Assembly (NCBI GenBank): GCA_034666665.1
Contig: JAXDLK010000005.1
Location: 1 to 59,036, forward strand
DNA from: Candidatus Binatota bacterium
GTDB taxonomy: Bacteria > Desulfobacterota > Binatia > JACPRU01
Length of the DNA: 59,036 bases
Direction of reading: 5' to 3'
Under the pieces are notes generated by a model. The model did not search any database and was not told the origin of the DNA. It was given only the letters and a program-made list of their open reading frames with translations. The position numbers were made by a program, and so were the translations under genes. How positions within the stretch are numbered: the stretch's first letter is position 1; each line of letters opens with the position of its first letter. Of the stretch, positions 1 through 59,036 are shown one piece after another.

Positions 1-376
1 TCCGGCCGGCGACCACGAGCTCCAGCCACGCGTAGAAGGTGGGCCCCGAGAAGATCGCCCACAGAAGGTCGACGGCTGCCTCCGCTCGGTCCACGGCGGG
101 CGGAAGCTTGGCCATCGCCGTGCGGAATTCCTGGTTGCGGCGCTGGAAGAGGTGCTCGACGGCCGTGGTCACCAGCTCCGCTTTGGTGGGAAAATGGTGA
201 AGTTGGGCGCCGCGGGACACGCCCGCACGCTCCGCAATCACCGTCGTCGTCGTGCCGGCATAGCCGAGCTCCGCGAGGGAATCGATCGTCGCATCGAGGA
301 GCCGGGAACGCGTGCTGGCGCTGCGCTCCCCCTGAGTGCGTCGGATCTTCGGAAGGGCGGCGACGATTCCGGGCAT
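1..376 (-). CDS. TetR/AcrR family transcriptional regulator (C-terminus runs off the window)
   Basis: Absent from the ORF track because it is open at the window edge. Manual translation from ATG at 376..374 gives MPGIVAALPKIRRTQGERSASTRSRLLDATIDSLAELGYAGTTTTVIAERAGVSRGAQLHHFPTKAELVTTAVEHLF..., a canonical TetR N-terminal HTH. Third-position GC is high. Confidence 0.8.
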   Translation of the reverse strand, partial: MPGIVAALPKIRRTQGERSASTRSRLLDATIDSLAELGYAGTTTTVIAERAGVSRGAQLHHFPTKAELVTTAVEHLFQRRNQEFRTAMAKLPPAVDRAEAAVDLLWAIFSGPTFYAWLELVVAGR

Positions 377-532
377 CGATCATTCGATACCCACACAGCG
401 AAAAACAGTCAATCCTGAATGTTAGCGTAGCCGCATGTTCATCTCGCGAGGGACCTCCCCAGCGGGGGACAATCACCGATTACCATCAGGACTTTCCCGC
501 GAGAAATTTCTGGACAACCCGCACAACCAATG

Positions 533-584
533 TTGACTTCGAATGTTCATTCGACTAAATACTCATCAACCGAATTGTGATTCG
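533..584 (+). promoter_or_regulatory. Sigma-70-like promoter (TTGACT-N17-TAAATA) overlaid by palindromic operator candidates
   Basis: TTGACT at 533-538, a 17-nt spacer, then TAAATA at 556-561. The spacer is a perfect 7-2-7 palindrome, TCGAATG TT CATTCGA (539-554). A second palindrome, CGAAT-N4-ATTCG, lies at 571-584. The region is a locally low-GC island between divergent genes. Confidence 0.4.
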
Positions 585-681
585 AAATCCGGCGCATGAC
601 CCGAACGTAGGTTCTGGCCGCCGGACGGTCGACTGGGTCGTGGCGGGGCGCCTGATCCTGTCGACGAACAGGAGGACGACG

Positions 682-1050
682 ATGCCATCTCGTTCGGGTG
701 CTGCAGCTTGGGATACGAGCTCGTTGATGACGCCGGAGACCGTTCTCCCGGATCAGTACCAGGAGAAGCCGGATCCGCGTCGCGCCGGCGAAGTGGGCCT
801 GCTGTGGGCCATCTTCGTCGACGGCGTTCGAATCTACTGTCGCGAGATCATTCGCGGCACGATATCGAGCCCGGACTATCGCGAGGCCGAGCGCTGGGTA
901 TTTCGCTCCGGGAACGGGCTGACGTCGTTCGCGACGCTCTGCTCGGTCTTCGAGATCGACTCCCGCCGCCTGCGGCGCCAGCTTCTCGAGTTCCGTGATC
1001 GCCCGCAGGTCGGGCTGACGGAGCTCCTCGAGCAGCAGGTCGCCGCCTAG
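682..1050 (+). CDS. Hypothetical small protein (122 aa)
   Basis: ATG at 682 lies 6 nt after AGGAGG (aacAGGAGGacgacgATG). It is in frame with track ORF 577..1050. GC3 is high. I recognise no family. Confidence 0.55.
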   Translation: MPSRSGAAAWDTSSLMTPETVLPDQYQEKPDPRRAGEVGLLWAIFVDGVRIYCREIIRGTISSPDYREAERWVFRSGNGLTSFATLCSVFEIDSRRLRRQLLEFRDRPQVGLTELLEQQVAA

Positions 1051-1086
1051 TCGCGCCGTTCCCGCGGCGTTTCGCGACCGACCCGC

Positions 1087-2277
1087 TCAGGCGCGGGTCC
1101 CGACCAGCTTACGGAAGGCGTCGGTGATGCCGTCGACGCTGAGCGCGTACATCGGAAAGAGGCGTCGTACGATGCGCGTCGTGTGCCACTGATCCCAGCC
1201 CTCCTCCGGGTCGGGATTCACCCACACCGCTCGATCGAAGTGCTCGGCGATCCGCCGGAGCCACACGATCCCCGGCGTCGGTGTCGTCACCCGCGGATCG
1301 ATCCCTCCGTACGGGTCGAGCAGCTCCACCGGGTGCATCGCGCCGTCTCCGACCACCAGGACCTTCCAGTGCGCGTCGAGTCTCCGCAGGACGTCGCCGG
1401 TGGAGATCGCATCCGCACGTGTCATTCTCGCGCTCGTGTAGAGATGGTCGTATACGCAGTTGTGGAAGTAGTAGGGCTCGAGCGCGCGCAGGCCGTGATC
1501 GTCGTGCAGGGCGGTCAGCAGCTGGCTGACCGGCTCGAAGTGCGGATCCATCGTGCCGCCGACGTCCATCAGCAGCAGGAGACGGACGTCGTTCCGGCGG
1601 GGGGGACGAAAGACGATCTCGATCTCCCCGGCATTCTTGCAGGTCTCGTCGACGGTACGATCGAGGTCGAGCTCCGTCGGATCGCCGAGGCGAGTGAGGC
1701 TGCGTAGGCGCCGGAGCGCCACACGAAGGCTTCTCACGTCGAGGGCGAGATCGGTCCGGTAATTCCGGTATCGGCGCTCCTCGGCCACCTTCATCGCCGA
1801 CCGGTTGCGCCCCGGCCCACCGACGCGGATGCCCGTCGGATGGCGGCCGCCGTGGCCGAACGGCGAGCGCCCGCCGGTGCCGACCCATCGGTCTCCGCCG
1901 TCGTGCCGTTCCGTCTGCTTCTCGAGCGTCTCGAGAAATTTCCGCATGAGCTCGTCGGACGAGAGGCGCTGCAGCGCCGCGAGCTGCTCCGGGGTGAGAT
2001 CGGGCAGGTTCTTTGGCTCGCGTAGCCATTCGAGGATCTCGCTGGTGATCTCCTCTCCGAGCGCGCCTTCGATTCCGCGAAACACGCGAGCGAAGACGCG
2101 ATCGTACGCGTCGAAATAGGTCTCGCTCTTCACCAGGCAGGCGCGTCCGAGGTTGTAGAACCGGAGCAGCGCCGAGCCGTGCAGGCCCTGTTCGACCGCG
2201 GTCAGAAACGTCCGCCACTCCTGGGGAGAGACGGGAACGCCCTCCTCACGAAGGCCGTAGAAGAGATCGAGGAACAT
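1087..2277 (-). CDS. VWA domain-containing protein, CoxE-like
   Basis: The N-terminus MFLDLFYGLREEGVPVSPQEW..FYNLGRACLVKSETYFDAYDRVF is typical of CoxE-type VWA proteins. The C-terminal VWA core reads LLLLMDVGGTMDP. It sits 11 nt downstream of a MoxR ATPase gene. Confidence 0.85.
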   Translation of the reverse strand: MFLDLFYGLREEGVPVSPQEWRTFLTAVEQGLHGSALLRFYNLGRACLVKSETYFDAYDRVFARVFRGIEGALGEEITSEILEWLREPKNLPDLTPEQLAALQRLSSDELMRKFLETLEKQTERHDGGDRWVGTGGRSPFGHGGRHPTGIRVGGPGRNRSAMKVAEERRYRNYRTDLALDVRSLRVALRRLRSLTRLGDPTELDLDRTVDETCKNAGEIEIVFRPPRRNDVRLLLLMDVGGTMDPHFEPVSQLLTALHDDHGLRALEPYYFHNCVYDHLYTSARMTRADAISTGDVLRRLDAHWKVLVVGDGAMHPVELLDPYGGIDPRVTTPTPGIVWLRRIAEHFDRAVWVNPDPEEGWDQWHTTRIVRRLFPMYALSVDGITDAFRKLVGTRA

Positions 2278-2288
2278 GGAAGCTCAGC

Positions 2289-3170
2289 TCACTGGTTGTA
2301 ACGCGGCCCGAGCTCGGCCCAGCGCCGCGGCATCTTGCCGCCCGCGGACGCGAAGCGGTCCACGGCGTCCACGTCCTGTTCCTTCTTCAGCAGCGCCCCC
2401 AGGAACGGGATGTGCTCCTCGATCTTGTCGAGCGGCATGCCGGATCGCACCAGCGCGGCGATCCAGTCGACGAGCTCCGACGTCGAAGGCTTCTTTCTGA
2501 GCTCGTTCTGCTCCCGCAGCCAATAGAACTTGATCAGCACCTGATCGAGAAGCTTGGCGTCGAGATGAGGATGGTGAACCGCGATGATCCTGCGCATCAG
2601 GGCCACGTCGGGGAACTCGATGAAGTGGAAGATGCAGCGGCGCAGGAAAGCGTCCGGGAGCTCCTTTTCGTTGTTCGACGTGACGATGACGATCGGCCGC
2701 AGCCGCGCGACGATTTCCTCGCCGGTCTCGACGATCGTGAACCGCATCTCGTCGAGCTCGCGGAGAAGGTCGTTCGGGAACTCGAGATCGGCCTTGTCGA
2801 CCTCGTCGATCAGCAGTATGTGGCGCTCGTCTGCCGCGAACGTCCGCCCGAGCGGGCCGAGCCTGATGTAGCGGCCGATGTCCGACACCTGCCCGGTTCC
2901 GAAACGGCTGTCGTTCAAACGCTGCACGGTGTCGTAGACGTAGAGGCCGTCGGCCGCTTTCGTCGTCGACTTGATGTGCCAGGAGAGGATCGGAAGGCCG
3001 ACTCCGTCGGCGACGTGGCGGGCGAGCACCGTCTTTCCGGTTCCCGGCTCCCCCTTCAACAGGAGGGGGCGCTCGAGCGCGATCGCGCAGTTCACCGCGT
3101 CGACCAGCGGACCGGAGGCGATGTAGCCGGGGGTGCCCTGAAATCGAACGAAACCGTTTCCCTTGCTCAT
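2289..3170 (-). CDS. MoxR-like AAA+ ATPase (CoxD-like)
   Basis: Walker A is LLLKGEPGTGKT and Walker B is ILLIDEVDKA, followed by TSNNEKELPDAFLRRC. The start is set at ATG 3170 (MSKGNGFVRF). The upstream 41 codons of the track ORF look non-coding. Confidence 0.9.
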   Translation of the reverse strand: MSKGNGFVRFQGTPGYIASGPLVDAVNCAIALERPLLLKGEPGTGKTVLARHVADGVGLPILSWHIKSTTKAADGLYVYDTVQRLNDSRFGTGQVSDIGRYIRLGPLGRTFAADERHILLIDEVDKADLEFPNDLLRELDEMRFTIVETGEEIVARLRPIVIVTSNNEKELPDAFLRRCIFHFIEFPDVALMRRIIAVHHPHLDAKLLDQVLIKFYWLREQNELRKKPSTSELVDWIAALVRSGMPLDKIEEHIPFLGALLKKEQDVDAVDRFASAGGKMPRRWAELGPRYNQ

Positions 3171-3276
3171 GGCGTCCTGAATTAACGGGAGACGCCGGGA
3201 GAGGGAAGCCAGGGATTCACCCGGACGGCAGCATCCCCCGATCTCCGCCGACGCCACACAGCCGCGAAGGAGCCGC

Positions 3277-4398
3277 ATGAGAATCGGCGTCATCCCCGAA
3301 AATCCGGTCGAGTGGGCAGCAAGCGCTCTCGGCTACGTGCCGCGTCCCCTGCTCGAGACCATCCATCCGATGTTCCTTGCGCGGGCGATCATGGCGGGCG
3401 TCCGCCTCGGCGTATTCGAATATCTCGCGGTGAAGGGGCTCCGTACTCCGGAAGAGATCGCGGCGGATCTCCAGCTCCATGGCGTCGCCGTCGGGTTCTT
3501 GACCCGCGCCCTCGAGGCTCGCGGATATCTCCGCGAATCGGATGGGCGCTTCGGCAATACGCCGCTGACCGAACGATTCTTGCTGCGCGGCTCGCGACAC
3601 TCCGTCGCAGATCTCGTCGACTTCAACTACGATCAGTGGCAGATCTGGTCGGGCATCGAGAACACGATCCGCACGGGCGAGCAGCTCGACGTCTACGCGA
3701 TGCTGGCGGCTGGGACGCCGCCGGGGCCGGATGCTCCGACGGCGCTCCACCGCTTTCACGAGTACGCCCGGGAGGCAGGCGGTCCCGATGTCGTCCTCGA
3801 GCGGTCGACCCGCGGCCTCCGCGACCTCGCTCGCCTTCAGGAGGACGAGCTCTACCTTCGCCTGTGGCTACCAAGCTCGATTCGTTCGCTGCTGGACGTG
3901 GCCGGCGGCCACGGCGGTTATTCGGTCGCCTTCTGCCGGAGATATCCGGAGCTGACCGCCACCGTGATCGAGCTTTCCGAGACCGTGAAGATCGGCAGGA
4001 AGATCGTCGAGGAGGAAGGGCTTTCGGACCGCGTCCGGTTCGTCGAGGGCGACGCCACCACGATTCCTCTTGGTGGCCCCCATGACGTGGCCTTCTTCTT
4101 CAATCTCGCCCACCACCTGCCGGAGGACGAGAACCGCGCCATGTTCCGCCGGATCGCGGAGGTGCTGCGGCCCGGAGCAGCGATCGTCGTGATGGAGATG
4201 TTCGGCGATCTCGCCTCCGCCGACCAGTTCATGGTGGCGGCGTTCGGTCTCTACTTTCAACGGACCAGCGGCGCTCGCACCTACACGTCGAGGACGATCG
4301 CGGGGTGGCTGGAGGCGACCGGTTACCAGCGCGTCTGGACCAGCCCGTTACGATCTTCGGGCGGAATATCCGGGATCGTCGTCGGCCGGCGCGGCTGA
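3277..4398 (+). CDS. SAM-dependent O-methyltransferase (class I, with N-terminal dimerisation/winged-helix region)
   Basis: SAM motif I is LLDVAGGHGGYSVAF. Further motifs are RVRFVEGDATT and GAAIVVMEMF. The N-terminal helix-rich region resembles that of family-2 OMTs. Confidence 0.85.
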   Translation: MRIGVIPENPVEWAASALGYVPRPLLETIHPMFLARAIMAGVRLGVFEYLAVKGLRTPEEIAADLQLHGVAVGFLTRALEARGYLRESDGRFGNTPLTERFLLRGSRHSVADLVDFNYDQWQIWSGIENTIRTGEQLDVYAMLAAGTPPGPDAPTALHRFHEYAREAGGPDVVLERSTRGLRDLARLQEDELYLRLWLPSSIRSLLDVAGGHGGYSVAFCRRYPELTATVIELSETVKIGRKIVEEEGLSDRVRFVEGDATTIPLGGPHDVAFFFNLAHHLPEDENRAMFRRIAEVLRPGAAIVVMEMFGDLASADQFMVAAFGLYFQRTSGARTYTSRTIAGWLEATGYQRVWTSPLRSSGGISGIVVGRRG

Positions 4399-4717
4399 GC
4401 GCGCGTCAGGGGAGATTCGGCGGTGGCACCGCCCCGAAGGCCCCGAAGAGCCAGAGCAGGAAGAACGCCATCGAAGCGGACTGGAGAACCTGCATCCCGA
4501 GCTCGCTCGCCGGCCTGCCGGCCACTACACCGTGCCTCGACAGCATCGCTGAAACCCCCCGTTGGCTGCTCATGCTCACATATCCAAGCAAAGGGTGGGC
4601 CAGGGGTTTAAGTGCCGCTAACCACCTGAAATCACAAGGCTCCGCGGCAGACTAAGGGTTTTCCCCTATGCAAAGTCTTTCCAGAACGAAAAGTCTTGCA
4701 GAGGCCGGATGGAACAT

Positions 4718-5557
4718 TCATCGGACACGAGTCGTGTCTCCATAAACGTTCATGGTCGATCCCCGGAGGAACCCGACCAGCGTCATGCTCGCCGATCGAG
4801 CGAGGTCGATCGCCAACGACGACGGAGCGGATACGGCGGCGATCACCGGTATCCGCGCGGCGAGCGCCTTTTGGACGATCTCGTAGGAAACTCGACCCGA
4901 CACCATCAGGATGTGTCCCGCGAGGGGGAGCCGGCGGTCACCCGCCGCCCATCCGATGACCTTGTCGACCGCGTTGTGTCTACCGACGTCCTCGCGGATG
5001 ACGAGCATGTCCCCCGATCCGTCGAAGAGCGCCGCCGCATGCAGCCCACCGGTCGCTGAGAACGCGGCCTGGGACTGCCGGAGGAGATGCGGCAGCCGCG
5101 GGAACACGGTCACGTCCACCGGTGTCGAATCGGCCAGCGGCAGGGAGTTGCGGAGCACTCGTTCGATCGTCGCCTTGCCGCAGATGCCGCAGCTCGAGGT
5201 GGCGTAGAGGTTCCTCCTGAAGCGCTCGAGGTCCAGCGTCACGCCGGCTCGGAGCCGTACCTGAACGATGTTGTCGACGGCATCCGGATCGGGAGCGACG
5301 CTGCAGTGTGCGATCGACTCCACCTCGGCGAGGTCGCGGACGATGCCCTCGGTCATGAGAAAGCCCCGGACGAGGTCCTCGTCGTTTCCCGGAGTGCGCA
5401 TGACGACGGCGAGCGAAGCGCCGGCGATTCGAATCTCCAGGGGCTCCTCGCGAGCGACGACGTCCTCTCGGAGCGTACGCTGGCCCCCGTCGATGCGCAG
5501 GAGCGAGACCGAGTGTGTGAGATCCTCGTCGTCGGCCACAGGCGAACCGGCCGTCAT
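4718..5557 (-). CDS. fdhD: Formate dehydrogenase accessory sulfurtransferase FdhD
   Basis: Motifs seen: SSCGICGK, GGLHAAALF, EDVGRHNAVDKVIGW and SGRVSYEIVQKA. Confidence 0.9.
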   Translation of the reverse strand: MTAGSPVADDEDLTHSVSLLRIDGGQRTLREDVVAREEPLEIRIAGASLAVVMRTPGNDEDLVRGFLMTEGIVRDLAEVESIAHCSVAPDPDAVDNIVQVRLRAGVTLDLERFRRNLYATSSCGICGKATIERVLRNSLPLADSTPVDVTVFPRLPHLLRQSQAAFSATGGLHAAALFDGSGDMLVIREDVGRHNAVDKVIGWAAGDRRLPLAGHILMVSGRVSYEIVQKALAARIPVIAAVSAPSSLAIDLARSASMTLVGFLRGSTMNVYGDTTRVR

Positions 5558-5686
5558 CGCCGCCCCGTCTTCGGGCGGCCCGCCCCCACCGTCGTGCTTG
5601 CGATCCAGCGGTACCTCCTGACTTCGTCCACAGCGGGCGCTGGTGGTGTATACGCGCGCCCTGGGACGGGCTAGGGGAATCCCCGC

Positions 5687-6496
5687 GTGGCAGCCCGTTT
5701 CGATCTACCGAGTGAGCACCCGCACGTTGCGGTCGTCACCATCGAACGGCCGGAGCGGGCGAACGCGCTCGACCCGCCGACCCTCCGCGAGCTCGCGGCC
5801 GCTTGGCGCCGGGCTGCGGCCGACGACGACGTCCGCTGCGTCGTTTTGACGGGTGCGGGGGACCGGGTCTTTTGCTCCGGAATGGACATGACGACCACCA
5901 TCCCCGCGGCGCAGCGGCTGGCGAGGGGAGAGCGCGTCTCGGAGGACGAGTTCGAGGGGCTTCGCAGCGTGGCGACGGCGATGCTCGCCGGGTTCGACGT
6001 CGGCAAACCGATCGTTTGCGCCGTCAACGGCCACGCGCGTGGTGCGGGGTTCGACCTGATGCTCGCGACGGATCTTCGCTTTGCTGCGCCGCAGTCGACG
6101 TTCGCGCTCGAGGAGGTCGCGCGCGGACTGTACCCGACGGGGAATGCGACGGTCCTGCTGCCGCGGCAGATTCCGTGGGTGCACGCACAAGATCTGCTGT
6201 TGACCGCCCGGGCCATCTCCGCCGAGCGCGCCGCGGAGATTGGCCTCGTGAACGGCGTCGTCGCCGCCGGTGAGCTACTCGCGGTCGCGCTCGAAAGGGC
6301 AAGCGCGATTGCAGCGAACGCTCCACTCGCCGTGCGGGAGACGCGGCGGGGCGTTCGCGCGCTCCTCCACCTTCCGCTGGAGGAAGCGTATCGGAAGCAG
6401 GAGGAACTGGGGCGGCGCCTGCGGTCGACGGAGGACGCGCGCGAGGGCCAGCGCGCCTTCGTCGAGAAACGCGCGCCCGTGTGGCAGGGGCGGTGA
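5687..6496 (+). CDS. Enoyl-CoA hydratase/isomerase (crotonase) family protein
   Basis: GTG start. Motifs seen: RPERANALD, VLTGAGDRVFCSGMD, AVNGHARGAGFDL and EGQRAFVEKRAPVW. Confidence 0.9.
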   Translation: MAARFDLPSEHPHVAVVTIERPERANALDPPTLRELAAAWRRAAADDDVRCVVLTGAGDRVFCSGMDMTTTIPAAQRLARGERVSEDEFEGLRSVATAMLAGFDVGKPIVCAVNGHARGAGFDLMLATDLRFAAPQSTFALEEVARGLYPTGNATVLLPRQIPWVHAQDLLLTARAISAERAAEIGLVNGVVAAGELLAVALERASAIAANAPLAVRETRRGVRALLHLPLEEAYRKQEELGRRLRSTEDAREGQRAFVEKRAPVWQGR

Positions 6497-6498
6497 CC

Positions 6499-7422
6499 AT
6501 GTCCGTCGCGACGAAGCCGGAATGGCTTCGTCGTTCGTTTCCGTGGGCGCAGAAGGAGATCCGCGTCAACGGGCGCTGCATGGCGTACGTGGACGAAGGC
6601 ACCGCCGATCAGCCCCCGGTCTTGCTCCTCCACGGGAATCCCGCGTGGGGCTACCTCTACCGTGACTTCGTCGAGCCGCTCTGCCGCGCCGGATATCGCG
6701 TCATCATTCCCGACTGGATCGGCAGCGGATATTCCGACCATCCGCGAGTCGATGCCGCGCTGACCCTGCCGCACCACGCCGCCGACCTGGTATCGCTTCT
6801 CGACCAGCTGGACCTCCGCGGCTTCGTGGTGGTCGCGCAGGACTGGGGAGGCCCTCAGGGTGTGGGCGCCGCTCTTCGACGGGTCGAGCGCCTTGCCGCC
6901 CTGATCCTGATGAACACGTGGCTCTTCACCGGATACGTCGGCAAGTTCCACTCTTCCCCACGGCCGTGGACGACGTGGCACGCGCCGATCATCGGACAGT
7001 TCTTCATGAAGCGCTGGAAGGTCCTGTCGCATCATGGTCCGTCCGCGACGAGCGTTCGCGGCATGACGGCGGAGGAAGCGCGCGCCTATCACCACGTCTT
7101 CGACGAGGCCGATTCCGATCACGTGGTACTCACTTGGCCGCGCACGATCCCGCGCGCTGCGGGTGACCGCGGGTGGGCCGACATGAAGGCGATCGAAGAA
7201 CGCCTCGGGGAGCTGAGCGGTGTCCCGACGCTTCTCCTATGGGCCCCGGAGGACGAGGTCTTCCCCCTCGAGTACGCGGAGCGCTTGAAGGAGCTTCTGC
7301 CACATGCGGAAGGCCCGCTGCTCTTCGACCGCGCGCGCCACTTCCTGCAGGACGATCGCGGGCCGGACATCGCACCCGCGATCGTCGAGTTCCTGAAGCG
7401 GAGCCTTCCGGCGAAATCATGA
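6499..7422 (+). CDS. Alpha/beta hydrolase, haloalkane dehalogenase family
   Basis: Motifs seen: LLLHGNPAWGYLYR, the nucleophile elbow VAQDWGG, and the C-terminal ARHFLQDD. ATG 6499 lies 2 nt after the crotonase stop. A GTG at 6481 is also possible. Confidence 0.85.
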   Translation: MSVATKPEWLRRSFPWAQKEIRVNGRCMAYVDEGTADQPPVLLLHGNPAWGYLYRDFVEPLCRAGYRVIIPDWIGSGYSDHPRVDAALTLPHHAADLVSLLDQLDLRGFVVVAQDWGGPQGVGAALRRVERLAALILMNTWLFTGYVGKFHSSPRPWTTWHAPIIGQFFMKRWKVLSHHGPSATSVRGMTAEEARAYHHVFDEADSDHVVLTWPRTIPRAAGDRGWADMKAIEERLGELSGVPTLLLWAPEDEVFPLEYAERLKELLPHAEGPLLFDRARHFLQDDRGPDIAPAIVEFLKRSLPAKS

Positions 7423-8669
7423 TCTTCTTCGAGCCGCCGGCGGACGAGCTGAGCCTCCTCAGAGCCGATCCCCTGTTGTGGGAACAGGAGCTCGACGTAC
7501 GTCCGGAGGTCGCGGAGGCGATCGAGAAGGCGACCGGCAAGCGCGCCGGCCGCGTGTGGTGGCGATCGGGAAACGATCACCTGTACGCGCTCGAGCTCGC
7601 CGACCTGGGCCGAGGCCGTCCCTCGATGGCGATCGTCCACGGCTTCTGGGAGCGCTGGGAGCCACGCCCGCCGGAGCACGAGATCGACGCGGACCTGCTG
7701 GATCTCTCGCTCTGGGTCGCCGAGGTGAGCGACGGAATCGACCCCGCAGACGTCCATCGCGTCGCCAAGCACGCCGGCCTACGGACCACCTGGCCGGCCG
7801 ATCTCGTCCTTCGCACCCCGGACGAGCGCTTCCGTGACCTTCCCGATTTCGCCTGGGAGCCGCGCTTCATCGACGTCGAGGGCCTGCGCATGGCGTACGT
7901 CGAGGATGGCGCCGGCGATCCGATCCTGATGCTCCACGGCGAGCCGACGTGGGGCTTTCTCTACCGCTTCATGATCCCGCCCCTTGCGCAGGTTGGGCGC
8001 GTGGTGGTTCCCGACCTGATCGGCTTCGGCCGCTCCGACAAGCCACGGGTGGCGAACGCCTACACCTACCGAAGCCACGCCCGCTGGCTGAGGCGTTTCG
8101 TCGAGGCGCTCGACCTCCGCCAGGTCACGCTCCTCTGCCAGGACTGGGGCGGGCTCCTCGGCCTCCGGCTCCTGTCGCAGGTGCCGGAACGCTTTGCCCG
8201 CGTGGTGGCGATGAACACGGGGTTTCCGACCGGCGGCGACCCCGGAGCCGCGTTTCGCGTCTGGCGGCGATACGCCCTCGGGCAGAGCGCACTGGACGTT
8301 CCGGCGTTGATGAAGGCGACCGTGAAACGGCCGTCCTTCACCGACCACGAGGCTGCCGCTTACGGGGCGCCGTTCCCGTCGCCGGAGTACCAGACGGGCG
8401 CGCTGGCGTTCCCGAGGCTCGTGCCGATCCGTCCCGCCGACCTCGCCGCGTACGAGAATCGCCGCGCGGCGGCGGTGCTGCGGACGCTGGACGCTCCCGT
8501 GTTGCTTCCCTGGGCGGACGCGGATCCGATCACCGGGGCGTGGGAGCCCGGCCTCCGGTCGCTCTTCCGGAACGTGGCTCCACCGCTTCCGGTCCGTGGT
8601 GCCGGGCACTTCCTGCAAGAGGACGCGGGCGAAGAGATCGCCGGAGCGATCCGAAAGTGGCTCGCGTGA
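7419..8669 (+). CDS. Haloalkane dehalogenase, DhlA-like (HLD-I-like), with a ~125-aa N-terminal extension of unknown fold
   Basis: RTPDERFRDLPDFAWEPRFIDVEGLRMAYVEDG..LHGEPTWGFLYRFMIP..GFGRSDKP..CQDWGG..GAGHFLQED aligns by eye almost motif-for-motif with Xanthobacter DhlA. ATG 7419 overlaps the upstream stop (ATGA). The extension has coding-like GC3. Confidence 0.8.
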   Translation: MIFFEPPADELSLLRADPLLWEQELDVRPEVAEAIEKATGKRAGRVWWRSGNDHLYALELADLGRGRPSMAIVHGFWERWEPRPPEHEIDADLLDLSLWVAEVSDGIDPADVHRVAKHAGLRTTWPADLVLRTPDERFRDLPDFAWEPRFIDVEGLRMAYVEDGAGDPILMLHGEPTWGFLYRFMIPPLAQVGRVVVPDLIGFGRSDKPRVANAYTYRSHARWLRRFVEALDLRQVTLLCQDWGGLLGLRLLSQVPERFARVVAMNTGFPTGGDPGAAFRVWRRYALGQSALDVPALMKATVKRPSFTDHEAAAYGAPFPSPEYQTGALAFPRLVPIRPADLAAYENRRAAAVLRTLDAPVLLPWADADPITGAWEPGLRSLFRNVAPPLPVRGAGHFLQEDAGEEIAGAIRKWLA

Positions 8670-8818
8670 TCTCCTCGTGCACGGCCTACGCTCTCGGCGA
8701 AACGTTGCCATCGGCGGACGGGATCGCGGATCGATCGGCCCGCGGAATGGCGGCTTGACCGGTCGTCCGGCGTTCGCCATACGACCCGCAACCGCACCGG
8801 TCGCAACGGAGGAGCGCC

Positions 8819-9910
8819 ATGGTCAAGGCCGCAGTCATGTGGGGGTTCGGGGAGCCCCTGAAGATCGACTCGGTGGCGCTCAAGGCGCCCCGCGAGGACG
8901 AGGTCGTCGTCAAGGTCGTCGCCAGCGGCGTCTGTCACTCGGATCTCTCGGTGGTGCAGATGAAGATTCCCATTCCTCCGCCGGTGGTTCTCGGCCACGA
9001 GGGTGCGGGGATCGTCGAGGAGGTCGGAAAGAGCGTACGCGATCTCCGGCCGGGCGATCACGTCGTTCTCTCCTGGGTGGAGAATTGCGGCCATTGTCAC
9101 TACTGCGTCGCGGGGCACGGGCACCTCTGCGACACCGGCATCCGCAATTCGATGGCAGGGAAGGAGGCGGTGTTCGAGAAGGACGGAGTCGACATCGCGC
9201 GCATGGCGGGCGTGGCTTCGTTCGCCGAGCGCACGATCGTGCGAGCGACTTCGGCGATCAAGATCCGTGACGACGTTCCGCTCGACAAGGCGTGCCTCGT
9301 CGGCTGTGGGGTGATGACCGGCGTGGGCGCGGCGGTGAACACCGCGAAGGTGCGCCCCGGGGAGACCGTGGCAGTGTTCGGCTGCGGGGGGGTCGGCCTG
9401 AACGTGATCCAGGGGGCGGCGCTCTGTGGCGCCTCGCGGATCATCGCCATCGACCTCGTCGAATCGAAGCTCCGGCTCGCCGAGACGTTCGGCGCGACCG
9501 ACGTGCTCAACCCGAAGCAGGCGGGAGACGTCGGCGAAGCGATTCGCGGTCTCACCGACGGCCTCGGCGTCGACTACGCGTTCGAGGTGATCGGCCTCCC
9601 GGACGTGGTCGCCCAGGCGTTCATGTGCACGAAGCGTGGCGGCAAGACCGTCGTCGTCGGCGTCCCCGCGTTCGGTCAGACGATCTCGGTCGACGCCTTC
9701 CGTCTGCCCCTCGAGGAGAAGGCGTTGATCGGCTCCCTCTATGGGTCGGCGAACATGCGCCGCGACATGCCGAAGCTGATCGACCTCTACGTGCAGAAGA
9801 AGCTCAAGATCGACGAGCTCATCTCCCGGACGATCACTCTCGAAGAAGTGAACGAGGCGTTCTCGGCCATGGAGTCCGGCGAGGTCGCCCGGAGCGTGAT
9901 CGTCTACTGA
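8819..9910 (+). CDS. Zn-dependent alcohol dehydrogenase (MDR superfamily)
   Basis: Motifs seen: GVCHSDL, GHEGAGIVEEVG, the structural-Zn Cys cluster CGHCHYCVAGHGHLC, and the Rossmann motif VFGCGGVGL. Confidence 0.9.
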   Translation: MVKAAVMWGFGEPLKIDSVALKAPREDEVVVKVVASGVCHSDLSVVQMKIPIPPPVVLGHEGAGIVEEVGKSVRDLRPGDHVVLSWVENCGHCHYCVAGHGHLCDTGIRNSMAGKEAVFEKDGVDIARMAGVASFAERTIVRATSAIKIRDDVPLDKACLVGCGVMTGVGAAVNTAKVRPGETVAVFGCGGVGLNVIQGAALCGASRIIAIDLVESKLRLAETFGATDVLNPKQAGDVGEAIRGLTDGLGVDYAFEVIGLPDVVAQAFMCTKRGGKTVVVGVPAFGQTISVDAFRLPLEEKALIGSLYGSANMRRDMPKLIDLYVQKKLKIDELISRTITLEEVNEAFSAMESGEVARSVIVY

Positions 9911-10479
9911 GCCTTCCCTTCCGGCCGGGCGTAGCGACCGACGAGGCGTGCCTCCGCGAGCGATTCCTTCTCGATCGCCTCGCGTACCGCCTTGGTGCTC
10001 GTCTGATCGGACGGCTCGATCGGTTTCCCGAGCGCGTGGAACGCGAAGACGTAGCGATGAGGCGGCCCGGGCGGCGGACAGGGGCCGCCATAGCCGATCT
10101 TGCCGAAGCCGTTGGCGCCCTGCTTCGTTCCGTCGCCGAGGTCGGCAGCGGGCTTCACGCCTTCGTCGAGCGCTCGAGCGGCGCCGGGAATGTTGTAGAT
10201 CACCCAGTGCGTGAAGGTTCCCCCGGGTGCATCGGGATCATCGACCGTGAGGGCGAACGCCCTGGTCTCTTGCGGCGCACCGTTCCACTGGAGCTTGGGC
10301 GACCGATCGGCGCCGTCACACGTGAACGCCGTGGGAATGTCGCCGCCGTCCTTGAAGTCGGGGCTCGTCAGGACGAAGACGTCGTCGGCACGCGCTTGCT
10401 GATGAAGGGTGACGGCGACGACGGCGGCGATCGCCGTTGCCGTCCACCGAGTCGAGAGTGAGCCGGCCGGAAGTCTCAT
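9904..10479 (-). CDS. YbhB/YbcL family Raf-kinase-inhibitor-like (PEBP) protein, secreted
   Basis: Motifs seen: TCDGADRSPKLQW, LTVDDPDAP, FTHWVIYNIPG and PPPGPPHRYVFAFHAL. The start is set at ATG 10479 (MRLPAGSLSTRWTATAIAAVVAV, a signal peptide). Confidence 0.85.
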   Translation of the reverse strand: MRLPAGSLSTRWTATAIAAVVAVTLHQQARADDVFVLTSPDFKDGGDIPTAFTCDGADRSPKLQWNGAPQETRAFALTVDDPDAPGGTFTHWVIYNIPGAARALDEGVKPAADLGDGTKQGANGFGKIGYGGPCPPPGPPHRYVFAFHALGKPIEPSDQTSTKAVREAIEKESLAEARLVGRYARPEGKAQ

Positions 10480-10603
10480 GTTCGTCCTCCTCGTCGAAGA
10501 GTGGGGACATGGGCCGGACGTGCCCGGTGGTGCGGCGACGCCGCCGATCCCCGAGTCGATCGAACACGGACGAGGCGGAATTTCCTCGTCCCGGAGGTGA
10601 CGC

Positions 10604-12871
10604 ATGACCGAGCTGGCGACGGATCTACGCAGCGCTGCCGAGGAGCGCTACCTGAGCTACGCCCTCTCGGTGATCACCAGTCGCGCGCTGCCGGACGTGC
10701 GCGACGGCCTGAAACCGGTGCAGCGCCGGATCCTCTTCGCGATGGCCGAAAACCTCGGCCTGGCTCCGGGTGCGAGGCCGCGAAAATCCGCCGCCGTCGT
10801 CGGCGAGGTGCTCGGCAAATATCATCCCCACGGCGACCTGGCCGCGTACGAGGCGATGGTACGGATGGCGCAGCCGTTCGCGCTTCGGTACCCGCTCGTC
10901 GAGGGCGAGGGGAACTTCGGATCCCTCGACGGGGATGGCGCGGCGGCGATGCGGTACACGGAGGTGCGGCTCGCGCGGGTGGCCCAGGCACTGCTCGGCG
11001 AGCTCGACGCGGACACGGTTCCGTTTCACGCGAACTACGACGCCACGCGGGAGGAGCCGGTCGTCCTGCCGGCCGCGGTGCCGCAGCTCCTGATGAACGG
11101 CTCGACGGGCATCGCCGTCGGCATGGCCACGAACGTTCCGCCCCACAACCTGGGCGAGCTGGTGGACGCGCTGATCGCGATGATCGACGACCCCGCAGCC
11201 GAGACCAAGACGCTGCTGAAATTCGTCAAGGGCCCGGACTTCCCGACCGGCGGCGAGATCCTCAACACGAAGGCGGAGCTGCGCTCCATCTACGAGAGCG
11301 GACAGGGGGCGATTCGTCTCCGCGGCCAGTACCGGCTGGAGAGCCTGTCGCGCGGTCGCCAGCAGATCGTCATCACCTCCATCCCCTACGGGGCCAACAA
11401 GGCGACGCTCGTCGAGTCGATCGCGGAGCTGATCGTCAGCCGCAAGCTGCCTCAGGTGGTCGACGTCCGCGACGAGTCGACGAACGACGTGCGCGTCGTT
11501 CTCGAGCCGAAGAGCGGCACCGCGCCCGAGCTGATCATGGCGTACCTGTACAAGCACACCGACCTCGCTGCGAACTTCAACGTGAACCTGACGTGCCTGG
11601 TGCCGACCGCGAATCCGCTCGTCGGCCAACCGGCGCGGCTGTCGCTCCGCGAGCTCTGCCGCCATTTCCTCGATTTCCGCCTCCAGGTGGTGACCCGCCG
11701 TCTCGCGTACGAGAAGCGAAAGCTCGAGGAGCGGCTCCATCTCCTGGAGGGCTTCGCGATCCTCCACGGCGACCTCGACCGCGCGATCCGCATCATCCGG
11801 TCCGCAGAGTCACGCGAGGATGCCGCGGGGAAGCTCCAGGCGGCGTTCCGCCTGGATGACGTGCAGGTTCACGCGATCCTCGAGATCCGCCTCTACCAGC
11901 TCGCCCGTCTGGAGATGGGCAAGATCCAGAAGGAGCGCACGGAGAAGCGCGAGCGGCTCGCCGAGGTCGAGGACTTGCTGAAGAAGCCCAAGCGGCGCTG
12001 GCAGATCATCCGCGACGAGCTGGGGAAGGCGAAGAAGGACTATTCCGATGCACGCCGCACGGCGATCTCGCGCGCCGAGGAGCTCGCCTACGATCCCGAG
12101 GCGTACATCGTGCACGAGGAGGCGACGGTGCTCTTCTCGCGCGACGGGTGGGTGAAACGCGTCCGCGAGATCAAGGATCCGTCGACGACGCGGCTCCGGG
12201 AGGGCGACGCGCTCTTCCGTGTCCTCGCGGGGAGCACTCGCGACCGCATCACGGTCTTCTCGAGCTTCGGCGGGCTCTACGTGCTGCCGGTGAACACGCT
12301 GCCCGCCACCACCGGATACGGCGAGCCGATTCAATCGATGGCGAAGTTCGCCGACAACGAGCGAGTCATCGACGTCATGCTCGTGTCCGGATCGTCTGTG
12401 CCTTCGGAGCAGGGCACTCTCTTCGACAAATCGACGGCGCCGGCGCAGCTCCTGCTCGCGACCGCACGAGGGTTCGGGTTCCGCCTCACTCCCGATCTCT
12501 CGGAGACGACTCGCGCCGGTCGAAAGATCGCGCGCACCGGAAAGGGTGATGAGGTGGTGTCGATCTCCCCCGTCCGCGGGCGCGAGGTGATCGTCGCGGC
12601 GGCGAGGGGCAAGATGCTGCGGTTCCCGCTCGGCGAGGTGCCCGAGCTCTCCGGAGCGGGCAAGGGCGTCTACCTGATGCGGCCCGGGGAGGCAGCGGAC
12701 CGGATCGTGGGTGCGGTGTCGCCGCCCGCGGACGGCCGAATGGTCGTCGTCACCACGGACGGAGGGGAACGGCGCATTCACCCGTCGGACGTGCCCGTGG
12801 GCCGGCGCGGCGGCAAGGGACAGAAGGTCGTGAAGCGCGGCGGCATCGCCGCCGTCCGCCTGGAGGGATAG
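10604..12871 (+). CDS. Type IIA DNA topoisomerase subunit A (GyrA/ParC family; its 755-aa size suggests topoisomerase IV)
   Basis: Motifs seen: [32 protein letters not shown] and GKYHPHGD, plus the catalytic Tyr context [10 protein letters not shown]. The C-terminus carries beta-pinwheel repeats. Confidence 0.9.
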
Positions 12872-12882
12872 GGTCGCACCGG

Positions 12883-14811
12883 ATGGCGAGATCGAAGTAC
12901 ACGGCGGAAGACATCACCGTCCTCGAGGGACTCGAGCCGGTGCGCAAGCGGCCGGCGATGTACATCGGCGGCGTCGGGCCCGAAGGCTTGCACCATCTTC
13001 TCTGGGAGGTGGTCGACAACTCCGTCGACGAGGCGATCAACGGATACGCCGGGCGGATCCACGTGACGCTGCATGCCGACCGGTCGTCGGCGACGGTTGC
13101 GGACGACGGTCGCGGAATCCCCGTCGACCTCCACAAGAAGTACAAGAAGCCCGCGCTCGAGCTGATCCTCACGACGCTGCATGCGGGCGGCAAGTTCGAG
13201 GCGAAGAACTATCTCCATTCCGGCGGCCTTCACGGCGTCGGCGCGTCGGTGGTGACGGCGTTGTCGGTCGAAATGGTGGCGACGGTACGTCGCGACGGCG
13301 CCGAGTGGCAGCAGGCGTTCTCGCGCGGCAAACCGAGGACCAAGCTCAAGCGCACCGGCGCCGCGCGTGGCAGCGGCACGACGATCTTCTTCCGGCCGGA
13401 TCCGGAGATCTTCCCTTCGACGAAGCTCGATGCCGAGGTCATCGCCGCCCGCCTCGAGGCGAAGGCGTACCTGCACAAGGGCTTGACGGTGGTGTTCACC
13501 GACGAGGCCGCCGGCGACACGACGACGTTTCACTACGAGGACGGGATCCGCGCGTACCTCGCGAAGCTCGTCGCCGAGCGCGGCCTCGACCCGGTCGGCG
13601 GCGAGGTCTTCTACACGGAGCGATTGCAGCCGGCGCCCGAGGGAGGCGGCACGATTCCCGAGCTCGAGTGCGCCGTCGTGTGGACGGAGGCCACGTCGGA
13701 GACGTTCCTCACGTTCGTCAACAGCATTCCGACCACGGCCGGAGGAACGCACGAGAACGGGCTCAAGGCGGCGATCAATCGCGCGCTCAGAAACTATCTC
13801 GAGATTCACAACCGGGTTCCCCGCGGCCTCACGGTCGCCGCCGAGGACGTACGCGAGGGGGTCGTGGCGGTGCTCTCGTGTTACCTCACGAGCCCGCAGT
13901 TCCAGGGGCAGACGAAGGAGCGCCTGAACAACCCGGAGACGGCGGCGCTGGTCGACGCCGCGATCCGCACGGCGCTCGAGAACTACCTGATGGGCAACCG
14001 CTCCGTGGCCGATGCGATCGCGGAACGGGTGATCCTCGCGGCTCGGGCGCGGAGCGCGTCGCGCGTGGCGGCGCAGCAGGTCACCCGCAAAGGGGCGATC
14101 TCCCACCGCCTGAACCTGCCGGGAAAGCTGGCCGACTGCAGCTCGACCGATCCCGCGGAGTGCGAGCTCTTCATCGTCGAGGGCGACTCCGCCGGCGGCT
14201 CGGCGAAGCAGGGCCGCGATCGGCAGTTCCAGGCGATCCTGCCGCTCCGCGGAAAGGTGCTCAACACCGAGGAAGCAGCGACGGGGAAGGTGCTGACCAA
14301 CAAGGAGCTCGGGGATCTGGTTTCCGCGCTCGGCTGCGGCGCGGGCAGGGATTTCGACGCGGCGAAGCTCCGCTACCACAAGATCTGCCTGCTCATGGAC
14401 GCGGATTCCGACGGCAACCACATCTGCACGCTGCTGCTCACGTTCTTCTTTCGCCACCTGCCCGGGCTCGTGCAAGGCGGCTTCGTCTACATCGCGCAGC
14501 CGCCGCTCTACCGCATCGACGTCGGCAAGCAGACCCACTGGGCGCTCGACGATCGGGAGAAGGATCGGCTGCTCGGGTCCGTCGACGGAAAGTCCGTGCG
14601 GGTGACGCGCTTCAAGGGTCTCGGCGAGATGAACCCGAAGACGCTGAAGGAGACCACGCTCGATCCGGAGCATCGATCGCTCCTGCGCGTATCGCTGTCC
14701 GATCCGGAGGGAACCGACCGTACGTTCAAGACGCTCATGGGACGCGACGTCGCCCCACGCTTCCAGCTGATCATGGAGCGGGCGCCGAAGGTCGAAGAGC
14801 TCGATCTCTGA
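12883..14811 (+). CDS. Type IIA DNA topoisomerase subunit B (GyrB/ParE family)
   Basis: Motifs seen: EGLEPVRKRPAMYIG, HHLLWEVVDNSVDEA, the Toprim motif ELFIVEGDSAGGSAKQGRDR, PLRGKVLN and LMDADSDGNHI. It starts 11 nt after subunit A. Confidence 0.92.
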   Translation: MARSKYTAEDITVLEGLEPVRKRPAMYIGGVGPEGLHHLLWEVVDNSVDEAINGYAGRIHVTLHADRSSATVADDGRGIPVDLHKKYKKPALELILTTLHAGGKFEAKNYLHSGGLHGVGASVVTALSVEMVATVRRDGAEWQQAFSRGKPRTKLKRTGAARGSGTTIFFRPDPEIFPSTKLDAEVIAARLEAKAYLHKGLTVVFTDEAAGDTTTFHYEDGIRAYLAKLVAERGLDPVGGEVFYTERLQPAPEGGGTIPELECAVVWTEATSETFLTFVNSIPTTAGGTHENGLKAAINRALRNYLEIHNRVPRGLTVAAEDVREGVVAVLSCYLTSPQFQGQTKERLNNPETAALVDAAIRTALENYLMGNRSVADAIAERVILAARARSASRVAAQQVTRKGAISHRLNLPGKLADCSSTDPAECELFIVEGDSAGGSAKQGRDRQFQAILPLRGKVLNTEEAATGKVLTNKELGDLVSALGCGAGRDFDAAKLRYHKICLLMDADSDGNHICTLLLTFFFRHLPGLVQGGFVYIAQPPLYRIDVGKQTHWALDDREKDRLLGSVDGKSVRVTRFKGLGEMNPKTLKETTLDPEHRSLLRVSLSDPEGTDRTFKTLMGRDVAPRFQLIMERAPKVEELDL

Positions 14812-14872
14812 ACCCGACGCCGCGTGACGGCCGTCGGTTGAAACCGCCAACTCGAGCCTTCATGCTGGCCGG

Positions 14873-15874
14873 GTGCATCGCATCGCGCTGATCCCCGGAG
14901 ACGGGATCGGGCCGGAAGTGACGGACGCCGCCCGGACCGTCATCGAGGCCGCGGGCGTGCCCGTGGAGTGGGTGGTCGCGCAGGCGGGTGCCGGTGCCGC
15001 GACCGCGGCCGGCGATCCGCTGCCCGATGCGGTCCTCGACGCGATTCGCGATTCCGACGCCTCGCTCAAGGGTCCGGTGACCACGCCGATCGGCACCGGG
15101 TTCCAGAGCGTGAACGTGCGACTGCGGCGGGCGCTGGATCTCTACGCGAGCCTCCGGCCGGTGCGCTCGCTGCCGGGCATCGAGACGCGCCACCCGAACG
15201 TGGACCTCGTGGTCGTCCGCGAGAACACCGAGGGACTCTACTCCGGGATCGAGCACCGCGTGGTCCCGGGCGTCGTCGAGAGCCTCAAGATCATGACGGA
15301 GAAGGCGTGCACGCGGATCGCGGAGTTCGCCTTCGACTACTCCCAGCGTGCCGGCCGGCGCAAGGTGACGGCGGTTCACAAGGCAAACGTGATGCCGCTC
15401 GCCGACGGGCTCTTCTTGAACTGCGCGCAGCTCGTCGCGCGCCGCTATCCGCACATCGATTACGAGGAAGTGATCATCGACAACCTCTGCATGCGTCTGG
15501 TGCTCGATCCGTCCGAGTTCGACGTGATCCTGCTCGAGAATCTCTACGGCGACATCATCTCGGATCTCACCGCCGGCCTCGTGGGAGGGCTCGGGGTGGT
15601 GCCCGGCGCGAACATCGGTGCACGGCGCGCGGTGTACGAGGCGGTGCACGGAAGCGCGCCCGACATCGCCGGCAAGGGGCTCGCGAACCCGACGGCGCTG
15701 ATCCTCTCGTCGGTGCTGATGCTCGAGGATCTCGGCGAGCGTGACGCTGCCCGGCGGATCCGACGGGCGGTCGAGACGGTGCTCGGAGAAGCGAAGGTAC
15801 GCACCCGCGATCTCGGCGGCACGGCCACCACGGCGGAGTACGTGGACGCGCTCCTCCGCGAGGTCACCGCGTGA
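14873..15874 (+). CDS. NAD-type isocitrate/homoisocitrate dehydrogenase family subunit (IDH3-alpha-like, full catalytic motif set)
   Basis: GTG start. Motifs seen: IPGDGIGPEV, SVNVRLRRALDLYASLRP, VRENTEGLYSG, HKANVM, IDNLCMRLV, NLYGDIISDL and HGSAPDIAGKGLANP. Confidence 0.88.
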   Translation: MHRIALIPGDGIGPEVTDAARTVIEAAGVPVEWVVAQAGAGAATAAGDPLPDAVLDAIRDSDASLKGPVTTPIGTGFQSVNVRLRRALDLYASLRPVRSLPGIETRHPNVDLVVVRENTEGLYSGIEHRVVPGVVESLKIMTEKACTRIAEFAFDYSQRAGRRKVTAVHKANVMPLADGLFLNCAQLVARRYPHIDYEEVIIDNLCMRLVLDPSEFDVILLENLYGDIISDLTAGLVGGLGVVPGANIGARRAVYEAVHGSAPDIAGKGLANPTALILSSVLMLEDLGERDAARRIRRAVETVLGEAKVRTRDLGGTATTAEYVDALLREVTA

Positions 15875-16875
15875 GCGCCGCAGCGCATCGCGTGGTGCTG
15901 ATCCCGGGCGACTCCGTCGGTCCGGAGATCGCCGACGCGACGGTGCTCGTCGTCGAGGCGAGCGGGGCCCGCATCGAATGGCAGGAGGCGCTCTTCGGAA
16001 TGCGCGCGATGGTCAGCTACGGGACGCCGCTGCCGCAGGAATCGCTCGAGACGGTGCGGCGCATCGGGATCGCGCTCAAGGGCCGATTGCTGTCGGCTCC
16101 GGGGAGCGCCGTGCTGAACCCGAACGTCATGCTGCGACGTGCGCTCGGGCTCTTTGCCCAGATCCGGCCGGTGCGGAGCCTTCCGTGGAGCCGCTATCCG
16201 GATCTGGATCTCGTGGTCGTGCGCGAGACCACCGAGGGCGAGTACGCCGGGCTCGAGCATCGCGTGGTGCCGGGAGTCGTCGAGAGCATCAAGGTCGTCA
16301 CCCAGGCCGCCTGCGCCCGCATCGGCGCGTTCGCCTTCGAGCATGCCCGCGCGAGCGGGCGGAAGAAGGTGACGGCCGTTCACAAGGCGAACATCATGAA
16401 GCTCTCGGACGGTCTCTTCCTCGAGGCCGTACGTGAGGTCGCGCGGGCCCACTCGGACGTCGCTTACGAGGAGATGATCGTCGACAACGCGGCGATGCGG
16501 CTGGTGCTCGATCCGTACCGCTTCGACGTGCTGGTGATGGAGAACTTCTACGGCGATCTGATCGCCGATCTCTGTGCCGGCCTGGCCGGCGGAATCGCGG
16601 CCGCCCGTGCCGCCAGCCTCGGCGACGGCATGGCCGTGTTCGAGGCGGTGCACGGAGAGGCTCCGGAGCTCGTCGGCAAGAACCGCGCGGACCCGCTGAC
16701 GCTGCTCGGCTCGGCAGTCTTGATGCTCCAGCATCTGGGCGAGCACGACGCCGCGGTGCGAATCGAGCGCGCCGTCGATCGCGTGCTGCGCGATGGGAAG
16801 ACTCTGACGCACGATCTCGGTGGCACCGCACGCACCGTGGAGATGGCGCAGGCGATCGCCGCGGCGATGAGGTAG
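15871..16875 (+). CDS. Second, divergent IDH3-like subunit (possible regulatory or partner subunit)
   Basis: A GTGA overlap joins it to the upstream paralog. It keeps VRETTEGEYAG, HKANIMKLSDGLFL and NFYGDLIADL. It reads LNPNVMLRR where the partner has QSVNVRLRR, and HGEAPELVGK where the partner has HGSAPDIAGK. Confidence 0.85.
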   Translation: MSAAAHRVVLIPGDSVGPEIADATVLVVEASGARIEWQEALFGMRAMVSYGTPLPQESLETVRRIGIALKGRLLSAPGSAVLNPNVMLRRALGLFAQIRPVRSLPWSRYPDLDLVVVRETTEGEYAGLEHRVVPGVVESIKVVTQAACARIGAFAFEHARASGRKKVTAVHKANIMKLSDGLFLEAVREVARAHSDVAYEEMIVDNAAMRLVLDPYRFDVLVMENFYGDLIADLCAGLAGGIAAARAASLGDGMAVFEAVHGEAPELVGKNRADPLTLLGSAVLMLQHLGEHDAAVRIERAVDRVLRDGKTLTHDLGGTARTVEMAQAIAAAMR

Positions 16876-16923
16876 AGACGTCGGCGCATCCATTCGCGCC
16901 AGCTCCGTGATAATCGAGGGGGA

Positions 16924-18261
16924 ATGAGGGCGGCGGCAGAACGGCGAGTGATGCGGCGTGTACGCCGCTTCGGCGCCGTCGCGGCGACGGCGGCGCACGT
17001 CTATGCGAGCTACCGGCTCGCGCCGCTTCGCCGTCACCGCGACGCCGGGCGTCATCGCCGGAACGCCGAGCGCATCTATCGCCGCGCGGTCGAGCTCCAA
17101 GGGTTGCTGATCAAGGTGTGCCAGTGGCTCGGCACGCGAGCAGACTTGCTGCCGCCCGAGTACGTCGAGGTGCTGTCGCGGTTGCAGGACCGGGTTCCGC
17201 CGCGGCCGTTTCGCGAGATCCGCCCACATCTCGAGAGAAGCCTCGGGGGCCCGCTCGAGAAGACCTTCGCTCGCATCGACCCGGTTCCCATCGCCGCGGC
17301 CTCACTCGCGCAGGTGCACGAGGCATGGCTGCACGACGGCCGGCGCGTCGCGGTCAAGGTGCAGTACCCGGACATCGCCGCGCTGGTCGCCATGGACCTC
17401 TCCAACCTGCGGATCGTCTTCCGCACGCTGCAGGGCCTCGAACGGCAGCTCGACTTCGTGCCGCTGATCGACGAGGTCGAGCGCTACGTGAAAGAAGAGC
17501 TCGATTTCCTCCGCGAGGGGCGGAGCGCCGAGCACATGGCCGAACGGCTCGGCGGGCGGAGCGACGTCGCGGTCCCGGCGATCGTTTGGCAGCACTCGAC
17601 CTCCACGGTCCTGGTGATGGAGTTCCTCGAGGGGATCAAGGTCACGGACGTCCCTGCGCTGCGCGCGGCCGGGATCGATCCCGCGGGGATCGCCGATCGG
17701 CTGATCCGGCTCTACGCCGAACAAATCCTGCTCCACGGGTTCTTCCACGCCGATCCGCACCCGGGAAACCTCTTCGTGCAGCCGGCGAAGACCGCCGACG
17801 GAGAGCCGCGTCTCGTGCTCCTCGACTTCGGGCTCGTGAAGACGCTCTCGGAGGAGTTCCGCCGCGGTCTCGCGCAGGTGCTGCATGCGATGCTCCTCGG
17901 GCGGCCTTCCGAGGTGCTCGAAAAGCTCGGCGACATCGGCTTCCGCAATCGGCAGCGCACGATCGACGACATGGTTCCGCTGGTCGGCGCGATGCTGGCG
18001 TTCGCGGGAGAGCGTGCCGACCGGCTGTCGGACTCGGAAGTCTTCGAGCGCTTCGGGCCGGAGCTGCTGCGTGCTTATCGCGCGAATCCGCTGGTCCGCA
18101 TTCCCGAGGACATCCTGCTCGTGATGCGCGTCCTCGGCCTTCTCGGCGGCCTCGGCCGCCAGCTCGGCGGCCGTACGAACCTGATCACGGCGCTCCTTCC
18201 CTACGCGGCGCGGGGTGCCGAGCCGGACTCCGCGGCCGGTGCCGAGCCGTCCGGCAGCTGA
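16924..18261 (+). CDS. ABC1/UbiB/AarF atypical kinase family protein
   Basis: Motifs seen: PIAAASLAQVHEA, VAVKVQYPDI and FFHADPHPGNLF. The SD GAGGGGGA precedes the ATG. Confidence 0.88.
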   Translation: MRAAAERRVMRRVRRFGAVAATAAHVYASYRLAPLRRHRDAGRHRRNAERIYRRAVELQGLLIKVCQWLGTRADLLPPEYVEVLSRLQDRVPPRPFREIRPHLERSLGGPLEKTFARIDPVPIAAASLAQVHEAWLHDGRRVAVKVQYPDIAALVAMDLSNLRIVFRTLQGLERQLDFVPLIDEVERYVKEELDFLREGRSAEHMAERLGGRSDVAVPAIVWQHSTSTVLVMEFLEGIKVTDVPALRAAGIDPAGIADRLIRLYAEQILLHGFFHADPHPGNLFVQPAKTADGEPRLVLLDFGLVKTLSEEFRRGLAQVLHAMLLGRPSEVLEKLGDIGFRNRQRTIDDMVPLVGAMLAFAGERADRLSDSEVFERFGPELLRAYRANPLVRIPEDILLVMRVLGLLGGLGRQLGGRTNLITALLPYAARGAEPDSAAGAEPSGS

Positions 18262-19518
18262 TCAGGACGCAGGCAACTCCGCCGGCGGCGCGGCGGCGAT
18301 CGACGGTGATCCGTCGGCGCGACGTCCGTCGACCCACGTGGTGTCCAGCCAAACCTTGCCGTTCTCGTCCCACGAGATTTCCCGTCCGTGCTGCTTGCCG
18401 TCTCGGTACTCGCGCTCGATCCACGGCCGGCCGTCTTTGCGCCAGAACCTCCACAGCCCGTGCTCGCGTCCGTTGCGCCACTCGCCCTCGCGCTCCTTCC
18501 GGCCGTTCCGGTACCAGGTGATCTCCAGGCCCTCTCGCAGGCCGTGGACGTAGGCGAGCACGAGCTTCTTCTGGCCGTCGTCGTACCACTCGGTCCCTTC
18601 ACCGTCGCGCTGGTCGTGGTCCCAGGTTCCCTCCCAGTGCTTTTGACCGTTCTCGAACCAGGCCACCCAGTGGCCATGCTGCTCGTTGTCGCGCCACTCC
18701 CCTTCCGACTGTTTCGCTCCGTTGTCGTACCAGCGCGTCCACAGGCCTTCTTGCCGGCCATCGCGCCACTCGCCGACGAACTCCTTGCCGCCGTTCTCGT
18801 ACCAGCCGGCCTCCAGCCCGTGGAGCTGGCCGCCGCGGTAATGCTGCACGAGCATCTTGGTTCCGTTCGGGTACCACTCGGTCCAGCCGCCGTCTTTCAC
18901 TCCGCTCCGCCAGTGGCCCTCGAGCTGCTTGTGGCCGTTCGGATGCCACGTGACCTGCAGCCCGGACGGCTGGTCTTCGCGATACTCGACCTCTTCGGCT
19001 TTCTGACCGTCTTCGTGCCACCGGCGCCAGACACCGACCCGCCGACCAGCGTTCCACGAGCCCTGGCTTTGCACCGCGCCGTTCGGGTACCAGCCGATCT
19101 CCGGTCCATCGAGCACGCCATCGCGGAAACGTCGCTCCTGCCGCTTTGCACCGGTCTCGTACCAGTGCATCCACTGGCCTTCCTGCATTCCCTTCTTCCA
19201 GTGGATTTGCTCGCGGACCGTTCCGTCCTCGTACCAGGAGGTCTCATCACCGTCGGGCCGGCCGTACCGATACGAGATCGCGCGCTTGGGCTCTCCGCTC
19301 GGATATCGCGCGAGGTACGGGCCGTGCTTGTACGGCTTGCCGTCGTCGTCGACGGCTTCGCACCACTGCTCGGCGAACTTCGTCACCAAGTGGAGGGTTT
19401 CGAAGCGCCGTTCGGAGACCTTGTGCGTGCCGAAGGGGCAGGCGACGGGCTCGCAGGCCGGCAACGAGGCGGCCACCACCGCCACGAGGGGAAGGAGACG
19501 CAGGGTCGCGGAGCGCAT
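18262..19518 (-). CDS. MORN-repeat-variant (YwqK-like) lipoprotein
   Basis: The signal peptide and lipobox read MRSATLRLLPLVAVVAASLPAC. It has more than 12 tandem repeats of the type G.W..WYENG.K..EG.W..G...G. Confidence 0.8.
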   Translation of the reverse strand: MRSATLRLLPLVAVVAASLPACEPVACPFGTHKVSERRFETLHLVTKFAEQWCEAVDDDGKPYKHGPYLARYPSGEPKRAISYRYGRPDGDETSWYEDGTVREQIHWKKGMQEGQWMHWYETGAKRQERRFRDGVLDGPEIGWYPNGAVQSQGSWNAGRRVGVWRRWHEDGQKAEEVEYREDQPSGLQVTWHPNGHKQLEGHWRSGVKDGGWTEWYPNGTKMLVQHYRGGQLHGLEAGWYENGGKEFVGEWRDGRQEGLWTRWYDNGAKQSEGEWRDNEQHGHWVAWFENGQKHWEGTWDHDQRDGEGTEWYDDGQKKLVLAYVHGLREGLEITWYRNGRKEREGEWRNGREHGLWRFWRKDGRPWIEREYRDGKQHGREISWDENGKVWLDTTWVDGRRADGSPSIAAAPPAELPAS

Positions 19519-19665
19519 CGACTTCGAGTCGAATCTACGGCGTTCACGCCGCTCGGCACAAGAGGACGGGACTGCGCAGGAACGTCGAGACGTGAGCGAC
19601 GCCGCGGTTGTAAATCCGGGAACCTTCCTCTAGAGAAAGAGAGTTCGGAACGACTCACTCTACGC

Positions 19666-20160
19666 ATGCGCCCACTCCTGCGGATTGCGCTCACCGTACT
19701 GCTCCTCGCCGGCGCCCGATGCGCGTCGGCCGCCGACCTCTCGCCGGAGGAGACGCTCAAGCAGTACCTTTCGGGCGTGCAGGATCAGGAGTTCGACAAG
19801 GTCTACGACCTCGTCTCGGCGGGGATGAAACACGACAAGTCGAAGGAAGTCTGGGCGAAGGAGCAGCAGTACATCTTCCAGCTGTCGGAGGCGAAGATCT
19901 TCGACTTCGACGTCTATCCGTCGAAGATCGAGGGAGAGGTCGCCAAGGTCCCGAACATCCTGAGCTCGCAGGACAAGTTCCTGAACCAGCTCGGCGTCGA
20001 GGAGCACGAGCTCTACATACTGGTGAAGGAAGACGGGAAGTGGAAGGTCGACCGCCAAGAGGCGGTGGTCGAGAACGCCGACATCGACAAGTGGTTCCCC
20101 AAGAAGGCCCACGAAGACTCGCCCGCGAAGATCGAGACCAAGCCCCCGGACGCTCCCTGA
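19666..20160 (+). CDS. Secreted hypothetical protein (NTF2/DUF4878-like by eye)
   Basis: Only the last 164 codons of track ORF 18388..20160 look real. The rest is antisense to the MORN gene. ATG 19666 gives MRPLLRIALTVLLLAGARCASA, a signal peptide. The product is Lys/Glu-rich and globular. Confidence 0.65.
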   Translation: MRPLLRIALTVLLLAGARCASAADLSPEETLKQYLSGVQDQEFDKVYDLVSAGMKHDKSKEVWAKEQQYIFQLSEAKIFDFDVYPSKIEGEVAKVPNILSSQDKFLNQLGVEEHELYILVKEDGKWKVDRQEAVVENADIDKWFPKKAHEDSPAKIETKPPDAP

Positions 20161-20499
20161 TCCTGGATCGAGTCGGATGCTCGCGCCGTCGTCGCAAGCA
20201 CCTGTCGCCGAGACCCACATCGCCACCCGACGCTCCGGCTTCGCCAGGTGTGGACGCTGCAGCGGGGAGCAGGAACGACGCCGAGCGGCAGCTCGAGTCC
20301 GACGTCTCGATGCCGAGCCGTCGAGCCTGCCGACTCGCTCTGCCGGGGGCGTTGCTTGCCGGGCCGCCCCGAATGTTCTTGACACGCTCGCGCCGAGTTT
20401 GTTACGGGAGCCGCGATTTCTGTGGCATTTCAGCGCAGGAGGTTTTCCTGCGGGCGAATCGGGACGTATCTGGTCGCGGCCTTCCTCAAGGAGACGCAA

Positions 20500-21558
20500 A
20501 TGTTCCCACGGATGCCGCTCGTTGCGGCCTTGTCGTTGCTCGTTCTCGGCGCCTGCCACCAGGAGTTCGAGAACGTCCCTCTTGCTCAGCAGAAGATCTA
20601 CTTTTCCGACAAGTTCTTCGACGTGAAGGCCATTGGCCCCGATCACGCCGTGATCGTCGGCTACGGTGGCAAGATCCTCGAGACCTCCGACGGCGGGGTC
20701 ACGTTCGAGCGGCGAGAGAGCGGGACCGATCTGGCGCTCTACAAGGTCGCCGCGGTCGGACAGGATCTCTGGGTCTCCGGTCAAGAGGGCACCATCCTTC
20801 ACTCCGGCGACGGCGGGAAGACCTGGCAAAAGCAGCAGGCCGGCACGAACGTGTATCTTTTTTCCATCTTTTTCGTGGACCAGAGCCGCGGCTTCGCGGT
20901 CGGAGACAAATCGGCCTTCCTGCAGACGTCCGACGGCGGCAAGACCTGGCAGGCCGCCAAGATTGCACCCACGTTCGACAACAACGCCGATCCCGATCTC
21001 GCGCTCGCGATGCAGGACCCCGTGCTCTACGACGTTCACTTCCTCGACGCGCAGAATGGCTGGGTCGTCGGTGAGTTCGGCCGCATCTACAAGACCGAGG
21101 ATGGCGGCCAGTCATGGAAAGAGACGCAGAACTCGTTGATGAGCGCCGAAACGGGAATCGTCGACCCGATGGACATTCCCACGTTCTTCGGCATCGACGT
21201 GGTCTCGCCGCAGGAGGCGGTGGTCACGGGGCTCGAGGGCAGGATCGCGCGGACGACGGACGCGGGCGCGACGTGGCGCTTCGACGCGATGGAGCTGCAG
21301 TACCCGATCGTCGACCCACTCTACGAATCGTGGGTCGGCCCCGATGGTACGTCATGGGCGGTCGGCGCCGCGGGGGAGATCGTCTCGCGCGTGTCCGGTG
21401 CGACATCCTGGAAGCGTGCAGATCTCGGGATGCCGATCTACACTTGGATCCGGTCGATCGATTTTTCCGATCCGCAAAACGGCTGGTTGGTCGGCGGCTA
21501 CGGCACCGTGCTGCACACGGCCGACGGCGGCAAGAGCTGGAAGCTCTGCCTCGGTTAG
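20500..21558 (+). CDS. Ycf48-like / BNR-repeat beta-propeller lipoprotein (copy 1)
   Basis: AAGGAG lies 6 nt before ATG 20500. The lipobox is LLVLGAC. It has repeated S/TxDGGxTW sialidase-type motifs (SDGGVTF, GDGGKTW, SDGGKTW, EDGGQSW, TDAGATW, ADGGKSW). Confidence 0.85.
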   Translation: MFPRMPLVAALSLLVLGACHQEFENVPLAQQKIYFSDKFFDVKAIGPDHAVIVGYGGKILETSDGGVTFERRESGTDLALYKVAAVGQDLWVSGQEGTILHSGDGGKTWQKQQAGTNVYLFSIFFVDQSRGFAVGDKSAFLQTSDGGKTWQAAKIAPTFDNNADPDLALAMQDPVLYDVHFLDAQNGWVVGEFGRIYKTEDGGQSWKETQNSLMSAETGIVDPMDIPTFFGIDVVSPQEAVVTGLEGRIARTTDAGATWRFDAMELQYPIVDPLYESWVGPDGTSWAVGAAGEIVSRVSGATSWKRADLGMPIYTWIRSIDFSDPQNGWLVGGYGTVLHTADGGKSWKLCLG

Positions 21559-21654
21559 GAGCCGACGCCATGAGCCGACGATAGGAGCCGACGAGCGGAC
21601 GCGCAGCAGGGGACGGGGATGAGGACGAGGGGCGGCGAAAGGAGGAGGGGAGTC

Positions 21655-23553
21655 ATGGTCGGACGATGTAGCCTCGGGCGGCGTGGGGCGGTCCCTCGGT
21701 CGGGTTGGACGGTCGCGGCCGCATTGCTTCTCGCCTCGATCGTCGCCTCGCCCGCGCACGCGACGGTGCGCTACGGCGACATCCAGATCTCCGGGAACGT
21801 GCAGACGCAGGAGCTGTTCCGGATCCAGGAGCACTCGGACACCTTCAGCGCGTTCAACCCGGTCCAGCAGCGGAACACGTTTCGCCTGCAGTACGAGCAC
21901 CAGCTCGTCAAGGACGGAGGAAACTTCCTCCAAGGGATGGCGCAGCTTCCGTTCATTCGCAGCGCAAACCTCTTCGCCTACTACCGCTTCGTCTACGATT
22001 CGATCTACGACCTCGCGCCCGGGCCGCACCTCGAAGCGCAGGACGGAAGCCACGCGGGCAAGCTCGATCAGATCCCCAGGTCCGCGCGACACGACATCGC
22101 CTTCGAGAACGTGCTCCGCGAGTTCTTCATCGACATCGACCTCGCCCGCGTCCCGGTATCGCTGCGCATCGGCCGGCAACAGATCGTCTGGGGTGAAGCG
22201 CTCTCCTTCCGTGCTCTCGACAGCGTCAACGGCCTCGATCTCTCGTGGCACCTGCAGCAGGAAGCGGGGCTGCTCGGCAAGGTCGGCTTCGACGAGCTGC
22301 GCATCCCCGCGTGGACGATCAAGGCGCTCTGGGACATCGGGTCGGTCGGGCCGGTTTCGAACAGCTACCTCGAGATGTTCGACATCCCATTCGACTTCCA
22401 GCCCGCCTACGCGCGGTTCGAGCCCGCGCCCTGGTCGATCCCGGACCGGAACCCCTTCCGCGGCGGCCTCGTGATCCCGGCGGGACCGGCGTTCCTCCAG
22501 GCCTGCTTCGACGACACCGGGAACACGCAGCCGAACGCGGCGGCAAATCCGGATTTCAGCAATGCCTCCGAGACCGGGTTCTGCCCTTCGAGGGATCGGC
22601 AGCGTACCCGCATCCAGCAGGGTCTCTACGGTCGTCATGATGCCGGGGACGTGAACCAGGTGGGCGGCCGCTTCGGCGGCAACGCCTACGGGGTCGGCTT
22701 CACCTTGAACTACATGTACCGGCGGCATCTGGGTGTCGATCTACCCGGAGCCGGCGCCGTCAAGGCCCAGGTGGGTCTCGTGAACAACGGCCTCCCGGGC
22801 CAGCTCCAGATCGCCCCGCACACCACCCTCGATCCGATCACGCGCGAGGAACACGACACCATCGGCTACGTCCGCATTCCGATCGAGTGGTACTACCCGT
22901 ACGTCCACGTGGTCGGTGCGTCGGCGAACTACTTCGAGGAGTACACGTCAGCCGTGTGGACCGTCGAGGGGGCCCTCACGCACGGCATGCCGATCAATAC
23001 GCTCTCGCCGTTCGGCAACGGCTTGAAGAAGAAGGACGTGCTGCTCGGGGCGCTGAACTTCGATCGCCCCACGTGGATCAAATGGCTCAATCGGCGCTCC
23101 ACCTGGCTGATCATCGGCCAGTTGGATTTCAACTACATCTTCGGCCACGACAAGATCCGCACCGGGCCGAGCCCGTTCGTGCAGGACAACGGTGCGACGA
23201 TCGCTCTGGACGGCGACGTCGGTCTGCCGAACTCCTGCACGATCCCGGGTCAGTTCCGCTCACATTGCGACATCGACGAGCTGAAGCAGTTCGAAGCGCT
23301 GACGATCCTCGCGGCCACCACGTTCTACTGGGGCGGCTCGCTGGCTCCGATCGGGGCATGGATCAGCGACTGGGGGAATGCACCGTCGATGGCGTTCGCG
23401 CTGGGGGTCGATTACCTGCCGTCGCCGAACGTCATCATCACACCGGCGCTTCGCATCTACACGAACTTCAATCGCACGGTGGACGAGCCATGGGGCATCG
23501 GCCGGCTGTCGCAGTGGGACGAAGTCCAGCTGAAGCTCACGTATCAGTTCTGA
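21655..23553 (+). CDS. DUF1302-family outer-membrane protein (copy 1)
   Basis: AAAGGAGGAGG precedes ATG 21655. The signal peptide ends ASPAHA. The motif LRIGRQQIVWGEA is shared with the paralog at 50152..52203. The C-terminus LKLTYQF is typical of an OM barrel. Confidence 0.8.
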   Translation: MVGRCSLGRRGAVPRSGWTVAAALLLASIVASPAHATVRYGDIQISGNVQTQELFRIQEHSDTFSAFNPVQQRNTFRLQYEHQLVKDGGNFLQGMAQLPFIRSANLFAYYRFVYDSIYDLAPGPHLEAQDGSHAGKLDQIPRSARHDIAFENVLREFFIDIDLARVPVSLRIGRQQIVWGEALSFRALDSVNGLDLSWHLQQEAGLLGKVGFDELRIPAWTIKALWDIGSVGPVSNSYLEMFDIPFDFQPAYARFEPAPWSIPDRNPFRGGLVIPAGPAFLQACFDDTGNTQPNAAANPDFSNASETGFCPSRDRQRTRIQQGLYGRHDAGDVNQVGGRFGGNAYGVGFTLNYMYRRHLGVDLPGAGAVKAQVGLVNNGLPGQLQIAPHTTLDPITREEHDTIGYVRIPIEWYYPYVHVVGASANYFEEYTSAVWTVEGALTHGMPINTLSPFGNGLKKKDVLLGALNFDRPTWIKWLNRRSTWLIIGQLDFNYIFGHDKIRTGPSPFVQDNGATIALDGDVGLPNSCTIPGQFRSHCDIDELKQFEALTILAATTFYWGGSLAPIGAWISDWGNAPSMAFALGVDYLPSPNVIITPALRIYTNFNRTVDEPWGIGRLSQWDEVQLKLTYQF

Positions 23554-23567
23554 AGCGACGCGAACGA

Positions 23568-23597
23568 GCGCATGGCCGCAGTCGGGCGGCCATGCGC
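23568..23597 (+). terminator. Perfect 12-bp stem-loop downstream of DUF1302 copy 1 (no U-tract)
   Basis: The stem is GCGCATGGCCGC - agtcgg - GCGGCCATGCGC, starting 15 nt after the stop. A third GCGCATGG copy at 23601-23608 could pair alternatively. Confidence 0.4.
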
Positions 23598-23632
23598 GTC
23601 GCGCATGGGTCGGGTCGAGCCCGCATTCTGCG

Positions 23633-24085
23633 ATGACGCGTCCGCGCTTCGTACCGGCCGGCGAATCGGACGCACCCGAGATCGTCGCCATGATGCGCGA
23701 GCTCTACGAACTCGACGGCTACGGCTACGATGGCGCGCGGGCACTCGAGGCGGTGTGCGCCCTGCTCCGCGATCCCCGCTTCGGGCGCATCTGGCTGATC
23801 CATGCGGAAGAGCCGGAGCCGGTAGGCTACGTCGTCCTGACGCTCGGCTACAGCCTCGAGTTCCACGGCCGTGACGCTTTTCTCGACGAGCTGTACGTCC
23901 GCGAGCCGCATCGCGGCCGAGGCGTCGGCACCGCGGCGATCGCGGTCGTCGAGGAAGCCTGCCGAGAGCTCGGCGTCGGCGCGCTTCACCTCGAGGTGGA
24001 GCGGAGGAACGTCCGTGCCGCGGAGCTCTACCGCCGCCTCGCGTACGTCGACCACGATCGGTTCCTGATGACCAAGCGACTGTGA
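23633..24085 (+). CDS. GNAT family N-acetyltransferase
   Basis: The acetyl-CoA motif A reads LYVREPHRGRGVGTAAI. The product is 150 aa. Confidence 0.85.
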   Translation: MTRPRFVPAGESDAPEIVAMMRELYELDGYGYDGARALEAVCALLRDPRFGRIWLIHAEEPEPVGYVVLTLGYSLEFHGRDAFLDELYVREPHRGRGVGTAAIAVVEEACRELGVGALHLEVERRNVRAAELYRRLAYVDHDRFLMTKRL

Positions 24086-24125
24086 CGGATGGTCTCTGCG
24101 CGGGGGGCCGCCTAGGATCGACGCC

Positions 24126-24920
24126 ATGCAGGAAAATGCGCGCGGCCGGCGCATCCCGGCCCTCTTCGTCGGGCACGGCAACCCGATGAACGCGATCGAG
24201 GACAACGAGGTGTCTCGCTCGTGGCGGCGGCTCGGCGAAACGCTGCCGCGGCCGCGGGCGATCCTCTCGGTCTCGGCCCACTGGTACGTTCCCGGGTGCC
24301 GCGTCACCGTCGATGAACGTCCGCGCACTCTGCACGACTTCGGCGGGTTTCCCCGCCGGCTGCACGAGGTGGAGTACCCCGCGCCCGGCTCCCCGGAGGT
24401 CGCGCGCCGCGTGCGGGAGCTGCTCGCGCCACGGCCGGTGGAGCTCGACGACCGCTGGGGGCTCGACCACGGAACCTGGTCGGTCCTGGTGCATCTCTTT
24501 CCCGGAGCGGACGTTCCGGTCGTTCAGCTCGGGATCGACGAGACCCTACCGCCGGCTGAGCACTGGGAGGTCGCTCGCCGGCTCCGCCCGCTGCGTGAGG
24601 AAGGTGTGCTCGTGCTCGGCTCGGGAAACGTCGTGCACAACCTCCACGCGTATGCCTGGGGCCACCGGTCCGCGGAGCCGTTCGACTGGGCGGCTCGATT
24701 CGAACGCCGGATCCGCGAGTCCATGATCGCGCGGGATCCGCACGCGGTGGTGGGCTACGAAGCGCTCGGTCGAGATGCGGCTCTGGCTGCTCCCACGCCC
24801 GAGCATTTTCTGCCGCTCGTGTACGTCCTCGCACAGAGTGACGCCGGCGAGCCGGTCTCGTTTCCGGTCGAGGGGTTCGACGGCGGCTCGATCTCGATGC
24901 TCGCCGTCCTGTTCGGCTGA
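24126..24920 (+). CDS. ygiD: 4,5-DOPA dioxygenase extradiol (class III extradiol dioxygenase, YgiD-like)
   Basis: Motifs seen: PALFVGHGNPMNA, SAHWY, EYPAPG, LDHGTWSVL, GSGNVVHNL and HFLPLVY. Confidence 0.85.
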   Translation: MQENARGRRIPALFVGHGNPMNAIEDNEVSRSWRRLGETLPRPRAILSVSAHWYVPGCRVTVDERPRTLHDFGGFPRRLHEVEYPAPGSPEVARRVRELLAPRPVELDDRWGLDHGTWSVLVHLFPGADVPVVQLGIDETLPPAEHWEVARRLRPLREEGVLVLGSGNVVHNLHAYAWGHRSAEPFDWAARFERRIRESMIARDPHAVVGYEALGRDAALAAPTPEHFLPLVYVLAQSDAGEPVSFPVEGFDGGSISMLAVLFG

Positions 24921-24949
24921 TGTCGACGAACACTCTCGGCGCGTGAACG

Positions 24950-24983
24950 AAAAAAAAGAGCCGCCGGGACGATTCCCGGCGGC
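24950..24983 (-). terminator. Rho-independent terminator (strong on the minus strand, weak on plus)
   Basis: The minus strand reads GCCGCCGGGA-atcg-TCCCGGCGGC followed by TC-TTTTTTTT. On plus, the hairpin is followed only by CCCCTTTG. It lies between the convergent ygiD-like and DUF1329 genes. Confidence 0.75.
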
Positions 24984-25051
24984 CCCCTTTGCACCACGGA
25001 TCCCCTACGGCACGGACGATTCTGTCAGGTGATCACGACGGTGCGAATCCT

Positions 25052-25092
25052 GCGGAGCGGCGCGCCCCGCGGTTGGGGGTGCGCCGCTCCGC
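25052..25092 (-). terminator. 12-bp GC stem-loop 16 nt after the DUF1329 stop
   Basis: The stem is GCGGAGCGGCGC - 17 nt - GCGCCGCTCCGC. There is no U-tract, so it may be a stabiliser or attenuator rather than a terminator. Confidence 0.35.
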
Positions 25093-25108
25093 GTCGCGCA
25101 GGCTCGAT

Positions 25109-26440
25109 TTAGAAGCCGGCGCTCTTGATCAGGTAGTTGATGGTGAAGTTATCCGGCGTGTTCCACTCCTTCGTGGTGTTGTGGTACCAGTGCTTCACTC
25201 CCAGGTTCGGATAGAGATACCCGTCCGGGCAGTCCCACTTGGAGGTGTGGTTCAGCTGGTGATCGACCACGCCACCGTGGTTCGGGTAGATGTGGTCGTA
25301 GTCGTACGTCGGTGCGTTCGTCGTGCTGGTCGGCACGGTCTTGTAAGCCCCGCCTTCCTTCTTCACGTCGTGCGGGCTCTTGCCCGTGTCCGACATCATG
25401 TACCAGGTCCTCCACAGCTCGCCGCCGTGGTCATAGCCCTCGTTGTACTGGGCCATGTAGGACTCCTTGTCGATGTACAGGATGCGCTTCGAGAACGCGT
25501 ACTGTGAGAACCCGGTCGGCGTTCCCTCGATCACGATCGTGTCACGCACTTCGTGGGGCACGCACCAGATGAAGGCCTTCATGCCGCTCTTGCCATCGGG
25601 CTGGGCGCACCAGGCTTCACGCTGGCCGTAACCGCCCGCGTGGAACGCCGCGAGGAGCTTCTTCTCGCCGAGGAACTTGAACGTCCAGAAGGACAGCTTC
25701 GAGTTCCAAGTCCAGATCGAGTCGATGTCGATGTCCGTGCCCCAGAATGCGTCGGAGCGATTCGCCATCGAGAGACGGCGGACCTTCCGCAGCTCGGGGA
25801 GGTACATGTAGGAGTCGTCCGGAACGTCAGGGGAGACGTAACGGAAGTTGAGCACGCCCGCGCCCTTGAGGTCGTTCGGGTCGTGGAGGGGACCCCACTG
25901 CTCGGTGTAGATGATCGCCGGGTCGTGAGCCACGACCGGCTTCGGGTCCAGGTACAGACGGCCGCGCCACATCATGCGGCGCCAGAAGTTCGAGCCGAAG
26001 AAACGCTCGCGCTCACCGTTCGAGTTCACGAGCTCGACGTTCCAGCCGCAGCCGACGTTGTCGGTGTACGGGGTCTTCTGCTCGTGGTTCCACATCCACT
26101 TGTAGGCCGCGAGCGGATCATTGGGATCCACGTTCGGGAACGGTGCCCCGGCAACGTAGTTCTCCATGTTCCGGCCATCCGCCGACAGCTGAACCTGGGC
26201 CGAGTACTTCTCCGTCGCCTCACGATACTTCGGAGGCCATTCGTACTTGCCGTACTCGATGACCGGGATCTCCATGTCGGCGTTCTTGACGAAGTACGAG
26301 AGGCTCGGGAACAGAACCTCCTGATACTGCGCCATGTTCGCCTTGGTGATGATGGTGCCGGCCTTCGGAATCTCCGCCATCGCCGGCAGGGCGATCGCAA
26401 GCAGGGCCGCGACCGCCATCGAGGTACTAACTCTTCGCAT
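25109..26440 (-). CDS. DUF1329-family (LolA-like) periplasmic/outer-membrane protein
   Basis: The start is set at ATG 26440 after GGAGAAGG. The signal peptide is MRRVSTSMAVAALLAIALPAMA. Motifs typical of DUF1329 are YVAGAPFPN and WMWNHEQK. Confidence 0.8.
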   Translation of the reverse strand: MRRVSTSMAVAALLAIALPAMAEIPKAGTIITKANMAQYQEVLFPSLSYFVKNADMEIPVIEYGKYEWPPKYREATEKYSAQVQLSADGRNMENYVAGAPFPNVDPNDPLAAYKWMWNHEQKTPYTDNVGCGWNVELVNSNGERERFFGSNFWRRMMWRGRLYLDPKPVVAHDPAIIYTEQWGPLHDPNDLKGAGVLNFRYVSPDVPDDSYMYLPELRKVRRLSMANRSDAFWGTDIDIDSIWTWNSKLSFWTFKFLGEKKLLAAFHAGGYGQREAWCAQPDGKSGMKAFIWCVPHEVRDTIVIEGTPTGFSQYAFSKRILYIDKESYMAQYNEGYDHGGELWRTWYMMSDTGKSPHDVKKEGGAYKTVPTSTTNAPTYDYDHIYPNHGGVVDHQLNHTSKWDCPDGYLYPNLGVKHWYHNTTKEWNTPDNFTINYLIKSAGF

Positions 26441-26497
26441 ACCTTCTCCCCTTTCCGCGCCGCTCAGCGGCGCCGCTCTAATGAGCAATTGGTGTAG

Positions 26498-26513
26498 AGC
26501 AACGGCCGTGCCG
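26498..26513 (-). promoter_or_regulatory. Sigma-54 (-24/-12) promoter upstream of the DUF1329 gene
   Basis: The minus strand reads CGGCACGgccgTTGCT against the consensus TGGCACG-N4-TTGCW. The GG-N10-GC spacing is exact. It lies about 58-73 nt upstream of ATG 26440 and directly downstream of an NtrC-type activator gene. Confidence 0.65.
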
Positions 26514-26654
26514 CGTGTCAATCGAACGCCGCCCGGACGGGAAGCCACAACTGCATGAAATCGCAGCTCTTTCTCGAAGTAGTCCCAAAGAGGCGAGTAG
26601 GTAGTTCCACCGGAATTCGGGAATAATTCCGCAGCCCGGAGATTCTCCCCGACC

Positions 26655-28058
26655 TCAATCTCCCGCGTCCATGACCCGCCGGAGGTGCTTGTAGAGCGTC
26701 TTGGGATCGATGCCGAGCATGCGGGAGGCGAGGCTCTTGTTGCCGCCGCAACGCTCGAGCGCCTGCCGGACGTACTCGCTGACCACGTCCTCGAGCCGCC
26801 GGAGCGGCATCGGTTCCGTCGGGCTCTGGCGCGGCGACGGTTTTGACCCGCGGACGCTGGCGGGAAGGTCGGAGAGCTCGACGAGTGGCCCCGGCGCGAG
26901 GATCAACACCGCGGCGACGCAGTTCTTGAGCTCGCGCACGTTCCCCGGCCAGGAATACGAACGGAGTGCCGCCATGGCCTCGGCCGAGAAATCGCGCACG
27001 TGGGTATCCCGAGCAGGGAATGCCGCGGTGAAATGGCGTACCAGCGGCTCGACGTCATCGACGCGTTCACGAAGCGGGGGCAACTCGAGCACCACCGCGC
27101 TCAAGCGATAGAAGAGATCCTCGCGAAAGCGCCCGGTGCTCACCTCCTTGCGAAGGTCCTTGTTCGTCGCTGCCACGACCCGGACGTCCACGTGACTCGT
27201 GCGGTTCTCTCCGACTCGCCGCACCTCGCCCGACTCGAGAGCTCGGAGCACTTTCGCCTGCACCGCGGGGCTCATGTCGCCGATCTCGTCGAGGAAGATC
27301 GTGCCGCCGTCGGCGGCTTCCATGAGGCCGGGGCGCCGCTCGTGCGCACCGGTGAAGGCGCCCCGCTGGTGGCCGAAGAGCTCGCTCTCGAGCAGCGCAT
27401 CGGGGATCGCGCTGCAGTTCAGCACCACCAGCGGCTTCTCCCGACGTCGCGACAGCTCGTGAAGCTCGCGCGCGATGAGCTCCTTGCCGGTGCCGCTCTC
27501 CCCCTGGATGAGGATCGGCGCATCCGCGGGGGCGACGCGCTCCACCTTGCCGAGGACCGCCCTCATTCGGGCGCTCACCGCCACCAGCGCTCCGGTGTCG
27601 CGCCGATCGGCCATCAGCATCTTGAGGGCGGCATTCTCGCGCTCGAGCCGGCGATAGCTGACGGCACGGTTCAGCACCGTCGCCAGCTCGGCGAGCCGGC
27701 ACGGCTTGGTCAGGTAATCGTAGGCGCCGGCCCGCATCGCAGCGACCGCGCTCTCGATCGTGCCGTGGCCGGTCAGCATCACGACCTCGGTGCCGGGGCT
27801 CTCCTGTTTCAGGCGCTGGAGGGTCTCCATGCCGTCCATCGACGGCATCAGCACGTCGACGATCGCGACGGCGAAATCCTCGGCGGCCGCCAGCGCCACG
27901 CCTTCACCGCCCGAGCCGGCGGTCTTCACGTGAAAGCCGAGCCGCGGCAGCTCGCTCGCGAGCATCGTCCGCATCATCTCCTCGTCGTCGACGACGAGGA
28001 CCCACGGCTCGAAGGCCGCGCGGCGCGCCCCGAGCGGGTCCGTCTCAGGCGCGGGCAC
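26655..28058 (-). CDS. Sigma-54-dependent Fis-family response regulator (NtrC-like)
   Basis: It has a REC domain (VLVVDDE...DVLMPSMDG) and an AAA+ domain (GESGTGKE, the GAFTGA loop, FLDEIG). A C-terminal Fis HTH reads GGNKSLASRMLGIDPKTLYKHL. Confidence 0.92.
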   Translation of the reverse strand: MPAPETDPLGARRAAFEPWVLVVDDEEMMRTMLASELPRLGFHVKTAGSGGEGVALAAAEDFAVAIVDVLMPSMDGMETLQRLKQESPGTEVVMLTGHGTIESAVAAMRAGAYDYLTKPCRLAELATVLNRAVSYRRLERENAALKMLMADRRDTGALVAVSARMRAVLGKVERVAPADAPILIQGESGTGKELIARELHELSRRREKPLVVLNCSAIPDALLESELFGHQRGAFTGAHERRPGLMEAADGGTIFLDEIGDMSPAVQAKVLRALESGEVRRVGENRTSHVDVRVVAATNKDLRKEVSTGRFREDLFYRLSAVVLELPPLRERVDDVEPLVRHFTAAFPARDTHVRDFSAEAMAALRSYSWPGNVRELKNCVAAVLILAPGPLVELSDLPASVRGSKPSPRQSPTEPMPLRRLEDVVSEYVRQALERCGGNKSLASRMLGIDPKTLYKHLRRVMDAGD

Positions 28059-29997
28059 GCAGCTTCTCGGCTTCCGCGAGCGCCAGGCGCACGACGAAGA
28101 CGGTTCCGGCGCCCCTCGCCGGATCGTGGAGCTCGAGCTCGCCGCCGTTCTCGCGGACGAGATCGTGGCAGAGCGACAGCCCGAGCCCGGTGCCCTTCTC
28201 GGGGGGCTTGGTCGAGAAGAAGGGCTCGAACACGCGCTCCCGGAGCTCGACCGGAACGCCGGCGCCGTCGTCTTCCACGCGAAGCTCCGCGAAGCCGGCG
28301 ACGGGGAGCGTGCGCACGGTCACCCGCCCTCCTCGGTCGATTGCGTCGAGCCCGTTCAATGTCAGGTTCAGGAGCACCTGCTTCAACTGCTCCGGATCGG
28401 CATCCACCCACAGTGGCTCGCTGGCGACCGCACCCGCAAGATGCTTGCCGCCGATCCGCGAGTGGTTCGCGAGAAGCTCGAGGACCTGTCGCGCGACGTC
28501 GTTCACGTCCATGCGGCGCTTCTGGGGTGATTTGCTGCGGGCGAAGTTGAGGAACTTCTGCACGATCGTCTTCAGCCGGTCGACCTCGTCGACGATCAAT
28601 CGCAGGTGTCCCGGGAAATCGGTGAACGAGGGTTCCGCCGCGAGCCGGGGGTCGGCCGCGCGGTCGAGGAGCCCCTCCGCGAATCCCGAGAGGATGCCGA
28701 GGGGATTGTTGATCTCGTGAGCGACGCCGGCGGCGAGCCGTCCGACCGCGGCCATGCGGTCCTGCCGGATCAGCATCTGCTGCGCGTCGGCGAGCTCTCG
28801 CGTTCGCACCTCGACCTTGCGCTCGAGCTCGTCGTTCCACCGTCGCAGCGTCTCGAGCAGGCGGCGGTTCTCGGCGAGCGCGTCCTCGAGCGCGGAGGTC
28901 CGTTCCCGCACCATCTCCTCGAGGTGGGCCGTCAGCTCGCGAAGCTCGCCGATCCGCTCCTTCAACGATCGGCGCATCGATTCGAACGCGCGCGTCAGCT
29001 CCTCGACTTGCGCGCCGCCGCTCGGCGGCGGCAGCGGCGCGTCGTAGTTCCCCGCCCCGAGCTCGTGGGCAGCCACGGCGAGCTCCGAAAGCGGCCGGGC
29101 GACGGAGCGTGTCAGCAAGAAGCCCGCGGCCAGCGCCGCGAGAAAGACGAACCCGGCCGTCAGCACCAGCCGGCGCTCGAGCGCGCGGAGCGCGAGGGCG
29201 TCGGGCGAGAGCGAGCGCAGGATCGCATACGCTCCGACCGGCTTCGGCCCGATGCCGACGAAAGGCCGGACGACCAGCGCCGGCGCCTTGCCGTGGAGCT
29301 CGACCTCGCCGTACGCCGGACGCACGCCCTCGACGCGCCCTGCGAGATCGGAGATGGCGGCCCGCTCGTGAGGCGAAAGCTCGCGAGAGGAGGCGACGAC
29401 GTCGCTGCCGACGAGGAACGCGATGTCGTTTCCCGACAGCAGCGAGAGCTCGGTGGCGAACCGGCCGTCGACGCGGAATCCCACGCTCAGCGTCCCGGCG
29501 AGGCCGGTCGGCAGCCGCAGCGGCACCGAGACCATCTGGTAGAGCTTGTCTTCGTGGATCCACATGCTGCTCGCGCGCTCGCCGCGGAGCGCCCGAGCGA
29601 CGCTGGTGGTCTCGTCGAAGATGTCGCCGAGCTCCCAGCGGCGGTCCGAGCGGCCGAGGATCACCCCCGAGCGATCCGTGATCAGCACCACCTCGGAGCC
29701 GACGAGACGGTTGATCTCGCGCGAGGCGTACTCCAGGAACGGCGGGTCCCACGTGTGTGCCGGCTCGTGGAGGACCGGCAGCCGGGTTACCAGCGACGCC
29801 GCGGTGATCAGCGCGTTCGCCCGCGTATCGAGCAGCTCGTCGAACACCCGCTGCGCGGTCTCGAGCTCGTCGCGAACCGTTTGCCGCACCTGGTTCGTGA
29901 CGTGCCAATCCACGAGCCACAGCGAGCCGATCAAGGTCGCCGCCACGAGCAGACCGAAGTATCCGAGAATGCGGCCTTGGAAGCCGATCCGGCTCAC
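28045..29997 (-). CDS. Sensor histidine kinase with a large periplasmic sensor domain and HAMP
   Basis: GTG start. It has a TM helix, a ~270-aa periplasmic domain, a second TM helix, HAMP and a coiled coil. The H-box is AAGVAHEINNPL and the HATPase boxes are DDGAGVP and GTGLGLS. It overlaps the RR gene by 14 nt. Confidence 0.88.
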   Translation of the reverse strand: MSRIGFQGRILGYFGLLVAATLIGSLWLVDWHVTNQVRQTVRDELETAQRVFDELLDTRANALITAASLVTRLPVLHEPAHTWDPPFLEYASREINRLVGSEVVLITDRSGVILGRSDRRWELGDIFDETTSVARALRGERASSMWIHEDKLYQMVSVPLRLPTGLAGTLSVGFRVDGRFATELSLLSGNDIAFLVGSDVVASSRELSPHERAAISDLAGRVEGVRPAYGEVELHGKAPALVVRPFVGIGPKPVGAYAILRSLSPDALALRALERRLVLTAGFVFLAALAAGFLLTRSVARPLSELAVAAHELGAGNYDAPLPPPSGGAQVEELTRAFESMRRSLKERIGELRELTAHLEEMVRERTSALEDALAENRRLLETLRRWNDELERKVEVRTRELADAQQMLIRQDRMAAVGRLAAGVAHEINNPLGILSGFAEGLLDRAADPRLAAEPSFTDFPGHLRLIVDEVDRLKTIVQKFLNFARSKSPQKRRMDVNDVARQVLELLANHSRIGGKHLAGAVASEPLWVDADPEQLKQVLLNLTLNGLDAIDRGGRVTVRTLPVAGFAELRVEDDGAGVPVELRERVFEPFFSTKPPEKGTGLGLSLCHDLVRENGGELELHDPARGAGTVFVVRLALAEAEKLRARA

Positions 29998-30067
29998 GTT
30001 TGGGGAAGTATAGGAAGCGGCTCCCGCCGGCGCAATTCGCCCGGCGCGGGGCGCTTCGCGCCGATCG

Positions 30068-30472
30068 TCAGCCGCCGGTGCCGCCGGATTCTTCCGCGGT
30101 CGCGCGGCGGGCGCAGTCGGTGATGTCCGACAGCTTGGATCCGGGTCCGAAGACGCCGGCGACGCCGAGCTCGCGCAGGCGCGCGGCGTCCTTCCGATGC
30201 ACGATTCCGCCGACGAGCAGTGGAACGCCGTCGAGCCCGATCGCCTGCATTTCCGCGATCAGACCGGTGACGACCTCGACCGGATCGCGGTCCATGATGC
30301 GGAGCGCGATCAGGTCGGCGTCTTCCTGCGCGGTCGCGGCGGCGATCTCCCGCGGGAGCTGCTGCCCGGTGACGATCACCTCGAAGCCGGCGTCACGGAG
30401 GGCCTGGGCGACGACGTAGTATCCGGCGGTGTGGCCGCGGGTGTCGCTCGCTAAGAGCACGCGACGAGTCAT
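30068..30472 (-). CDS. Cobalamin-binding small subunit of an acyl-CoA mutase (variant His loop)
   Basis: By eye it aligns with IcmB and the MutB C-terminus (ALRDAGFEVIVTG, QEDADLIAL, LLVGGI). The loop reads TRGHTAG where the canonical motif is DGHDRG (DxHxxG). Confidence 0.75.
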   Translation of the reverse strand: MTRRVLLASDTRGHTAGYYVVAQALRDAGFEVIVTGQQLPREIAAATAQEDADLIALRIMDRDPVEVVTGLIAEMQAIGLDGVPLLVGGIVHRKDAARLRELGVAGVFGPGSKLSDITDCARRATAEESGGTGG

Positions 30473-30535
30473 CGCCCGCTCCGGAAGAGCGGATGACGAA
30501 TGCCGGCGGAGAACGACAGGGCGTTCATCGCCGGG

Positions 30536-32173
30536 TCAATAGAGGCGGATCATGAACCCGCCGCGCTTGCGGAGCTCGGTCTCGCCGGCGACCGCGGCCA
30601 GGGTCTCCACGATCTCGCCGATCGACAGATATGCTTCCGCGGCTTCGAGCGTCGGCTCGACGATCGGTTCGCGCAGCCGGTACGCTTCCGCGAGCCGCCG
30701 ACGCGCCGCCTCGGCCCCGCCCGGATCCCGTTCGCGCTTCACGCGCTCGAGGCGCCGGATCTGCTTCTCCCGCCACGCCGGATCGTAGTCCGGCTCGGCG
30801 CGGTGCGAGACGGGGCCGAAGGAAGGCTCCTCCTCGTCCTCCTCGACGAAACAGTTGACGCCGACCACGGGCCGGCGGCCGTCGTCGATCTCGAGCTGAC
30901 GCCGGTAGGCGGCGTCACGCGTGCACGCGCTGATGTGTCTCCATGCCCCCTCGGCGGAGAGGCGACCGAGCTCCGCGAAGATCTCCCGGGCGCGGGATTC
31001 CAGCTCGTTGGTGAGCACTTCGATGGCCCAGGAGCCGCCGAGCGGATCGGCGACGGCGGTGACGCCGGACTCGAGCTGGATGATCTGCTGGGTGCGGACC
31101 GAGAGCGTCTGCGCGAGCTTCGAGGGAATCGTGAAGGCCTCGTCGAAGGCGTTCACCGACATCGATTGCGCGCCGCCGAGCGCCGCCGCCAGCGCGTGCA
31201 GCGTGGCGCGGACGACGTTGTTCAGCGGCTGCTGTGCGGTGAGCGCCACGCCGGATGTCTGGACGTGGAAGCGGAGCTGACAGGCGCGGTCGTCGGTCGC
31301 TCCGAGCCGCTCGCGCATGATCCGCGCCCACATCCGCCGGACGGCGCGGAACTTCGCCACTTCCTCGAGGAAATCGCTCTCCGCGTTCAGGAAGAACGTC
31401 AGCCGCCGCCCGACGCGGTTCACGTCGGCGCCGCGCTCCTTCGCCGTCGCTGCGGCGTACCAACCTTCGTACAGGCCGAAGGCGATCTCCTGTGCCGCGC
31501 TGATCCCGGACTCGCGGGTGTTGCGCACCGAGATCGAGGTGTGGTTCCAGCGCGGCAGGTGCTTCGCGCAGTACTCGATCACGTCCACGTAGTGGTTGCC
31601 GGAATACTTCGGCGGCTCGCCCCACGGCAGCACGTAATTCTGGATCGTGCCGGAGAGATCGGCGAGCGGGATTCCGCGTCGCTTCGCGGTCGCGAGGATC
31701 ATGCAGAAGGCGGGGATCGAGTTGCCGGTCTGGTTGATGCTCGTGCGCTCGATCGGCACCTCGCGGAAGACGAGATCGACGTCGTCGAGGGTGTCGACCC
31801 AGACGCCGCCGCGACCGACGAGGCCCGCCGCCCGCGGGTCGGACGACTCGAAATGCGCGTAGCCGAGTCCCGTCAGGCTGATGCCGGTCTGCCCCTCTCG
31901 CAGCAGGTAGCGCAGGCGCTCGTTGGTCTCCTCCGCGGTGCCGAGTCCCATGACCTGGCGAACGGTCCACTTGCGCCCGCGGTAGCCGGAGGGTCGCGTG
32001 CCGCGGGTGAAGGGATATTCGCCGGGGTTGCCGAGGTCGCGACCGTAGTCGAGCTCTGCGACGTCGGCCGGCGAGTAGAAGGACCCGAGCTCGACGCCGG
32101 AGGTCGTGACGTGTGCCGGAGGCGTTCGACCCGTTCCGTCCCGCGAGTCACTCACCGCGACCGAGGCTCGCAA
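30536..32173 (-). CDS. Methylmalonyl-CoA mutase family large subunit, strongly divergent
   Basis: Motifs seen: GEYPFTRG, SGTIQN, FLEEVAKFRAVRRMWA, HVQTSGVALTAQQPLNNVVR and SMSVNAFDEA. The start is uncertain (TTG 32173 or GTG 32155) and there is no clear SD. Confidence 0.8.
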   Translation of the reverse strand: MRASVAVSDSRDGTGRTPPAHVTTSGVELGSFYSPADVAELDYGRDLGNPGEYPFTRGTRPSGYRGRKWTVRQVMGLGTAEETNERLRYLLREGQTGISLTGLGYAHFESSDPRAAGLVGRGGVWVDTLDDVDLVFREVPIERTSINQTGNSIPAFCMILATAKRRGIPLADLSGTIQNYVLPWGEPPKYSGNHYVDVIEYCAKHLPRWNHTSISVRNTRESGISAAQEIAFGLYEGWYAAATAKERGADVNRVGRRLTFFLNAESDFLEEVAKFRAVRRMWARIMRERLGATDDRACQLRFHVQTSGVALTAQQPLNNVVRATLHALAAALGGAQSMSVNAFDEAFTIPSKLAQTLSVRTQQIIQLESGVTAVADPLGGSWAIEVLTNELESRAREIFAELGRLSAEGAWRHISACTRDAAYRRQLEIDDGRRPVVGVNCFVEEDEEEPSFGPVSHRAEPDYDPAWREKQIRRLERVKRERDPGGAEAARRRLAEAYRLREPIVEPTLEAAEAYLSIGEIVETLAAVAGETELRKRGGFMIRLY

Positions 32174-32198
32174 GGAAAAGCGCGGAACGCAACCGGGA

Positions 32199-33419
32199 TC
32201 AGGCGGATACGGGCAGCGACTTCAGGCCTCGGCTGACGATCGTGGGATGCCACTCCGGGTGTTCCGCCGTCACCCGCAGTCCGGGGAGTCTCTGGAGGAG
32301 ACGCGGGAACGTGAGCTGACCTTCGAGCCGGGCGAGCGGTGCCCCGAGGCAGAAGTGGATGCCGTAGCCGAATGCCAGGTGATCGTTGTCGCCCCGCGCG
32401 ACGTCGAGCCGCTCGGCGTCCGGGAAGCGCGCCGGATCGCGGTTTGCCGCCGCCTGCACCAGGAACACGCGCTGGCCCCGCCGGATCCTTCGGCCACGCA
32501 GCTCGTGGTCCTCGCTCACGTAGCGGACCATCACCTTGGACGGTCCGTCGTAGCGGAGGAGCTCCTCGACCGCCGAGGCGGCGAGCTCCGGGTGGCGCGC
32601 GAGCTTCTCGCGCTCGGCGGGATTTCGGTAGAGCGCGAGAAAGCCGTTCGCGAGCAGATTCGTCGTGGTCTCGTGTCCCGCGAAGAGCAGGAGAATGCAG
32701 GTCGAGATCACCTCGTCCGCCGTCAGCACGTCGCCTTTCTCCTCCGCGACGGAAAGCGCCGTCAGCAGGTCTTCCGTCGGCGCTCGCCGGCGACGGTCGA
32801 GGAGGTCTCGGAAGTAACCCTCGAGCGCGAGCAAGCCTCGCGTGGCGCGTCCGTGGCGGTCGGCGTCGCCGGAGGCGCCGAACACCAGGTTCATCACTTC
32901 GTTCGACCACTCGCGAAAGCGCTCGTGGTCCTCGGGCGGCACGCCGAGCATCCGCGCGATCACGATCGCCGGCAGCGGCGCGGCGAAGTCGCTCACGAAG
33001 TCGGACGCTCCGCGTCGCTCGAGCTCGTCGACGAGGCCGTCGACCGCCTCGACGATCTGCGAGCGCGATCGCTCGACGATCCGCGTGGTGAAGGCCATGT
33101 GGACGAGCCGGCGAAGGCGCCCGTGATCGGGCGGATCCTTGAAGACCATCCAGTTGCCGAGCAGCCGCACGATCGCATCGAAGGAGCCGCGATCCTCGGC
33201 GGCGACCTTCTCGTTGACGAACGTGTTCACGCGGTCGGCCGAGAGACGGGCGTCACGGAAGGCCTGCGTGACGTCGTCGTGGCGCAGCAGCATCCACGCG
33301 TGGTGCGCCTCGCTCCAGTGGACCGGATCTTCGGCGCGGAGCCTCCGGAAGTACGGATAGGGGTCGTCCACCCGCTCCGCGGTCAGCAGGTCGCCGCCGG
33401 TGCTCGTCGAGACGCTCAT
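32199..33419 (-). CDS. Cytochrome P450
   Basis: The I-helix reads LLLFAGHETTTN. EELLRY matches ExxR. The heme loop is FGYGIHFCLGAPLA. ATG 33419 overlaps the thiolase stop (ATGA). Confidence 0.92.
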   Translation of the reverse strand: MSVSTSTGGDLLTAERVDDPYPYFRRLRAEDPVHWSEAHHAWMLLRHDDVTQAFRDARLSADRVNTFVNEKVAAEDRGSFDAIVRLLGNWMVFKDPPDHGRLRRLVHMAFTTRIVERSRSQIVEAVDGLVDELERRGASDFVSDFAAPLPAIVIARMLGVPPEDHERFREWSNEVMNLVFGASGDADRHGRATRGLLALEGYFRDLLDRRRRAPTEDLLTALSVAEEKGDVLTADEVISTCILLLFAGHETTTNLLANGFLALYRNPAEREKLARHPELAASAVEELLRYDGPSKVMVRYVSEDHELRGRRIRRGQRVFLVQAAANRDPARFPDAERLDVARGDNDHLAFGYGIHFCLGAPLARLEGQLTFPRLLQRLPGLRVTAEHPEWHPTIVSRGLKSLPVSA

Positions 33420-34534
33420 CCGCCGAGCACCGCGACCACGCACGCGTTGGCATCGATGCCCGCGACTCCTCCGCCCATGGTCTCGACCACGCCCACGCGA
33501 GCATCCTCGACTTGGCGCTCGCCGGCCTCGCCGCGGAGCTGCCAGACGATCTCCGCGACTTGCGCGAGACCGGTGGCGCCGAGCGGATGCCCTCGCGAGA
33601 GCAGGCCGCCGGAGGTGTTCACCGGCTGCGAGCCGCCGAGCCCGAAGCGGCCGCTCTCGATCGCCGCCGCGCCTCGGCCGATCTCGACCAGGCCGAGAGC
33701 CTCGACCGTGACGATCTCGCCGATGGTGAAGGCATCGTGCACCTCGAGGACGTCGACATCGCCGGGCTCGATCCCCGCCTTCTCGAACGCGGCGCGCGCG
33801 GTGTCGCGCGCGACCTCGAAACCCCAGACGAACGGCGAGCGGTGGTCCCAGAGCTTGCCGGAACGGAGCACCGACGCCCGGATCGGCACGTCTCGAGCTC
33901 GCCGCGCGGGAGCGATCACCGCCGCGGCGGCGGCGTCGGCGATCGGGCAGCACTGCAGGAGCGTCAGCGGGTCCGCGATCATGCGCGAGGCGAGCACCTC
34001 CTCGATCGTGGTCTCGCGCCGGAACTGCGCCCGCGAATTGCCGACCGCGTGGCGGCGGTTCTTGACGGCGACCGCCGCGAGCTGCCACGGCTGCACGCCG
34101 AACTCGTGGCGATAGCGTGCCGCGGACATCGCGTAGAGGCCCGGCAGGGCCATGCCACTGCGTCCCTCCGGGTCGGTCGCCTCCGGATGGATCGCACCGT
34201 CGAAGAGCGTGCTCATCTGCTCGATGCCGAGCGCGAGCACGCGCTCGAAGCGGCCGGACGCGACCGCGATCCGGGCTTCGTGGAACGCCGACGTGCCGCT
34301 CGCGCAGGCGTTCTCGATCGTCAGGATCGGCACCTCGGTGATGCCGAAGCCGTGGAGCGCTCGCTGCGCCGCACCGGGCGCGGCGAAGACGCTGCCGACG
34401 TACACGGCGTCGACGGAGGTCACGCCGGCATCCGCGAACGCCTCCTCGATCGCCGTCCACGCGAGAGAGGCGAGGCTCCTCTGCGACTGCTTCGCGAACG
34501 CGGAGGTTCCGACGCCGCAAACCGCGGCGGTCAC
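33416..34534 (-). CDS. Thiolase family protein (SCP-x/archaeal-type, catalytic Cys retained)
   Basis: Motifs seen: ILTIENACASGTSAF and NTSGGLLSRGHPLGATG. The GTG start overlaps the DUF35 stop (GTGA). Confidence 0.88.
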   Translation of the reverse strand: MTAAVCGVGTSAFAKQSQRSLASLAWTAIEEAFADAGVTSVDAVYVGSVFAAPGAAQRALHGFGITEVPILTIENACASGTSAFHEARIAVASGRFERVLALGIEQMSTLFDGAIHPEATDPEGRSGMALPGLYAMSAARYRHEFGVQPWQLAAVAVKNRRHAVGNSRAQFRRETTIEEVLASRMIADPLTLLQCCPIADAAAAAVIAPARRARDVPIRASVLRSGKLWDHRSPFVWGFEVARDTARAAFEKAGIEPGDVDVLEVHDAFTIGEIVTVEALGLVEIGRGAAAIESGRFGLGGSQPVNTSGGLLSRGHPLGATGLAQVAEIVWQLRGEAGERQVEDARVGVVETMGGGVAGIDANACVVAVLGG

Positions 34535-34923
34535 GGGTCCTCCTCGACGACGAGGTCGCCGCCCGCGGAGATGCCCGTCAGTCGCACGCGAGTGCCGATT
34601 CGGAGCGGAGCGTCGGCTTGCCTTGCGGCGTGCGCGAGGATTCTCGGGCCGTCGTCCAGGTCGACGTAGGCCAGGGCGTACGGCGGCGTGCGGCCGGGAA
34701 CCGGGATGCGCACCACGGTGGACGACCAGACCGTTCCGAGCGGTCCGAACAGGTCTCCGGCGACTGCAGCGCCGCAAGCCGGACAGCGCAGGCGCGCGAA
34801 CGCCACCGGCAGGCGACACTCGGTGCAACGCACGCCCTCGATCCGCGAGCTGCCGTCTCCGTGGGCGATCAGCCGCGGGCGCGGGTCGGGAGCATCGCAC
34901 GGTCGTGGGGAGATCCCGGTCAC
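34531..34923 (-). CDS. DUF35 Zn-ribbon/OB-fold protein (thiolase partner)
   Basis: The rubredoxin-like ribbon reads CTECRLPVAFARLRCPACG and is followed by an OB-fold region (YALAYVDLDDGPRILA). The GTG start overlaps the RND stop (GTGA). Confidence 0.8.
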   Translation of the reverse strand: MTGISPRPCDAPDPRPRLIAHGDGSSRIEGVRCTECRLPVAFARLRCPACGAAVAGDLFGPLGTVWSSTVVRIPVPGRTPPYALAYVDLDDGPRILAHAARQADAPLRIGTRVRLTGISAGGDLVVEEDP

Positions 34924-37280
34924 CCGGGTGGCACCCCCGCACCGGCAGCCAAGAAGCGCGGTCGCAGTGCCACCAACAGCGCCGGCAGCAGGGTCACGCT
35001 CGCGAGGAAGCTCACCACCATCCAGATCGCCAGCAGGAACCCCATCTCGGCGTTGAAGCGGATCTCCGAAAACCCCCAGAAGAGGATGCCGGCCACCATG
35101 GTGATCGCGGTGAAGGTGACGGTCTTGCCCGCGGTGCGGAGCGCTTCGAGCACCGCCTTGTCGATCGAGCCCGCGCGGGCGAGCTCCTCCTGTGCCCGGC
35201 TGACGACGTAGAACGCGAAGTCGATGCCGAACCCGATGCCGACCGTGACGACGGGGAGCGTGTGCACGTTGATACCGATCCCCCGCGCCCCCATGTAGGC
35301 GTTCACCGTCGCGTTGGCGATCACCAGCGGCGCCACCATCAGGATCGCACCGACGATCGATCGGTAGGTGATCGCGACGATCAGCAGGATCGTGATGTAG
35401 CCGAGGGCGTTCAGCAGTACGTCGTTCTTGACGAGCTCCTCGTTCGCCGCGGCCAGGACGCCGATCAGTCCGCCGGCGAGACGGAACTGCGCCTTTTCGA
35501 GGGGATGCCCGGCGACGAACTCCTTCGCGTGGGCGATCGCTTGCCGGATGGTGTCGCCCCTGTGGTCCTTGCAGTAGAAGAAGACCGCCGTCTTGGTGAA
35601 GTCGGCGTCCATGAACCGGGCGGTCTCCTGGTACGACGTGCCCATGAAGTAGGCTCCGAAGAGCATGCTCACCATCCCCGGGCTGGTGGGGATCACCGCC
35701 CACTTCGGCTCGTACTCGTGGATCGCCATCGCCATCGTCACGATCACGTCGGCGAAGGAGAAGCTGGCGCCGACGCCCGGGTCCTTCTCCATGAAGCGCT
35801 GGAACTCGCTGATCGTCTTGACGTTCTGCGGTATGCGGACGGCACCGGGCGTGGACGCTTCGACGACGACGATCAGCGGCTCGACGCCGCCGAAGGTGTC
35901 CTGGATCCGCCGGTGTGCCTCGTTGTACTTCGACCCGTGCGGGAGAAGCGGAGTCACCGCCTCGGAGTCTCCGACTTTGACCTGCGTCCAGAGCACGACG
36001 CTCACCAGGAAGACCGCGGCCCAGGCGGCGAACACGACCGTGCGACCGGTCCGTGAGACGATCGCGGGTGCGATCGCATCGACGATCCGCTGGAAGATAC
36101 CGCGTGGCCGGGCTTCGACGATCTCGCGATCGGGCGGCGCGAGCAGCGAGTAGATCACCGGGTTCAGCAACAGCTCGCTGACGACGATCGCCGCGATCCA
36201 GAAGGACGCGCTGATCGCGAGCTTCTGCAAGAGCACGATCGGCACGAGCAGGATCGCGAGCACCCCGAGGGCGTCGGTGATGATCCCCGACAGCGTCGGC
36301 ACGAAGAGCGCGGCGAAGGAGCGGACGATCGCGTCCTCCTGGTTCCAGTTCGAATCGCGGTACTCCTCGTAATACCGGTCGTGCATCTGCGCCGAATGGC
36401 TGACGGCGCGGGCGGTGATGAAGAAGGGAATCACCAAGGTCAGCGGATCGAGCGTGAAGCCGATCAGCTTGATGAAACCGAGGCCCCAGATCGCCGCCAC
36501 CGTGCCGGAGAGCGTCGGTCGGAGCGCGCCCCGCCAGTCGCGGAAGTAGACGTAGAGGAGGATCCAGGCGACCGCCAGCGTCGCCGCCAGGATCCAGTAC
36601 GCCTGGGATGCGTAATAGTAGACCCAGCCGTACAGCTCGGGCTCGCCGGCGATCACGATGTCGTGCGTGTCGTCCTCGAACGCGCGCACGACCTTCGTGC
36701 GGATGTCGTTGAATAGCCGCCGGTGGTCGAGGCGGCCCTCGATGAAGCTCGCGCGGATCAACGCCGCGCGGTCGTCGAGCGACACCAGAACGCCGTAGAG
36801 GTTCTGCGACGTGTGCACGATCCGGCGGACGCGCCGTACGTCCTCGTCCGTCTTCGGTCCGCGGTCCATCACGGGCTGCATCTCCATGAGCCCGCCGGCG
36901 CCGATCCGCAGCGTGCGGTTCGTGCGGTGCGCGATGGATTCGATCTGGTAGTGGTTGACGCCGTAGATCGTGTCGAGGACCTGCGTCATGTTGAAGATCT
37001 TGTTCAGCGTCGGCAGGTCGAAGATCGTGCCGGACTTCGACTCGATCAGGATCAGGATCGTGTTCGCGCCGCCGAAGGTCTTCGCGTACTTCGTGTGAGT
37101 CTGCACGAACGGATGATCGGTCGGCAGGATCTCGTCGAAACGGCTCATCATCCGGAGCCCGGCGGTGTGGTACGCGAAGAAGGCCGTCACCGCGAGCACG
37201 GACACGAGGACCGTCGAGCGCCACCGGATCAGCCAACGGCCGAACCGGACGAGACGATCGCTTTCCGCAGGTGCGCTCAT
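34920..37280 (-). CDS. RND-superfamily transporter, COG1033/MMPL/HpnN-like (786 aa)
   Basis: Only the C-terminal 786 codons of the 1706-aa track ORF look real. ATG 37280 (MSAPAESDRLVRFGRWLIRW) overlaps the upstream stop (ATGA). It has two 6-TM bundles with two periplasmic loops. Confidence 0.88.
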   Translation of the reverse strand: MSAPAESDRLVRFGRWLIRWRSTVLVSVLAVTAFFAYHTAGLRMMSRFDEILPTDHPFVQTHTKYAKTFGGANTILILIESKSGTIFDLPTLNKIFNMTQVLDTIYGVNHYQIESIAHRTNRTLRIGAGGLMEMQPVMDRGPKTDEDVRRVRRIVHTSQNLYGVLVSLDDRAALIRASFIEGRLDHRRLFNDIRTKVVRAFEDDTHDIVIAGEPELYGWVYYYASQAYWILAATLAVAWILLYVYFRDWRGALRPTLSGTVAAIWGLGFIKLIGFTLDPLTLVIPFFITARAVSHSAQMHDRYYEEYRDSNWNQEDAIVRSFAALFVPTLSGIITDALGVLAILLVPIVLLQKLAISASFWIAAIVVSELLLNPVIYSLLAPPDREIVEARPRGIFQRIVDAIAPAIVSRTGRTVVFAAWAAVFLVSVVLWTQVKVGDSEAVTPLLPHGSKYNEAHRRIQDTFGGVEPLIVVVEASTPGAVRIPQNVKTISEFQRFMEKDPGVGASFSFADVIVTMAMAIHEYEPKWAVIPTSPGMVSMLFGAYFMGTSYQETARFMDADFTKTAVFFYCKDHRGDTIRQAIAHAKEFVAGHPLEKAQFRLAGGLIGVLAAANEELVKNDVLLNALGYITILLIVAITYRSIVGAILMVAPLVIANATVNAYMGARGIGINVHTLPVVTVGIGFGIDFAFYVVSRAQEELARAGSIDKAVLEALRTAGKTVTFTAITMVAGILFWGFSEIRFNAEMGFLLAIWMVVSFLASVTLLPALLVALRPRFLAAGAGVPPG

Positions 37281-40123
37281 CGTTCCTCCATCTCTCGCTC
37301 GATCCGCGAACGCGCTTCGGGAAGCGCAGGGTTCGCGGGGTCGAGCGCTTCGAGGCGCCGGACCGTCTCGATCGCTTCCCGGTACCGCTGCGCGCGCTCG
37401 TAGGCATACGCCAGGTTCGACAGATACGCGAAGTTGTCCGGTCGTTCGGTCGCGGCCCGTTCGAGGTACGGGATCGCGTCCGGGAATCGCTCGACCCGCA
37501 GCAACGCGGCCCCGAGCAGCTGGTTCAGGAAATGGTCCGTCGGCTGGATCTCCTGAGCATACGAAGCGAAGCGGATCGTCCGCTCCGGATCGGGTCCGCC
37601 GAGGAGGGTCCGGTAGTCGCTCCCGAGGAACCTCAGGAACCGGCCGCGGAGCTCGGTGAGCAACACGCCGACGTCCGCGTCCCGCGGGTTCAGCCGCCGC
37701 GCGCTTTCCAGGTCCTGAAGGGCCGCGAACGCGGAATCGACGGACGGATCGACGGCGCGGAGCTTGGCATCGAAGAGCTTCCGGCGCGCGGTGAAGACGG
37801 TCTCCGGCAGCCGGGTGGCCCGCGAAAGCGCGGCACCGTCCATGCCCTTCGCGAGGATCTCGAGGTCCATGCGGAAGGTGTTCGGCACCGCGATCCGGTT
37901 GAGCTCCGCGAACTCGACCGAAGCACGGTCGTCCGTCAGGAGCTCGGCACCGCCGCTCAGGCGATCGACGCCGCCGTCGGCGGCGACGACGTATCGGAGC
38001 ACGTCCTCGCCGCGCTCGACGCCCACCGACGCCAGGTCGGCGGCGACTTCCGGCCGCTGCCGCATGCGCGCATCGATCGCCGCGGGATCGACGTCGAGCG
38101 GGGTGAGCGAGCCGATCAGGACCGAGTAGCGCTCGACGAAGAGGACGAGCACGTGGGGAAATGCCGATCGGAACGTCTTCAGCGAGGCGACGAAGTCGGA
38201 CGCCACCATGTTGTGGAGCGGCAGCCACTGGGCGAAGATCCCGCCCGGCGCGAGCTTCGACGAAACGATCCCGTAATACTCCCGCGTGTAGAGCGGCCAG
38301 CTCTCGCCGGCCGCCGGATGCGTCGCGTCCGCCGTGATGACGTCGTAGCGCTCCGTGGTCATGCGCAGGTAGTTGCGGCCGTCGTCGTGGATCAGGCGCC
38401 AGTCCGAGCGCGCCGCCGCGTTGCCGTTCTCCTTGGCGAAGAGCGCCATGGCGTCGCGGACTTCCGGGACCAGCTCGACCGCTTCGACCGTGACGGGATG
38501 CCGCAGCACCGCACCGAGCGTGATGCCGCCGCCGAGCGCGTTCACCAGCACGCGCTGGGGGTGCGGGTGGAGGAGGAGCGGCGTATGGCCGAGCAGCTTG
38601 AAGAGCAGCAGGGCGTCGCGATGGTTCGGCACTTCCTCGATGCAGTTGATCAGGAGGTCGCGCCGATCCCCTACCTGGAAGACGGAGATCGTCCCGAAGG
38701 CGCCCTCGCGGTAATAGAGGAGATCCCCGCGGACGCCTTCGTGTCCGTCGTACCACCGCGTGAGCGTGAGCGGCTCGGCGACGACGAGCGCGATCACGGC
38801 GGCGCCCGCCAGTGGAGCGGCTCCGAGGACGAGCTCGCGGAAGTTCCGCCGGAGCACCACGAGCACGATGACCGCGGTGACGGCGGCGAGCAGGCCCATC
38901 GCGACGAGCGACCGCCCGATGCCGATTCCCGGAATCAGCCCGAAGCCTGCCGTGAGCGCGCCGGCGACGCTGCCGATCGAGTCCGCGGCGAAGACGGTGG
39001 AGACCGCGGGCGCCGCGTCCTCGTCCGCCTCGGATCGGAGTAAGTCGACGAGCAGCGGCAGCAGAAACGCACCCGCCGCCGCCGCGGGGCCGACCGGGAG
39101 GATCGCCACCAGCAGTCGCACGAGGAGGAGGTCGGCCGGCCCGTCGATGACGATGACGTCCGAGAGAGCGCGTGCGACGTCGTAGAGTCGGTTGAGGAGC
39201 GGGATCGACGCGGCGACGTACACGCAGAGGAAGATCTCCACCGCCACGAAGAGCCGAAGGCGGCCGCCGTGCGACACGATCCGTCGGGCGATCGATGCGT
39301 AGAGCCAGGCTCCCACGGCCGATCCGAGAAGCACCGAGGCGAGGATGAGGGAGAACGAGGTGGTGTTGTTCTCGACGACGCAGACGAGCGTGCGGTTCCA
39401 GACCACCTGCAGAGCCATGGTCTGGAAGCCGGCGAGGAACGCCGCGACGCCGAGCGCGAATGCGACCCGGCCGGCACGCGCGCGGGCGGGCACCGGCGAC
39501 GTCTCGATCGCCGGCTCCGCCCTCCCGCGTGATGCGAGGGCCAGTGCCCCGAGGGCCGCCGCGAGGTTCACCGCCACCGCGACGCCGGCACTGGTCGCCG
39601 CTCCGAACCAGCGGATCAGGTACCAGGCGGTCGCGAGCGTACCGACGACGCCGCCGGTGGTATTCGCGGCGAAGAGTCCGGCCGCGGCTTGTCCCGCCGT
39701 ACCCCCCGTCGAGAGAGCGCGCGCGACGACCGGGAGCGTGAGCCCCATGAGGATCGTCGGGGGGAGAAGAGCCGCGAATGCGAGCACCGCGCGCACGGCG
39801 ATCGATCCGCCGGAAGCGACGTACGCCGCGTCCACCGCCGCGTGAACGGCCGGGAACGCGAGGGCGTAGACGGCAACGGCCGCCTCGGCCGCGGCATACA
39901 CGCGGAGCGCCCGGAACCGGGCGAGGCGCGGAGAGCGCCCGAGCGCATAGCCGAGCGACAGTCCGGCCATGAACGCCGCGGTGACCACCGCCACGGAGTA
40001 CGTGGAGACGCCGAAGGACAGCCGGAGCGCTCGCTCCCACAGCACTTCGTAGGCGAGCGCGGAAAACCCGGACAGCAGGAAGAGAGCTTGTACCGCCGCG
40101 CGCTCGAGGCTCGGAGTGGGCAC
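37277..40123 (-). CDS. Membrane-fused spermidine-synthase-like (PABS fold) protein with C-terminal TPR repeats
   Basis: The N-terminus LFLLSGFSALAYEVLWERAL plus ~10 TM helices is typical of fused MFS/spermidine-synthase proteins. The Rossmann region reads VLVNALGGGITLG...YDVITADATHP. The C-terminal TPR region reads AYLSNLAYAYERAQRYREAI. Confidence 0.85.
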   Translation of the reverse strand: MPTPSLERAAVQALFLLSGFSALAYEVLWERALRLSFGVSTYSVAVVTAAFMAGLSLGYALGRSPRLARFRALRVYAAAEAAVAVYALAFPAVHAAVDAAYVASGGSIAVRAVLAFAALLPPTILMGLTLPVVARALSTGGTAGQAAAGLFAANTTGGVVGTLATAWYLIRWFGAATSAGVAVAVNLAAALGALALASRGRAEPAIETSPVPARARAGRVAFALGVAAFLAGFQTMALQVVWNRTLVCVVENNTTSFSLILASVLLGSAVGAWLYASIARRIVSHGGRLRLFVAVEIFLCVYVAASIPLLNRLYDVARALSDVIVIDGPADLLLVRLLVAILPVGPAAAAGAFLLPLLVDLLRSEADEDAAPAVSTVFAADSIGSVAGALTAGFGLIPGIGIGRSLVAMGLLAAVTAVIVLVVLRRNFRELVLGAAPLAGAAVIALVVAEPLTLTRWYDGHEGVRGDLLYYREGAFGTISVFQVGDRRDLLINCIEEVPNHRDALLLFKLLGHTPLLLHPHPQRVLVNALGGGITLGAVLRHPVTVEAVELVPEVRDAMALFAKENGNAAARSDWRLIHDDGRNYLRMTTERYDVITADATHPAAGESWPLYTREYYGIVSSKLAPGGIFAQWLPLHNMVASDFVASLKTFRSAFPHVLVLFVERYSVLIGSLTPLDVDPAAIDARMRQRPEVAADLASVGVERGEDVLRYVVAADGGVDRLSGGAELLTDDRASVEFAELNRIAVPNTFRMDLEILAKGMDGAALSRATRLPETVFTARRKLFDAKLRAVDPSVDSAFAALQDLESARRLNPRDADVGVLLTELRGRFLRFLGSDYRTLLGGPDPERTIRFASYAQEIQPTDHFLNQLLGAALLRVERFPDAIPYLERAATERPDNFAYLSNLAYAYERAQRYREAIETVRRLEALDPANPALPEARSRIEREMEER

Positions 40124-40139
40124 GGCAGCGTGGGCTCGA

Positions 40140-40934
40140 TCAGGAGGGGAACTCGAAGTCGAACTCGTCGCCTTCCCCCGTCTCCTCGTCCACGATGGTG
40201 ATCGTCATGCTGCGGTAGTCGCCGCCAGGATAGAAGACGAAACCTTTCGCCGCGTCGCCTTTGCGCAGCAGCGCCGGCGCGATCACCTTCGTGCCGATCT
40301 CCGGGTCGCCCGCGAGCTGGCTGCGTGCGCGGTCCGCGGCGATCGGGGCGGTGTTTCCGCTGCCGCCGGCGCCATGAGCCAACATCTTGGCGGGGTCGAT
40401 GCGGACGTGACGATCTCCGCCGTTGATGATCGTCACGCGCACCGCGGACAGCCCGGCCGAAGACGGATTCACGCTGAACTCCACCGTCGCCTCCGGCCCC
40501 TTGATGAGCTCGGCGTTCACCCGGAGCGCGGTCGGCGGCGGCCAGATCTTGTCGCCCTGCTGGGCGATCTGATGGAAGCTGAAGCGCAGCCCGTCGTCCG
40601 CCCACTTGCCACCGCCGGACGGAGTGACCGAGACGCCCCCGCCGGTGCACTGGACGTCGAGACGCGAAGACGTTGCCCCTTCCCGCGACGCGGTGCTGCC
40701 TTTTTCGCCGGCGACGAATCCACCCGTCGGTCCGCGCCCGGCGTCCGTCAGCTTGTAGCCGTTGGTCTTGAGCGCGCGGGCGGCGTACCGGAAGGCGTCG
40801 GTGCAGGCGATCGGATAAACCTCGTGCGCGATCGGGGCCTCGGAGGGTTGGAGCACGTCGGCGACGCATCCGGCGACGCATCCGAAGGCGCCGATGACGA
40901 GAGCGAGCAGACCGGTGATTTTCGTGCGTTGCAT
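40140..40934 (-). CDS. Hypothetical lipoprotein (264 aa)
   Basis: ATG 40934 gives MQRTKITGLLALVIGAFGCVAGC, which contains a lipobox. The stop lies 16 nt upstream of the PABS-like gene start. The acidic tail reads EETGEGDEFDFEFPS. Confidence 0.65.
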   Translation of the reverse strand: MQRTKITGLLALVIGAFGCVAGCVADVLQPSEAPIAHEVYPIACTDAFRYAARALKTNGYKLTDAGRGPTGGFVAGEKGSTASREGATSSRLDVQCTGGGVSVTPSGGGKWADDGLRFSFHQIAQQGDKIWPPPTALRVNAELIKGPEATVEFSVNPSSAGLSAVRVTIINGGDRHVRIDPAKMLAHGAGGSGNTAPIAADRARSQLAGDPEIGTKVIAPALLRKGDAAKGFVFYPGGDYRSMTITIVDEETGEGDEFDFEFPS

Positions 40935-41075
40935 CGCTCGGCGATCGCCGCGAAGGGCCCTCGCGCTTCTTAGGGACAAAACGCTGACCGGGCAAGCCGA
41001 AGCGTCACGAATGAACGGGTCCTCGGAGCCGTCGGCTGCGTTGACAGGTCGGAACGCCTCGGTTACAGCGACCAC

Positions 41076-41453
41076 ATGGCTAAGGAAGAAACGGCAGCGG
41101 GCCAACAGGAACTCCAGGAGGCGGTCTGGCAGTACACGGGATGGGGTGTGCTGCTCGCCCTCGTCCTCGCATCGGGCACGGTGATCGGGTACCTGCTGTG
41201 GGGCGATGCGCCGAACCTCCGCACGCAGCTTCAAGAGGCGAGTCAGAAGATTCAGGCGGTCCGGTCGGAGCGCGAGAACCTGAATTACGAGATCAGTCGT
41301 TTGAAGCGAGCCAACGAGAAGCTGCAACGAGACCTCGACGCCGCAAAGACGGCTTCGCCTCCTGCGGACGGAGGAGCCGCTGCCGCCACGGGTGGCGCGC
41401 CCGCGGCTGGTGGAGCGCCCGCGACGGGCGGAGCACCCGCCGCCGGTCACTAG
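41076..41453 (+). CDS. Bitopic membrane protein with a coiled coil and a Gly/Ala/Pro-rich tail
   Basis: The TM helix is WGVLLALVLASGTVIGYLLWG. A heptad-rich segment reads LRTQLQEASQKIQAVRSERENLNYEISRLKRANEKLQRDL. Three in-frame 18-nt repeats (41391-41444) encode GGAPAA-type hexapeptides. Confidence 0.6.
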   Translation: MAKEETAAGQQELQEAVWQYTGWGVLLALVLASGTVIGYLLWGDAPNLRTQLQEASQKIQAVRSERENLNYEISRLKRANEKLQRDLDAAKTASPPADGGAAAATGGAPAAGGAPATGGAPAAGH

Positions 41454-41673
41454 CCCGGAGACTCGACTGGCGTCGTTTGGTCGCGGAGTGATCTCCGGCC
41501 GGCTCGCGCCGTCGCTCCCGGGCGATGGTGTCGTGGCCTCCCGCCCGACGGAATCCCGCGATCCCCCGTCCGGTCCCCACTAGCGGCGGCGCTCGCAGAC
41601 GCTTACCCTTGTCAGTGCGCGGGGGGCGTCTCGCCGCACCCGTGCGTCCGCTCGCCTAGAATGGAAGGCCGAC

Positions 41674-42912
41674 ATGGGACAGAAACCCTTCGAAAGTAAT
41701 CGTTCCAGCCCCGAACGCAGCGCTGCCAACTGGTATCCCTGGCTTCGTCGCGGCCGCTTCCGCACCAGCGTCGCGTACCTGGTCTCGCTCGCCATCCACG
41801 CCGGAATCTTTCTTCTCCTGCTTGCCACCGTCGTGCTCGATGGTGGCGGCGGTCCAGGCGACAGTTACGGCGGTGAGGGCAAGCTGTTCTCGCTCCTCTC
41901 CGGCCATGGACGGCTCGACTATCAGACCGAGCGGATGGAGAAGTCCGACTCGCTCCACGAGGAGATCGCCAAGGCGGTTCAGCAGGTCGAGCCGTTGCCG
42001 GAGGTCACCAACGAAGAGGTCGTTCCGGAGATCGCCGAGGAGGGGGTGAAGCTCGCCGCCGTGGCCCCCCGGATCAACACCGTTCCGCAGGCCGCTTCGA
42101 GCATGCGCAACATGGCGCCGGCGTCGACCGGCGGCGGCATGGCGCTCGGACCGGGCGTGGGTGCCGGCGGCGGGCTCGGTGGAGGCATCGGCCGCGGATT
42201 CGGGCGCGGATTCGGCGACTTCGTCGGCCTCCTGCAGAAGTGGGGATTCGACGCGGTCTTCGTGATCGATGCGACGAACAGCATGGAGTTTGCGATCTCC
42301 GCCGTTCGCGGCCGCATCGCGGATCTGGTCGGTGACATCCAGCAGCTGGTGCCGAATGCCCGGGTCGGCCTCGTCGTCTACAAGGACAAGGGTGAGGACT
42401 TCGTCGTGCGGAAGTCCGACCTCTCGTTTCGATTGGAGAAGCTCCGCGCGTTCGTATCCAGCGTCGAGACCAGCGGCGGCGGCGACTACGAGGAGGGAGT
42501 GCTCGACGGTTTGCGCACGGCGGTTCAGGAGATCACGTGGCGGCAGTACGCTCATCGGGTGATCGTCCTGGTGCCGAGCTCGCCGCCGCGCCGTGACGAA
42601 ATGCCGGAGATCGAGAGCCTCGTCACCGGATTCCACTCGAAGGGCGGGATGCTCCACGTGATCGACCTCGCGGATCTGATGCACGTGAACTTCGAGCGCG
42701 AGTTCGAGAAGCGCATGTACGGAAAGGAACCGGAGAAGATCACGGCTCTGCCGGACTTCTATCGCGACATGCAGACGTTCTTCACCAGGCTGGCGGGCGA
42801 GGGCGGCGGCCAGATGATCGCGCTCCAGAGCAAGCAAGCGATCACGGAGCAGCTGCTGATCGCGGCCTTCGGACCTCGCTGGAAGGCCGAGGTCGCGAAG
42901 CTGTCCAAATGA
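41674..42912 (+). CDS. Membrane-anchored VWA domain protein with a TonB/TolA-like SxxxH anchor
   Basis: GGAAGG precedes the ATG. The N-terminal TM is YPWLRRGRFRTSVAYLVSLAIHAGIFLLLLATVV (compare E. coli TonB RRFPWPTLLSVCIHGAVV). The VWA core reads AVFVIDATNSM...VGLVVYKDKG...SGGGDYEEG. Confidence 0.8.
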   Translation: MGQKPFESNRSSPERSAANWYPWLRRGRFRTSVAYLVSLAIHAGIFLLLLATVVLDGGGGPGDSYGGEGKLFSLLSGHGRLDYQTERMEKSDSLHEEIAKAVQQVEPLPEVTNEEVVPEIAEEGVKLAAVAPRINTVPQAASSMRNMAPASTGGGMALGPGVGAGGGLGGGIGRGFGRGFGDFVGLLQKWGFDAVFVIDATNSMEFAISAVRGRIADLVGDIQQLVPNARVGLVVYKDKGEDFVVRKSDLSFRLEKLRAFVSSVETSGGGDYEEGVLDGLRTAVQEITWRQYAHRVIVLVPSSPPRRDEMPEIESLVTGFHSKGGMLHVIDLADLMHVNFEREFEKRMYGKEPEKITALPDFYRDMQTFFTRLAGEGGGQMIALQSKQAITEQLLIAAFGPRWKAEVAKLSK

Positions 42913-42979
42913 CCGCGAGGCTCTGCGAGTGAACGCCAAGCTCTGCAAATGAGCGCGAAGCTCTGCAAATGAAGCGGAT
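42900..42979 (+). repeat. Four tandem 20-bp units spanning the VWA stop and the TPR start
   Basis: The units are gctgtccaaatgaccgcgag, gctctgcgagtgaacgccaa, gctctgcaaatgagcgcgaa and gctctgcaaatgaagcggat. They generate three 7-codon mini-ORFs, each overlapping its neighbour by ATGA or GTGA: 42909-42932 MTARLCE, 42929-42952 VNAKLCK and 42949-42972 MSAKLCK. Confidence 0.9.
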
Positions 42980-45290
42980 CCTTCGGTTCGTCGCGCTGCT
43001 GCTGTTTCCCACCATGGTCTCGGCAGCGACCCTCGCCGAGGTCTCCGGCGGCGTCGACCGCGCCGTACGCGGCGGCATGTCCGAGGCGGAGGAACAGTCG
43101 CTCCTCGGCAGCCTGGGTACGATCTCGGCGGAGGTCGCGGATCGCTACGATGCCTGGACGCGCAGTGGAAGCTCGGAGAGCCGCGGCGCGGCCACCGGTC
43201 TCGCCGACGCGCTACTCCCGGTCTTGGAGCGCCTGCACCGGTACCATCAGGACGCGATCGATCGGATGCAGAACGCGATCATCGCCGTCGATGGCAATCC
43301 CGAAGTCCTCTACGGACAGCGAGAGTGGCAGGTGCATCGAGGGTTCGCGCTCGCGTCCATGGGGCAGCTGGCCTGGCTCTACTATCGCTGCGCGATGCTT
43401 CACCCCGAGAAGAAGGAAGCGCGGAACGATTGGCTCCGCCGCGCGGTCGAGGGCTTCGGCGACTTCATCTTCGCCGAAGATCCGCGCTTGCGGGACGAGA
43501 GTCTCCTCGGGCGGGCGCTGGCGGAGCGCGAGCTCGGAGAGTGGGACCCGGCGAAGAACGATCTCCGTGCGGTGATCGAGCGCGGCAAGGGAGGACCGCT
43601 CTACTGGGCCGCGCGCGTGACGCTCGCCGAGGTCGCCGTCGCCGCGGGTGGGCCAGGGGCGCTGACCGAGACCGAGAACCTGCTTCGCGAGGCCGGCGGC
43701 GGATCCCTCGACACCATCCAGCAAGCGCGGTTCCTGCGCTTTCAGGCGCTGTCGGAAGCCGCCCGTCGCGGGGGTGGCGAGGGGCTCCGTCGCGAGGCCC
43801 GCGGTCTCGCCGCCGCGCTCGCCGAGGGAGGCCCGGTCTGGTCGAAGCGCGTCCAGGAGGTCGCGATGGGAGCGCACCGGGACCCGCGCGAGGTCCTCGG
43901 CGACAGCGCTCCGGCGGAATGGCAGGCGGCGGAGAACTTCGCGAGCGAGGACAAGCTCCGCGAGGCGGCGCCGCTCTACGAGCGCGTGCTCAAGAGCCCG
44001 GACCGGCAGCACGCCACGCTCGCACATCAGCGGCTCGGGGTCTGCTATTTCCGTCTCGGCCGGTTCGCCGATGCGGAGCGCGAGTTCCGGACGTTCCTGA
44101 ACGCGGCGCCCCGTTCGGCGCTCGCATCCGAGGCTTCGTTCCTGCGCTTCCGCGCCGCCGAGGGCGTGTACCGTGGCCGTCCGACGAAGGAGACGCGCGA
44201 GCTCTTCCGCGGCGCCGTGCAAGCGTTCGTGCAGGCATACCCAAAGCACGAGAGCGCCCACGAGGCGTTCTACCGCTGGGGCGAGCTGCTGCAGGCCGAC
44301 CGTCGCTGGCAGGAAGCGGCCGACGCGTACGCGCGCGTCCGGGGCGCACCGGTATTCGAGCTCCGCGCGGCGGCGTCGGAAGTCCAGTGCCTCGCCGAGG
44401 CGATGGTGGCGCCGGCGAAGGACGCAAAGCCCGAATGGTTCGAGCGCACGAGACGGCGCGCGCGAGAGGCCTTCTCCCGCTTTCAGAAGCTCGCCGCGCG
44501 CGCGCCGAAGGACGAGTCGATGCCGGACCTTCGCGCTCGTGCGACGCTGTCGAGCGCGATGGTGGAGGTGAGCGGTCCCGGAGGACGTCCGGAGCCGGCG
44601 GTCCAGGCGCTCGGAGGATTCGAGAAGACGTATCCGACGGCGAAGGACCTGCATCCGCTCGCCGGCGCGCTGCGGCTCTCCGCGCTGAACCAGCTCGGCC
44701 GTCTCGAGGAAGCGGAGACGAACCTCCCCGTGTGGTTGGCGAGCGTCGACGGAGCACGCCCGGAGATCAGCGAGAAGCTCGCGACGGCGTTCCTCCATAC
44801 CTCGATCGACTCCGCGCCGGACGACGCCGCGAAGAGCAGGCGCTGGGCGGTCTTGGCGTCGCGGGTCTTCGACCGACTGAAAGCAGAGGGCCGGCCGCTG
44901 CCCGCCGAGGCGAAGCCGGTGCTGGCGCCGATCTACACCGAGGAAGGCCGGCTCGCGGAGGCGGCGCAGCTCTACCGGGAGCTGCTCGCCACCACGCCAT
45001 CCTCGAAGTCCCTGCTGCGCAGTGCGGCGATGGTGGCGGACCAGCTCGGTGCCTTCGCGGAAGCTGCGGATTACTGGACGCGGCTGGCGAAACGCCAGGA
45101 GGTGGCTTCTCCCATCTGGTACGACGCGCGGCTGAACGGTGCCCGCGCGCTCTTTCGCGCGGGCAACAAGCAACGGGCGTGCGCAGAGATCCGTGAGGTG
45201 AACGCCTTCCGGCCCGACCTCCGCGATGCGGCGACGCGGACGAAGTACGATCAACTCGCCGCTCAGACGTGCGGTCCGGCGGCCTGCTGA
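42969..45290 (+). CDS. Secreted TPR-repeat protein (773 aa)
   Basis: The signal peptide is MKRILRFVALLLFPTMVSA. The body is all-helical and Ala/Leu/Arg/Glu-rich with recurring TPR-like W/Y..A...Y..L patterns. Confidence 0.8.
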   Translation: MKRILRFVALLLFPTMVSAATLAEVSGGVDRAVRGGMSEAEEQSLLGSLGTISAEVADRYDAWTRSGSSESRGAATGLADALLPVLERLHRYHQDAIDRMQNAIIAVDGNPEVLYGQREWQVHRGFALASMGQLAWLYYRCAMLHPEKKEARNDWLRRAVEGFGDFIFAEDPRLRDESLLGRALAERELGEWDPAKNDLRAVIERGKGGPLYWAARVTLAEVAVAAGGPGALTETENLLREAGGGSLDTIQQARFLRFQALSEAARRGGGEGLRREARGLAAALAEGGPVWSKRVQEVAMGAHRDPREVLGDSAPAEWQAAENFASEDKLREAAPLYERVLKSPDRQHATLAHQRLGVCYFRLGRFADAEREFRTFLNAAPRSALASEASFLRFRAAEGVYRGRPTKETRELFRGAVQAFVQAYPKHESAHEAFYRWGELLQADRRWQEAADAYARVRGAPVFELRAAASEVQCLAEAMVAPAKDAKPEWFERTRRRAREAFSRFQKLAARAPKDESMPDLRARATLSSAMVEVSGPGGRPEPAVQALGGFEKTYPTAKDLHPLAGALRLSALNQLGRLEEAETNLPVWLASVDGARPEISEKLATAFLHTSIDSAPDDAAKSRRWAVLASRVFDRLKAEGRPLPAEAKPVLAPIYTEEGRLAEAAQLYRELLATTPSSKSLLRSAAMVADQLGAFAEAADYWTRLAKRQEVASPIWYDARLNGARALFRAGNKQRACAEIREVNAFRPDLRDAATRTKYDQLAAQTCGPAAC

Positions 45291-45340
45291 AGGCGGGCGG
45301 ATCGCGAGCCGCGGGGAGCGAACGAGGGAGGAACGCACGA

Positions 45341-45994
45341 ATGGAAGTGGCTGGAACTTTGAGCGTGATGGATCTGATCCGCCAGGGCTGGTACGCGACG
45401 TACCCGCTGATCGGCTTCTCGGTGATCATGATGAGCATCGTGATCGAACGCATGTGGGCGCTCAGCCGCATCGGCCCCGGGGTCGAGCGGCTGACCGGCG
45501 AGGTCGTGGACCTGCTGCAGAAGGGCGACATCTCCGGGACCACGACGCTGCTCGAAGGGCGGCGGCGGCGGACGCCGGCCTCGCGCATGTACGCCGCGAT
45601 CGTGCCTCTGCTCGGCCGCGGGCCCCTCGACGAGGTGCTCGAGCTCGGCGAGCGGCGCCGGCTGGACGAGAGCCGCTGGTTCCGCCGCAACATCTGGGTG
45701 CTCGGAACGATCGCAGCTTCGGCGCCGTTCATCGGTCTCTTCGGCACGGTGGTCGGCATCATCAAATCGTTCCACCAGATGGCGGTGATGGGTACCGGCG
45801 GGTTCTCCGTGGTCGCCGCCGGCATCTCCGAAGCGCTGGTCGCGACCGCGCTCGGACTGATCGTCGCGATCGTCGCGGTGATCTTCTACAATTATCTCCA
45901 GGTGAAGGTCGGCAATCTCGACACCACGATGCGCGTCGGATTGGGCCAGGTGGTCGAGGCTGCCACCCTCGGGGGCGTACATGGCGCTCGGTAA
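45341..45994 (+). CDS. exbB: MotA/TolQ/ExbB proton-channel family protein
   Basis: GAGGGAGGA precedes ATG 45341. Motifs seen: GTIAASAPFIGLFGTVVGII and GISEALVATALGLIVAIVAVIFYNYL. Confidence 0.9.
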   Translation: MEVAGTLSVMDLIRQGWYATYPLIGFSVIMMSIVIERMWALSRIGPGVERLTGEVVDLLQKGDISGTTTLLEGRRRRTPASRMYAAIVPLLGRGPLDEVLELGERRRLDESRWFRRNIWVLGTIAASAPFIGLFGTVVGIIKSFHQMAVMGTGGFSVVAAGISEALVATALGLIVAIVAVIFYNYLQVKVGNLDTTMRVGLGQVVEAATLGGVHGAR

Positions 45995-46460
45995 GCTCGG
46001 CGGCGGTGACGGCGGCGAAGGCGCCGACGTCATGGCCGAGATCAACATCACGCCGCTCACCGACATCTTCCTGGTGCTGCTGATCATCTTCATGATCACG
46101 CAGTCGGCGCTGGTGGAGTCGGCCGCGAAGGTGAACCTGCCGAAAGCCACGCAGACCACGCAGGAATCCCGCGGCGTCACCGTGACCGTGACCAAGGACG
46201 AACGCATCTTCGTGAACCAGCTTCCCGTCGACGAGGCGCAGCTCCAGGGCACGTTGCAGGACCTGCTCGCCGACGATCCCCGGAAGCTCGTGATCCTCCA
46301 GGGGGACCGTTCCGTCATGCTCGGCGAGGCCGTCCGCCTGATGGACATCGCCAAGCGCGCCGGGGCGCAGGCGATCTCGATTTCGGCGGAGAAGGAAGAG
46401 TCCCCCGCCGGCTCCGCACCGGCCGTGCCCTCGGCCGCGCCGGCCGCGCCGGCGCAGTGA
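45981..46460 (+). CDS. exbD: ExbD/TolR biopolymer transport protein
   Basis: EINITPLTDIFLVLLIIFMI carries the conserved TM Asp. It overlaps exbB by 14 nt. Confidence 0.9.
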   Translation: MALGKLGGGDGGEGADVMAEINITPLTDIFLVLLIIFMITQSALVESAAKVNLPKATQTTQESRGVTVTVTKDERIFVNQLPVDEAQLQGTLQDLLADDPRKLVILQGDRSVMLGEAVRLMDIAKRAGAQAISISAEKEESPAGSAPAVPSAAPAAPAQ

Positions 46461-46461
46461 C

Positions 46462-47112
46462 GTGGACACCGCCCTCGACCTGATCCTCCATCTCGACCAC
46501 CACCTCGTCGCGCTGACACAGGCGGCCGGTGCGTGGACGTACGTGATTCTCTTTGCCATCGTCTTCTGCGAGACCGGCCTCGTGGTGACGCCGTTCCTTC
46601 CCGGCGATTCGCTGCTGTTCACGGTCGGGGCGATCGCGGCGAGCGGCGGCCTCGATCCGGCGGCTGCCGCCGTGCTGCTCGCCATCGCCGCGATCACGGG
46701 CGACTCGGTGAACTACTGGATCGGGAATGTCGTGGGCCCGCGGGTCTTCCGCCAGGAGGACTCGCGCTGGCTCGACCGGCGGCACCTCGACCGCACGCGC
46801 GAGTTCTTCGAGCGCTACGGCGCGAAGACCATCGTCATCGCCCGGTTCGTGCCGATCGTGCGAACGTTCGCGCCGTTCGTCGCGGGGATCGGCCGCATGG
46901 CGTACCGCCGGTTCTTCTTCTACAACGTCGCGGGCGGGATCGCCTGGGTCGGCGGGCTGGTCGGCGCCGGCTACTGGTTCGGCAATCTGCCGGCCGTGCG
47001 AGAGAATTTCTCGCTGGTGATCCTGATGATCATCGTGCTGTCGATCCTCCCGGCGATCGTCGAAGCTCTCCGCACACGCGTGCGGCCGCCTCGCCCGGCC
47101 GCGGGAGTTTGA
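46462..47112 (+). CDS. dedA: DedA family (VTT domain) membrane protein
   Basis: The GTG start lies 1 nt after the exbD stop. Motifs seen: FCETGLVVTPFLPGDSLLF, GAKTIVIARFVPIVRTFAPFVAG and YRRFFFYNVAGGIAW. Confidence 0.88.
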   Translation: MDTALDLILHLDHHLVALTQAAGAWTYVILFAIVFCETGLVVTPFLPGDSLLFTVGAIAASGGLDPAAAAVLLAIAAITGDSVNYWIGNVVGPRVFRQEDSRWLDRRHLDRTREFFERYGAKTIVIARFVPIVRTFAPFVAGIGRMAYRRFFFYNVAGGIAWVGGLVGAGYWFGNLPAVRENFSLVILMIIVLSILPAIVEALRTRVRPPRPAAGV

Positions 47113-47186
47113 GCGGAGCTCCGCCGCCGCGAGCGTCATTGAAGCGCCGACGGCGCTGAGCTATCAGTCGGCCTCTCGGACACCCC

Positions 47187-49160
47187 ATGAAAACGCGTTC
47201 GGGGCGCAAGTCGAAGGACGACCCTGTCGCGCGACGGAGAGCCGGCAAGCAGAAGCCCGATCTGCAGACGCCGCCTCCGAGAGCGGAGCGCCGGCGTCTG
47301 GAGAAGAAGAGCGGACGGGAAACGTCCGCCTTCGCGGCGCCGCTCCGGCTCGCGCTCGTGCCGCCACTGATCCTGGCGGCACTTTCCCTGCTCCCTCGGG
47401 TCGGCGCGAACCCATGGCTCAGGTCGTCCTTCTGGGGGGCAGCGCTGGCGCTCGTCCTCATGCAAGCGGTTCTCTGGCAGCAAGTGCGCCGCACCGGACG
47501 CACTCTCACCTGCCAGGTGGTTCCGCTGCCGGTGCATTGGGTGCAGGCCAGCATGCAGGCGTGCATCTACGCGTACTGGGGATCGTACTGGCCCGAGGTC
47601 TACCGCCACGTGCCGCTGATCGTGGCGCAGATCGTCCTCGTCTACGGCTTGGACATGCTGGTCTCCTGGTTCCGGCGGGACCAGTGGGTCCTCGGCTTCG
47701 GGCCGTTTCCCATCGTTCTCAGCACGAACCTCTTCATGTGGTTCAAGGACGACTGGTTCTTCCTCCAGTTCCTCATGGTGGCGACCGGAGTGCTCGGCAA
47801 GGAGTTCATCAAGTGGACGCGCGACGGCCGCCGCACGCACATCTTCAATCCGTCGGCGCTGTCGCTGTTCCTCTTCTCGGTGGGTCTGATCGTCACGCAC
47901 TCGACCGACATCACCTGGGGACCGGAGATCGCCGCCACGATCGGTCTTCCCCCGCGGATGTACCTGTGGATCTTCCTGGTCGGTCTGGTGGTCCAGGGGC
48001 TCTTCTCGGTGACGCTGGTCACGCTCTCCGCGGCCGCGACCTTGTTCGCGCTGAACCTCGTCTACACCGGGTCGACGGGGATCTATCACTTCATCATCAC
48101 GAACATCCCGGTGGCGGTCTTCCTCGGGCTCCATCTACTGGTCACCGACCCCGCGACGTCGCCGCGGAGACCATTCGGCAAAGTGCTGTTCGGCGCCGCG
48201 TATGGCGTCAGCGCCTTCGCGCTCTTCGGCCTGCTCGGCCGTGTCGGAATTCCCACCTTCTACGACAAGCTCCTCTGCGTCCCCGTCCTCAACCTGACCG
48301 TCCGGGTGCTCGATCGAATCAGCGACGCGCTCGCGGCACGCTTCCGTGTCCCGATGGTCTTTCCGGAGTGGAGCCCTCGGGCGAGTAACCTCGCGGCCAT
48401 GGCGGTTTGGGCGTCGCTCTTCGTGACCATGTCGGCGAGCGGCTTCCTCGGTCGCGATCACCCCGGACGCGATGCCGAGTTCTGGCGGCGCGCGTGCTCG
48501 GAGGGCCGGCGGAGCGGCTGCGAGACCTGGGTGATGTTCCTCGAAGCCTCCTGCCAGGCGGCGGACGGCGAATCCTGCAAGATGCTCGGGGACCTCAAGC
48601 GGGATGGCCGCGTCGTGCCGGCGAACCGGCTCGAAGCGGGGAAGAGCTTCGGTCGCGCCTGCGACGTGGGGCTCGCGGAAGGATGCGACGAGCTGAAACG
48701 GTTCGCCGACGCCGACGGGCGCGCGGTCTTCGAGAAGTCGTGCGCCGGCGGGGACAGCTACAGCTGCTTCGTCCTCGGCGAGGTGCACGCGCACGGCCTC
48801 GGCGTTTCACAGGACCGTCACGCGGCGATCGAGTTCTTCGAACGATCCTGTGCCGGCGGCTGGCCGCGCGGGTGCGGGCGCCTCGGCGAGGTGTACCTCC
48901 TCGGCGAAGGCACGCCCACGGACGTCGGCAAGGCGGTCGAGAATTTCGAGAAAGCCTGTCGAGGCGGCCACGCGGCGAGCTGCTCCGCCGTGGCCATGGT
49001 GTATCGCCGCGGGATCGGCGGCCTCGGCAACGAGACGCTCGCGGACGAACGTCAGCGGCAAGCGTGTCGCCTCGGGCTTTCCGCCGCGTGCTCGCCAGGA
49101 GACGCTCCCGCGTCCGCCGGGGCGGTGGCGCCAATCGACGTCCTTCGGCTCGGCGGCTAG
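47187..49160 (+). CDS. Polytopic membrane protein (RnfD/NqrB-like motifs) fused to C-terminal Cys-rich Sel1-like repeats
   Basis: The N-terminal tail is highly basic and is followed by ~10 TM helices. Motifs are HIFNPSAL (47844-47855 = FNPS) and LLVTDPATSP (48144-48164). The C-terminal ~225 aa carry six CxxxxxxxC pairs in the pattern A..fF.kAC.gG...gC..LG..Y..G.G, as in Hcp/SLR proteins. Confidence 0.75.
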   Translation: MKTRSGRKSKDDPVARRRAGKQKPDLQTPPPRAERRRLEKKSGRETSAFAAPLRLALVPPLILAALSLLPRVGANPWLRSSFWGAALALVLMQAVLWQQVRRTGRTLTCQVVPLPVHWVQASMQACIYAYWGSYWPEVYRHVPLIVAQIVLVYGLDMLVSWFRRDQWVLGFGPFPIVLSTNLFMWFKDDWFFLQFLMVATGVLGKEFIKWTRDGRRTHIFNPSALSLFLFSVGLIVTHSTDITWGPEIAATIGLPPRMYLWIFLVGLVVQGLFSVTLVTLSAAATLFALNLVYTGSTGIYHFIITNIPVAVFLGLHLLVTDPATSPRRPFGKVLFGAAYGVSAFALFGLLGRVGIPTFYDKLLCVPVLNLTVRVLDRISDALAARFRVPMVFPEWSPRASNLAAMAVWASLFVTMSASGFLGRDHPGRDAEFWRRACSEGRRSGCETWVMFLEASCQAADGESCKMLGDLKRDGRVVPANRLEAGKSFGRACDVGLAEGCDELKRFADADGRAVFEKSCAGGDSYSCFVLGEVHAHGLGVSQDRHAAIEFFERSCAGGWPRGCGRLGEVYLLGEGTPTDVGKAVENFEKACRGGHAASCSAVAMVYRRGIGGLGNETLADERQRQACRLGLSAACSPGDAPASAGAVAPIDVLRLGG

Positions 49161-49295
49161 GGCGCGGTCCGAGCCGTGCAGGCCCGCTCCGAGCTGGCGA
49201 GGAGCATGTTGGGCCCCCGAGCTCTTCTGCGAGGGCTGGACCATCTGCGCCCGCGAGCTCTTCCGCGAGCGCGTTCGGCCGGGTTGGGTCGGTGG

Positions 49296-50144
49296 CTAGG
49301 AAGTCTTCTCGGCCGCGGCCGGCTCTCGCGCGGCGGGCGCCACCTCGTACTCGAGGAGCTCGATCCGGGTGCGCTCCTTCTCGCGCCGCGCGTCGTCCCA
49401 CTGCTCGGTGCGGATGAGGCCCACCCCGGGGGCGTACCAATCGGAGTAATAGAAGACGATCTCCTCGCCGTTCTTGCCCGACCCCGGACCTTGCGTGGAA
49501 TAGGTGTCGATGCGGACGCAGTCCTCGAAGCTTCCCGCCGGCACCTGAACGGCCTTCGTCTCGATTGCCGCCGAGTGGCGATGGCTGACGTTGAAGCCGA
49601 GGCCGCTCATTCCGCCGCCCACGCGGAACGCCTGCGTCGCGCTCTCCCACTTCGCACCGTCGTCGAGGACCACGGGCAGATACCGGGTGTCGCCCGAGCC
49701 GCTGGCCTGCACGAGCTTGCCCGCCTGCAGCGTCATGAACATGCGGTGCAGGAATCCCTCGTTGCGAAAGTAGATGATCGGCTCCGACTCCTCGACGTAG
49801 AAGGGGCCGCCCTCGCTGGAGTAGCGCTCGGTCACCTCGATGCCTTCGCCGCCGAGCGCCTCGTAGTACTTCGGGCCGTGAACCTGGACCTTGTTCACGT
49901 AGGTCCACTTCTTCGCGAGGTCCAGGACCCGGTACGTCCAGTGACTTCGCGGCGTCAAGGGAAAATACTTCTCGACGGGGATGCGACTGGTCGCCGCGGG
50001 CTGCTTCGCGACGGGTCGGGGGCCGCCGCCCGGCCGCGACCAGCCACACGCGGCGGCGAGCGTCAGAGTCGCGAGGAGGAGGCAGGGGAGGGCGAGTCGG
50101 ACGCCCCGATCGCTCTCCCGCCGCTCTCCTCGCGTTTCGCTCAC
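49296..50144 (-). CDS. Hypothetical lipoprotein (282 aa) at the end of envelope module 2
   Basis: The lipobox is LATLTLAAAC. The gene starts 7 nt after the DUF1302 copy 2 stop. The product is beta-rich with the motif YYSDWYAPGVGLIRTE. I recognise no family. Confidence 0.65.
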   Translation of the reverse strand: MSETRGERRESDRGVRLALPCLLLATLTLAAACGWSRPGGGPRPVAKQPAATSRIPVEKYFPLTPRSHWTYRVLDLAKKWTYVNKVQVHGPKYYEALGGEGIEVTERYSSEGGPFYVEESEPIIYFRNEGFLHRMFMTLQAGKLVQASGSGDTRYLPVVLDDGAKWESATQAFRVGGGMSGLGFNVSHRHSAAIETKAVQVPAGSFEDCVRIDTYSTQGPGSGKNGEEIVFYYSDWYAPGVGLIRTEQWDDARREKERTRIELLEYEVAPAAREPAAAEKTS

Positions 50145-50151
50145 ACTCCGA

Positions 50152-52203
50152 TCAGAGCAGGTAGTACTCGAGCCGGACGAAGAGGTTGTCGCGGTCCGCG
50201 TACTTGTGAAGGAAGAGGAAGCTCTCGGCGTCCTTGCTTCCCATGTACATGATGTCGCCGAAGCGAATGGCGAACTTGTTGGTGAGGAAGTACTGCATCT
50301 GCAGCCAGGCGACGTGCGTCTGCGCGTTCACGTCGTAGCCGTACGCCCAGAAGGGACGCAGCTTCTGGTTCATGAAGAAGCCGGTCATGACGTACGTGAG
50401 CACCGGGTTGTAGTGCTGCATGCGATCGGTGACGGAATCGAGGAGCCCGATCTGTCCGTCGACGTGCGGGTAGTACTCGTTGAAGAACTGGAACGTGAAG
50501 AACCACTGGTCGGTCAGCCACGTCGACAGCCATTTCCGCGAGCGGATCCATGGCGGCGGTTTCGGATAGATGGTGCGCAGGTAGTCGAAACCGATCATGC
50601 TCCGCCACGCGCCGGTGGTGCGCTTCCCGTGACTCTCGAAGTCACGCGTCGCGGGGAAGTTGCCGGCACGAGGTCCGGCGAGGGGCGGCGCGCCATTCCG
50701 CGGCTCCTTCGTCGAGTAACTCTGCTCGACGCGCCAGATGAACCCCGTGTAGTCGAAGTCGTTATACGTGAGCGTCCCGCCGATGATGTGCGTCCACGGG
50801 TACCAGAAACCGACCATCTCGCAGCCGGTGGCGCCGTTGACGGTCTCGTACGCGGTGTTCGTCTGGTCGTCGAAATTGTAGTGCGGACCGTGCATGCCTT
50901 TGAGGATGATCGTCGGCCTTTGATCGTAGATGCACCGCGCGACCGCTCGGTCCTGCCCGTCCGGGACACCGTTGCCGTCGTTGTCGGGTGTCGCGAGATC
51001 CGCTGCGGCTCGCGCCAGCGAGTAGTGGTCGTCGGGACCAATCGCGTCGTCCGCTTCGGCGCCGGTGCGGAAGTTGTTCATGTTCCCGTTCTCGTCGGAC
51101 GGCCGCGCGGGATCGAAGAGATCGGACACACGCAGCGCCGTACCCGGGACTTCGCTCTTCTTGAAGATGTAGTTGAGCGTGAAGTCGAGACCGGCGAACG
51201 TCTGGCCACCGAAGCGAAAGCCGAACATGCTCGTATCCACATCGAGCACGTTCGTGGGCACTCCGTTCTGCAGAAGATAGACGAAGTCACCACAACGCAG
51301 GCCCTGGGGTCCGTCCGCGCACCCAGGTGCGGGCGCGAGATCCGCCTGGTCTGGTGCATCCGTCCGATGCGTGCCGACGCGCGTCACCTCCCACGGAGCG
51401 CGCACCATGCGCCAGGGTAGGATGTTCGGCCGGCGGAACGTCGGTGAGTTGAACGTTGGCGAGCCGCTCGGACATCCGTCGGCCGAGGGGCAGTAGTTTT
51501 GGTCGACACCGATGCGGAACGCCTCGCTCACCAGGATCCGGTCCGTGAGCGGCCGCCAGTTGGGTGACCAGAAGGCTTCCAAGTACGAGTTCTCCGCAAC
51601 GAATGGCACCGGCCCGATCGAGTACAGGGCCTTGGCGATCCACAGCGGCTCTCGGTAGTCGTCGAAGTCCTCGCCGATGAGACCATTCTGGTCGAGACGC
51701 AGCGGGTTGATGACGTCGAGCGACCGGAAGAGGTCCGCCTCGCCCCATACCACCTGCTGCTTGCCGAGCCGCAGCGACAGACCGTCGATCGGCTCGGTGA
51801 AGGAGACGTCGAAGAACAGCTCCCGAGGAATCTTGCCTTCCGGGAACCGGAAGTCGTCGCGCTGGTATCCGCGCTTCTTGTACCTGTCGACGAGGTCGTA
51901 CACCGCGTCGTAACGCGCGCGGTACAGCATGTTGAAGCGGACGTTGTTGATCGGCCCCGCCGTCACCCCTTGTGGCAGCAGGAAGTAACGCAGGTCGAAG
52001 CGGAATTCGTTCCGCCACTGCGCCCACTCGATATCGTTGATCGAGTTATGATGGAACGTGTTCTGAACCGTGACCGTCGAGGCAGCCTCGATTCGCTGGT
52101 CCCCCGACATGTACGAGGCGTGCGCCATCCCTGCGCACGCCAGCATCGTCAGCATGGCCACCGCGGGCGCCCACCGCGGCAGTCTTCGTCCGTGCCCTTT
52201 CAT
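50152..52203 (-). CDS. DUF1302-family outer-membrane protein (copy 2)
   Basis: ATG 52203 follows AAGGGGGG. The signal peptide ends ACAGMAHA. LRLGKQQVVWGEADLFRSLDVINPL is paralogous to copy 1. Confidence 0.8.
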   Translation of the reverse strand: MKGHGRRLPRWAPAVAMLTMLACAGMAHASYMSGDQRIEAASTVTVQNTFHHNSINDIEWAQWRNEFRFDLRYFLLPQGVTAGPINNVRFNMLYRARYDAVYDLVDRYKKRGYQRDDFRFPEGKIPRELFFDVSFTEPIDGLSLRLGKQQVVWGEADLFRSLDVINPLRLDQNGLIGEDFDDYREPLWIAKALYSIGPVPFVAENSYLEAFWSPNWRPLTDRILVSEAFRIGVDQNYCPSADGCPSGSPTFNSPTFRRPNILPWRMVRAPWEVTRVGTHRTDAPDQADLAPAPGCADGPQGLRCGDFVYLLQNGVPTNVLDVDTSMFGFRFGGQTFAGLDFTLNYIFKKSEVPGTALRVSDLFDPARPSDENGNMNNFRTGAEADDAIGPDDHYSLARAAADLATPDNDGNGVPDGQDRAVARCIYDQRPTIILKGMHGPHYNFDDQTNTAYETVNGATGCEMVGFWYPWTHIIGGTLTYNDFDYTGFIWRVEQSYSTKEPRNGAPPLAGPRAGNFPATRDFESHGKRTTGAWRSMIGFDYLRTIYPKPPPWIRSRKWLSTWLTDQWFFTFQFFNEYYPHVDGQIGLLDSVTDRMQHYNPVLTYVMTGFFMNQKLRPFWAYGYDVNAQTHVAWLQMQYFLTNKFAIRFGDIMYMGSKDAESFLFLHKYADRDNLFVRLEYYLL

Positions 52204-52356
52204 CACACTACCCCCCTTTTTCCCTGGTATCGCCGCGAGGGACCCGCACGAAGGCATAATGGGCGCATGGAGATCGGCCGGCGCCCTCCGGCCCGGGTTC
52301 CGCGTCGCGGTTAACTCACCACACCTCTTCTCTTCCCGTCGACGTTTCGAATCGCG

Positions 52357-53466
52357 TCAGCCATTGGTCTTCCATTCCCAAGTCTTGCCCATGTCACCGC
52401 TGGTCAACACCAGACCGTGTCCGCCGACCGCGACCCCGACACCGCTCGGATCGAAAGCCACTGCGGAAATCCAGGTGAACACGCCTGGAGGCAGCTCCGC
52501 CGCCTTCCAGCCGCTCTCGGCATTGCCGCGCAGCACGATGCCGCTCGCACCGACGATCAGCGCGTCCCCATCGGCGAGATACTTGATGTCGTAGAGCGGC
52601 TCGAGAACGGGCGACTTGAAGAAGTTCCAAGTCTGGCCGCCGTCCTGGGTGGTGATGATCATGCCGTAGGTGCCGACCGCCACCCCGTTCTGCCGGTCGC
52701 GCATGCGCAGGCAGAGGATCGTCGGCAGCGACATGATGTCGCGGTACATGCTGGTGAGGAGCGACTGGTGCTGGGCTCCCCACGTCGCGCCGCCGTCCTC
52801 GGTGAAGCGGATCTGGCCGAACTCGCCGCCGACCCATCCGGTCTTCTCGTCCAAGAAGTCGACCGAGTAGAAGATCGGGTCGCTGATCGCCAGCGACATG
52901 TCCTCGCGGACGCCGATCTGCGACATCGGGATCTTCTCGGACTTCCACGTCTGTCCGCCGTCGCCGGTCGAGATCACCGTCGAAACGTCGCCGACGGCCC
53001 AGCCCTTCTGATCGGTCGGGAAGTCCACGTCGAAGAGAGACGCCTCCGTGCCGCTCTCCTCCTTCGCCCACGACTGCCCGCCGTCCTCGGTCTTGAAGAC
53101 GTTGCCGACGTGGCCCACGCCCCATCCCTTGCCTCCGTCGACGAAGCTCATCCGCGTGAGGCTCACCTTCGTCGCCGGGTTCAGCTTCCGGAACGTGCCG
53201 CCCGCGTCGTCCGTGCGCCAGAGCTTGCTCTGATAGCCGAGCAGCAAGAAGCTCTTGTTGCCGAGCGGCTTGACGTCGAAGAACTTGTCCGTGATCGCGA
53301 ACATCGGCGGCGGTGGCAGGACCTTCTCCTCCTGCCGGCACGCAGTCACCGCGAGCGGCAGCACCAGCGAGGCGAACAACCAAGCGATCGCGCCTCGTCG
53401 ATTCCGAGAAACACTCACTGCACCATGCGGCGCCATCGGGAGCCGCCGGCCGCTACTCGTTTCCAT
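52357..53466 (-). CDS. Ycf48-like / BNR-repeat beta-propeller lipoprotein (copy 2)
   Basis: AGGAGGA lies 9 nt before ATG 53466. The lipobox is LPLAVTAC. BNR motifs seen: TDDAGGTF, EDGGQSW, GDGGQTW, EDGGATW, QDGGQTW and GDMGKTW. Confidence 0.85.
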   Translation of the reverse strand: METSSGRRLPMAPHGAVSVSRNRRGAIAWLFASLVLPLAVTACRQEEKVLPPPPMFAITDKFFDVKPLGNKSFLLLGYQSKLWRTDDAGGTFRKLNPATKVSLTRMSFVDGGKGWGVGHVGNVFKTEDGGQSWAKEESGTEASLFDVDFPTDQKGWAVGDVSTVISTGDGGQTWKSEKIPMSQIGVREDMSLAISDPIFYSVDFLDEKTGWVGGEFGQIRFTEDGGATWGAQHQSLLTSMYRDIMSLPTILCLRMRDRQNGVAVGTYGMIITTQDGGQTWNFFKSPVLEPLYDIKYLADGDALIVGASGIVLRGNAESGWKAAELPPGVFTWISAVAFDPSGVGVAVGGHGLVLTSGDMGKTWEWKTNG

Positions 53467-53781
53467 TATCCGAGATCCTCCTGTGCGTTGGATCGATCCG
53501 GCCGGAGCGATCGTGGGATCGCGCAGCCTCGCCGCACCGAGCCTGTCCACTCGAGCCTTCCGCCCCCATCGAAGCCTGGCTTACCTACAATGCTTTCGGC
53601 GTGCCCGCCAGCCCTGAAACGACGCGGCGTTCCGCGTTTCCCTTCCGTGGATCGATGCTCCGGAAAATACCCCGACCCTCGCTCCACCCCAGCGGAAGTG
53701 CGAAGGAATCGACAGGTAGCTTCAGGCGCGGCACCCGGTCAAGAGCCGATCCGCTCGACCTCGTCGGGCAGCGGCGATCGG

Positions 53782-54189
53782 TTACGCGTCGAGCAGGTCC
53801 TGGCGGCCGGCGCGTTCGAGCAACTCGCGGTACCGCGGGAACACCTGGCGGGCGACCGGCACCAGCTTGATGATCTTGGCGATCGGCCCTTTCGCGCGGA
53901 TCTCCCCCTTGAGAAGCGCGAGGGCGATGTCGACCTTGCCGAGCCAGAAGCGATGACCGACATCGCCCGTGGTGGTCATCTCCACCGTCGGCTTCGCTCC
54001 GTCGTCGCCACGGGTCACCGTGCCGTTCACCATGTCGATCACGAGCGCCGCAGGCGGGTCCGTGAACTTGAGCTTGAGGACGACGCCCGAGTCCGCGAAC
54101 CGCTTCCGCACCTCGGCGTCGGCGAACGCCTCCTCGAAGATGGCGCCCATGTACCGGTAGAGCTCGTCCGCGTCGGCAAATGCTGTCAT
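53782..54189 (-). CDS. SCP2 sterol/lipid-carrier domain protein
   Basis: The 135-aa product reads VVLKLKFTDPPAALVIDMVNGTV...GDVGHRFWLGKVDIALALLKGEIRAKGPIAKIIKL, a typical SCP2 fold signature. Confidence 0.8.
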   Translation of the reverse strand: MTAFADADELYRYMGAIFEEAFADAEVRKRFADSGVVLKLKFTDPPAALVIDMVNGTVTRGDDGAKPTVEMTTTGDVGHRFWLGKVDIALALLKGEIRAKGPIAKIIKLVPVARQVFPRYRELLERAGRQDLLDA

Positions 54190-54210
54190 GCGTTCCCCGC
54201 GTCACCGCCG

Positions 54211-54891
54211 TTACAGCGACGACTCCTTGGAGGGCTGCGCCGCCGGCGCCACCCAGTCGATCAGCTTCTGCCTGAGAGCGATCGTCACCGCGTGGGCGCG
54301 GTTCTGCGCGCCGATCTTCGCATAGATGTTTCGCAGGTGCGCCTTGACCGTCACCTCCGTGATGCCGAGACGTTCCGCGATCTCCTTGTTCGCCGCGCCC
54401 GCGGCGATCAGCTCGAGGATCTCGATCTCGCGGTCCGAGAGCGGATGCTTCTGGGTTTCGAGCCGTGCGTCCTCGGCGAGCTTTCGCAAGACCGGCAGGG
54501 TGACGGCAGTCATCAGATACCCTTGCCCGGCGCTCACCGTACGCACCGCGCGAACGACTTCCTCTCCGGGGGCTTCCTTCAGCAGGTAGCCGAGCGCCCC
54601 GGCGGCGATCGCCTCGTTCACGTAGGCGGGGCTGTCGAACATCGTCAGCACCAGCACCTTGACCGAGGGCATCTCCGAGTGGACCCTGCGGATCGTGGCG
54701 AGCGCGCCTCCGCCCGGCATGCCGAGGTCGAAGATCGCGACGTCCGGCTTCAGCTGCCGCACCGCCTTCAACGCGTCGGCGGCATTGCCGGCCACTCCCA
54801 TCACCTGGATGTCGCGCTCCCGCTCGAGGAGCAGGCGCACCCCGTCGCGGAATACCTGATGGTCGTCAGCGTGAAAAACTCGAATGGGCAT
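54211..54891 (-). CDS. NarL/FixJ (LuxR-type HTH) response regulator
   Basis: The REC domain reads ADDHQVFRDG..DVAIFDLGMPGG. The LuxR HTH reads LSDREIEILELIAAGAANKEIAERLGITEVTVKAHLRNIYAKIG. ATG 54891 is preferred over the TTG at 54897. Confidence 0.9.
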   Translation of the reverse strand: MPIRVFHADDHQVFRDGVRLLLERERDIQVMGVAGNAADALKAVRQLKPDVAIFDLGMPGGGALATIRRVHSEMPSVKVLVLTMFDSPAYVNEAIAAGALGYLLKEAPGEEVVRAVRTVSAGQGYLMTAVTLPVLRKLAEDARLETQKHPLSDREIEILELIAAGAANKEIAERLGITEVTVKAHLRNIYAKIGAQNRAHAVTIALRQKLIDWVAPAAQPSKESSL

Positions 54892-56203
54892 TTCCAAGTC
54901 CTAGCTGTGGGGGGTCGGGGACCCAGGCGGAGACCCGTGTCCCGCGGACGACCGCGGCACCGATCCAAAGTCGCCCGCCGAGCGCCTCGACCCGTTCGCG
55001 CATCGTGCGCAGGCCGAGACCGGGAGCGCGCGTCGCGACGCCCCTGCCGTCATCCTCGATCGTGAGCTGCCATCCGCCGTCGCTGCGAGCGAAGCGGACC
55101 GCCGTCGCGCGGGCGCCCGCGTGCCGGCGGACGTTGGTGAGCGCCTCCTGGGCGACTCGGTAGAAGGCGAGCGCGCTTTCCGGCTCCGGACGCGAGTCCG
55201 CGTCGATCTCGAGCGTGAAGCGGATCGAGCTGAGCGCTCGCTCGCGGGTCAGCAGATCGCGTAGCGCCTCGGCGATGCCGAGGTCGTCGAGTAGCTGCGG
55301 CCGCAGGTCCGCGAGGAACGTGCGTAGATCCTTGACGGTGGCCTCCGTGGTGCCGATCAGCCGGTCCACCTCGACGGCGGCGGCCGCGTCTCGAGGGTGG
55401 ACGACCTCGCGCAGACGACGGAGACCGTGGAGCAAGGTGAAGAGGGCGCCCCCGCCGCGATCGTGAAGGTCGCCGGCGATTCGCCGCCGCTCCTCTTCCG
55501 CCGATCGCAGGAGACGGTGGAGGAGGCTTCGCTGGGCCGCATGGCCGGCGAGCACCTCCGCGAGGCGCGCCCGTGCTTCCTCGACGAGCGGGGTCACGAA
55601 CGCGACGGCGAGAAACACGTAGCTCATCTTGGCGACGAGAAGCCCGGGGCGGAACCGGTGCTCGGTGGCGGCGAGGATCGCGAGCTCGGCGGCGTACACG
55701 CCGACGATCCCGAGCGCCGTGCGGAGCGGCAGTCGCATGCAGACGCTCACCATCGCCAGGCACATGAACGTGGTGAGGATGCTGTCGAGTGCTCCGCTGC
55801 AGTAGCTCATGCCCGCGAGATAGAGGCTGTCGACGAGCGCGGTTCCGTAGCTCAAGTGGGGCCGTTGACTGCCGCGGGACAGCGAGAAGGCGACGGCGAA
55901 GTTGTAGGCCACCGCCGTGGCCATCAGAGCGAAGAACGGCCCCCAAGCGACGGGCGCCGGCGCCAGCCATGCGAGCACCGGGATCGCGGCCAGCGACAGC
56001 CATCGGAGGCGGACCGCCAGCCCCTCCGCGGCGAAACGGAAACGGACCTCCGCGTCCGCGACCGTGTCGTCGCCGACGGACGCGGACGGCGACCCGAGCT
56101 GCGCGGGCGGAACCGAAGCGGCCGGTGGAGCGAAGTCGTCCGGCGGGGCCGGCTGCAGGGCTTCCGCTGCGCTACTTCGGCGACCAGAAAGCGGTATGGC
56201 CAT
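54866..56203 (-). CDS. Membrane-embedded sensor histidine kinase, HisKA_3 type (DesK/LiaS-like architecture)
   Basis: It has about 5-6 TM helices and no sizeable periplasmic domain. The H-box is RRRIAGDLHDRGGGAL. The HATPase region reads EALTNVRRHA...EDDGRG. The start is uncertain because the ORF overlaps the upstream gene by 32 nt. Confidence 0.85.
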   Translation of the reverse strand: MAIPLSGRRSSAAEALQPAPPDDFAPPAASVPPAQLGSPSASVGDDTVADAEVRFRFAAEGLAVRLRWLSLAAIPVLAWLAPAPVAWGPFFALMATAVAYNFAVAFSLSRGSQRPHLSYGTALVDSLYLAGMSYCSGALDSILTTFMCLAMVSVCMRLPLRTALGIVGVYAAELAILAATEHRFRPGLLVAKMSYVFLAVAFVTPLVEEARARLAEVLAGHAAQRSLLHRLLRSAEEERRRIAGDLHDRGGGALFTLLHGLRRLREVVHPRDAAAAVEVDRLIGTTEATVKDLRTFLADLRPQLLDDLGIAEALRDLLTRERALSSIRFTLEIDADSRPEPESALAFYRVAQEALTNVRRHAGARATAVRFARSDGGWQLTIEDDGRGVATRAPGLGLRTMRERVEALGGRLWIGAAVVRGTRVSAWVPDPPQLGLGNAHSSFSR

Positions 56204-57458
56204 TCCCGATCTGCCGCGGTGCGGCCTTCCCGTCGGCTGACATCACGTAGACGCGCGGGGAAGTCCAGGGCTCCCCCTGCTGGTAGTCGGCCTCGGCGAT
56301 CCCGGAGAAGACGAAGGCGCGGCCGTCCGGCGACCAAACGCGATGCGAGAGCGCGTACTGGTCGAAGTACTGGAAGACCATCGTCAGCGGACGGGACGGG
56401 AAGAAGCGCCCGAGGTCACGTGACTTCCGGGTCGCGACGTCCACGACCGCCCAGACCCAGTCACCCTTCTCGATATCGCGCTTCGCGTAGAGGATCCGGT
56501 CGCCCTTCGGCGACCAGAAGAACGCCGCGATCGCTCCACCGGTGGCGAGGCTCGACGACTTGCCGGAACGAGCGTCGACCAGCCGGATCTCCTTGTACAG
56601 GGGCTCTTGTTCCGAGGTCGTGGCGAGCGCCAGCACCGGGCTGGTCGGCGACCAAACGAAGGCGACGCGCTGGGAGATGTCGGAAACGGAGTGAGGCTTT
56701 CCGCCTTCCGGATTCGCCACCACCAGCTGGGCTTGCGCCTTGTCCGTGACCCTGCCGTACGCCATCCAATCCCCGTCCGCGGACCAAGACGGCGGGCCGA
56801 ACGTCGCGGGCGTGAGCGAGATCACCTCGCGCTTGCCGCTCGACAGCAAGAGCAGCTTCACCGAATGACCCGCCGGGGAGTCGGGATCGTTGCCGACGTG
56901 AAGCAGCAGCGAGGTCGCGTCCTTCTTCCAGTCGAAGAAGAACGGTACCCCGTCGGCGATGCTCTTCGGCTTCTCTCCCGTGGGCGAGGGCCACAGGGAG
57001 AGGGAGAACCCGCTCGGGTTCTGCAGCAGCAGCGCCAAACGAGTCCCGTCCGGAGACCAGTACGCGTAGATCGGGCGGAGCTTCGGGCTCGAATAGACGT
57101 CCAGGATCCGGCTGCTCGCCGCATCGAAGACGTAGAGGCCGTCGATCAGCTGCTCGCCCTCCTGGCTGACGCGGAAGACCATCACTCGTTTGCCGTCGGG
57201 CGACCATGCCGGCCAGGTGTAGAAGTCGTCTCCCTGGTCGCCTTGAGTGGGCGAGAAGGAAATCGCATGCACCGGGCCGCCCTTGGTGAGCTTCCGCGGA
57301 TCGGTACCGTCGGGGTGGACGACCCAGAGCTCGCCTTCGAGGTCGACGTAGGCGATGAGGCCGGGTGCGCCGGCATCCTCTCCGGCAACGGCGAGGGACA
57401 GGCACACGGCGACCGCGACGAGCGCGGCTGCGGCAGCGAGCCGCCGGGGGAAGGTCAA
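56172..57458 (-). CDS. TolB-like PD40/WD40 beta-propeller protein, secreted
   Basis: Recurring WSPDG/WSADG/WSPKG blades are present. The TTG start at 57458 follows AAGAGGGTGAA and gives LTFPRRLAAAAALVAVAVCLSLAVA, a signal peptide. The upstream part of the 608-aa track ORF is Arg-rich shadow. Confidence 0.75.
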   Translation of the reverse strand: MTFPRRLAAAAALVAVAVCLSLAVAGEDAGAPGLIAYVDLEGELWVVHPDGTDPRKLTKGGPVHAISFSPTQGDQGDDFYTWPAWSPDGKRVMVFRVSQEGEQLIDGLYVFDAASSRILDVYSSPKLRPIYAYWSPDGTRLALLLQNPSGFSLSLWPSPTGEKPKSIADGVPFFFDWKKDATSLLLHVGNDPDSPAGHSVKLLLLSSGKREVISLTPATFGPPSWSADGDWMAYGRVTDKAQAQLVVANPEGGKPHSVSDISQRVAFVWSPTSPVLALATTSEQEPLYKEIRLVDARSGKSSSLATGGAIAAFFWSPKGDRILYAKRDIEKGDWVWAVVDVATRKSRDLGRFFPSRPLTMVFQYFDQYALSHRVWSPDGRAFVFSGIAEADYQQGEPWTSPRVYVMSADGKAAPRQIGNGHTAFWSPK

Positions 57459-57488
57459 TCGTTCACCCTCTTTTCCTTTTCGCGTAAA

Positions 57489-57504
57489 AGCCCGCGACTT
57501 GCCA
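57489..57504 (-). promoter_or_regulatory. Candidate sigma-54 -24/-12 element upstream of the TolB-like gene
   Basis: The minus strand reads TGGCAAGtcgcGGGCT. The GG-N10-GC spacing is correct, but the -12 flank is GGGC instead of TTGC. It lies about 30 nt upstream of the TTG start. Confidence 0.3.
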
Positions 57505-57554
57505 GTGCTCGTTCGCTCTCGATAAGGAGATCCGGAAGAGCGACGTTGCTGCAG

Positions 57555-58205
57555 ATGCGATTTACGGGGCGCGGCGCGCCGGCGGTTTTGTCGATCGCGC
57601 TTTTCGTGGCGCCTGCCGCGGCGTCCGAGCGTTCGTACTCGATGGACGCGTTCGCACGCGACGTGAGCGCGGCGGTTCATGCCGGAGGAGGGGAGGGCCG
57701 AACGCTCGAGCGGGTGGCGGCGGCGGTCACGCACTTCCTTCGCGACGGAGCTCTCGACGATCGCTACCAGCAGCCGCATCCCGGCCTCGAGGTGACGACC
57801 TATCTCGCCCGCCTCGCTCCGGATGCGTCGTTCTCGATCGCCGTTCTGGTTCTGCGTCCGGGAGCGAGGACTCCCGTGCACGACCATCACACCTGGACGG
57901 TATGGGGCACGCTCCGCGGACACGAGCACGAGGTCAGGTACACGCGCTCGACGGTGAAAGACGGGGAGTTCCCGGCGCTGCAGGTCGTTGCCGAGCACAC
58001 GCTCCCGGAAGACGGAGTGTCCGTGATCCCGTCACCGCCGGGCGACGTCCACCGCGTCGAGAACGTGGGCACGATCCCGTCCGTGTCCATTCACGTGCAC
58101 GGCGCCGACATCAGCACGCAAACCCGTTCCCGCTACGATCTCGAGCGGCATGCGGTGATTCCGTTCGTGCAGAGCTACGAGAGACCAGATTCGGAGGCAC
58201 GATGA
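57555..58205 (+). CDS. Cupin, cysteine-dioxygenase-type-I-like (3-His metal site)
   Basis: Motifs seen: RTPVHDHHTW and PPGDVHRVENVG, within a double-stranded beta-helix. The start is uncertain. ATG 57555 would add a signal-peptide-like MRFTGRGAPAVLSIALFVAPAAA. ATG 57642 would give a cytoplasmic form. Confidence 0.7.
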   Translation: MRFTGRGAPAVLSIALFVAPAAASERSYSMDAFARDVSAAVHAGGGEGRTLERVAAAVTHFLRDGALDDRYQQPHPGLEVTTYLARLAPDASFSIAVLVLRPGARTPVHDHHTWTVWGTLRGHEHEVRYTRSTVKDGEFPALQVVAEHTLPEDGVSVIPSPPGDVHRVENVGTIPSVSIHVHGADISTQTRSRYDLERHAVIPFVQSYERPDSEAR

Positions 58206-58639
58206 GGGTTCGACTGGGAATGCTGGCTTGTGCCGCGCTCTTCGCCGCGCGTGCGGTCGCCGGAGAGGCTGGGCCGGTGACGCTTGCGCATCAGGAGGGG
58301 AGCTGGGAGATGGCCTACGGCGACGTCTATTACCGCGTCGTCGGCAAGGTCGAGAACCGCTCCAAGAAACCGGTGAAGGCCGTGAAGCTCAAGCTCGAGC
58401 TTCTCGACGCCGGTGGGAAGCCGGTCGTCGAGCGAGTCGGCTACAACCAGAAGGCGGAGGTGCTCGGCGGCGTCGACGGTTACGACACCGGGGGCAGCGA
58501 CGAGCAGAAGCTGGCCAAGGTGGAGCCGATCCCGCCGGGTGGGGATGACCTCTTCCGCCTCGGCGTCGGCAAGAACGAGATCCCGAAGAAGCCGAAGTTC
58601 AAGTCGTTCCGAGTCTCCATCGTCGAGGTGAAGCAATGA
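58202..58639 (+). CDS. Secreted hypothetical Ig-like/FxLYD-like protein (145 aa)
   Basis: An ATGA overlap joins it to the cupin stop. The signal peptide is MRVRLGMLACAALFAARAVA. The beta-sandwich-like core reads YYRVVGKVENRSKKPVKAVKLKLELLDAGGKPV. Confidence 0.6.
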   Translation: MRVRLGMLACAALFAARAVAGEAGPVTLAHQEGSWEMAYGDVYYRVVGKVENRSKKPVKAVKLKLELLDAGGKPVVERVGYNQKAEVLGGVDGYDTGGSDEQKLAKVEPIPPGGDDLFRLGVGKNEIPKKPKFKSFRVSIVEVKQ

Positions 58640-58911
58640 AGCGCCGCATGGCCGGCTGTCTATCGGTCGCAGTCTTCGTCGCCGCAGCGTTCCTGGCGCC
58701 GCCGCTCCGCGCCGCGGACGCGAAGATCGACGTGAACTCCGCGACCGAGGAGGAGCTCAAGAAGCTCCCCGGAATGAACGAGGCGCGGGCGAAGGCGATC
58801 GTCAATTACCGCAAGAACACCGGCGAGCTCATCCAGCTCGAGGAGCTCAAGCTGATCCCGCAGGTGAAGCCGATCTACGACCAGATCGCCGGCCGCTTGA
58901 CGGTCGAGTGA
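58636..58911 (+). CDS. comEA: ComEA-family helix-hairpin-helix protein, secreted
   Basis: An ATGA overlap joins it to the upstream gene. A signal peptide is followed by IDVNSATEEELKKLPGMNEARAKAIVNYRKNTG. Confidence 0.8.
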   Translation: MKRRMAGCLSVAVFVAAAFLAPPLRAADAKIDVNSATEEELKKLPGMNEARAKAIVNYRKNTGELIQLEELKLIPQVKPIYDQIAGRLTVE

Positions 58912-59036
58912 CGGCAGCCGAAAGATAGCCGGCCGTACGGCGATTGGAGGATTGGCCTGCGGTCGTCGAATCGCCAGATGGATCGCGGCCGTCGCGCGTC
59001 GCGGCTCCGGCAGCGGCGGAAATGTCCACGGCAAAG

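Follow-up and report, generated by a model that had tools for sequence, protein, structure and literature searches.

A VWA protein as candidate TonB-like force transducer of an ExbB-ExbD motor in Binatia

Introduction

In a stretch of 59,036 nucleotides from a Candidatus Binatota bacterium (the whole stretch analyzed here, hereafter the window), an ExbB-ExbD motor is encoded in a cluster free of TonB and TolA. This raises the question of which protein the motor would act on. An earlier note on this DNA proposed that a VWA protein anchored by an SxxxH helix is the TonB-like partner of the motor, and regarded such an arrangement as a potential new output of the motor family. Our results support the first part of this interpretation but not the second, as vWA force transducers were already described in 2025 (PMC12204202). 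The locus comprises the following features, all on the plus strand:

41076..41453 (+): doubtful ORF of 125 aa with a TM segment and coiled coil; only sub-threshold coiled-coil Pfam matches
41674..42912 (+): VWA protein, candidate transducer, 412 aa; Pfam VWA_4/VWA_2/VWA
41752..41838 (+): TM helix of the VWA protein, residues 27-55; S38, H42 and L49 in the TonB/TolA 'SHL(S)' register
41839..42210 (+): predicted periplasmic linker of the VWA protein, approximately residues 56-179; Gly-rich and acidic
42268..42282 (+): MIDAS-like loop D199-A-T201-N-S203 (DATNS); D199 and S203 invariant
42969..45290 (+): secreted TPR solenoid, 773 aa; Pfam TPR families
45341..45994 (+): ExbB/TolQ-type proton-channel subunit, 217 aa; PF01618 MotA_ExbB, 99.8 bits
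45981..46460 (+): ExbD/TolR-type subunit, 159 aa; PF02472, 98.1 bits; overlaps ExbB by 14 nt
46462..47112 (+): DedA-family membrane protein; NF008102, 259 bits against a cut-off of 236

Results

The conserved gene module

The genes for the VWA protein, the TPR protein, ExbB, ExbD and DedA follow one another in this order from 41674 to 47112. The gene calls and spacings in the earlier note agree with the MAG annotation (QOD06_75..82), and the claimed 14-nt overlap of ExbD with ExbB and the 1-nt gap before DedA are correct. The ExbB gene is also present as claimed, but the described run implied an earlier start than the annotated ATG at 45341, which is confirmed by an exact match to MEA2624034.1. 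On the opposite strand, 9 kb from the cluster, a PD40-repeat protein is encoded at 56172-58031.

Four of the six genes in the originally described run form the conserved module, i.e., ExbB, ExbD, the TM-linker-VWA protein and the TPR protein, while the coiled-coil ORF and DedA lie outside the conserved system. The coiled-coil ORF has a GC3 of 0.73 compared to 0.84-0.90 in the neighbouring genes, its opposite frame scores equally, and it forms a singleton cluster. DedA is probably co-transcribed with the cluster across the 1-nt gap; it is adjacent in the window only, and was found next to VWA/ExbBD genes in 0 of 84 related loci.

The VWA gene lies directly beside ExbB and/or ExbD in 63 of the 84 related loci, usually together with a TPR gene. 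The linkage occurs in four gene orders (A to D): VWA-TPR-ExbB-ExbD, which is the order in the window, ExbB-ExbD-VWA-TPR, ExbB-ExbD-ExbD-VWA and VWA-ExbB-ExbD-TPR. None of the related loci with order A has the coiled-coil ORF upstream of the VWA gene. The same linkage is found in two distant relatives (L087, L088) and at the Tichowtungia locus (L085). It is not universal, since 21 of the 84 loci have a VWA gene without adjacent motor, and these mostly belong to one paralogous Binataceae subgroup.

Search for TonB and TolA

No TonB_C or TolA domain was detected by Pfam in the genes of the 59-kb window, and tblastn with five TonB/TolA sequences gave no match in the window or the 84 loci, in line with what had been claimed from the sequence. 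The same was true for the neighbours of L025, the single locus scanned with Pfam. The window end is more than 12 kb from the operon, with opposite-strand genes in between, which rules out a co-transcribed TonB immediately beyond it. A TonB encoded elsewhere in the genome could share this motor. These results support the absence of an alternative transducer within the window and the tblastn-searched loci.

The SxxxH helix of the VWA protein

The helix peptide in the earlier note is correct, including S38 (nt 41785-41787) and H42 (nt 41797-41799). The coordinates given with it, 41764-41838, correspond to residues 31-55 and thus to the TM helix itself, although the quoted peptide begins 10 residues earlier. 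The two residues are invariant in 29/29 homologues (31-67% identity) and are the sole invariant residues within the first 130 aa. Position 49 is L in 20 and F in 7 of these homologues, and position 53 is V/I; the fourth position of the SHLS signature is V53 in the window protein and not Ser.

An hhalign comparison placed S38 on S16 and H42 on H20 of TonB. Among more distant representatives, S-x3-H was found in the TM helix of 38/38, many of which carry 'RRAPWFxLSxxxH', close to 'RRFPWPTLLSVCIH' of E. coli TonB. Control TM-like 21-mers from other genes of the window and 85 loci (n=295) contained S-x3-H in no case and any His in 25. The motif is thus strongly conserved among the homologues and occurs more often than by chance.

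Linker and VWA head

From its N-terminus, the VWA protein consists of a short basic cytoplasmic segment (YPWLRRGRFR), a single TM helix, ~125 aa of linker and, at the C-terminal end, a VWA domain that scores 36.6 bits on PF25106 (cut-off 27); 115 clusters of homologues were found. In the AF2 model, the helix (27-55, pLDDT 83-92) is followed by a low-confidence stretch (57-177) and the VWA domain (180-411, pLDDT >90). The model thus suggests a TonB-like anatomy in three parts, i.e., TM helix, disordered linker and globular head. A strand of the TonB 'motor box' type was not predicted in this monomer model.

Gly-rich and acidic in composition (29 G, 17 D/E and 8 P in 130 aa), the linker is neither Pro-rich nor helical apart from a single predicted helix (82-103); its pLDDT is <50 for 57-88 and 111-177. 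It ends in a conserved GFGRGFGDF junction before the VWA domain; the counterpart of this junction in the Tichowtungia transducers, by alignment, is GFGVSGVNFFG.

The DATNS variant of the MIDAS motif, pointed out previously, is found at D199 to S203. Position 201 is T/S among the A1 sequences, E274 is invariant, and DxTxS was read in 92 of 94 family ORFs of related loci. The last Asp of the classical MIDAS corresponds to position 302, which varies between S, D and N and is Ser in the subgroup of the window protein. Judged from these residues, the MIDAS-type site (D199-x-T201-x-S203, E274) appears largely intact and may bind metal.

The ExbB-ExbD motor

The TM Asp of ExbD and the TM Glu of ExbB are retained, as claimed earlier: D28 of ExbD aligns with D25 of E. 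coli ExbD (6tyi), and T136, E164 and T169 of ExbB align with T148, E176 and T181 of E. coli ExbB (5sv0). This conservation supports an active motor. For ExbB, neither the TolQ nor the ExbB equivalog cut-off of NCBIfam is reached. In gene orders A-C, the ExbB proteins encoded beside the VWA gene are 46-71% identical to the window ExbB, whereas identity falls to 26-34% for the second ExbB copies of these loci, which supports a motor dedicated to the VWA partner.

The TPR protein

The TPR protein starts with a signal-peptide-like N-terminus (MKRILRFVALLLFPTMVSA/A) that has no lipobox Cys. Its matches to the YbgF/CpoB model TIGR02795 (51.5 bits, cut-off 90.1) and to BamD are weak and sub-threshold, and several orthologues are named 'TolA-binding protein' by JGI. 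The AF2 model is all-alpha with 38 helices (mean pLDDT 89.9), for which Foldseek returned generic long TPR scaffolds only. In gene orders A, B and D, a TPR orthologue is encoded next to the VWA gene, and an alignment of 52 orthologues has 46 columns with conservation of at least 90%. The TPR gene is thus a conserved partner gene of the candidate transducer.

Discussion

Proposed mechanism and alternatives

The invariant Ser and His, the conserved linkage, the lack of TonB/TolA and the intact motor residues all favour the VWA protein as SxxxH-anchored partner of the motor. We consider it probable that the protein transmits force like TonB, with a VWA domain as its head, and docks on an active ExbB5-ExbD2 motor, with the TPR protein as its partner. 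ExbB and ExbD would assemble into a 5:2 motor of the stator type, driven by protons and located in the inner membrane, as their family membership suggests together with the retained Asp, Glu and Thr. The VWA helix may dock on the periphery of the ExbB pentamer via its Ser38/His42 face, the Gly-rich acidic linker of ~125 residues would span the periplasm, and the C-terminal VWA domain with its MIDAS-type site would grip a ligand. Proton flux through ExbBD may then pull or rotate the helix and thereby apply force to whatever the head holds. The secreted TPR solenoid is presumably an obligate partner; it could itself be the object held by the head, connect the system to an outer-membrane target as an adaptor, or bind the linker in the manner of CpoB.

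The VWA protein could also bind the motor via its SxxxH helix and act as a sensor, regulator or signalling device instead of a transducer for an outer target. It might be a mechanosensitive or ligand-gated switch controlling motor activity, or relay signals from periplasm to cytoplasm. Cytoplasmic modules of its relatives do point to signalling through the helix: in Binataceae paralogues, an HxxxCxxC motif of the anti-sigma type is fused to the N-terminal side of the same TM(SxxxH)-VWA body, and their genes immediately follow one for an ECF sigma factor and lack a motor next to them (L070); many distant relatives have a cytoplasmic FHA domain before the helix. However, the cytoplasmic part of the window protein is only ~26 residues and lacks a signalling domain. 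Furthermore, TonB-like proteins with a cytoplasmic FHA domain or Zn-finger, e.g., Myxococcus GltG/GltJ, are still held to be force transducers, and signalling and force transduction are not mutually exclusive. We therefore regard a purely regulatory role as unlikely.

Less likely still is a divergent Tol-Pal-like system for envelope maintenance, in which ExbB/ExbD take the place of TolQ/TolR and the VWA protein that of TolA, while a CpoB/YbgF-type, TolA-binding TPR protein coordinates processes at the outer membrane or the peptidoglycan. Among the NCBIfam models, those for TolQ/TolR match ExbB and ExbD slightly better than those for ExbB/ExbD, the YbgF and BamD matches of the TPR protein and the JGI name of several of its orthologues fit this explanation, and the Gly-run directly after the TM helix presumably resembles E. 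coli TolA. Nevertheless, the scores for TolQ (102, cut-off 221) and TolR (83, cut-off 127) are, like that for YbgF, far below threshold, the TPR solenoid is ~3x the size of CpoB, and no TolB/Pal domains were found in the window, L025, or the called genes of L001, L002, L087 and L088. It would be more surprising yet if the adjacency were coincidental, with ExbB-ExbD serving a canonical TonB elsewhere and the VWA and TPR proteins forming an unrelated Bat-like membrane pair. Among solved structures, BatB (3ibs, Foldseek E = 2.9e-9) is indeed the closest to the VWA domain, with integrin beta I domains ranking next. Bat operons (Bacteroides aerotolerance-type) likewise contain both membrane VWA and TPR proteins, and ExbBD pairs without adjacent tonB are common. 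On the other hand, the linkage persists through four gene orders and in distant lineages, the invariant TonB-register Ser/His is hard to explain without a motor partner, MoxR and DUF58 genes are absent beside the cluster, and a second, different ExbBD pair in many loci could serve TonB.

Comparison with known systems

The proposed force transducer shares with TonB the motor family, a long flexible periplasmic linker, a globular C-terminal head, and an N-in single-pass anchor with a basic/aromatic patch and Ser-x3-His-x6-Leu in the same register. It differs from TonB in its linker, which is Gly-rich and acidic and not Pro-rich, in lacking a TonB_C domain (PF03544), and in that no TonB-dependent transporter is encoded in the cluster. 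The head is a VWA domain carrying a metal-site motif, and target recognition therefore cannot be TonB-box beta-strand addition. Tol-Pal similarly combines a 5:2 motor with an SHLS-anchored transducer and a periplasmic TPR partner, CpoB (YbgF), which binds TolA and whose model weakly matches the window TPR protein. Unlike Tol-Pal, the window system is without the TolA C-terminal domain, TolB and Pal, all Tol-specific models are sub-threshold, and its TPR protein is a 773-aa solenoid.

The BatA/BatB-BatC proteins are alike in that membrane-anchored VWA proteins, including the best structural match, are encoded beside TPR proteins. However, Bat operons contain MoxR-type ATPase and DUF58 genes and no ExbBD, whereas the window cluster has ExbBD and neither of the other two. 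GltG of Myxococcus carries an N-terminal FHA domain, as do distant relatives of the window VWA protein. The Agl-Glt gliding machinery of Myxococcus couples an AglRQS motor of TolQR type to the TonB-like transducers GltG/GltJ, and also has the TPR proteins GltD/E and the VWA adhesin CglB (PMC11761067, PMC9946355). There, the VWA domain belongs to an outer-membrane lipoprotein separate from the transducers, which retain TonB_C-like domains, while in the window the VWA domain is the head of the transducer itself; no other glt genes are present with the window cluster.

The closest counterparts are the 'vWA force transducers', which have an SHLS helix and are encoded beside TPR-tolQ-tolR genes (Williams-Jones et al., Mol Biol Evol 2025; PMC12204202). 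Their type example is from Tichowtungia aerotolerans, which belongs to a different phylum (Kiritimatiellota); the word Binatota is absent from the paper. The same mechanism was proposed there from genomics for architecturally identical vWA proteins, with AF3 models in which the conserved His occupies the motor site used by TonB/TolA; the function was given as unknown and no deletion phenotypes were reported (PMC12204202). The system type is thus not new.

Both families have an N-terminal SHLS-type Ser/His TMH (Ser31 and His35 at least 90% conserved in the Tichowtungia family), a disordered linker of ~100 aa, a C-terminal vWA fold and a neighbourhood of TPR, tolQ/exbB and tolR/exbD, and the Binataceae order ExbB-ExbD-ExbD-VWA is the published one. 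In contrast to the two heterologous ExbD and two or three transducers of Tichowtungia, the window has one of each. Pairwise BLASTP between the Tichowtungia and Binatia proteins was not significant (E = 0.063), but profile-profile comparison aligned them over the Gly-rich junction and VWA domain (94% probability, E = 1.2e-7). The Tichowtungia-family proteins have no Pfam VWA match and no full DxT/SxS loop (consensus DASKxM), while the VWA models do match the Binatia family, which retains DxTxS and E274. Collectively, these profiles and motifs indicate that the Binatia family is a distinct, MIDAS-retaining and remotely homologous branch of the vWA force transducers.

Gene content and the conserved module

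The window is a 59,036-bp contig from a Candidatus Binatota MAG. The VWA protein is encoded in a run of six plus-strand ORFs, and the gene list, spacings and peptide quoted in the earlier note all agree with the ORF calls and the MAG annotation.

Genes of the cluster and its flanks
41076-41453, plus strand: 125-aa ORF, first of the six
41674-42912, plus strand: VWA protein, 412 aa, 100% identical to NCBI "hypothetical protein QOD06_77"
42969-45290, plus strand: TPR protein, 773 aa, a TPR solenoid
45341-45994, plus strand: ExbB, 217 aa, with its start confirmed in the MAG annotation
45981-46460, plus strand: ExbD, 14-nt overlap with ExbB
46462-47112, plus strand: DedA-family protein, 1-nt gap after ExbD
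47187-49160, plus strand: membrane/Sel1 protein, 657 aa, starting 74 nt after DedA and followed by minus-strand genes
40140-40934, minus strand: lipoprotein-like ORF, 5' of the cluster
37277-40123, minus strand: spermidine-synthase/TPR membrane protein, 948 aa, whose N-terminal part is a polytopic membrane region and whose C-terminus has TPRs, divergent from the operon
Upstream of the cluster, opposite strand: MMPL transporter

The cluster was compared with 84 related loci (4 obtained through protein look-ups, 80 by scanning species-representative genomes), which are almost all from Binatia MAGs, some of them mislabelled. No Binatia is known in culture; complete genomes of the group include OY761159.2 and OZ241351.1. 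ExbB and/or ExbD directly adjoins the VWA gene in 63 of these loci, in four gene orders.

Gene orders of the module
Order A: VWA-TPR-ExbB-ExbD, as in the window
Order B: ExbB-ExbD-VWA-TPR
Order C: ExbB-ExbD-ExbD-VWA
Order D: VWA-ExbB-ExbD-TPR

The four-gene module is near-ubiquitous among the Binatia genomes sampled, and this, together with its occurrence in four gene orders, is strong evidence of functional coupling. Motor-VWA synteny is also found in the Tichowtungia locus (L085) and in two distant relatives with usable contigs, one encoding a HEAT-repeat protein, a 754-aa protein, ExbB, ExbD, ExbD and VWA (L087) and the other VWA, ExbB, ExbD and TPR (L088). When 1.84 billion representative proteins were searched by profile, 447 relatives (representative clusters) passed E <= 1e-30, and 6,393 passed E <= 1e-10.

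The DedA gene, the 125-aa coiled-coil ORF and the 657-aa membrane/Sel1 gene have no counterpart in any of the 84 related loci and were rejected as parts of the system. The conserved module therefore comprises four genes, and not the six of the run described in the earlier note. The 125-aa ORF forms a singleton cluster and has an atypically low GC3 (0.73). The 657-aa protein combines a polytopic membrane domain, which has a weak RnfD/NqrB-like match, with a Cys-rich C-terminal Sel1-repeat domain. Within 40800-49400, a promoter scan gave 0 promoter-like sites and a terminator scan gave 7 terminator-like sites (3.6 +/- 2.5 expected), none at plus-strand gene boundaries; thus, these scans do not set the limits of the operon.

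Spermine/spermidine-synthase-domain genes recur beside the clusters, both in the window (37277-40123, minus strand) and in two related loci (L002, 14939-15844; L025, 12508-13416). DUF1302 outer-membrane-type proteins with BNR/YCF48-like beta-propellers also occur in the window, in two sets, along with DUF1329/LolA-like, DUF3108-like and MMPL/RND transporter genes (20383-23553, plus strand; 25109-26902, 34920-37250 and 49296-53580, minus strand). This gene content suggests that the operon is flanked by repeated modules for the transport of envelope lipids or hydrophobic compounds. A second, unrelated VWA system, a MoxR-like AAA_5 ATPase beside a VWA_CoxE protein, lies 38 kb away on the other strand (1087-3332, minus strand).

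The ExbB-ExbD motor

ExbB and ExbD match PF01618 (99.8 bits) and PF02472 (98.1 bits), respectively, both above the Pfam threshold. Neither reaches any of the NCBIfam equivalog cut-offs for TolQ, ExbB, TolR and ExbD, and they therefore belong to neither canonical subfamily. When aligned to proteins of known structure, D28 of ExbD matches D25 of E. coli ExbD, and T136, E164 and T169 of ExbB match T148, E176 and T181 of E. coli ExbB. As the TM Asp of ExbD and the Thr/Glu/Thr set of ExbB are kept, the motor is intact and, judged by its sequence, looks active, in line with what the earlier note had proposed from the TM Asp and Glu.

The ExbB adjoining the VWA gene in orders A to C is 46-71% identical to the window ExbB. 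Many order-B loci have a second ExbB-ExbD pair, the ExbB of which shares only 26-34% identity with the window ExbB. Based on this difference, the window-type motor appears to be dedicated to the VWA system. The second, divergent ExbB, mostly accompanied by ExbD, is located 3' of the TPR gene (L025, 11348-12419; also L002, L023, L024, L026, L033, L035-L037, L040-L043, L045-L048, L050, L054, L057 and L059). In L025 the pair is immediately 3' of the TPR gene, and the next gene is spermidine-synthase-like rather than TonB; a Pfam scan of the L025 neighbors gave no TonB_C or TolA.

The VWA protein and its TPR partner

In the single-chain AF2 model of the VWA protein, built on 29 homologues, the TM helix (residues 27-55) is confident (pLDDT 83-92). 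S38 and H42 of the SxxxH motif are the sole invariant positions in the first 130 residues (alignment n=29, 31-67% identity); L49 is L or F in 27/29 homologues, and the fourth SHLS position is V/I, not S. S-x3-H is also kept in 38/38 of the distant representatives read whose match reaches the helix. The helix context in many distant representatives, "RRAPWFxLSxxxH", is strikingly close to TonB "RRFPWPTLLSVCIH". As a chance control, we used 295 TM-like 21-mers from other genes of the window and 85 loci, where S-x3-H occurred in 0 and any His in 25. When the family was aligned to E. coli TonB by hhalign, the TM helix alone was aligned, with S38 on S16 and H42 on H20, and the low probability (1.8%) means that this informs register only, not homology.

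The linker after the helix is approximately 125 residues long and mostly disordered in the AF2 model (pLDDT <50 at residues 57-88 and 111-177); a single helix spans 82-103. It is acidic and rich in Gly (29 residues, against 8 Pro, in 130 aa), whereas the TonB family has a Pro-rich periplasmic spacer. The monomer model has no predicted "motor box" beta-strand just after the helix. A conserved "GKGExFSxLxGHG" stretch is present, and paralogues carry a TonB-like, strand-like "RELIMVNLE" motif.

The VWA domain (180-411) is modelled with pLDDT >90 and matches Pfam VWA_4 above cut-off; among solved structures, Foldseek places it nearest to Bacteroides BatB (3ibs) and integrin beta I domains (E 1e-8 to 1e-9). 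In its MIDAS-type loop, D199-A-T-N-S203, D199 and S203 are invariant, as is E274, and position 201 is T/S. DxTxS is present in 92/94 family ORFs of the related loci. The classical last MIDAS Asp is Ser in the window subgroup and Asp in more distant members.

The TPR gene encodes an orthologous partner (23-54% identity, 46 columns at least 90% conserved), the AF2 model of which has 38 helices and a pLDDT of 89.9. Its invariant acidic residues include E177, D198, E432 and E552, which would be candidates for contact with D199/T201/S203/E274 of the VWA head. Foldseek with this model matched generic long TPR scaffolds only (among them Ctr9, Ski3, IFT-A and a periplasmic scaffold chain of the Campylobacter flagellum) at a TM-score of ~0.2, and hence gives no functional assignment. 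Among these otherwise eukaryotic scaffolds, the window TPR model (m36a410050d49) matched 9hmf chain K (773 aa), from the periplasmic scaffold of the Campylobacter jejuni flagellar motor. This is another periplasmic TPR scaffold around a 5:2 stator, and at a TM-score of only 0.21 it is a weak lead at most.

Variants of the VWA family

In a paralogous Binataceae subgroup, VWA genes occur as tandem pairs, and ExbB/ExbD are absent within 8 kb (L070, 5119-8675; also L053, L061, L064, L067, L069, L071, L074, L076, L078, L080 and L081). In L070 the first VWA gene overlaps the 3' end of an ECF-type sigma gene (Sigma70_r4_2), and its product has an N-terminal HxxxCxxC anti-sigma-type motif, a TM helix "PLSVAIHLVL" (SxxxH), a TonB-like "REFIMVNLE-GGGGG" and a VWA domain. 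This product resembles an anti-sigma factor constructed around a TonB-like motor-binding helix. Both a tandem VWA pair of this kind (L069) and an ExbB-ExbD-ExbD-VWA locus (L077) are present on a single contig, CAWFDW010000005.1.

In other distant relatives (530-730 aa), a cytoplasmic FHA domain precedes the helix "RRAPWFxLSxxxH", which is followed by an acidic linker, VWA_4 and a C-terminal helical-repeat extension (representative proteins P0371, P0372, P0379, P0382, P0390, P0403, P0411, P0413-P0415, P0418, P0419, P0424, P0425, P0427, P0431 and P0433). FHA and VWA were confirmed by Pfam in 6/6 FHA-type relatives tested.

Absence of TonB, TolA and Bat components

Pfam scans covering essentially all other genes of the window found no TonB_C or TolA domain, and the TonB C-terminal domain (PF03544 and related) is absent from the VWA protein. 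With five TonB/TolA sequences as queries, tblastn gave nothing in the 84 loci and no match below E = 0.03 in the window; the best-looking match (6445-6654) falls inside an alpha/beta-hydrolase gene. Within the window, the absence of a TonB/TolA protein claimed in the earlier note thus holds. The earlier note had named a TonB co-transcribed from just outside the window as the case that would count against it, and this is excluded because 12 kb of the window, with opposite-strand genes, follows 3' of the operon. A TonB may be encoded elsewhere in the genome. Membership of a Bat (aerotolerance) operon, composed of a MoxR-type ATPase, DUF58, BatA/B VWA and BatC/E TPR proteins, was rejected, as no MoxR or DUF58 gene adjoins the cluster.

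Proposed mechanism and alternatives

Ton and Tol are the two established routes that carry inner-membrane proton-motive energy across the periplasm in Gram-negative bacteria. If this anchor also bears a third kind of head group, the ExbBD/TolQR motor would be a general-purpose periplasmic actuator. Our analysis confirms the observation of the earlier note and supports its mechanistic interpretation as far as sequence analysis reaches. The reading we consider probable is that the helix would dock on ExbB5-ExbD2 through its Ser/His face, and that proton flux would then act as force via the flexible linker on the VWA head, which would grip a ligand through the MIDAS-like site. The TPR solenoid is an obligate partner in this reading, and may be the target, an outer-membrane adaptor or a CpoB-like linker binder. 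The sequences show the architecture, its conservation, the linkage, an intact motor and a lack of TonB/TolA; contact, force, metal binding, the role of the partner and the physiological function are what we infer here.

The adjacency of the VWA gene and ExbBD might be coincidental, but the linkage survives rearrangement and the Ser and His are invariant, which makes this very improbable. A divergent Tol-like envelope system would account for the matches of the cluster to Tol equivalogs, all of which are sub-threshold (TIGR02796, 102 vs 221; TIGR02801, 82.8 vs 127.3; TIGR02795, 51.5 vs 90.1), but with no TolA, TolB or Pal in the cluster we regard such a system as quite unlikely. The VWA system might also be signaling or regulatory and not deliver force. 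The FHA-fused relatives and the paralogues that carry anti-sigma motifs next to ECF sigma genes are consistent with such a role, although we judge it unlikely.

A bolder and less likely version of the force-transducing reading is that the Binatia-type is a functionally distinct integrin-like branch, where PMF-driven pulling by ExbBD would gate metal-dependent capture or release of a ligand. Unlike the Tichowtungia type, this branch appears to keep the MIDAS-type metal site, which might bind an acidic ligand on the TPR solenoid or an outer-membrane target in a catch-bond or "inside-out activation" manner. Since the TM(SxxxH)-VWA body is also found fused to anti-sigma or FHA modules, the module could also be a motor-powered trans-envelope signaling device. 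If true, this would be a third functional class beside Ton (import) and Tol (envelope integrity).

Comparison with previously proposed vWA force transducers

A class of vWA force transducers was proposed by Williams-Jones et al. (Mol Biol Evol, 2025), in whose AF3 models the conserved His occupies the motor site used by TonB/TolA (PMC12204202). Their function and phenotype are not known, and there are no experiments for any member (PMC12204202). The published distribution covers Proteobacteria, Planctomycetes, Verrucomicrobia, Bacteroidetes and Rhodothermaeota, and the word Binatota is absent (PMC12204202). The "new output for this motor family" suggested in the earlier note has been overtaken by this paper. 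The window VWA protein has the following features of the class: an SHLS-type TM helix with Ser and His, a disordered linker of ~100 residues, a C-terminal VWA fold and synteny with exbB/exbD and TPR.

Two Tichowtungia aerotolerans transducer sequences were taken from the supplement of PMC12204202. BLASTP of the window VWA protein against the Tichowtungia transducer was colinear over the linker/junction and not significant (E = 0.063), and the Binatia profile gave a probability of 17% against a single Tichowtungia sequence. The Tichowtungia-family alignment (23 sequences) has no Pfam VWA matches, and S31 and H35 are at least 90% conserved. Profile-profile comparison of the two families gave 94.2% probability (E = 1.2e-7, 137 columns), covering the Gly-rich "GFG..F.G" junction and two-thirds of the VWA domain, not the helix; as VWA domains in general are homologous, this is no proof of a specific common origin of the whole architecture.

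To the 2025 proposal, our results add a candidate phylum which PMC12204202 does not name, with the module in four gene orders; a recognizably VWA branch with a metal-site motif, suggesting testable binding chemistry; a size estimate of 447 representative clusters at E <= 1e-30; and variants fused to FHA and anti-sigma modules. The vWA system is widespread and now better delimited, and as a well-defined target it lends itself to AF3 modelling, interaction tests and genetics, for which the MIDAS-retaining, anti-sigma-fused and FHA-fused variants are concrete experimental handles.

Collectively, the window system is a member, in a phylum PMC12204202 does not name, of a kind published only as a computational hypothesis. 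It shares the parts list and architecture of the Tichowtungia system and is probably a remote relative. The Tichowtungia locus reads VWA (781 aa)-TPR (938 aa)-262 aa-ExbB-ExbD-ExbD-VWA-VWA, whereas in the window the VWA domain is recognizable and carries the DxTxS metal-site motif, ExbD and the transducer are each present once, and the genes are ordered differently.

Follow-up and report, generated by a model that had tools for sequence, protein, structure and literature searches.

How does an operon junction cope when copies of the junction itself accumulate between its two genes? This question is raised by a locus of a Candidatus Binatota bacterium (GCA_034666665.1), where a tandem repeat of 20-nt units occupies the interval between the stop codon of a gene encoding a VWA-domain membrane protein and the start codon of a gene encoding a secreted TPR protein. 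The locus was analysed within a window of 59,036 nt (JAXDLK010000005.1:1-59036), the whole stretch of DNA considered here, from whose first letter all positions are counted. The VWA gene, the array, the TPR gene and the genes for ExbB and ExbD are co-oriented, all of them on the plus strand.

41076-41453, + strand: gene for a small coiled-coil protein, upstream of the VWA gene
41674..42912, + strand: gene for the VWA-domain membrane protein, 412 aa (Pfam VWA_4/VWA_2/VWA; orthologues 403-413 aa)
42969..45290, + strand: gene for the secreted TPR protein, 773 aa, starting MKRILRF (exact protein also on a Logan contig)
45341-45994, + strand: ExbB gene, downstream operon context (Pfam)
45981-46460, + strand: ExbD gene, downstream operon context (Pfam)
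46462-47112, + strand: gene for a VTT/DedA protein, downstream context (Pfam; gene calls on contigs L034 and L022)

Structure and arithmetic of the array

The VWA gene closes with AAG CTG TCC AAA TGA, and the last 17 nt together with the stop make up the first repeat unit. On the other side of the junction, the TPR N-terminus, MKRILRFVALLLFPTMVSA-A, resembles a signal peptide and aligns with the N-termini of the orthologues. As the TPR frame contains a TGA at 42930 and thereafter no ATG, GTG or TTG before 42969, ATG 42969 is the first possible TPR start. TRF reports the tandem array at 42894-42973 with a period of 20, 4.0 copies, 78 % matches and zero indels, scoring 90 at period 20 and 111 at period 40, while all other loci of the window score at most 74. 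That value belongs to the small coiled-coil ORF, which contains 3.2 tandem copies of an 18-nt unit that keeps the reading frame (41383-41440; TRF score 74). The following units were delimited by TRF and unit alignment.

42894..42913, + strand: repeat unit 1, CGCGAAGCTGTCCAAATGAC, with the VWA tail AKLSK and stop, and ATGA at 42909-42912
42914..42933, + strand: repeat unit 2, CGCGAGGCTCTGCGAGTGAA, with GTGA at 42929-42932
42934..42953, + strand: repeat unit 3, CGCCAAGCTCTGCAAATGAG, with ATGA at 42949-42952
42954..42973, + strand: repeat unit 4, CGCGAAGCTCTGCAAATGAA, identical to the consensus, with ATGA at 42969-42972 bearing the TPR start

Three mini-ORFs lie between the two genes.

42909..42932, + strand: mini-ORF 1, MTARLCE and stop, 7 codons; ATG 42909 overlaps the VWA stop, TGA at 42930-42932
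42929..42952, + strand: mini-ORF 2, VNAKLCK and stop, 7 codons; GTG start at 42929, TGA at 42950-42952
42949..42972, + strand: mini-ORF 3, MSAKLCK and stop, 7 codons; ATG at 42949, TGA at 42970-42972 overlapping the TPR start

Four 20-nt units, A/GTGA junctions and three 7-codon mini-ORFs leading from the VWA stop to the TPR start had been described in the original prediction; all of this is read directly from the sequence, and TRF agrees. Every link is a −4 overlap of the form NTGA (ATGA 42909, GTGA 42929, ATGA 42949, ATGA 42969). We propose no function for the mini-peptides themselves.

Relative to the consensus, units 1, 2, 3 and 4 carry 3, 3, 2 and 0 mismatches, eight in total, and any two units differ at 2-6 of the 20 positions. 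All starts and stops survive these eight substitutions, one of which changes an ATG to a GTG. Unit 1 has the Ser codon TCC, with a serine that matches the AKLS/AKFS tails of some relatives, and units 2-4 have CTCTGC in common. The shared CTCTGC suggests, as far as the alignment of the units can tell, either that the first duplicate diverged and was then expanded, or that unit 1 changed later under the coding constraint of VWA.

The chain of mini-ORFs can be understood from the period alone. If an ATG begins at position p of a unit, the TGA of the next unit begins at p+1, which at a period of 20 is 21 nt further on and always in frame. Any duplication of an ATGA junction by 3n+2 nucleotides thus yields an unbroken mini-ORF chain as long as no stop appears inside a unit. 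The mini-ORFs chained in this way are an automatic by-product of the duplication, not a design feature in their own right. Each frame also receives one TGA from the three extra units, which precludes read-through both from VWA and from the old 5′ extension of the TPR frame described below. When eight random substitutions were introduced into the array in 200,000 simulations, 16 % of the trials left the chain unbroken, or 28 % if the stop of VWA and the start of TPR were protected, so the intact starts and stops do not exceed random expectation and give no indication of selection on the relay.

Origin from an overlapping gene pair

The orthologues next closest to the VWA protein are only 66 % identical. 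About 100 orthologous VWA tails end in W(R/K)KEV(E/A)KF(A/S)xGx followed by the stop, and the repeat is absent from them. Comparison of orthologous loci, which the original prediction had called for, was carried out at eight junctions (57-66 % aa identity) from five same-family genomes and three metagenome contigs, including L022:7170-7215, L004, L003, L002, L005, L025 and L026. None of the eight has the array; VWA-TPR synteny is kept in all of them, and the two genes overlap instead, by 4-40 nt. Gene callers put the TPR start of the relatives on a 4-nt TTGA or ATGA overlap.

The relatives show some further features at this junction. Their TPR frame is open in 8/8 cases back to a GTG or ATG about 40 nt upstream, formed by the TG of a VWA Trp codon and the base before it, which would correspond to a 40-nt overlap, and gene callers disagree on the start, choosing either the TTGA overlap or the ATG at −40. 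A conserved AAGGAGGT lies within the VWA 'KEV' codons, 7 nt before an in-frame ATT.

A remnant of the longer frame is discernible in the window.

42879..42908, + strand: LEGRGREAVQ, relic of an ancestral TPR frame that extended further 5′ (frame comparison with the eight relatives, empty-site model)

At 42879 the window has CTG where the relatives have GTG or ATG at the VWA Trp codon. The frame starting there reads LEGRGREAVQ-MTARLCE and stop, and is closed thereafter, TGA 42930 cutting the relic off from TPR. In an empty-site model, in which 60 nt are taken out of the window, the sequence is LEGRGREAVQMKRILRFVALLL... and runs collinear with (M)EKGGREIRCGTLIPFLLL... of the relatives, and the restored frame LEGRGREAVQMKRILRFVALLLFPTMVSAATLAEVSGGVDRAV is collinear within one residue with their (M)EKGGREIRCGTLIPFLLLAIGLCAPAANAVSLSDLSEQVNRAV. 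Since removal of 60 nt restores collinearity and the relatives overlap at this place, the array appears as a 60-nt insertion into a former overlap junction; as every copy contains ATGA or GTGA, the duplicated junction would already have had a −4 overlap. Judged from these alignments, the array is derived and lineage-specific. The origin proposed for it at the outset, slipped duplication of an ATGA-type VWA/TPR junction, is supported by the examined orthologues, which do not contain the 60 nt.

We also asked how unusual the array is within its own genome. Chains of three NTGA-linked ORFs of at most 15 codons occur nine times on both strands of the 3.6-Mb genome, so a chain alone is not rare, and that of the array is the only periodic one placed exactly between two real genes. 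We further collected 111 co-directional junctions between long high-GC3 ORFs that are bridged by at least one mini-ORF with −4/−1 overlaps, a set in which gene starts are only crudely defined. When successive link points are aligned, 12-15 of 18 positions match in the array, against 8/18 as the mode of the background; this signature of duplication is seen at 1 of these 111 junctions, that of the array itself. Many of the 111 bridged junctions have 10-31-nt spacers. When up to three mismatches are allowed, the unit matches nothing in the genome beyond its four local copies and two chance-level hits inside ORFs. One 19-mer, CGTGAAGCTCTGCACATGA at C353:816-834 (L031), has two mismatches to the unit and lies inside a 594-aa ORF reading ...YREALHMSRL..., and we judge this match to be due to chance. 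A dispersed repeat family was consequently rejected, the unit being found at one locus only; this confinement, together with the sole duplication signature, argues for a local duplication and not a mobile element. Neither do tandem repeats straddling stop codons show an excess of 3n+2 periods, with 17, 5 and 8 arrays for a period modulo 3 of 0, 1 and 2, respectively. A genome-wide habit of junction duplication was rejected on these two counts (1/111 junctions, no 3n+2 excess), and the array is a one-off event in this genome.

Outside the window, the genome contains a dispersed REP-like element, consisting of a CCCTCTCCC...GGGAGAGGG hairpin followed by 1-3 CCGGGTGAGGG units of 16-17 nt, for example at C7:8392, C143:335-380, C285:5833-5850 and C365:13489-13523. 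The genome has 56 occurrences of its 11-mer, often close to the end of a contig and never in the window, and the GTGA motifs of the element also give chance-like mini-ORF chains.

Reality and stability of the array

The source assembly is a fragmented metagenome-assembled genome (3.63 Mb, 387 contigs, 84 % complete), which by itself would favour an assembly artefact, a possibility that the original prediction had named as one that would refute it. We consider it extremely improbable. The copies are imperfect and lie mid-contig in a 59-kb contig, and assemblies of other data by JGI and Logan recovered the identical array with SNPs in its flanks. By exact-protein look-up, a 99 %-identical VWA was found on the JGI metagenome contig L027 (3300044808), which shares 99.66 % identity with the window over 5.3 kb at 18 SNPs; the Logan contig L034 (SRR24887415) bears the exact TPR protein and is 99.8 % identical over 3.6 kb at 7 SNPs. 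The same four units are present letter for letter in the window, L027 and L034 (n=3 assemblies). An assembly artefact is excluded as far as assemblies can show.

Copy-number variation was not seen among the three assemblies, and of the SNPs separating them 0 fall into the 80-nt array, where only about 0.3 would be expected. Exact and degenerate scans of the metagenome collection, which apparently holds no near-identical records, did not find the array, and relatives with 1-3 copies were sought in the protein collection, which has none between 99 % and 66 % identity.

The same comparison showed that L027 (at about 520) is without 58 nt that are present at 38677-38734 of the window, in a minus-strand ORF (37277-40123). 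The loss frameshifts a 948-aa polytopic ORF, for which gene callers give products of 181 aa and 464 aa on L027, and represents either strain-level pseudogenisation or an error of the L027 assembly.

Initiation signals and nucleic-acid elements

No SD-like motif lies within 20 nt of ATG 42969. The position profile of SD motifs in this genome peaks at −15 to −8, and only about 32 % of its unambiguous ATG starts have an SD-like motif in that range. The TPR AUG is predicted to stand in an unpaired A-rich loop, AAAUGAA, with and without the 60-nt insert, and the predicted local accessibility of the start is 0.42 with the 60 nt and 0.46 without. De novo initiation of TPR at 42969 is therefore credible, SD-less starts being common and the AUG lying in a predicted loop.

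Within the array, an A-to-G change private to unit 2 creates GAGG at 42917-42920, 8 nt before GTG 42929, the only well-placed SD-like motif there, which could admit some ribosomes to the chain independently of VWA. Another motif precedes the array.

42889..42892, + strand: GAGG, a weak SD-like motif within the 'AEV' codons of VWA, 16 nt before ATG 42909 (AAGGAGGT in relatives)

At the level of RNA and DNA, the array folds no better than its shuffles (z = −0.89), matches nothing in Rfam at E<=1, and has no sigma-70-like promoter and no terminator-like site. A structured RNA or leader-peptide attenuator was rejected in view of the fold z-score, the missing Rfam match and the lack of a terminator-like site. 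A cysteine-sensing leader was likewise rejected: each mini-ORF has one UGC, but there is no codon run, attenuator structure or link to the function of the operon.

Proposed mechanism and competing explanations

Our best explanation, in which we place about as much belief as doubt, is a fixed slipped duplication that has been tolerated since coupling was preserved and whose effect is neutral to mildly attenuating. Replication slippage or unequal exchange would have produced three extra tandem copies of the 20-nt junction, now slightly diverged. A ribosome ending VWA would then be handed on through four NTGA termination-reinitiation events to TPR at 42969, and it is to this self-repairing chain of overlaps that the insertion presumably owes its tolerance. 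Some loss at each step would probably make translation of TPR mildly weaker than that of VWA. Both the passage of ribosomes along the chain and the size of its effect are inferred.

From the overlap conserved in relatives, VWA and TPR would seem to be coupled in translation. In reporters of native gene pairs, a spacer of some 14 nt costs 40-80 % of the coupling, which with spacers of 22-38 nt is lost or 80-100 % lower (PMC10666635), and as coupling collapses over that range, an untranslated spacer of 56 nt would be expected to uncouple VWA and TPR. For reinitiation, the final 15 nt of the gene upstream are enough (PMC10666635). Each −4 overlap in the array is preceded by a copy of the original 16-nt upstream context, and since a unit covers about 15 upstream nucleotides, each 20-nt unit reproduces the context found to be sufficient. 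Several points count against the relay: the 7-codon ORFs are shorter than a ribosome footprint, and four consecutive terminations might shed most ribosomes. The low share of SD-like starts and the predicted unpaired loop at the TPR AUG count against its being necessary. On balance, both relay function and attenuation of TPR appear plausible from the sequence.

The main rival to a tolerated, coupling-preserving duplication is a neutral scar in which ribosomes start TPR de novo at ATG 42969 of the polycistronic mRNA and translation of the mini-ORFs is slight or without relevance, an account we regard as possible though rather doubtful. An intact chain is simply how an ATGA junction appears when it has recently been duplicated by 3n+2, its intactness not being significant, two thirds of the starts in this genome manage without SD, the TPR AUG lies in the predicted loop, and the phenomenon is seen at no other junction in the genome. 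Against such independent initiation, the overlap kept by the relatives suggests that coupling matters for this pair, a ribosome terminating at 42910-42912 sits on an AUG so that some reinitiation is hard to avoid, and the array is unchanged in three populations. At the opposite end stands the idea of a selected attenuator or ratio-setter, in which fractional passage through four steps lowers the TPR:VWA ratio and the copy number tunes it over evolutionary time. The geometry permits this, coupling efficiency in reporters is below 100 % and depends on context (PMC10666635), and the GAGG gained by unit 2 could be an extra entry point; yet the substitution pattern shows no sign of selection, the array is unique to one lineage while about 100 orthologues manage without it, and the three assemblies show no differences in copy number. 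We therefore consider selection for attenuation unlikely. An evolvable 'rheostat', in which the number of junction copies sets the TPR:VWA stoichiometry of an ExbBD-associated envelope module and the GAGG of unit 2 serves as a VWA-independent entry, seems to us similarly improbable.

Two further readings were considered. The original prediction had also suggested a contingency-like, copy-number-variable spacer, in which frequent slippage would switch or modulate TPR within populations. It is backed by the tandem-repeat architecture only and by the precedent of the senX3-regX3 MIRU arrays, which do vary between strains (PMC4213456). This part of the prediction did not hold up well and is, in our view, very improbable: imperfect units (78 % matches, with the pairwise differences given above) suppress slippage, exactly four identical copies are found in 3/3 assemblies, and a change in copy number shifts the reading frame of neither gene, any number of copies keeping both genes and the relay, hence no on/off switch. 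Little also speaks for a DNA- or RNA-level element such as a structured RNA, an internal promoter or direct repeats that bind protein in the manner of iterons or operators. Such an element would be in keeping with four direct repeats spaced by 20 bp, and promoter activity has been reported for the MIRU-containing senX3-regX3 spacer (PMC4213456). Set against this are the absence of a sigma-70-like promoter or terminator at the array, its unremarkable fold and missing Rfam match, the occurrence of the motif elsewhere in the genome only as chance-level hits inside ORFs, and the fact that the first copy is simply the coding tail of VWA, and we accordingly deem an element of this kind highly unlikely.

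Comparison with known systems

Among described systems, the mycobacterial MIRU comes closest to the array, which works in a similar way without being a MIRU itself. According to the summary of Supply et al. 1997 in PMC12548453, MIRUs form tandem units of 77 and 53 bp between senX3 and regX3, and their small ORFs are coupled to the neighbouring genes at −4 spacing, an arrangement believed to keep the effects of the insertion small (PMC12548453). The unit composition of the senX3-regX3 MIRUs differs between strains (PMC4213456). In both systems, tandem units of the same orientation lie between co-oriented genes of an operon, and the small ORF of a unit overlaps the neighbouring stop and start at −4 spacing, so that translation can pass the insert. 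MIRUs, however, constitute a dispersed, apparently mobile family at many loci with units of 40-100 bp and a copy number that varies between strains, whereas the Binatota unit occupies one locus, measures 20 nt, duplicates the very junction at which it lies and is present in four copies in three assemblies (n=3).

With regard to NTGA coupling (Huber et al. 2019, 2023: PMC6728339, PMC10666635), the four junctions of the array are canonical −4 overlaps. The known cases join two real genes directly, whereas the array interposes three 7-codon ORFs that have no coding role themselves. Short ORFs that bring ribosomes to a coupled downstream gene are also known from uORF delivery (PMC12548453, section 11).

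The locus offers a natural example of the way in which an operon junction could take up an insertion and still keep its coupling, each overlap being rebuilt by the 3n+2 ATGA copies. If the relay works, it would provide a minimal 20-nt module to test the efficiency of serial termination-reinitiation and the passage of ribosomes by 7-codon ORFs. Short leader ORFs have reportedly been put to use in the bicistronic-design expression cassettes of Mutalik et al. from 2013. As in the array, a non-functional short ORF ends there on the start codon of the expressed gene; such leaders have their own SD at the 5′ end of the mRNA, whereas the ORFs of the array are serial, internal and fed by VWA. Taken alone, the array is a curiosity of a single lineage and a small variant of the type of scar known from the mycobacterial MIRU repeats.

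Follow-up and report, generated by a model that had tools for sequence, protein, structure and literature searches.

Module 2 and its surroundings

The window, a stretch of 59,036 nucleotides, belongs to a MAG of a Candidatus Binatota bacterium (84% complete, 387 contigs; G000 below). We studied the second of its two envelope modules (module 2), whose surroundings comprise the following features:

56172..57998, minus strand: PD40/TolB-like beta-propeller protein (Pfam PD40), first gene of a conserved upstream regulatory block
54866..56203, minus strand: HisKA_3 histidine kinase of the intramembrane-sensing type (Pfam HisKA_3 and HATPase_c)
54211..54897, minus strand: NarL/LuxR-type response regulator (Pfam Response_reg and GerE)
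53782..54189, minus strand: SCP2-fold protein, 135 aa (AlphaFold, Foldseek; Pfam SCP2 subthreshold)
53467..53781, minus strand: intergenic region, 315 nt, between the SCP2 and BNR genes
52357..53466, minus strand: BNR_m2, Ycf48-like BNR lipoprotein, 369 aa (PSII_BNR, E 4e-24)
50152..52203, minus strand: DUF1302_m2, outer-membrane protein, 683 aa (PF06980, 66 bits, cut-off 23)
49296..50144, minus strand: DUF3108-like lipoprotein, 282 aa (PF21347, 32 bits, cut-off 27)
41674..49160, plus strand: inserted block of VWA, TPR, ExbB, ExbD, VTT/DedA and Sel1-repeat membrane protein genes (Pfam)
40140..41450, minus strand: 436-aa protein, whose ortholog comes next after the lipoprotein gene in sister loci
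34920..~37310 (start approximate), minus strand: RND1, HAE3/MMPL RND permease (Pfam MMPL, E 4e-29)

The four ORFs that the first-pass annotation had placed here, in the minus-strand order SCP2, Ycf48/BNR lipoprotein, DUF1302, lipoprotein, were all found at these coordinates, with a GC3 of 0.85-0.90 that corresponds to a coding-type composition. BNR_m2 has AGGAGG 5' of its ATG and the lipobox LAVTA-C, and DUF1302_m2 has a purine-rich Shine-Dalgarno sequence 5' of its ATG and a Sec signal peptide ending in AHA/S. The 7-nt gap that had been noticed between DUF1302_m2 and the 282-aa lipoprotein was verified on the sequence, and the lipoprotein gene is probably translationally coupled to the gene before it. 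The 315-nt region upstream of BNR_m2 is the probable, predicted promoter region of a BNR-DUF1302-lipoprotein operon; a search of this region for a sigma-70 consensus found none, and the 7 sister loci do not conserve the sigma-54-like element seen at 53591-53606.

The regulatory block upstream is shared with the sister loci. Orthologs of the PD40 gene occupy the equivalent place in L015-L017, L024 and L028, those of the histidine kinase (55-63% identity) lie directly upstream, and those of the response regulator (78-81% identity) stand immediately 5' of the BNR gene at all sister loci. The kinase has about five closely spaced transmembrane segments between residues 68 and 207, as judged by hydropathy. 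The response regulator is likely to control the BNR operon.

On the other side of module 2, the sister loci carry an ortholog of the 436-aa protein within about 1 kb after the lipoprotein (33-41% identity by tblastn in L012, L013, L024, L028, L051 and L052) and orthologs of RND1 (65-69% identity) 4-5 kb past it. The genes of the inserted block have no homologs in the sister loci, and the block splits an ancestral super-locus. RND1 matches the HAE3 model TIGR00921 with an E value of 3e-49, under that model's cut-off. It had been described as the only RND gene serving two modules, which is correct for the window, but the genome holds several more.

Paralogy with module 1

The genes of module 1 used for comparison are:

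19666..20160, plus strand: small secreted protein preceding BNR_m1 (p153 of locus L022 is 54% identical to it, E 5e-58)
20422..21558, plus strand: BNR_m1, Ycf48-like lipoprotein (PSII_BNR, E 1.6e-39)
21619..23553, plus strand: DUF1302_m1, outer-membrane barrel (PF06980, 66.7 bits)
25109..26548, minus strand: DUF1329 LolA-like protein (PF07044, E 3e-44), last gene behind a sigma-54 regulator

The motifs said to link the two modules are present, namely LSLRLGKQQVVWGEA and VSLRIGRQQIVWGEA in the two DUF1302 proteins and DKFFDVK in each of the BNR proteins. The BNR proteins share 38% identity over 332 aa (E 2e-71) and the DUF1302 proteins 29% over 394 aa (E 1e-25), and the trees agree with an old divergence in both cases. 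By these comparisons both pairs are deep paralogs and not recent copies, as had been proposed. DUF1302_m2 has four closer paralogs within the same genome (45-51% identity, versus 29% to module 1), and DUF1302_m1 is a remote, long branch of the DUF1302 tree. BNR_m1 clusters with BNR proteins linked to ABC-2-type transporters (96/96 support, with a long-branch caveat) and is 49% identical to the one of L022; the p153 gene that precedes the BNR gene in such loci is homologous to the small secreted protein of module 1. The module-1 DUF1329 has an 82% ortholog at the equivalent position in G003 and is absent from that position in G004 and G001.

The lipoprotein is DUF3108-like

The 282-aa lipoprotein had been left unclassified. 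It passes the Pfam threshold of DUF3108_like, and in a Foldseek search its structural model (pLDDT 84) matches 4fvs (E 6e-8), followed by 3fzx and 2in5; we class it as DUF3108-like, with a YmcC-type fold. The PDB profile match shares with it the motif PAGxF-x-C...WYxPxxG-VR-x-EQ, and the lipobox Cys33 is invariant among 52 homologs. The relation to 4fvs (BDI_3050), 3fzx (BF2203) and 2in5 (E. coli YmcC), which are lipoproteins as well, is one of fold (Foldseek E 6e-8 to 3e-3), with an identity of only 9-18%; 4fvs and 3fzx have the C-terminal signature in common with it. For the Bacteroidales proteins and YmcC of E. coli, linkage to a BNR or RND gene is not known. Similarity to the lipid carriers LolA, LprG and RseB is weak (Foldseek E 0.15-0.23, TM about 0.2-0.34).

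We considered the protein as a DUF1329 homolog and rejected this, hhalign giving a probability of 0.2% against the DUF1329 profile. The idea that it holds the slot of DUF1329 in module 1 does not survive in the sense of replacement by descent. The gene is single-copy in the genome. Among the 30 loci with enough flank, 25 have a BNR gene upstream of the lipoprotein, and the pairing holds whether the transporter is RND, DUF1302 or of the ABC-2 type; five divergent homologs have no BNR neighbour. Judged by gene neighbourhood, the conserved partner of the lipoprotein is the BNR gene and not DUF1302.

DUF1302 in the place of an RND permease

Between the BNR and lipoprotein genes, 5 of the 7 sister genomes carry an HAE3 RND permease, and so do two other families of the class. 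The order PD40, histidine kinase, response regulator, BNR, middle gene, lipoprotein recurs at the sister loci within the family as well as on two ENA contigs. The middle gene is an RND permease in G004, G002, G007, G001, L024 (where the genes overlap by 8 nt and 4 nt) and L028, and DUF1302 in G000 and G003. Orthologs in the sister loci are 54-59% identical for BNR_m2 and 55-61% for the lipoprotein. The outgroups G372 and G181, from the other families, carry BNR-RND-lipoprotein, and the RND form is therefore ancestral. As far as synteny goes, the BNR–HAE3 RND–lipoprotein triad is conserved across the class and module 2 is a derived form of it.

The trees point to a single event. The seven BNR proteins linked to this slot form one clade (100/100 support), the slot copies of DUF1302 in G000 and G003 are sister orthologs (96/99), and the other four paralogs of G000 each group with a separate ortholog from G003. 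DUF1302 apparently took the RND position once, in the G000/G003 lineage; both the polarity and the single origin of the swap can be read from gene order and phylogeny. DUF1302 followed directly by the lipoprotein also occurs in contigs L051 (4-nt overlap) and L052. The displaced permease, RND2, has not disappeared: its ortholog (66-68% identity) is found at the start of contig C126 of G000, which begins inside the gene, and it is a solo gene in G003. The partner swapping suggested at first is thus real as an exchange, but its direction is reversed, DUF1302 having displaced RND within an existing BNR–RND–lipoprotein operon.

An SCP2 protein behind the regulator

The proposed SCP2 fold of the 135-aa protein was upheld by a confident AlphaFold model (pLDDT 92.8) and by Foldseek, in which every one of the 42 PDB matches at E<=1e-3 is an SCP2-fold protein or domain, with TM-scores mostly of 0.5-0.74; the Pfam SCP2 score is 19.9 bits, just below the 21.3-bit cut-off. 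We found neither a signal peptide nor a hydrophobic segment in it, so the protein would be cytoplasmic. In size (about 135 aa), location and alpha/beta fold it resembles stand-alone bacterial SCP2 proteins (PF02036; Thermus TT1886, 1wfr/2cx7; the UbiJ SCP2 domain, 6h6o), the slightly subthreshold Pfam score being one difference. Its gene starts 21 nt past the stop of the response regulator and is separated by 315 nt from the BNR gene.

No match to SCP2 was found in any sister locus, and a search of 60 further genomes of the class found no member of its subfamily. Its homologs lie in cassettes of regulator, SCP2, 400-aa protein, 165-aa protein and ferredoxin, or in soluble di-iron monooxygenase clusters; the closest never adjoin BNR or DUF1302. 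At the window locus this cassette is absent. SCP2 is probably not part of module 2 but a cytoplasmic passenger, inserted recently after the regulator and confined to this lineage. With no signal peptide, no counterpart in the sister loci and homologs in cytoplasmic oxidation cassettes, it probably loses the role of most direct cargo hint that it had been given. A hydrophobic cargo is still a reasonable theme, but the module is unlikely to use SCP2 as its carrier.

Comparison with known systems

AmeABCD of Castellaniella defragrans consists of the DUF1302 protein AmeA, the DUF1329 protein AmeB, the COG4447 BNR protein AmeC and the HAE3 RND permease AmeD, and its deletion lowers monoterpene tolerance (PMC6394551). 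Genes of the same four families show co-fitness in several bacteria, with clusters in Shewanella, Kangiella and Pseudomonas (10.1101/072470), and an AlgE-like barrel of 18 strands has been predicted for DUF1302 (PMC13499233). Like these clusters, module 2 encodes DUF1302 and a Ycf48-like BNR protein together, in a genome with HAE3-type RND permeases of the same family and with a hydrophobic-compound theme nearby. Unlike them, it lacks DUF1329 and RND, has an unrelated DUF3108-like lipoprotein after DUF1302, and is ordered BNR-DUF1302-lipoprotein instead of DUF1302-DUF1329-BNR-RND.

The split between barrel and pump recalls Pseudomonas putida, in which PP_0765/PP_0766 (DUF1302/DUF1329) stand beside the LuxR-type PP_0767, apart from PP_2018/PP_2019 (BNR/RND), and both pairs matter on fatty esters (10.1101/2020.07.04.188060; PMC13499233). 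We count the LuxR-type regulator adjoining the DUF1302 gene as a common feature. There, BNR goes with RND and DUF1329 with DUF1302, whereas module 2 joins BNR to DUF1302 and to a lipoprotein of another family. The 'Nanopod' cluster of the benzene-degrading Desulfobacterota ORM2a combines a porin-like protein, DUF1329, a YCF48-related protein and an MMPL transporter (PMC13101534); it shares with module 2 the clustering of a Ycf48-like and an outer-membrane pore protein in a hydrocarbon-related context but, unlike module 2, has DUF1329 and the pump and no DUF3108-like lipoprotein. Closest is the Binatia triad itself (L024, L028, G004, G001, G002, G007, G181, G372), with orthologous BNR and lipoprotein genes, the same upstream PD40-kinase-LuxR block and a lipoprotein tightly coupled to the gene before it; module 2 differs in its middle gene, DUF1302 instead of RND, and in having the permease encoded elsewhere.

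A probable rearranged envelope system

Since the lipoprotein is DUF3108-like, DUF1302 is a newcomer and SCP2 probably stands outside, we read module 2 as a variant of an AmeABCD-type system, which by analogy would move hydrophobic molecules across the envelope. We consider it moderately probable, as one joint explanation, that the three genes of module 2 (BNR lipoprotein, DUF1302, DUF3108-like lipoprotein) form an operon that encodes exported proteins and derives, in this lineage, from the BNR–HAE3 RND–lipoprotein triad, with the RND permease acting in trans and SCP2 as a passenger.

The exchange of RND for DUF1302 apparently took place in the ancestor that this genus shares with genus g3. The incoming DUF1302 gene came from a five-member subfamily whose members elsewhere often have DUF1329 before them, and the permease gene was unlinked rather than lost. 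Starting from the observed gene identities, folds and synteny, we infer as follows how the proteins interact, what they carry and in which direction, and how they are regulated. As the operon has no RND gene, the energy is presumably supplied in trans: a permease encoded elsewhere, with RND2 on C126 and RND1 as candidates, would pull the hydrophobic molecule out of the inner membrane. The BNR propeller would dock onto the periplasmic face of the transporter, the half-barrel lipoprotein might shield the cargo or pass it on, and the DUF1302 barrel would provide passage through the outer membrane. The two-component system may tie expression to the state of the membrane.

One might instead suppose that module 2 works free of RND: DUF1302 and the lipoprotein would form a gate at the outer membrane through which hydrophobic substrates are taken up, passively or by facilitation, with BNR as a periplasmic scaffold, and the replacement of permease by barrel gene would mark a functional change from export to import. 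The operon has no RND gene, genes of lipid and hydrocarbon catabolism are extensive nearby (P450, thiolase, B12 mutase), and the genome has 8 DUF1302 and 7 DUF1329 loci, an expansion as in substrate-uptake families. The impairment of P. putida DUF1302/DUF1329 mutants on fatty esters fits uptake too (10.1101/2020.07.04.188060), and benzene transport across the envelope was proposed for a comparable, highly expressed cluster in the benzene degrader (PMC13101534). However, BNR and lipoprotein are tied elsewhere to inner-membrane transporters (RND or ABC-2) and stayed intact after the barrel's arrival, both G000 and G003 kept the displaced RND, and the AmeABCD results point to export (PMC6394551). 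We regard the uptake gate as rather unlikely.

Chance recombination could also have left DUF1302 between two genes with whose products it shares no function. The locus has taken up other lineage-specific insertions (SCP2, the ExbBD/Sel1 block, a thiolase-P450-mutase block), and these genomes contain an expanded, mobile DUF1302 family. Against such a neutral mosaic, which we hold to be improbable, the arrangement is retained in two genera (55-61% protein identity) and two more independent assemblies, the spacing is tight (7-nt gap here, 4-nt overlap in L051), none of the three ORFs is disrupted and their composition is of the coding type, and module 1 of the same lineage also has a DUF1302 gene after its BNR gene. 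The least credible proposal, and a very improbable one, makes SCP2 a working part of module 2, a soluble carrier delivering lipid or sterol-like cargo to the envelope machinery. Its fold is genuine, it lies on the same strand directly 5' of the BNR gene, it is probably co-transcribed with the module's likely regulator, and it suits the hydrophobic-cargo theme of the whole locus. Yet by sequence it is cytoplasmic, whereas the three module proteins are all exported, and its distribution among genomes, the company of its closest homologs and the 315-nt gap described above all speak against this role.

Under the reading that we prefer, an AmeABCD-type variant with its permease in trans, module 2 would have arisen within one lineage by rearrangement of an already described, though little understood, envelope system that is supposed to move greasy molecules.

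Genes of the second envelope module

The four minus-strand genes that the first-pass annotation had placed in this second envelope module are all real, and their coordinates are right. Since the window has a G+C content of about 67%, open reading frames (ORFs) were ranked by third-position GC. In the direction of transcription they are:

53782-54189, minus strand: SCP2-like protein of 135 aa (Pfam SCP2, PF02036, 19.9 bits, below the 21.3-bit threshold)
52357-53466, minus strand: BNR_m2, a Ycf48-like BNR protein (PSII_BNR, E 4e-24) with the lipobox LAVTA-C
50152-52203, minus strand: DUF1302_m2 (PF06980, 66.1 bits against a cut-off of 23.2 bits), with a Sec signal peptide ending AHA/S
49296-50144, minus strand: lipoprotein of 282 aa with a lipobox (PF21347, DUF3108_like, 32 bits against 27)

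BNR_m2 and DUF1302_m2 both start with ATG, preceded by AGGAGG in the former and by a purine-rich Shine-Dalgarno sequence in the latter, and the lipoprotein ORF lies 7 nt beyond the DUF1302_m2 stop. BNR_m2 matches the Ycf48 model NF010237 (E 3e-25), under its equivalog cut-off; NCBIfam gave no meaningful match for the lipoprotein, SCP2, DUF1302 or DUF1329. The paralogy proposed between this module and module 1 of the same contig holds, with 38% identity between BNR_m1 and BNR_m2 (E 2e-71) and 29% between DUF1302_m1 and DUF1302_m2 (E 1e-25), and the motifs said to be common to the paralogs were found in both pairs. The further statement that a single RND gene stands for the two modules is valid for the window only, because several HAE3/MMPL permeases are present in the genome. 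No RND gene lies within 49296-54189, the nearest being that at 34920-~37300, 12 kb off; DUF1329 is also absent from module 2, and DUF1329 genes are present elsewhere in the genome.

The names that homologs and related genomes bear in public records assign the MAG to Candidatus Binatia, previously labelled Deltaproteobacteria. The MAG (3.63 Mb in 387 contigs, 84% complete) carries eight DUF1302 loci, seven DUF1329 loci and three genes for Ycf48-like BNR proteins of about 360 aa. Four DUF1302_m2 paralogs on other contigs (45-51% identity) are closer to it than DUF1302_m1 is, and DUF1329 precedes some of them and of their orthologs in the sister genome G003. Contig C126 (1-8407) starts inside an ortholog of RND2, the permease discussed below as displaced; within a few kb, the other strand carries a third BNR-DUF1302 pair, after which come a 134-aa hydrophobic protein and ORFs similar to acyl-CoA dehydrogenase and enoyl-CoA hydratase (putative).

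A scan of 49000-54400 yielded no sigma-70 promoter-like site, and terminator-like sites were no more frequent there than in shuffled sequence; repeats in the 315-nt intergenic region between SCP2 and BNR_m2 were short, chance-level matches only. The best sigma-54-like element (53591-53606, GGGCACGCCGAAAGCA) agrees with the consensus at 8 of 11 positions. It is conserved ahead of the BNR ortholog in none of seven sister loci, and was therefore rejected as a sign of co-regulation with module 1.

Identity of the 282-aa lipoprotein

The lipoprotein had been left unclassified and assigned to the slot that DUF1329 holds in module 1. It belongs instead to PF21347 DUF3108_like, with a YmcC-type fold, and its PF21347 match was reproduced by a six-frame genome search. 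An AlphaFold model built with 52 homologs (mean pLDDT 84, core above 90) is all-beta over approximately residues 55-267. In Foldseek it comes closest to the Bacteroidales lipoproteins 4fvs (E 6e-8) and 3fzx (E 2.5e-7), both with a probability of 1.00, followed by E. coli YmcC (2in5, E 3e-3); the depositors of 3fzx describe its fold as YmcC-like. A profile of the lipoprotein family also retrieves 4fvs (E 1.5e-9) and 3fzx (E 1.4e-5) from among the PDB sequences, and all three share the signature PAGxF-x-C...WYxPxxG-VR-x-EQ, including its conserved cysteine. The lipobox residue Cys33 is invariant among the 52 homologs. C209, in PAGxF-x-C, is a second invariant cysteine, also present in 4fvs and 3fzx, and the mature protein has no other cysteine able to pair with it.

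Descent from DUF1329 was considered and rejected, BLASTP being negative and hhalign giving a profile-profile probability of 0.2%. Together with the PF21347 and YmcC-type evidence, this makes the lipoprotein a classifiable protein of another family and not a diverged DUF1329, so that its equivalence with the DUF1329 slot is at most an analogy. Its resemblance to LolA3, LprG, RseB and LolA is loosely architectural (Foldseek E 0.15-0.23, TM about 0.2-0.34); EPDR1 (E 0.015) and DUF1849 (within E 0.015-0.23) likewise have low TM-scores. An exhaustive profile search recovered 3067 representative clusters at E<=1e-3 and only 35 at E<=1e-30, and by this measure the lipoprotein type is a small subfamily within a sizeable superfamily. 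Some relatives (P0235, P0242, P0243, P0248 and P0301, 850-1330 aa) are multi-repeat proteins with 4-6 tandem DUF3108-like profile stretches. NCBI names one homolog "TapB family protein", a name of which we found no trace in the literature; the titles and abstracts of the papers retrieved for DUF3108 revealed no characterisation of the family.

A conserved BNR-lipoprotein pair with a changing partner

The observation of module 2 was thus borne out and its first interpretation supported in part; its most useful content is a conserved BNR-lipoprotein pair with an interchangeable transporter partner. In the sister genomes of the family and in two long ENA contigs, the gene order is (HHH)-PD40-HisKA_3 kinase-LuxR regulator-BNR-X-lipoprotein, which links the module to a two-component system. 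X is an 800-aa HAE3/MMPL permease in G004, G002 (where it is tandemly duplicated), G007, G001 and the loci L024 and L028, and in L024 the genes overlap across BNR-RND-lipoprotein by 8 and 4 nt. The flanks of module 2 match this triad, with orthologous BNR and lipoprotein genes beneath the PD40-kinase-LuxR block, and differ from it in the middle gene. Within the family, DUF1302 fills position X in the window genome and G003 alone; it also stands directly 5' of the lipoprotein in the independent Logan contigs L051 (4-nt overlap) and L052. An assembly artefact was rejected, as the same arrangement occurs in four independent assemblies.

Other families of the class have the orders BNR-RND-lipoprotein-lipoprotein (G181) and BNR-RND-lipoprotein-ABC-2 transporter (G372), and a large clade has p153-BNR-lipoprotein-ABC ATPase-ABC-2 permease-GldG-like protein-DUF4340. 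Locus L056 (G372:C7:88000-101000) carries on one strand BNR, RND, lipoprotein, ABC ATPase, ABC-2 permease, GldG-like protein and DUF4340, an operon that bridges the RND-type and ABC-2-type forms. A BNR gene lies upstream of the lipoprotein, adjacent or with one gene between, at 25 of the 30 loci with enough flank; the other five have the most divergent lipoprotein copies (25-34% identity). Among 400 sampled genomes of the phylum, those with the lipoprotein subfamily all belong to the same class. One narrow peptide pattern retrieved 19 loci from a species-level genome collection, all in MAGs labelled Deltaproteobacteria, Binatia, Polyangiaceae or Thermodesulfobacteriota.

Two sister loci are irregular. 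In L015 (G002:C16:986000-1005900) a duplication with partial copies reads regulator, BNR, RND, truncated lipoprotein, truncated BNR, RND, lipoprotein. In L016 (G007:C21:69000-88000) the BNR and slot RND genes are each split over several frames, being either pseudogenes or long-read indel errors in the MAG.

Origin and direction of the replacement

The modules had been explained by an ancient duplication with partner swapping, the lipoprotein taking the place of DUF1329. The direction of the swap proved to be a different one: DUF1302 replaced the RND gene within a BNR-RND-lipoprotein operon. The RND form of the triad is the ancestral one, since outgroup families have it and so does most of the family. 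A maximum-likelihood tree of DUF1302 paralogs makes the slot copies of the window genome and G003 sisters (96/99) and pairs each of the four other window-genome paralogs with a G003 ortholog, so that the five-member subfamily and the slot arrangement are older than the split of the two genera. DUF1302_m1 and the copies on contigs C126 and C347 fall into remote groups. The seven slot-linked BNRs fall together in a single clade (100/100), and BNR_m1 groups with the ABC-2-linked BNRs (96/96, subject to a long-branch caveat). The displaced permease was retained, not lost: an ortholog (66-68% identity) opens contig C126 in the window genome, and G003 has it as a solo gene next to neither BNR nor lipoprotein.

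In sister loci, an ortholog of the window gene 40140-41450 lies within about 1 kb after the lipoprotein, and the chain continues with a spermine-synthase-like/TPR protein, the permease RND1 (34920-~37300 in the window), a dCache/HAMP kinase and a sigma-54 regulator. The window keeps this chain, broken by three lineage-specific insertions: SCP2, a thiolase-P450-mutase block, and the first block listed here, which separates the lipoprotein from gene 40140-41450 in an otherwise conserved super-locus. The second feature belongs to module 1.

41674-49160, plus strand: inserted block of VWA, TPR, ExbB, ExbD, VTT/DedA and a Sel1-repeat polytopic protein, not present in any of the sister loci
19666-20160, plus strand: small secreted protein preceding BNR_m1, with 54% identity to p153 of ABC-2-type loci in other Binatia

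Module 1 (DUF1329, DUF1302_m1, BNR_m1) follows the sigma-54 regulator in the window and G003, not in G004 and G001. The likeness of the small secreted protein to p153, with the identical stretch AKVPNILSSQDKFLNQLG in both, indicates that module 1 derives from a locus of the p153-BNR-lipoprotein-ABC-2 type; BNR_m1 is 49% identical to the BNR of such loci. The ABC-2/GldG operon of the window genome itself is unlinked, on contig C93. In the lineage of the window genome and G003, DUF1302 is thus found directly behind two different BNR genes, where relatives elsewhere have inner-membrane transporter genes: that of module 2 replaced an RND gene, and that of module 1 stands where relatives have the lipoprotein and ABC-2 genes.

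The SCP2 gene

That the 135-aa protein adopts the SCP2 fold was confirmed by its AlphaFold model (pLDDT 92.8) and by Foldseek. All 42 PDB matches at E<=1e-3 are SCP2-fold proteins or domains (TM-scores mostly 0.5-0.74), including yeast, insect and human SCP2, the SCP2 domain of UbiJ and the C-terminal domains of alkylsulfatases, and many homologs at 41-48% identity score above the Pfam SCP2 threshold. The refutation that the first-pass annotation had named, a 135-aa protein lacking this fold, therefore does not apply. The protein has neither signal peptide nor hydrophobic segment. Its gene starts 21 nt past the response-regulator stop, and may be on the same transcript as the regulator, and lies 315 nt ahead of the BNR gene. 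No sister locus has an equivalent gene, and a search of 60 other genomes of the class, all seven family members among them, did not turn up its subfamily. The closest homologs (60-64% identity) occur in a conserved cassette of a regulator, SCP2, a protein of about 400 aa, one of about 165 aa and usually a ferredoxin:

L048, 1203-3647: SCP2 cassette
L049, 5023-8454: SCP2 cassette
L029, 6001-8139: SCP2 cassette

The cassette regulator is TetR or Response_reg+GerE, and in L048 and L049 a 94-aa ferredoxin comes after the other genes. The proteins of about 400 and 165 aa, without a Pfam match, look like an uncharacterised enzyme pair. A homolog at 56% identity lies within a soluble di-iron monooxygenase cluster. 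In the window genome, the cassette partners have weak relatives on other contigs, none stronger. Most simply, SCP2 is read as a passenger gene for a cytoplasmic protein that this lineage acquired, and not as a conserved part of the envelope module.

Possible function and significance

The DUF1302/DUF1329/BNR/HAE3-RND system occurs widely among Gram-negative bacteria, its mechanism still unexplained, and is tied to the ability to grow on or tolerate hydrocarbons, terpenes and fatty esters. AmeABCD is exporter-like and raises monoterpene tolerance (PMC6394551), and the four families of the parent system show co-fitness in several bacteria (10.1101/072470). Mutants of Pseudomonas putida show phenotypes with fatty esters (10.1101/2020.07.04.188060), and a benzene degrader expresses a related cluster at a high level (PMC13101534). 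The predicted structure of DUF1302 is an 18-strand barrel docking DUF1329, with a reported ipTM of 0.84 for a DUF1302-DUF1329 pair and no structure solved (PMC13499233). AupA/AupB were considered as relatives and set aside, their paper making no mention of DUF1302 or DUF1329 (PMC5989066). Module 2 resembles the AmeABCD-type HAE3 system in having DUF1302 and a Ycf48-like (COG4447) BNR propeller, but its cassette has neither DUF1329 nor an HAE3 RND permease; from the Binatia triad it differs in its middle gene, which is DUF1302 in the window genome, G003, L051 and L052.

We tentatively suggest, as one possibility, that BNR and the DUF3108-like lipoprotein are a portable periplasmic adaptor pair for an HAE3 RND pump, an ABC-2/GldG-type exporter or a DUF1302 barrel; in the lineage of the window genome and G003, DUF1302 was recruited directly behind two different BNR genes. 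The mechanism of module 2 itself that we consider most likely is the following: an RND permease encoded in trans would extract a hydrophobic molecule, BNR would dock on the transporter, the half-barrel lipoprotein would shield or pass on the cargo, and DUF1302 would provide outer-membrane passage. The slot itself holds a barrel and no pump, as an RND-independent uptake gate would have it, and the permease is kept elsewhere in the genome; we regard such a gate as unlikely. A neutral mosaic, with which the other lineage-specific insertions of the locus would agree, appears decidedly improbable, the arrangement being shared by two genera and two further independent assemblies. SCP2, which had been taken as the most direct hint of a lipid or sterol-like cargo, has the right fold and position, but it is cytoplasmic, is missing from the sister loci and the 60 genomes, and has its homologs in oxidation-type cassettes; a role as carrier is hardly credible, and dropping it removes a tempting false lead.

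The locus adds a third periplasmic partner family to the system, a DUF3108-like lipoprotein of YmcC-type fold that accompanies BNR. It also displays modularity, as the gene beside the pair is an RND pump, an ABC-2 exporter or an outer-membrane barrel, and such natural swaps point to BNR with DUF1302, and the lipoprotein with DUF1302, as candidate interaction pairs. If the adaptor reading is true, BNR would be a hub physically coupling inner-membrane transporters to outer-membrane barrels, and would thus provide a missing link in the way this widespread envelope system bridges the periplasm.
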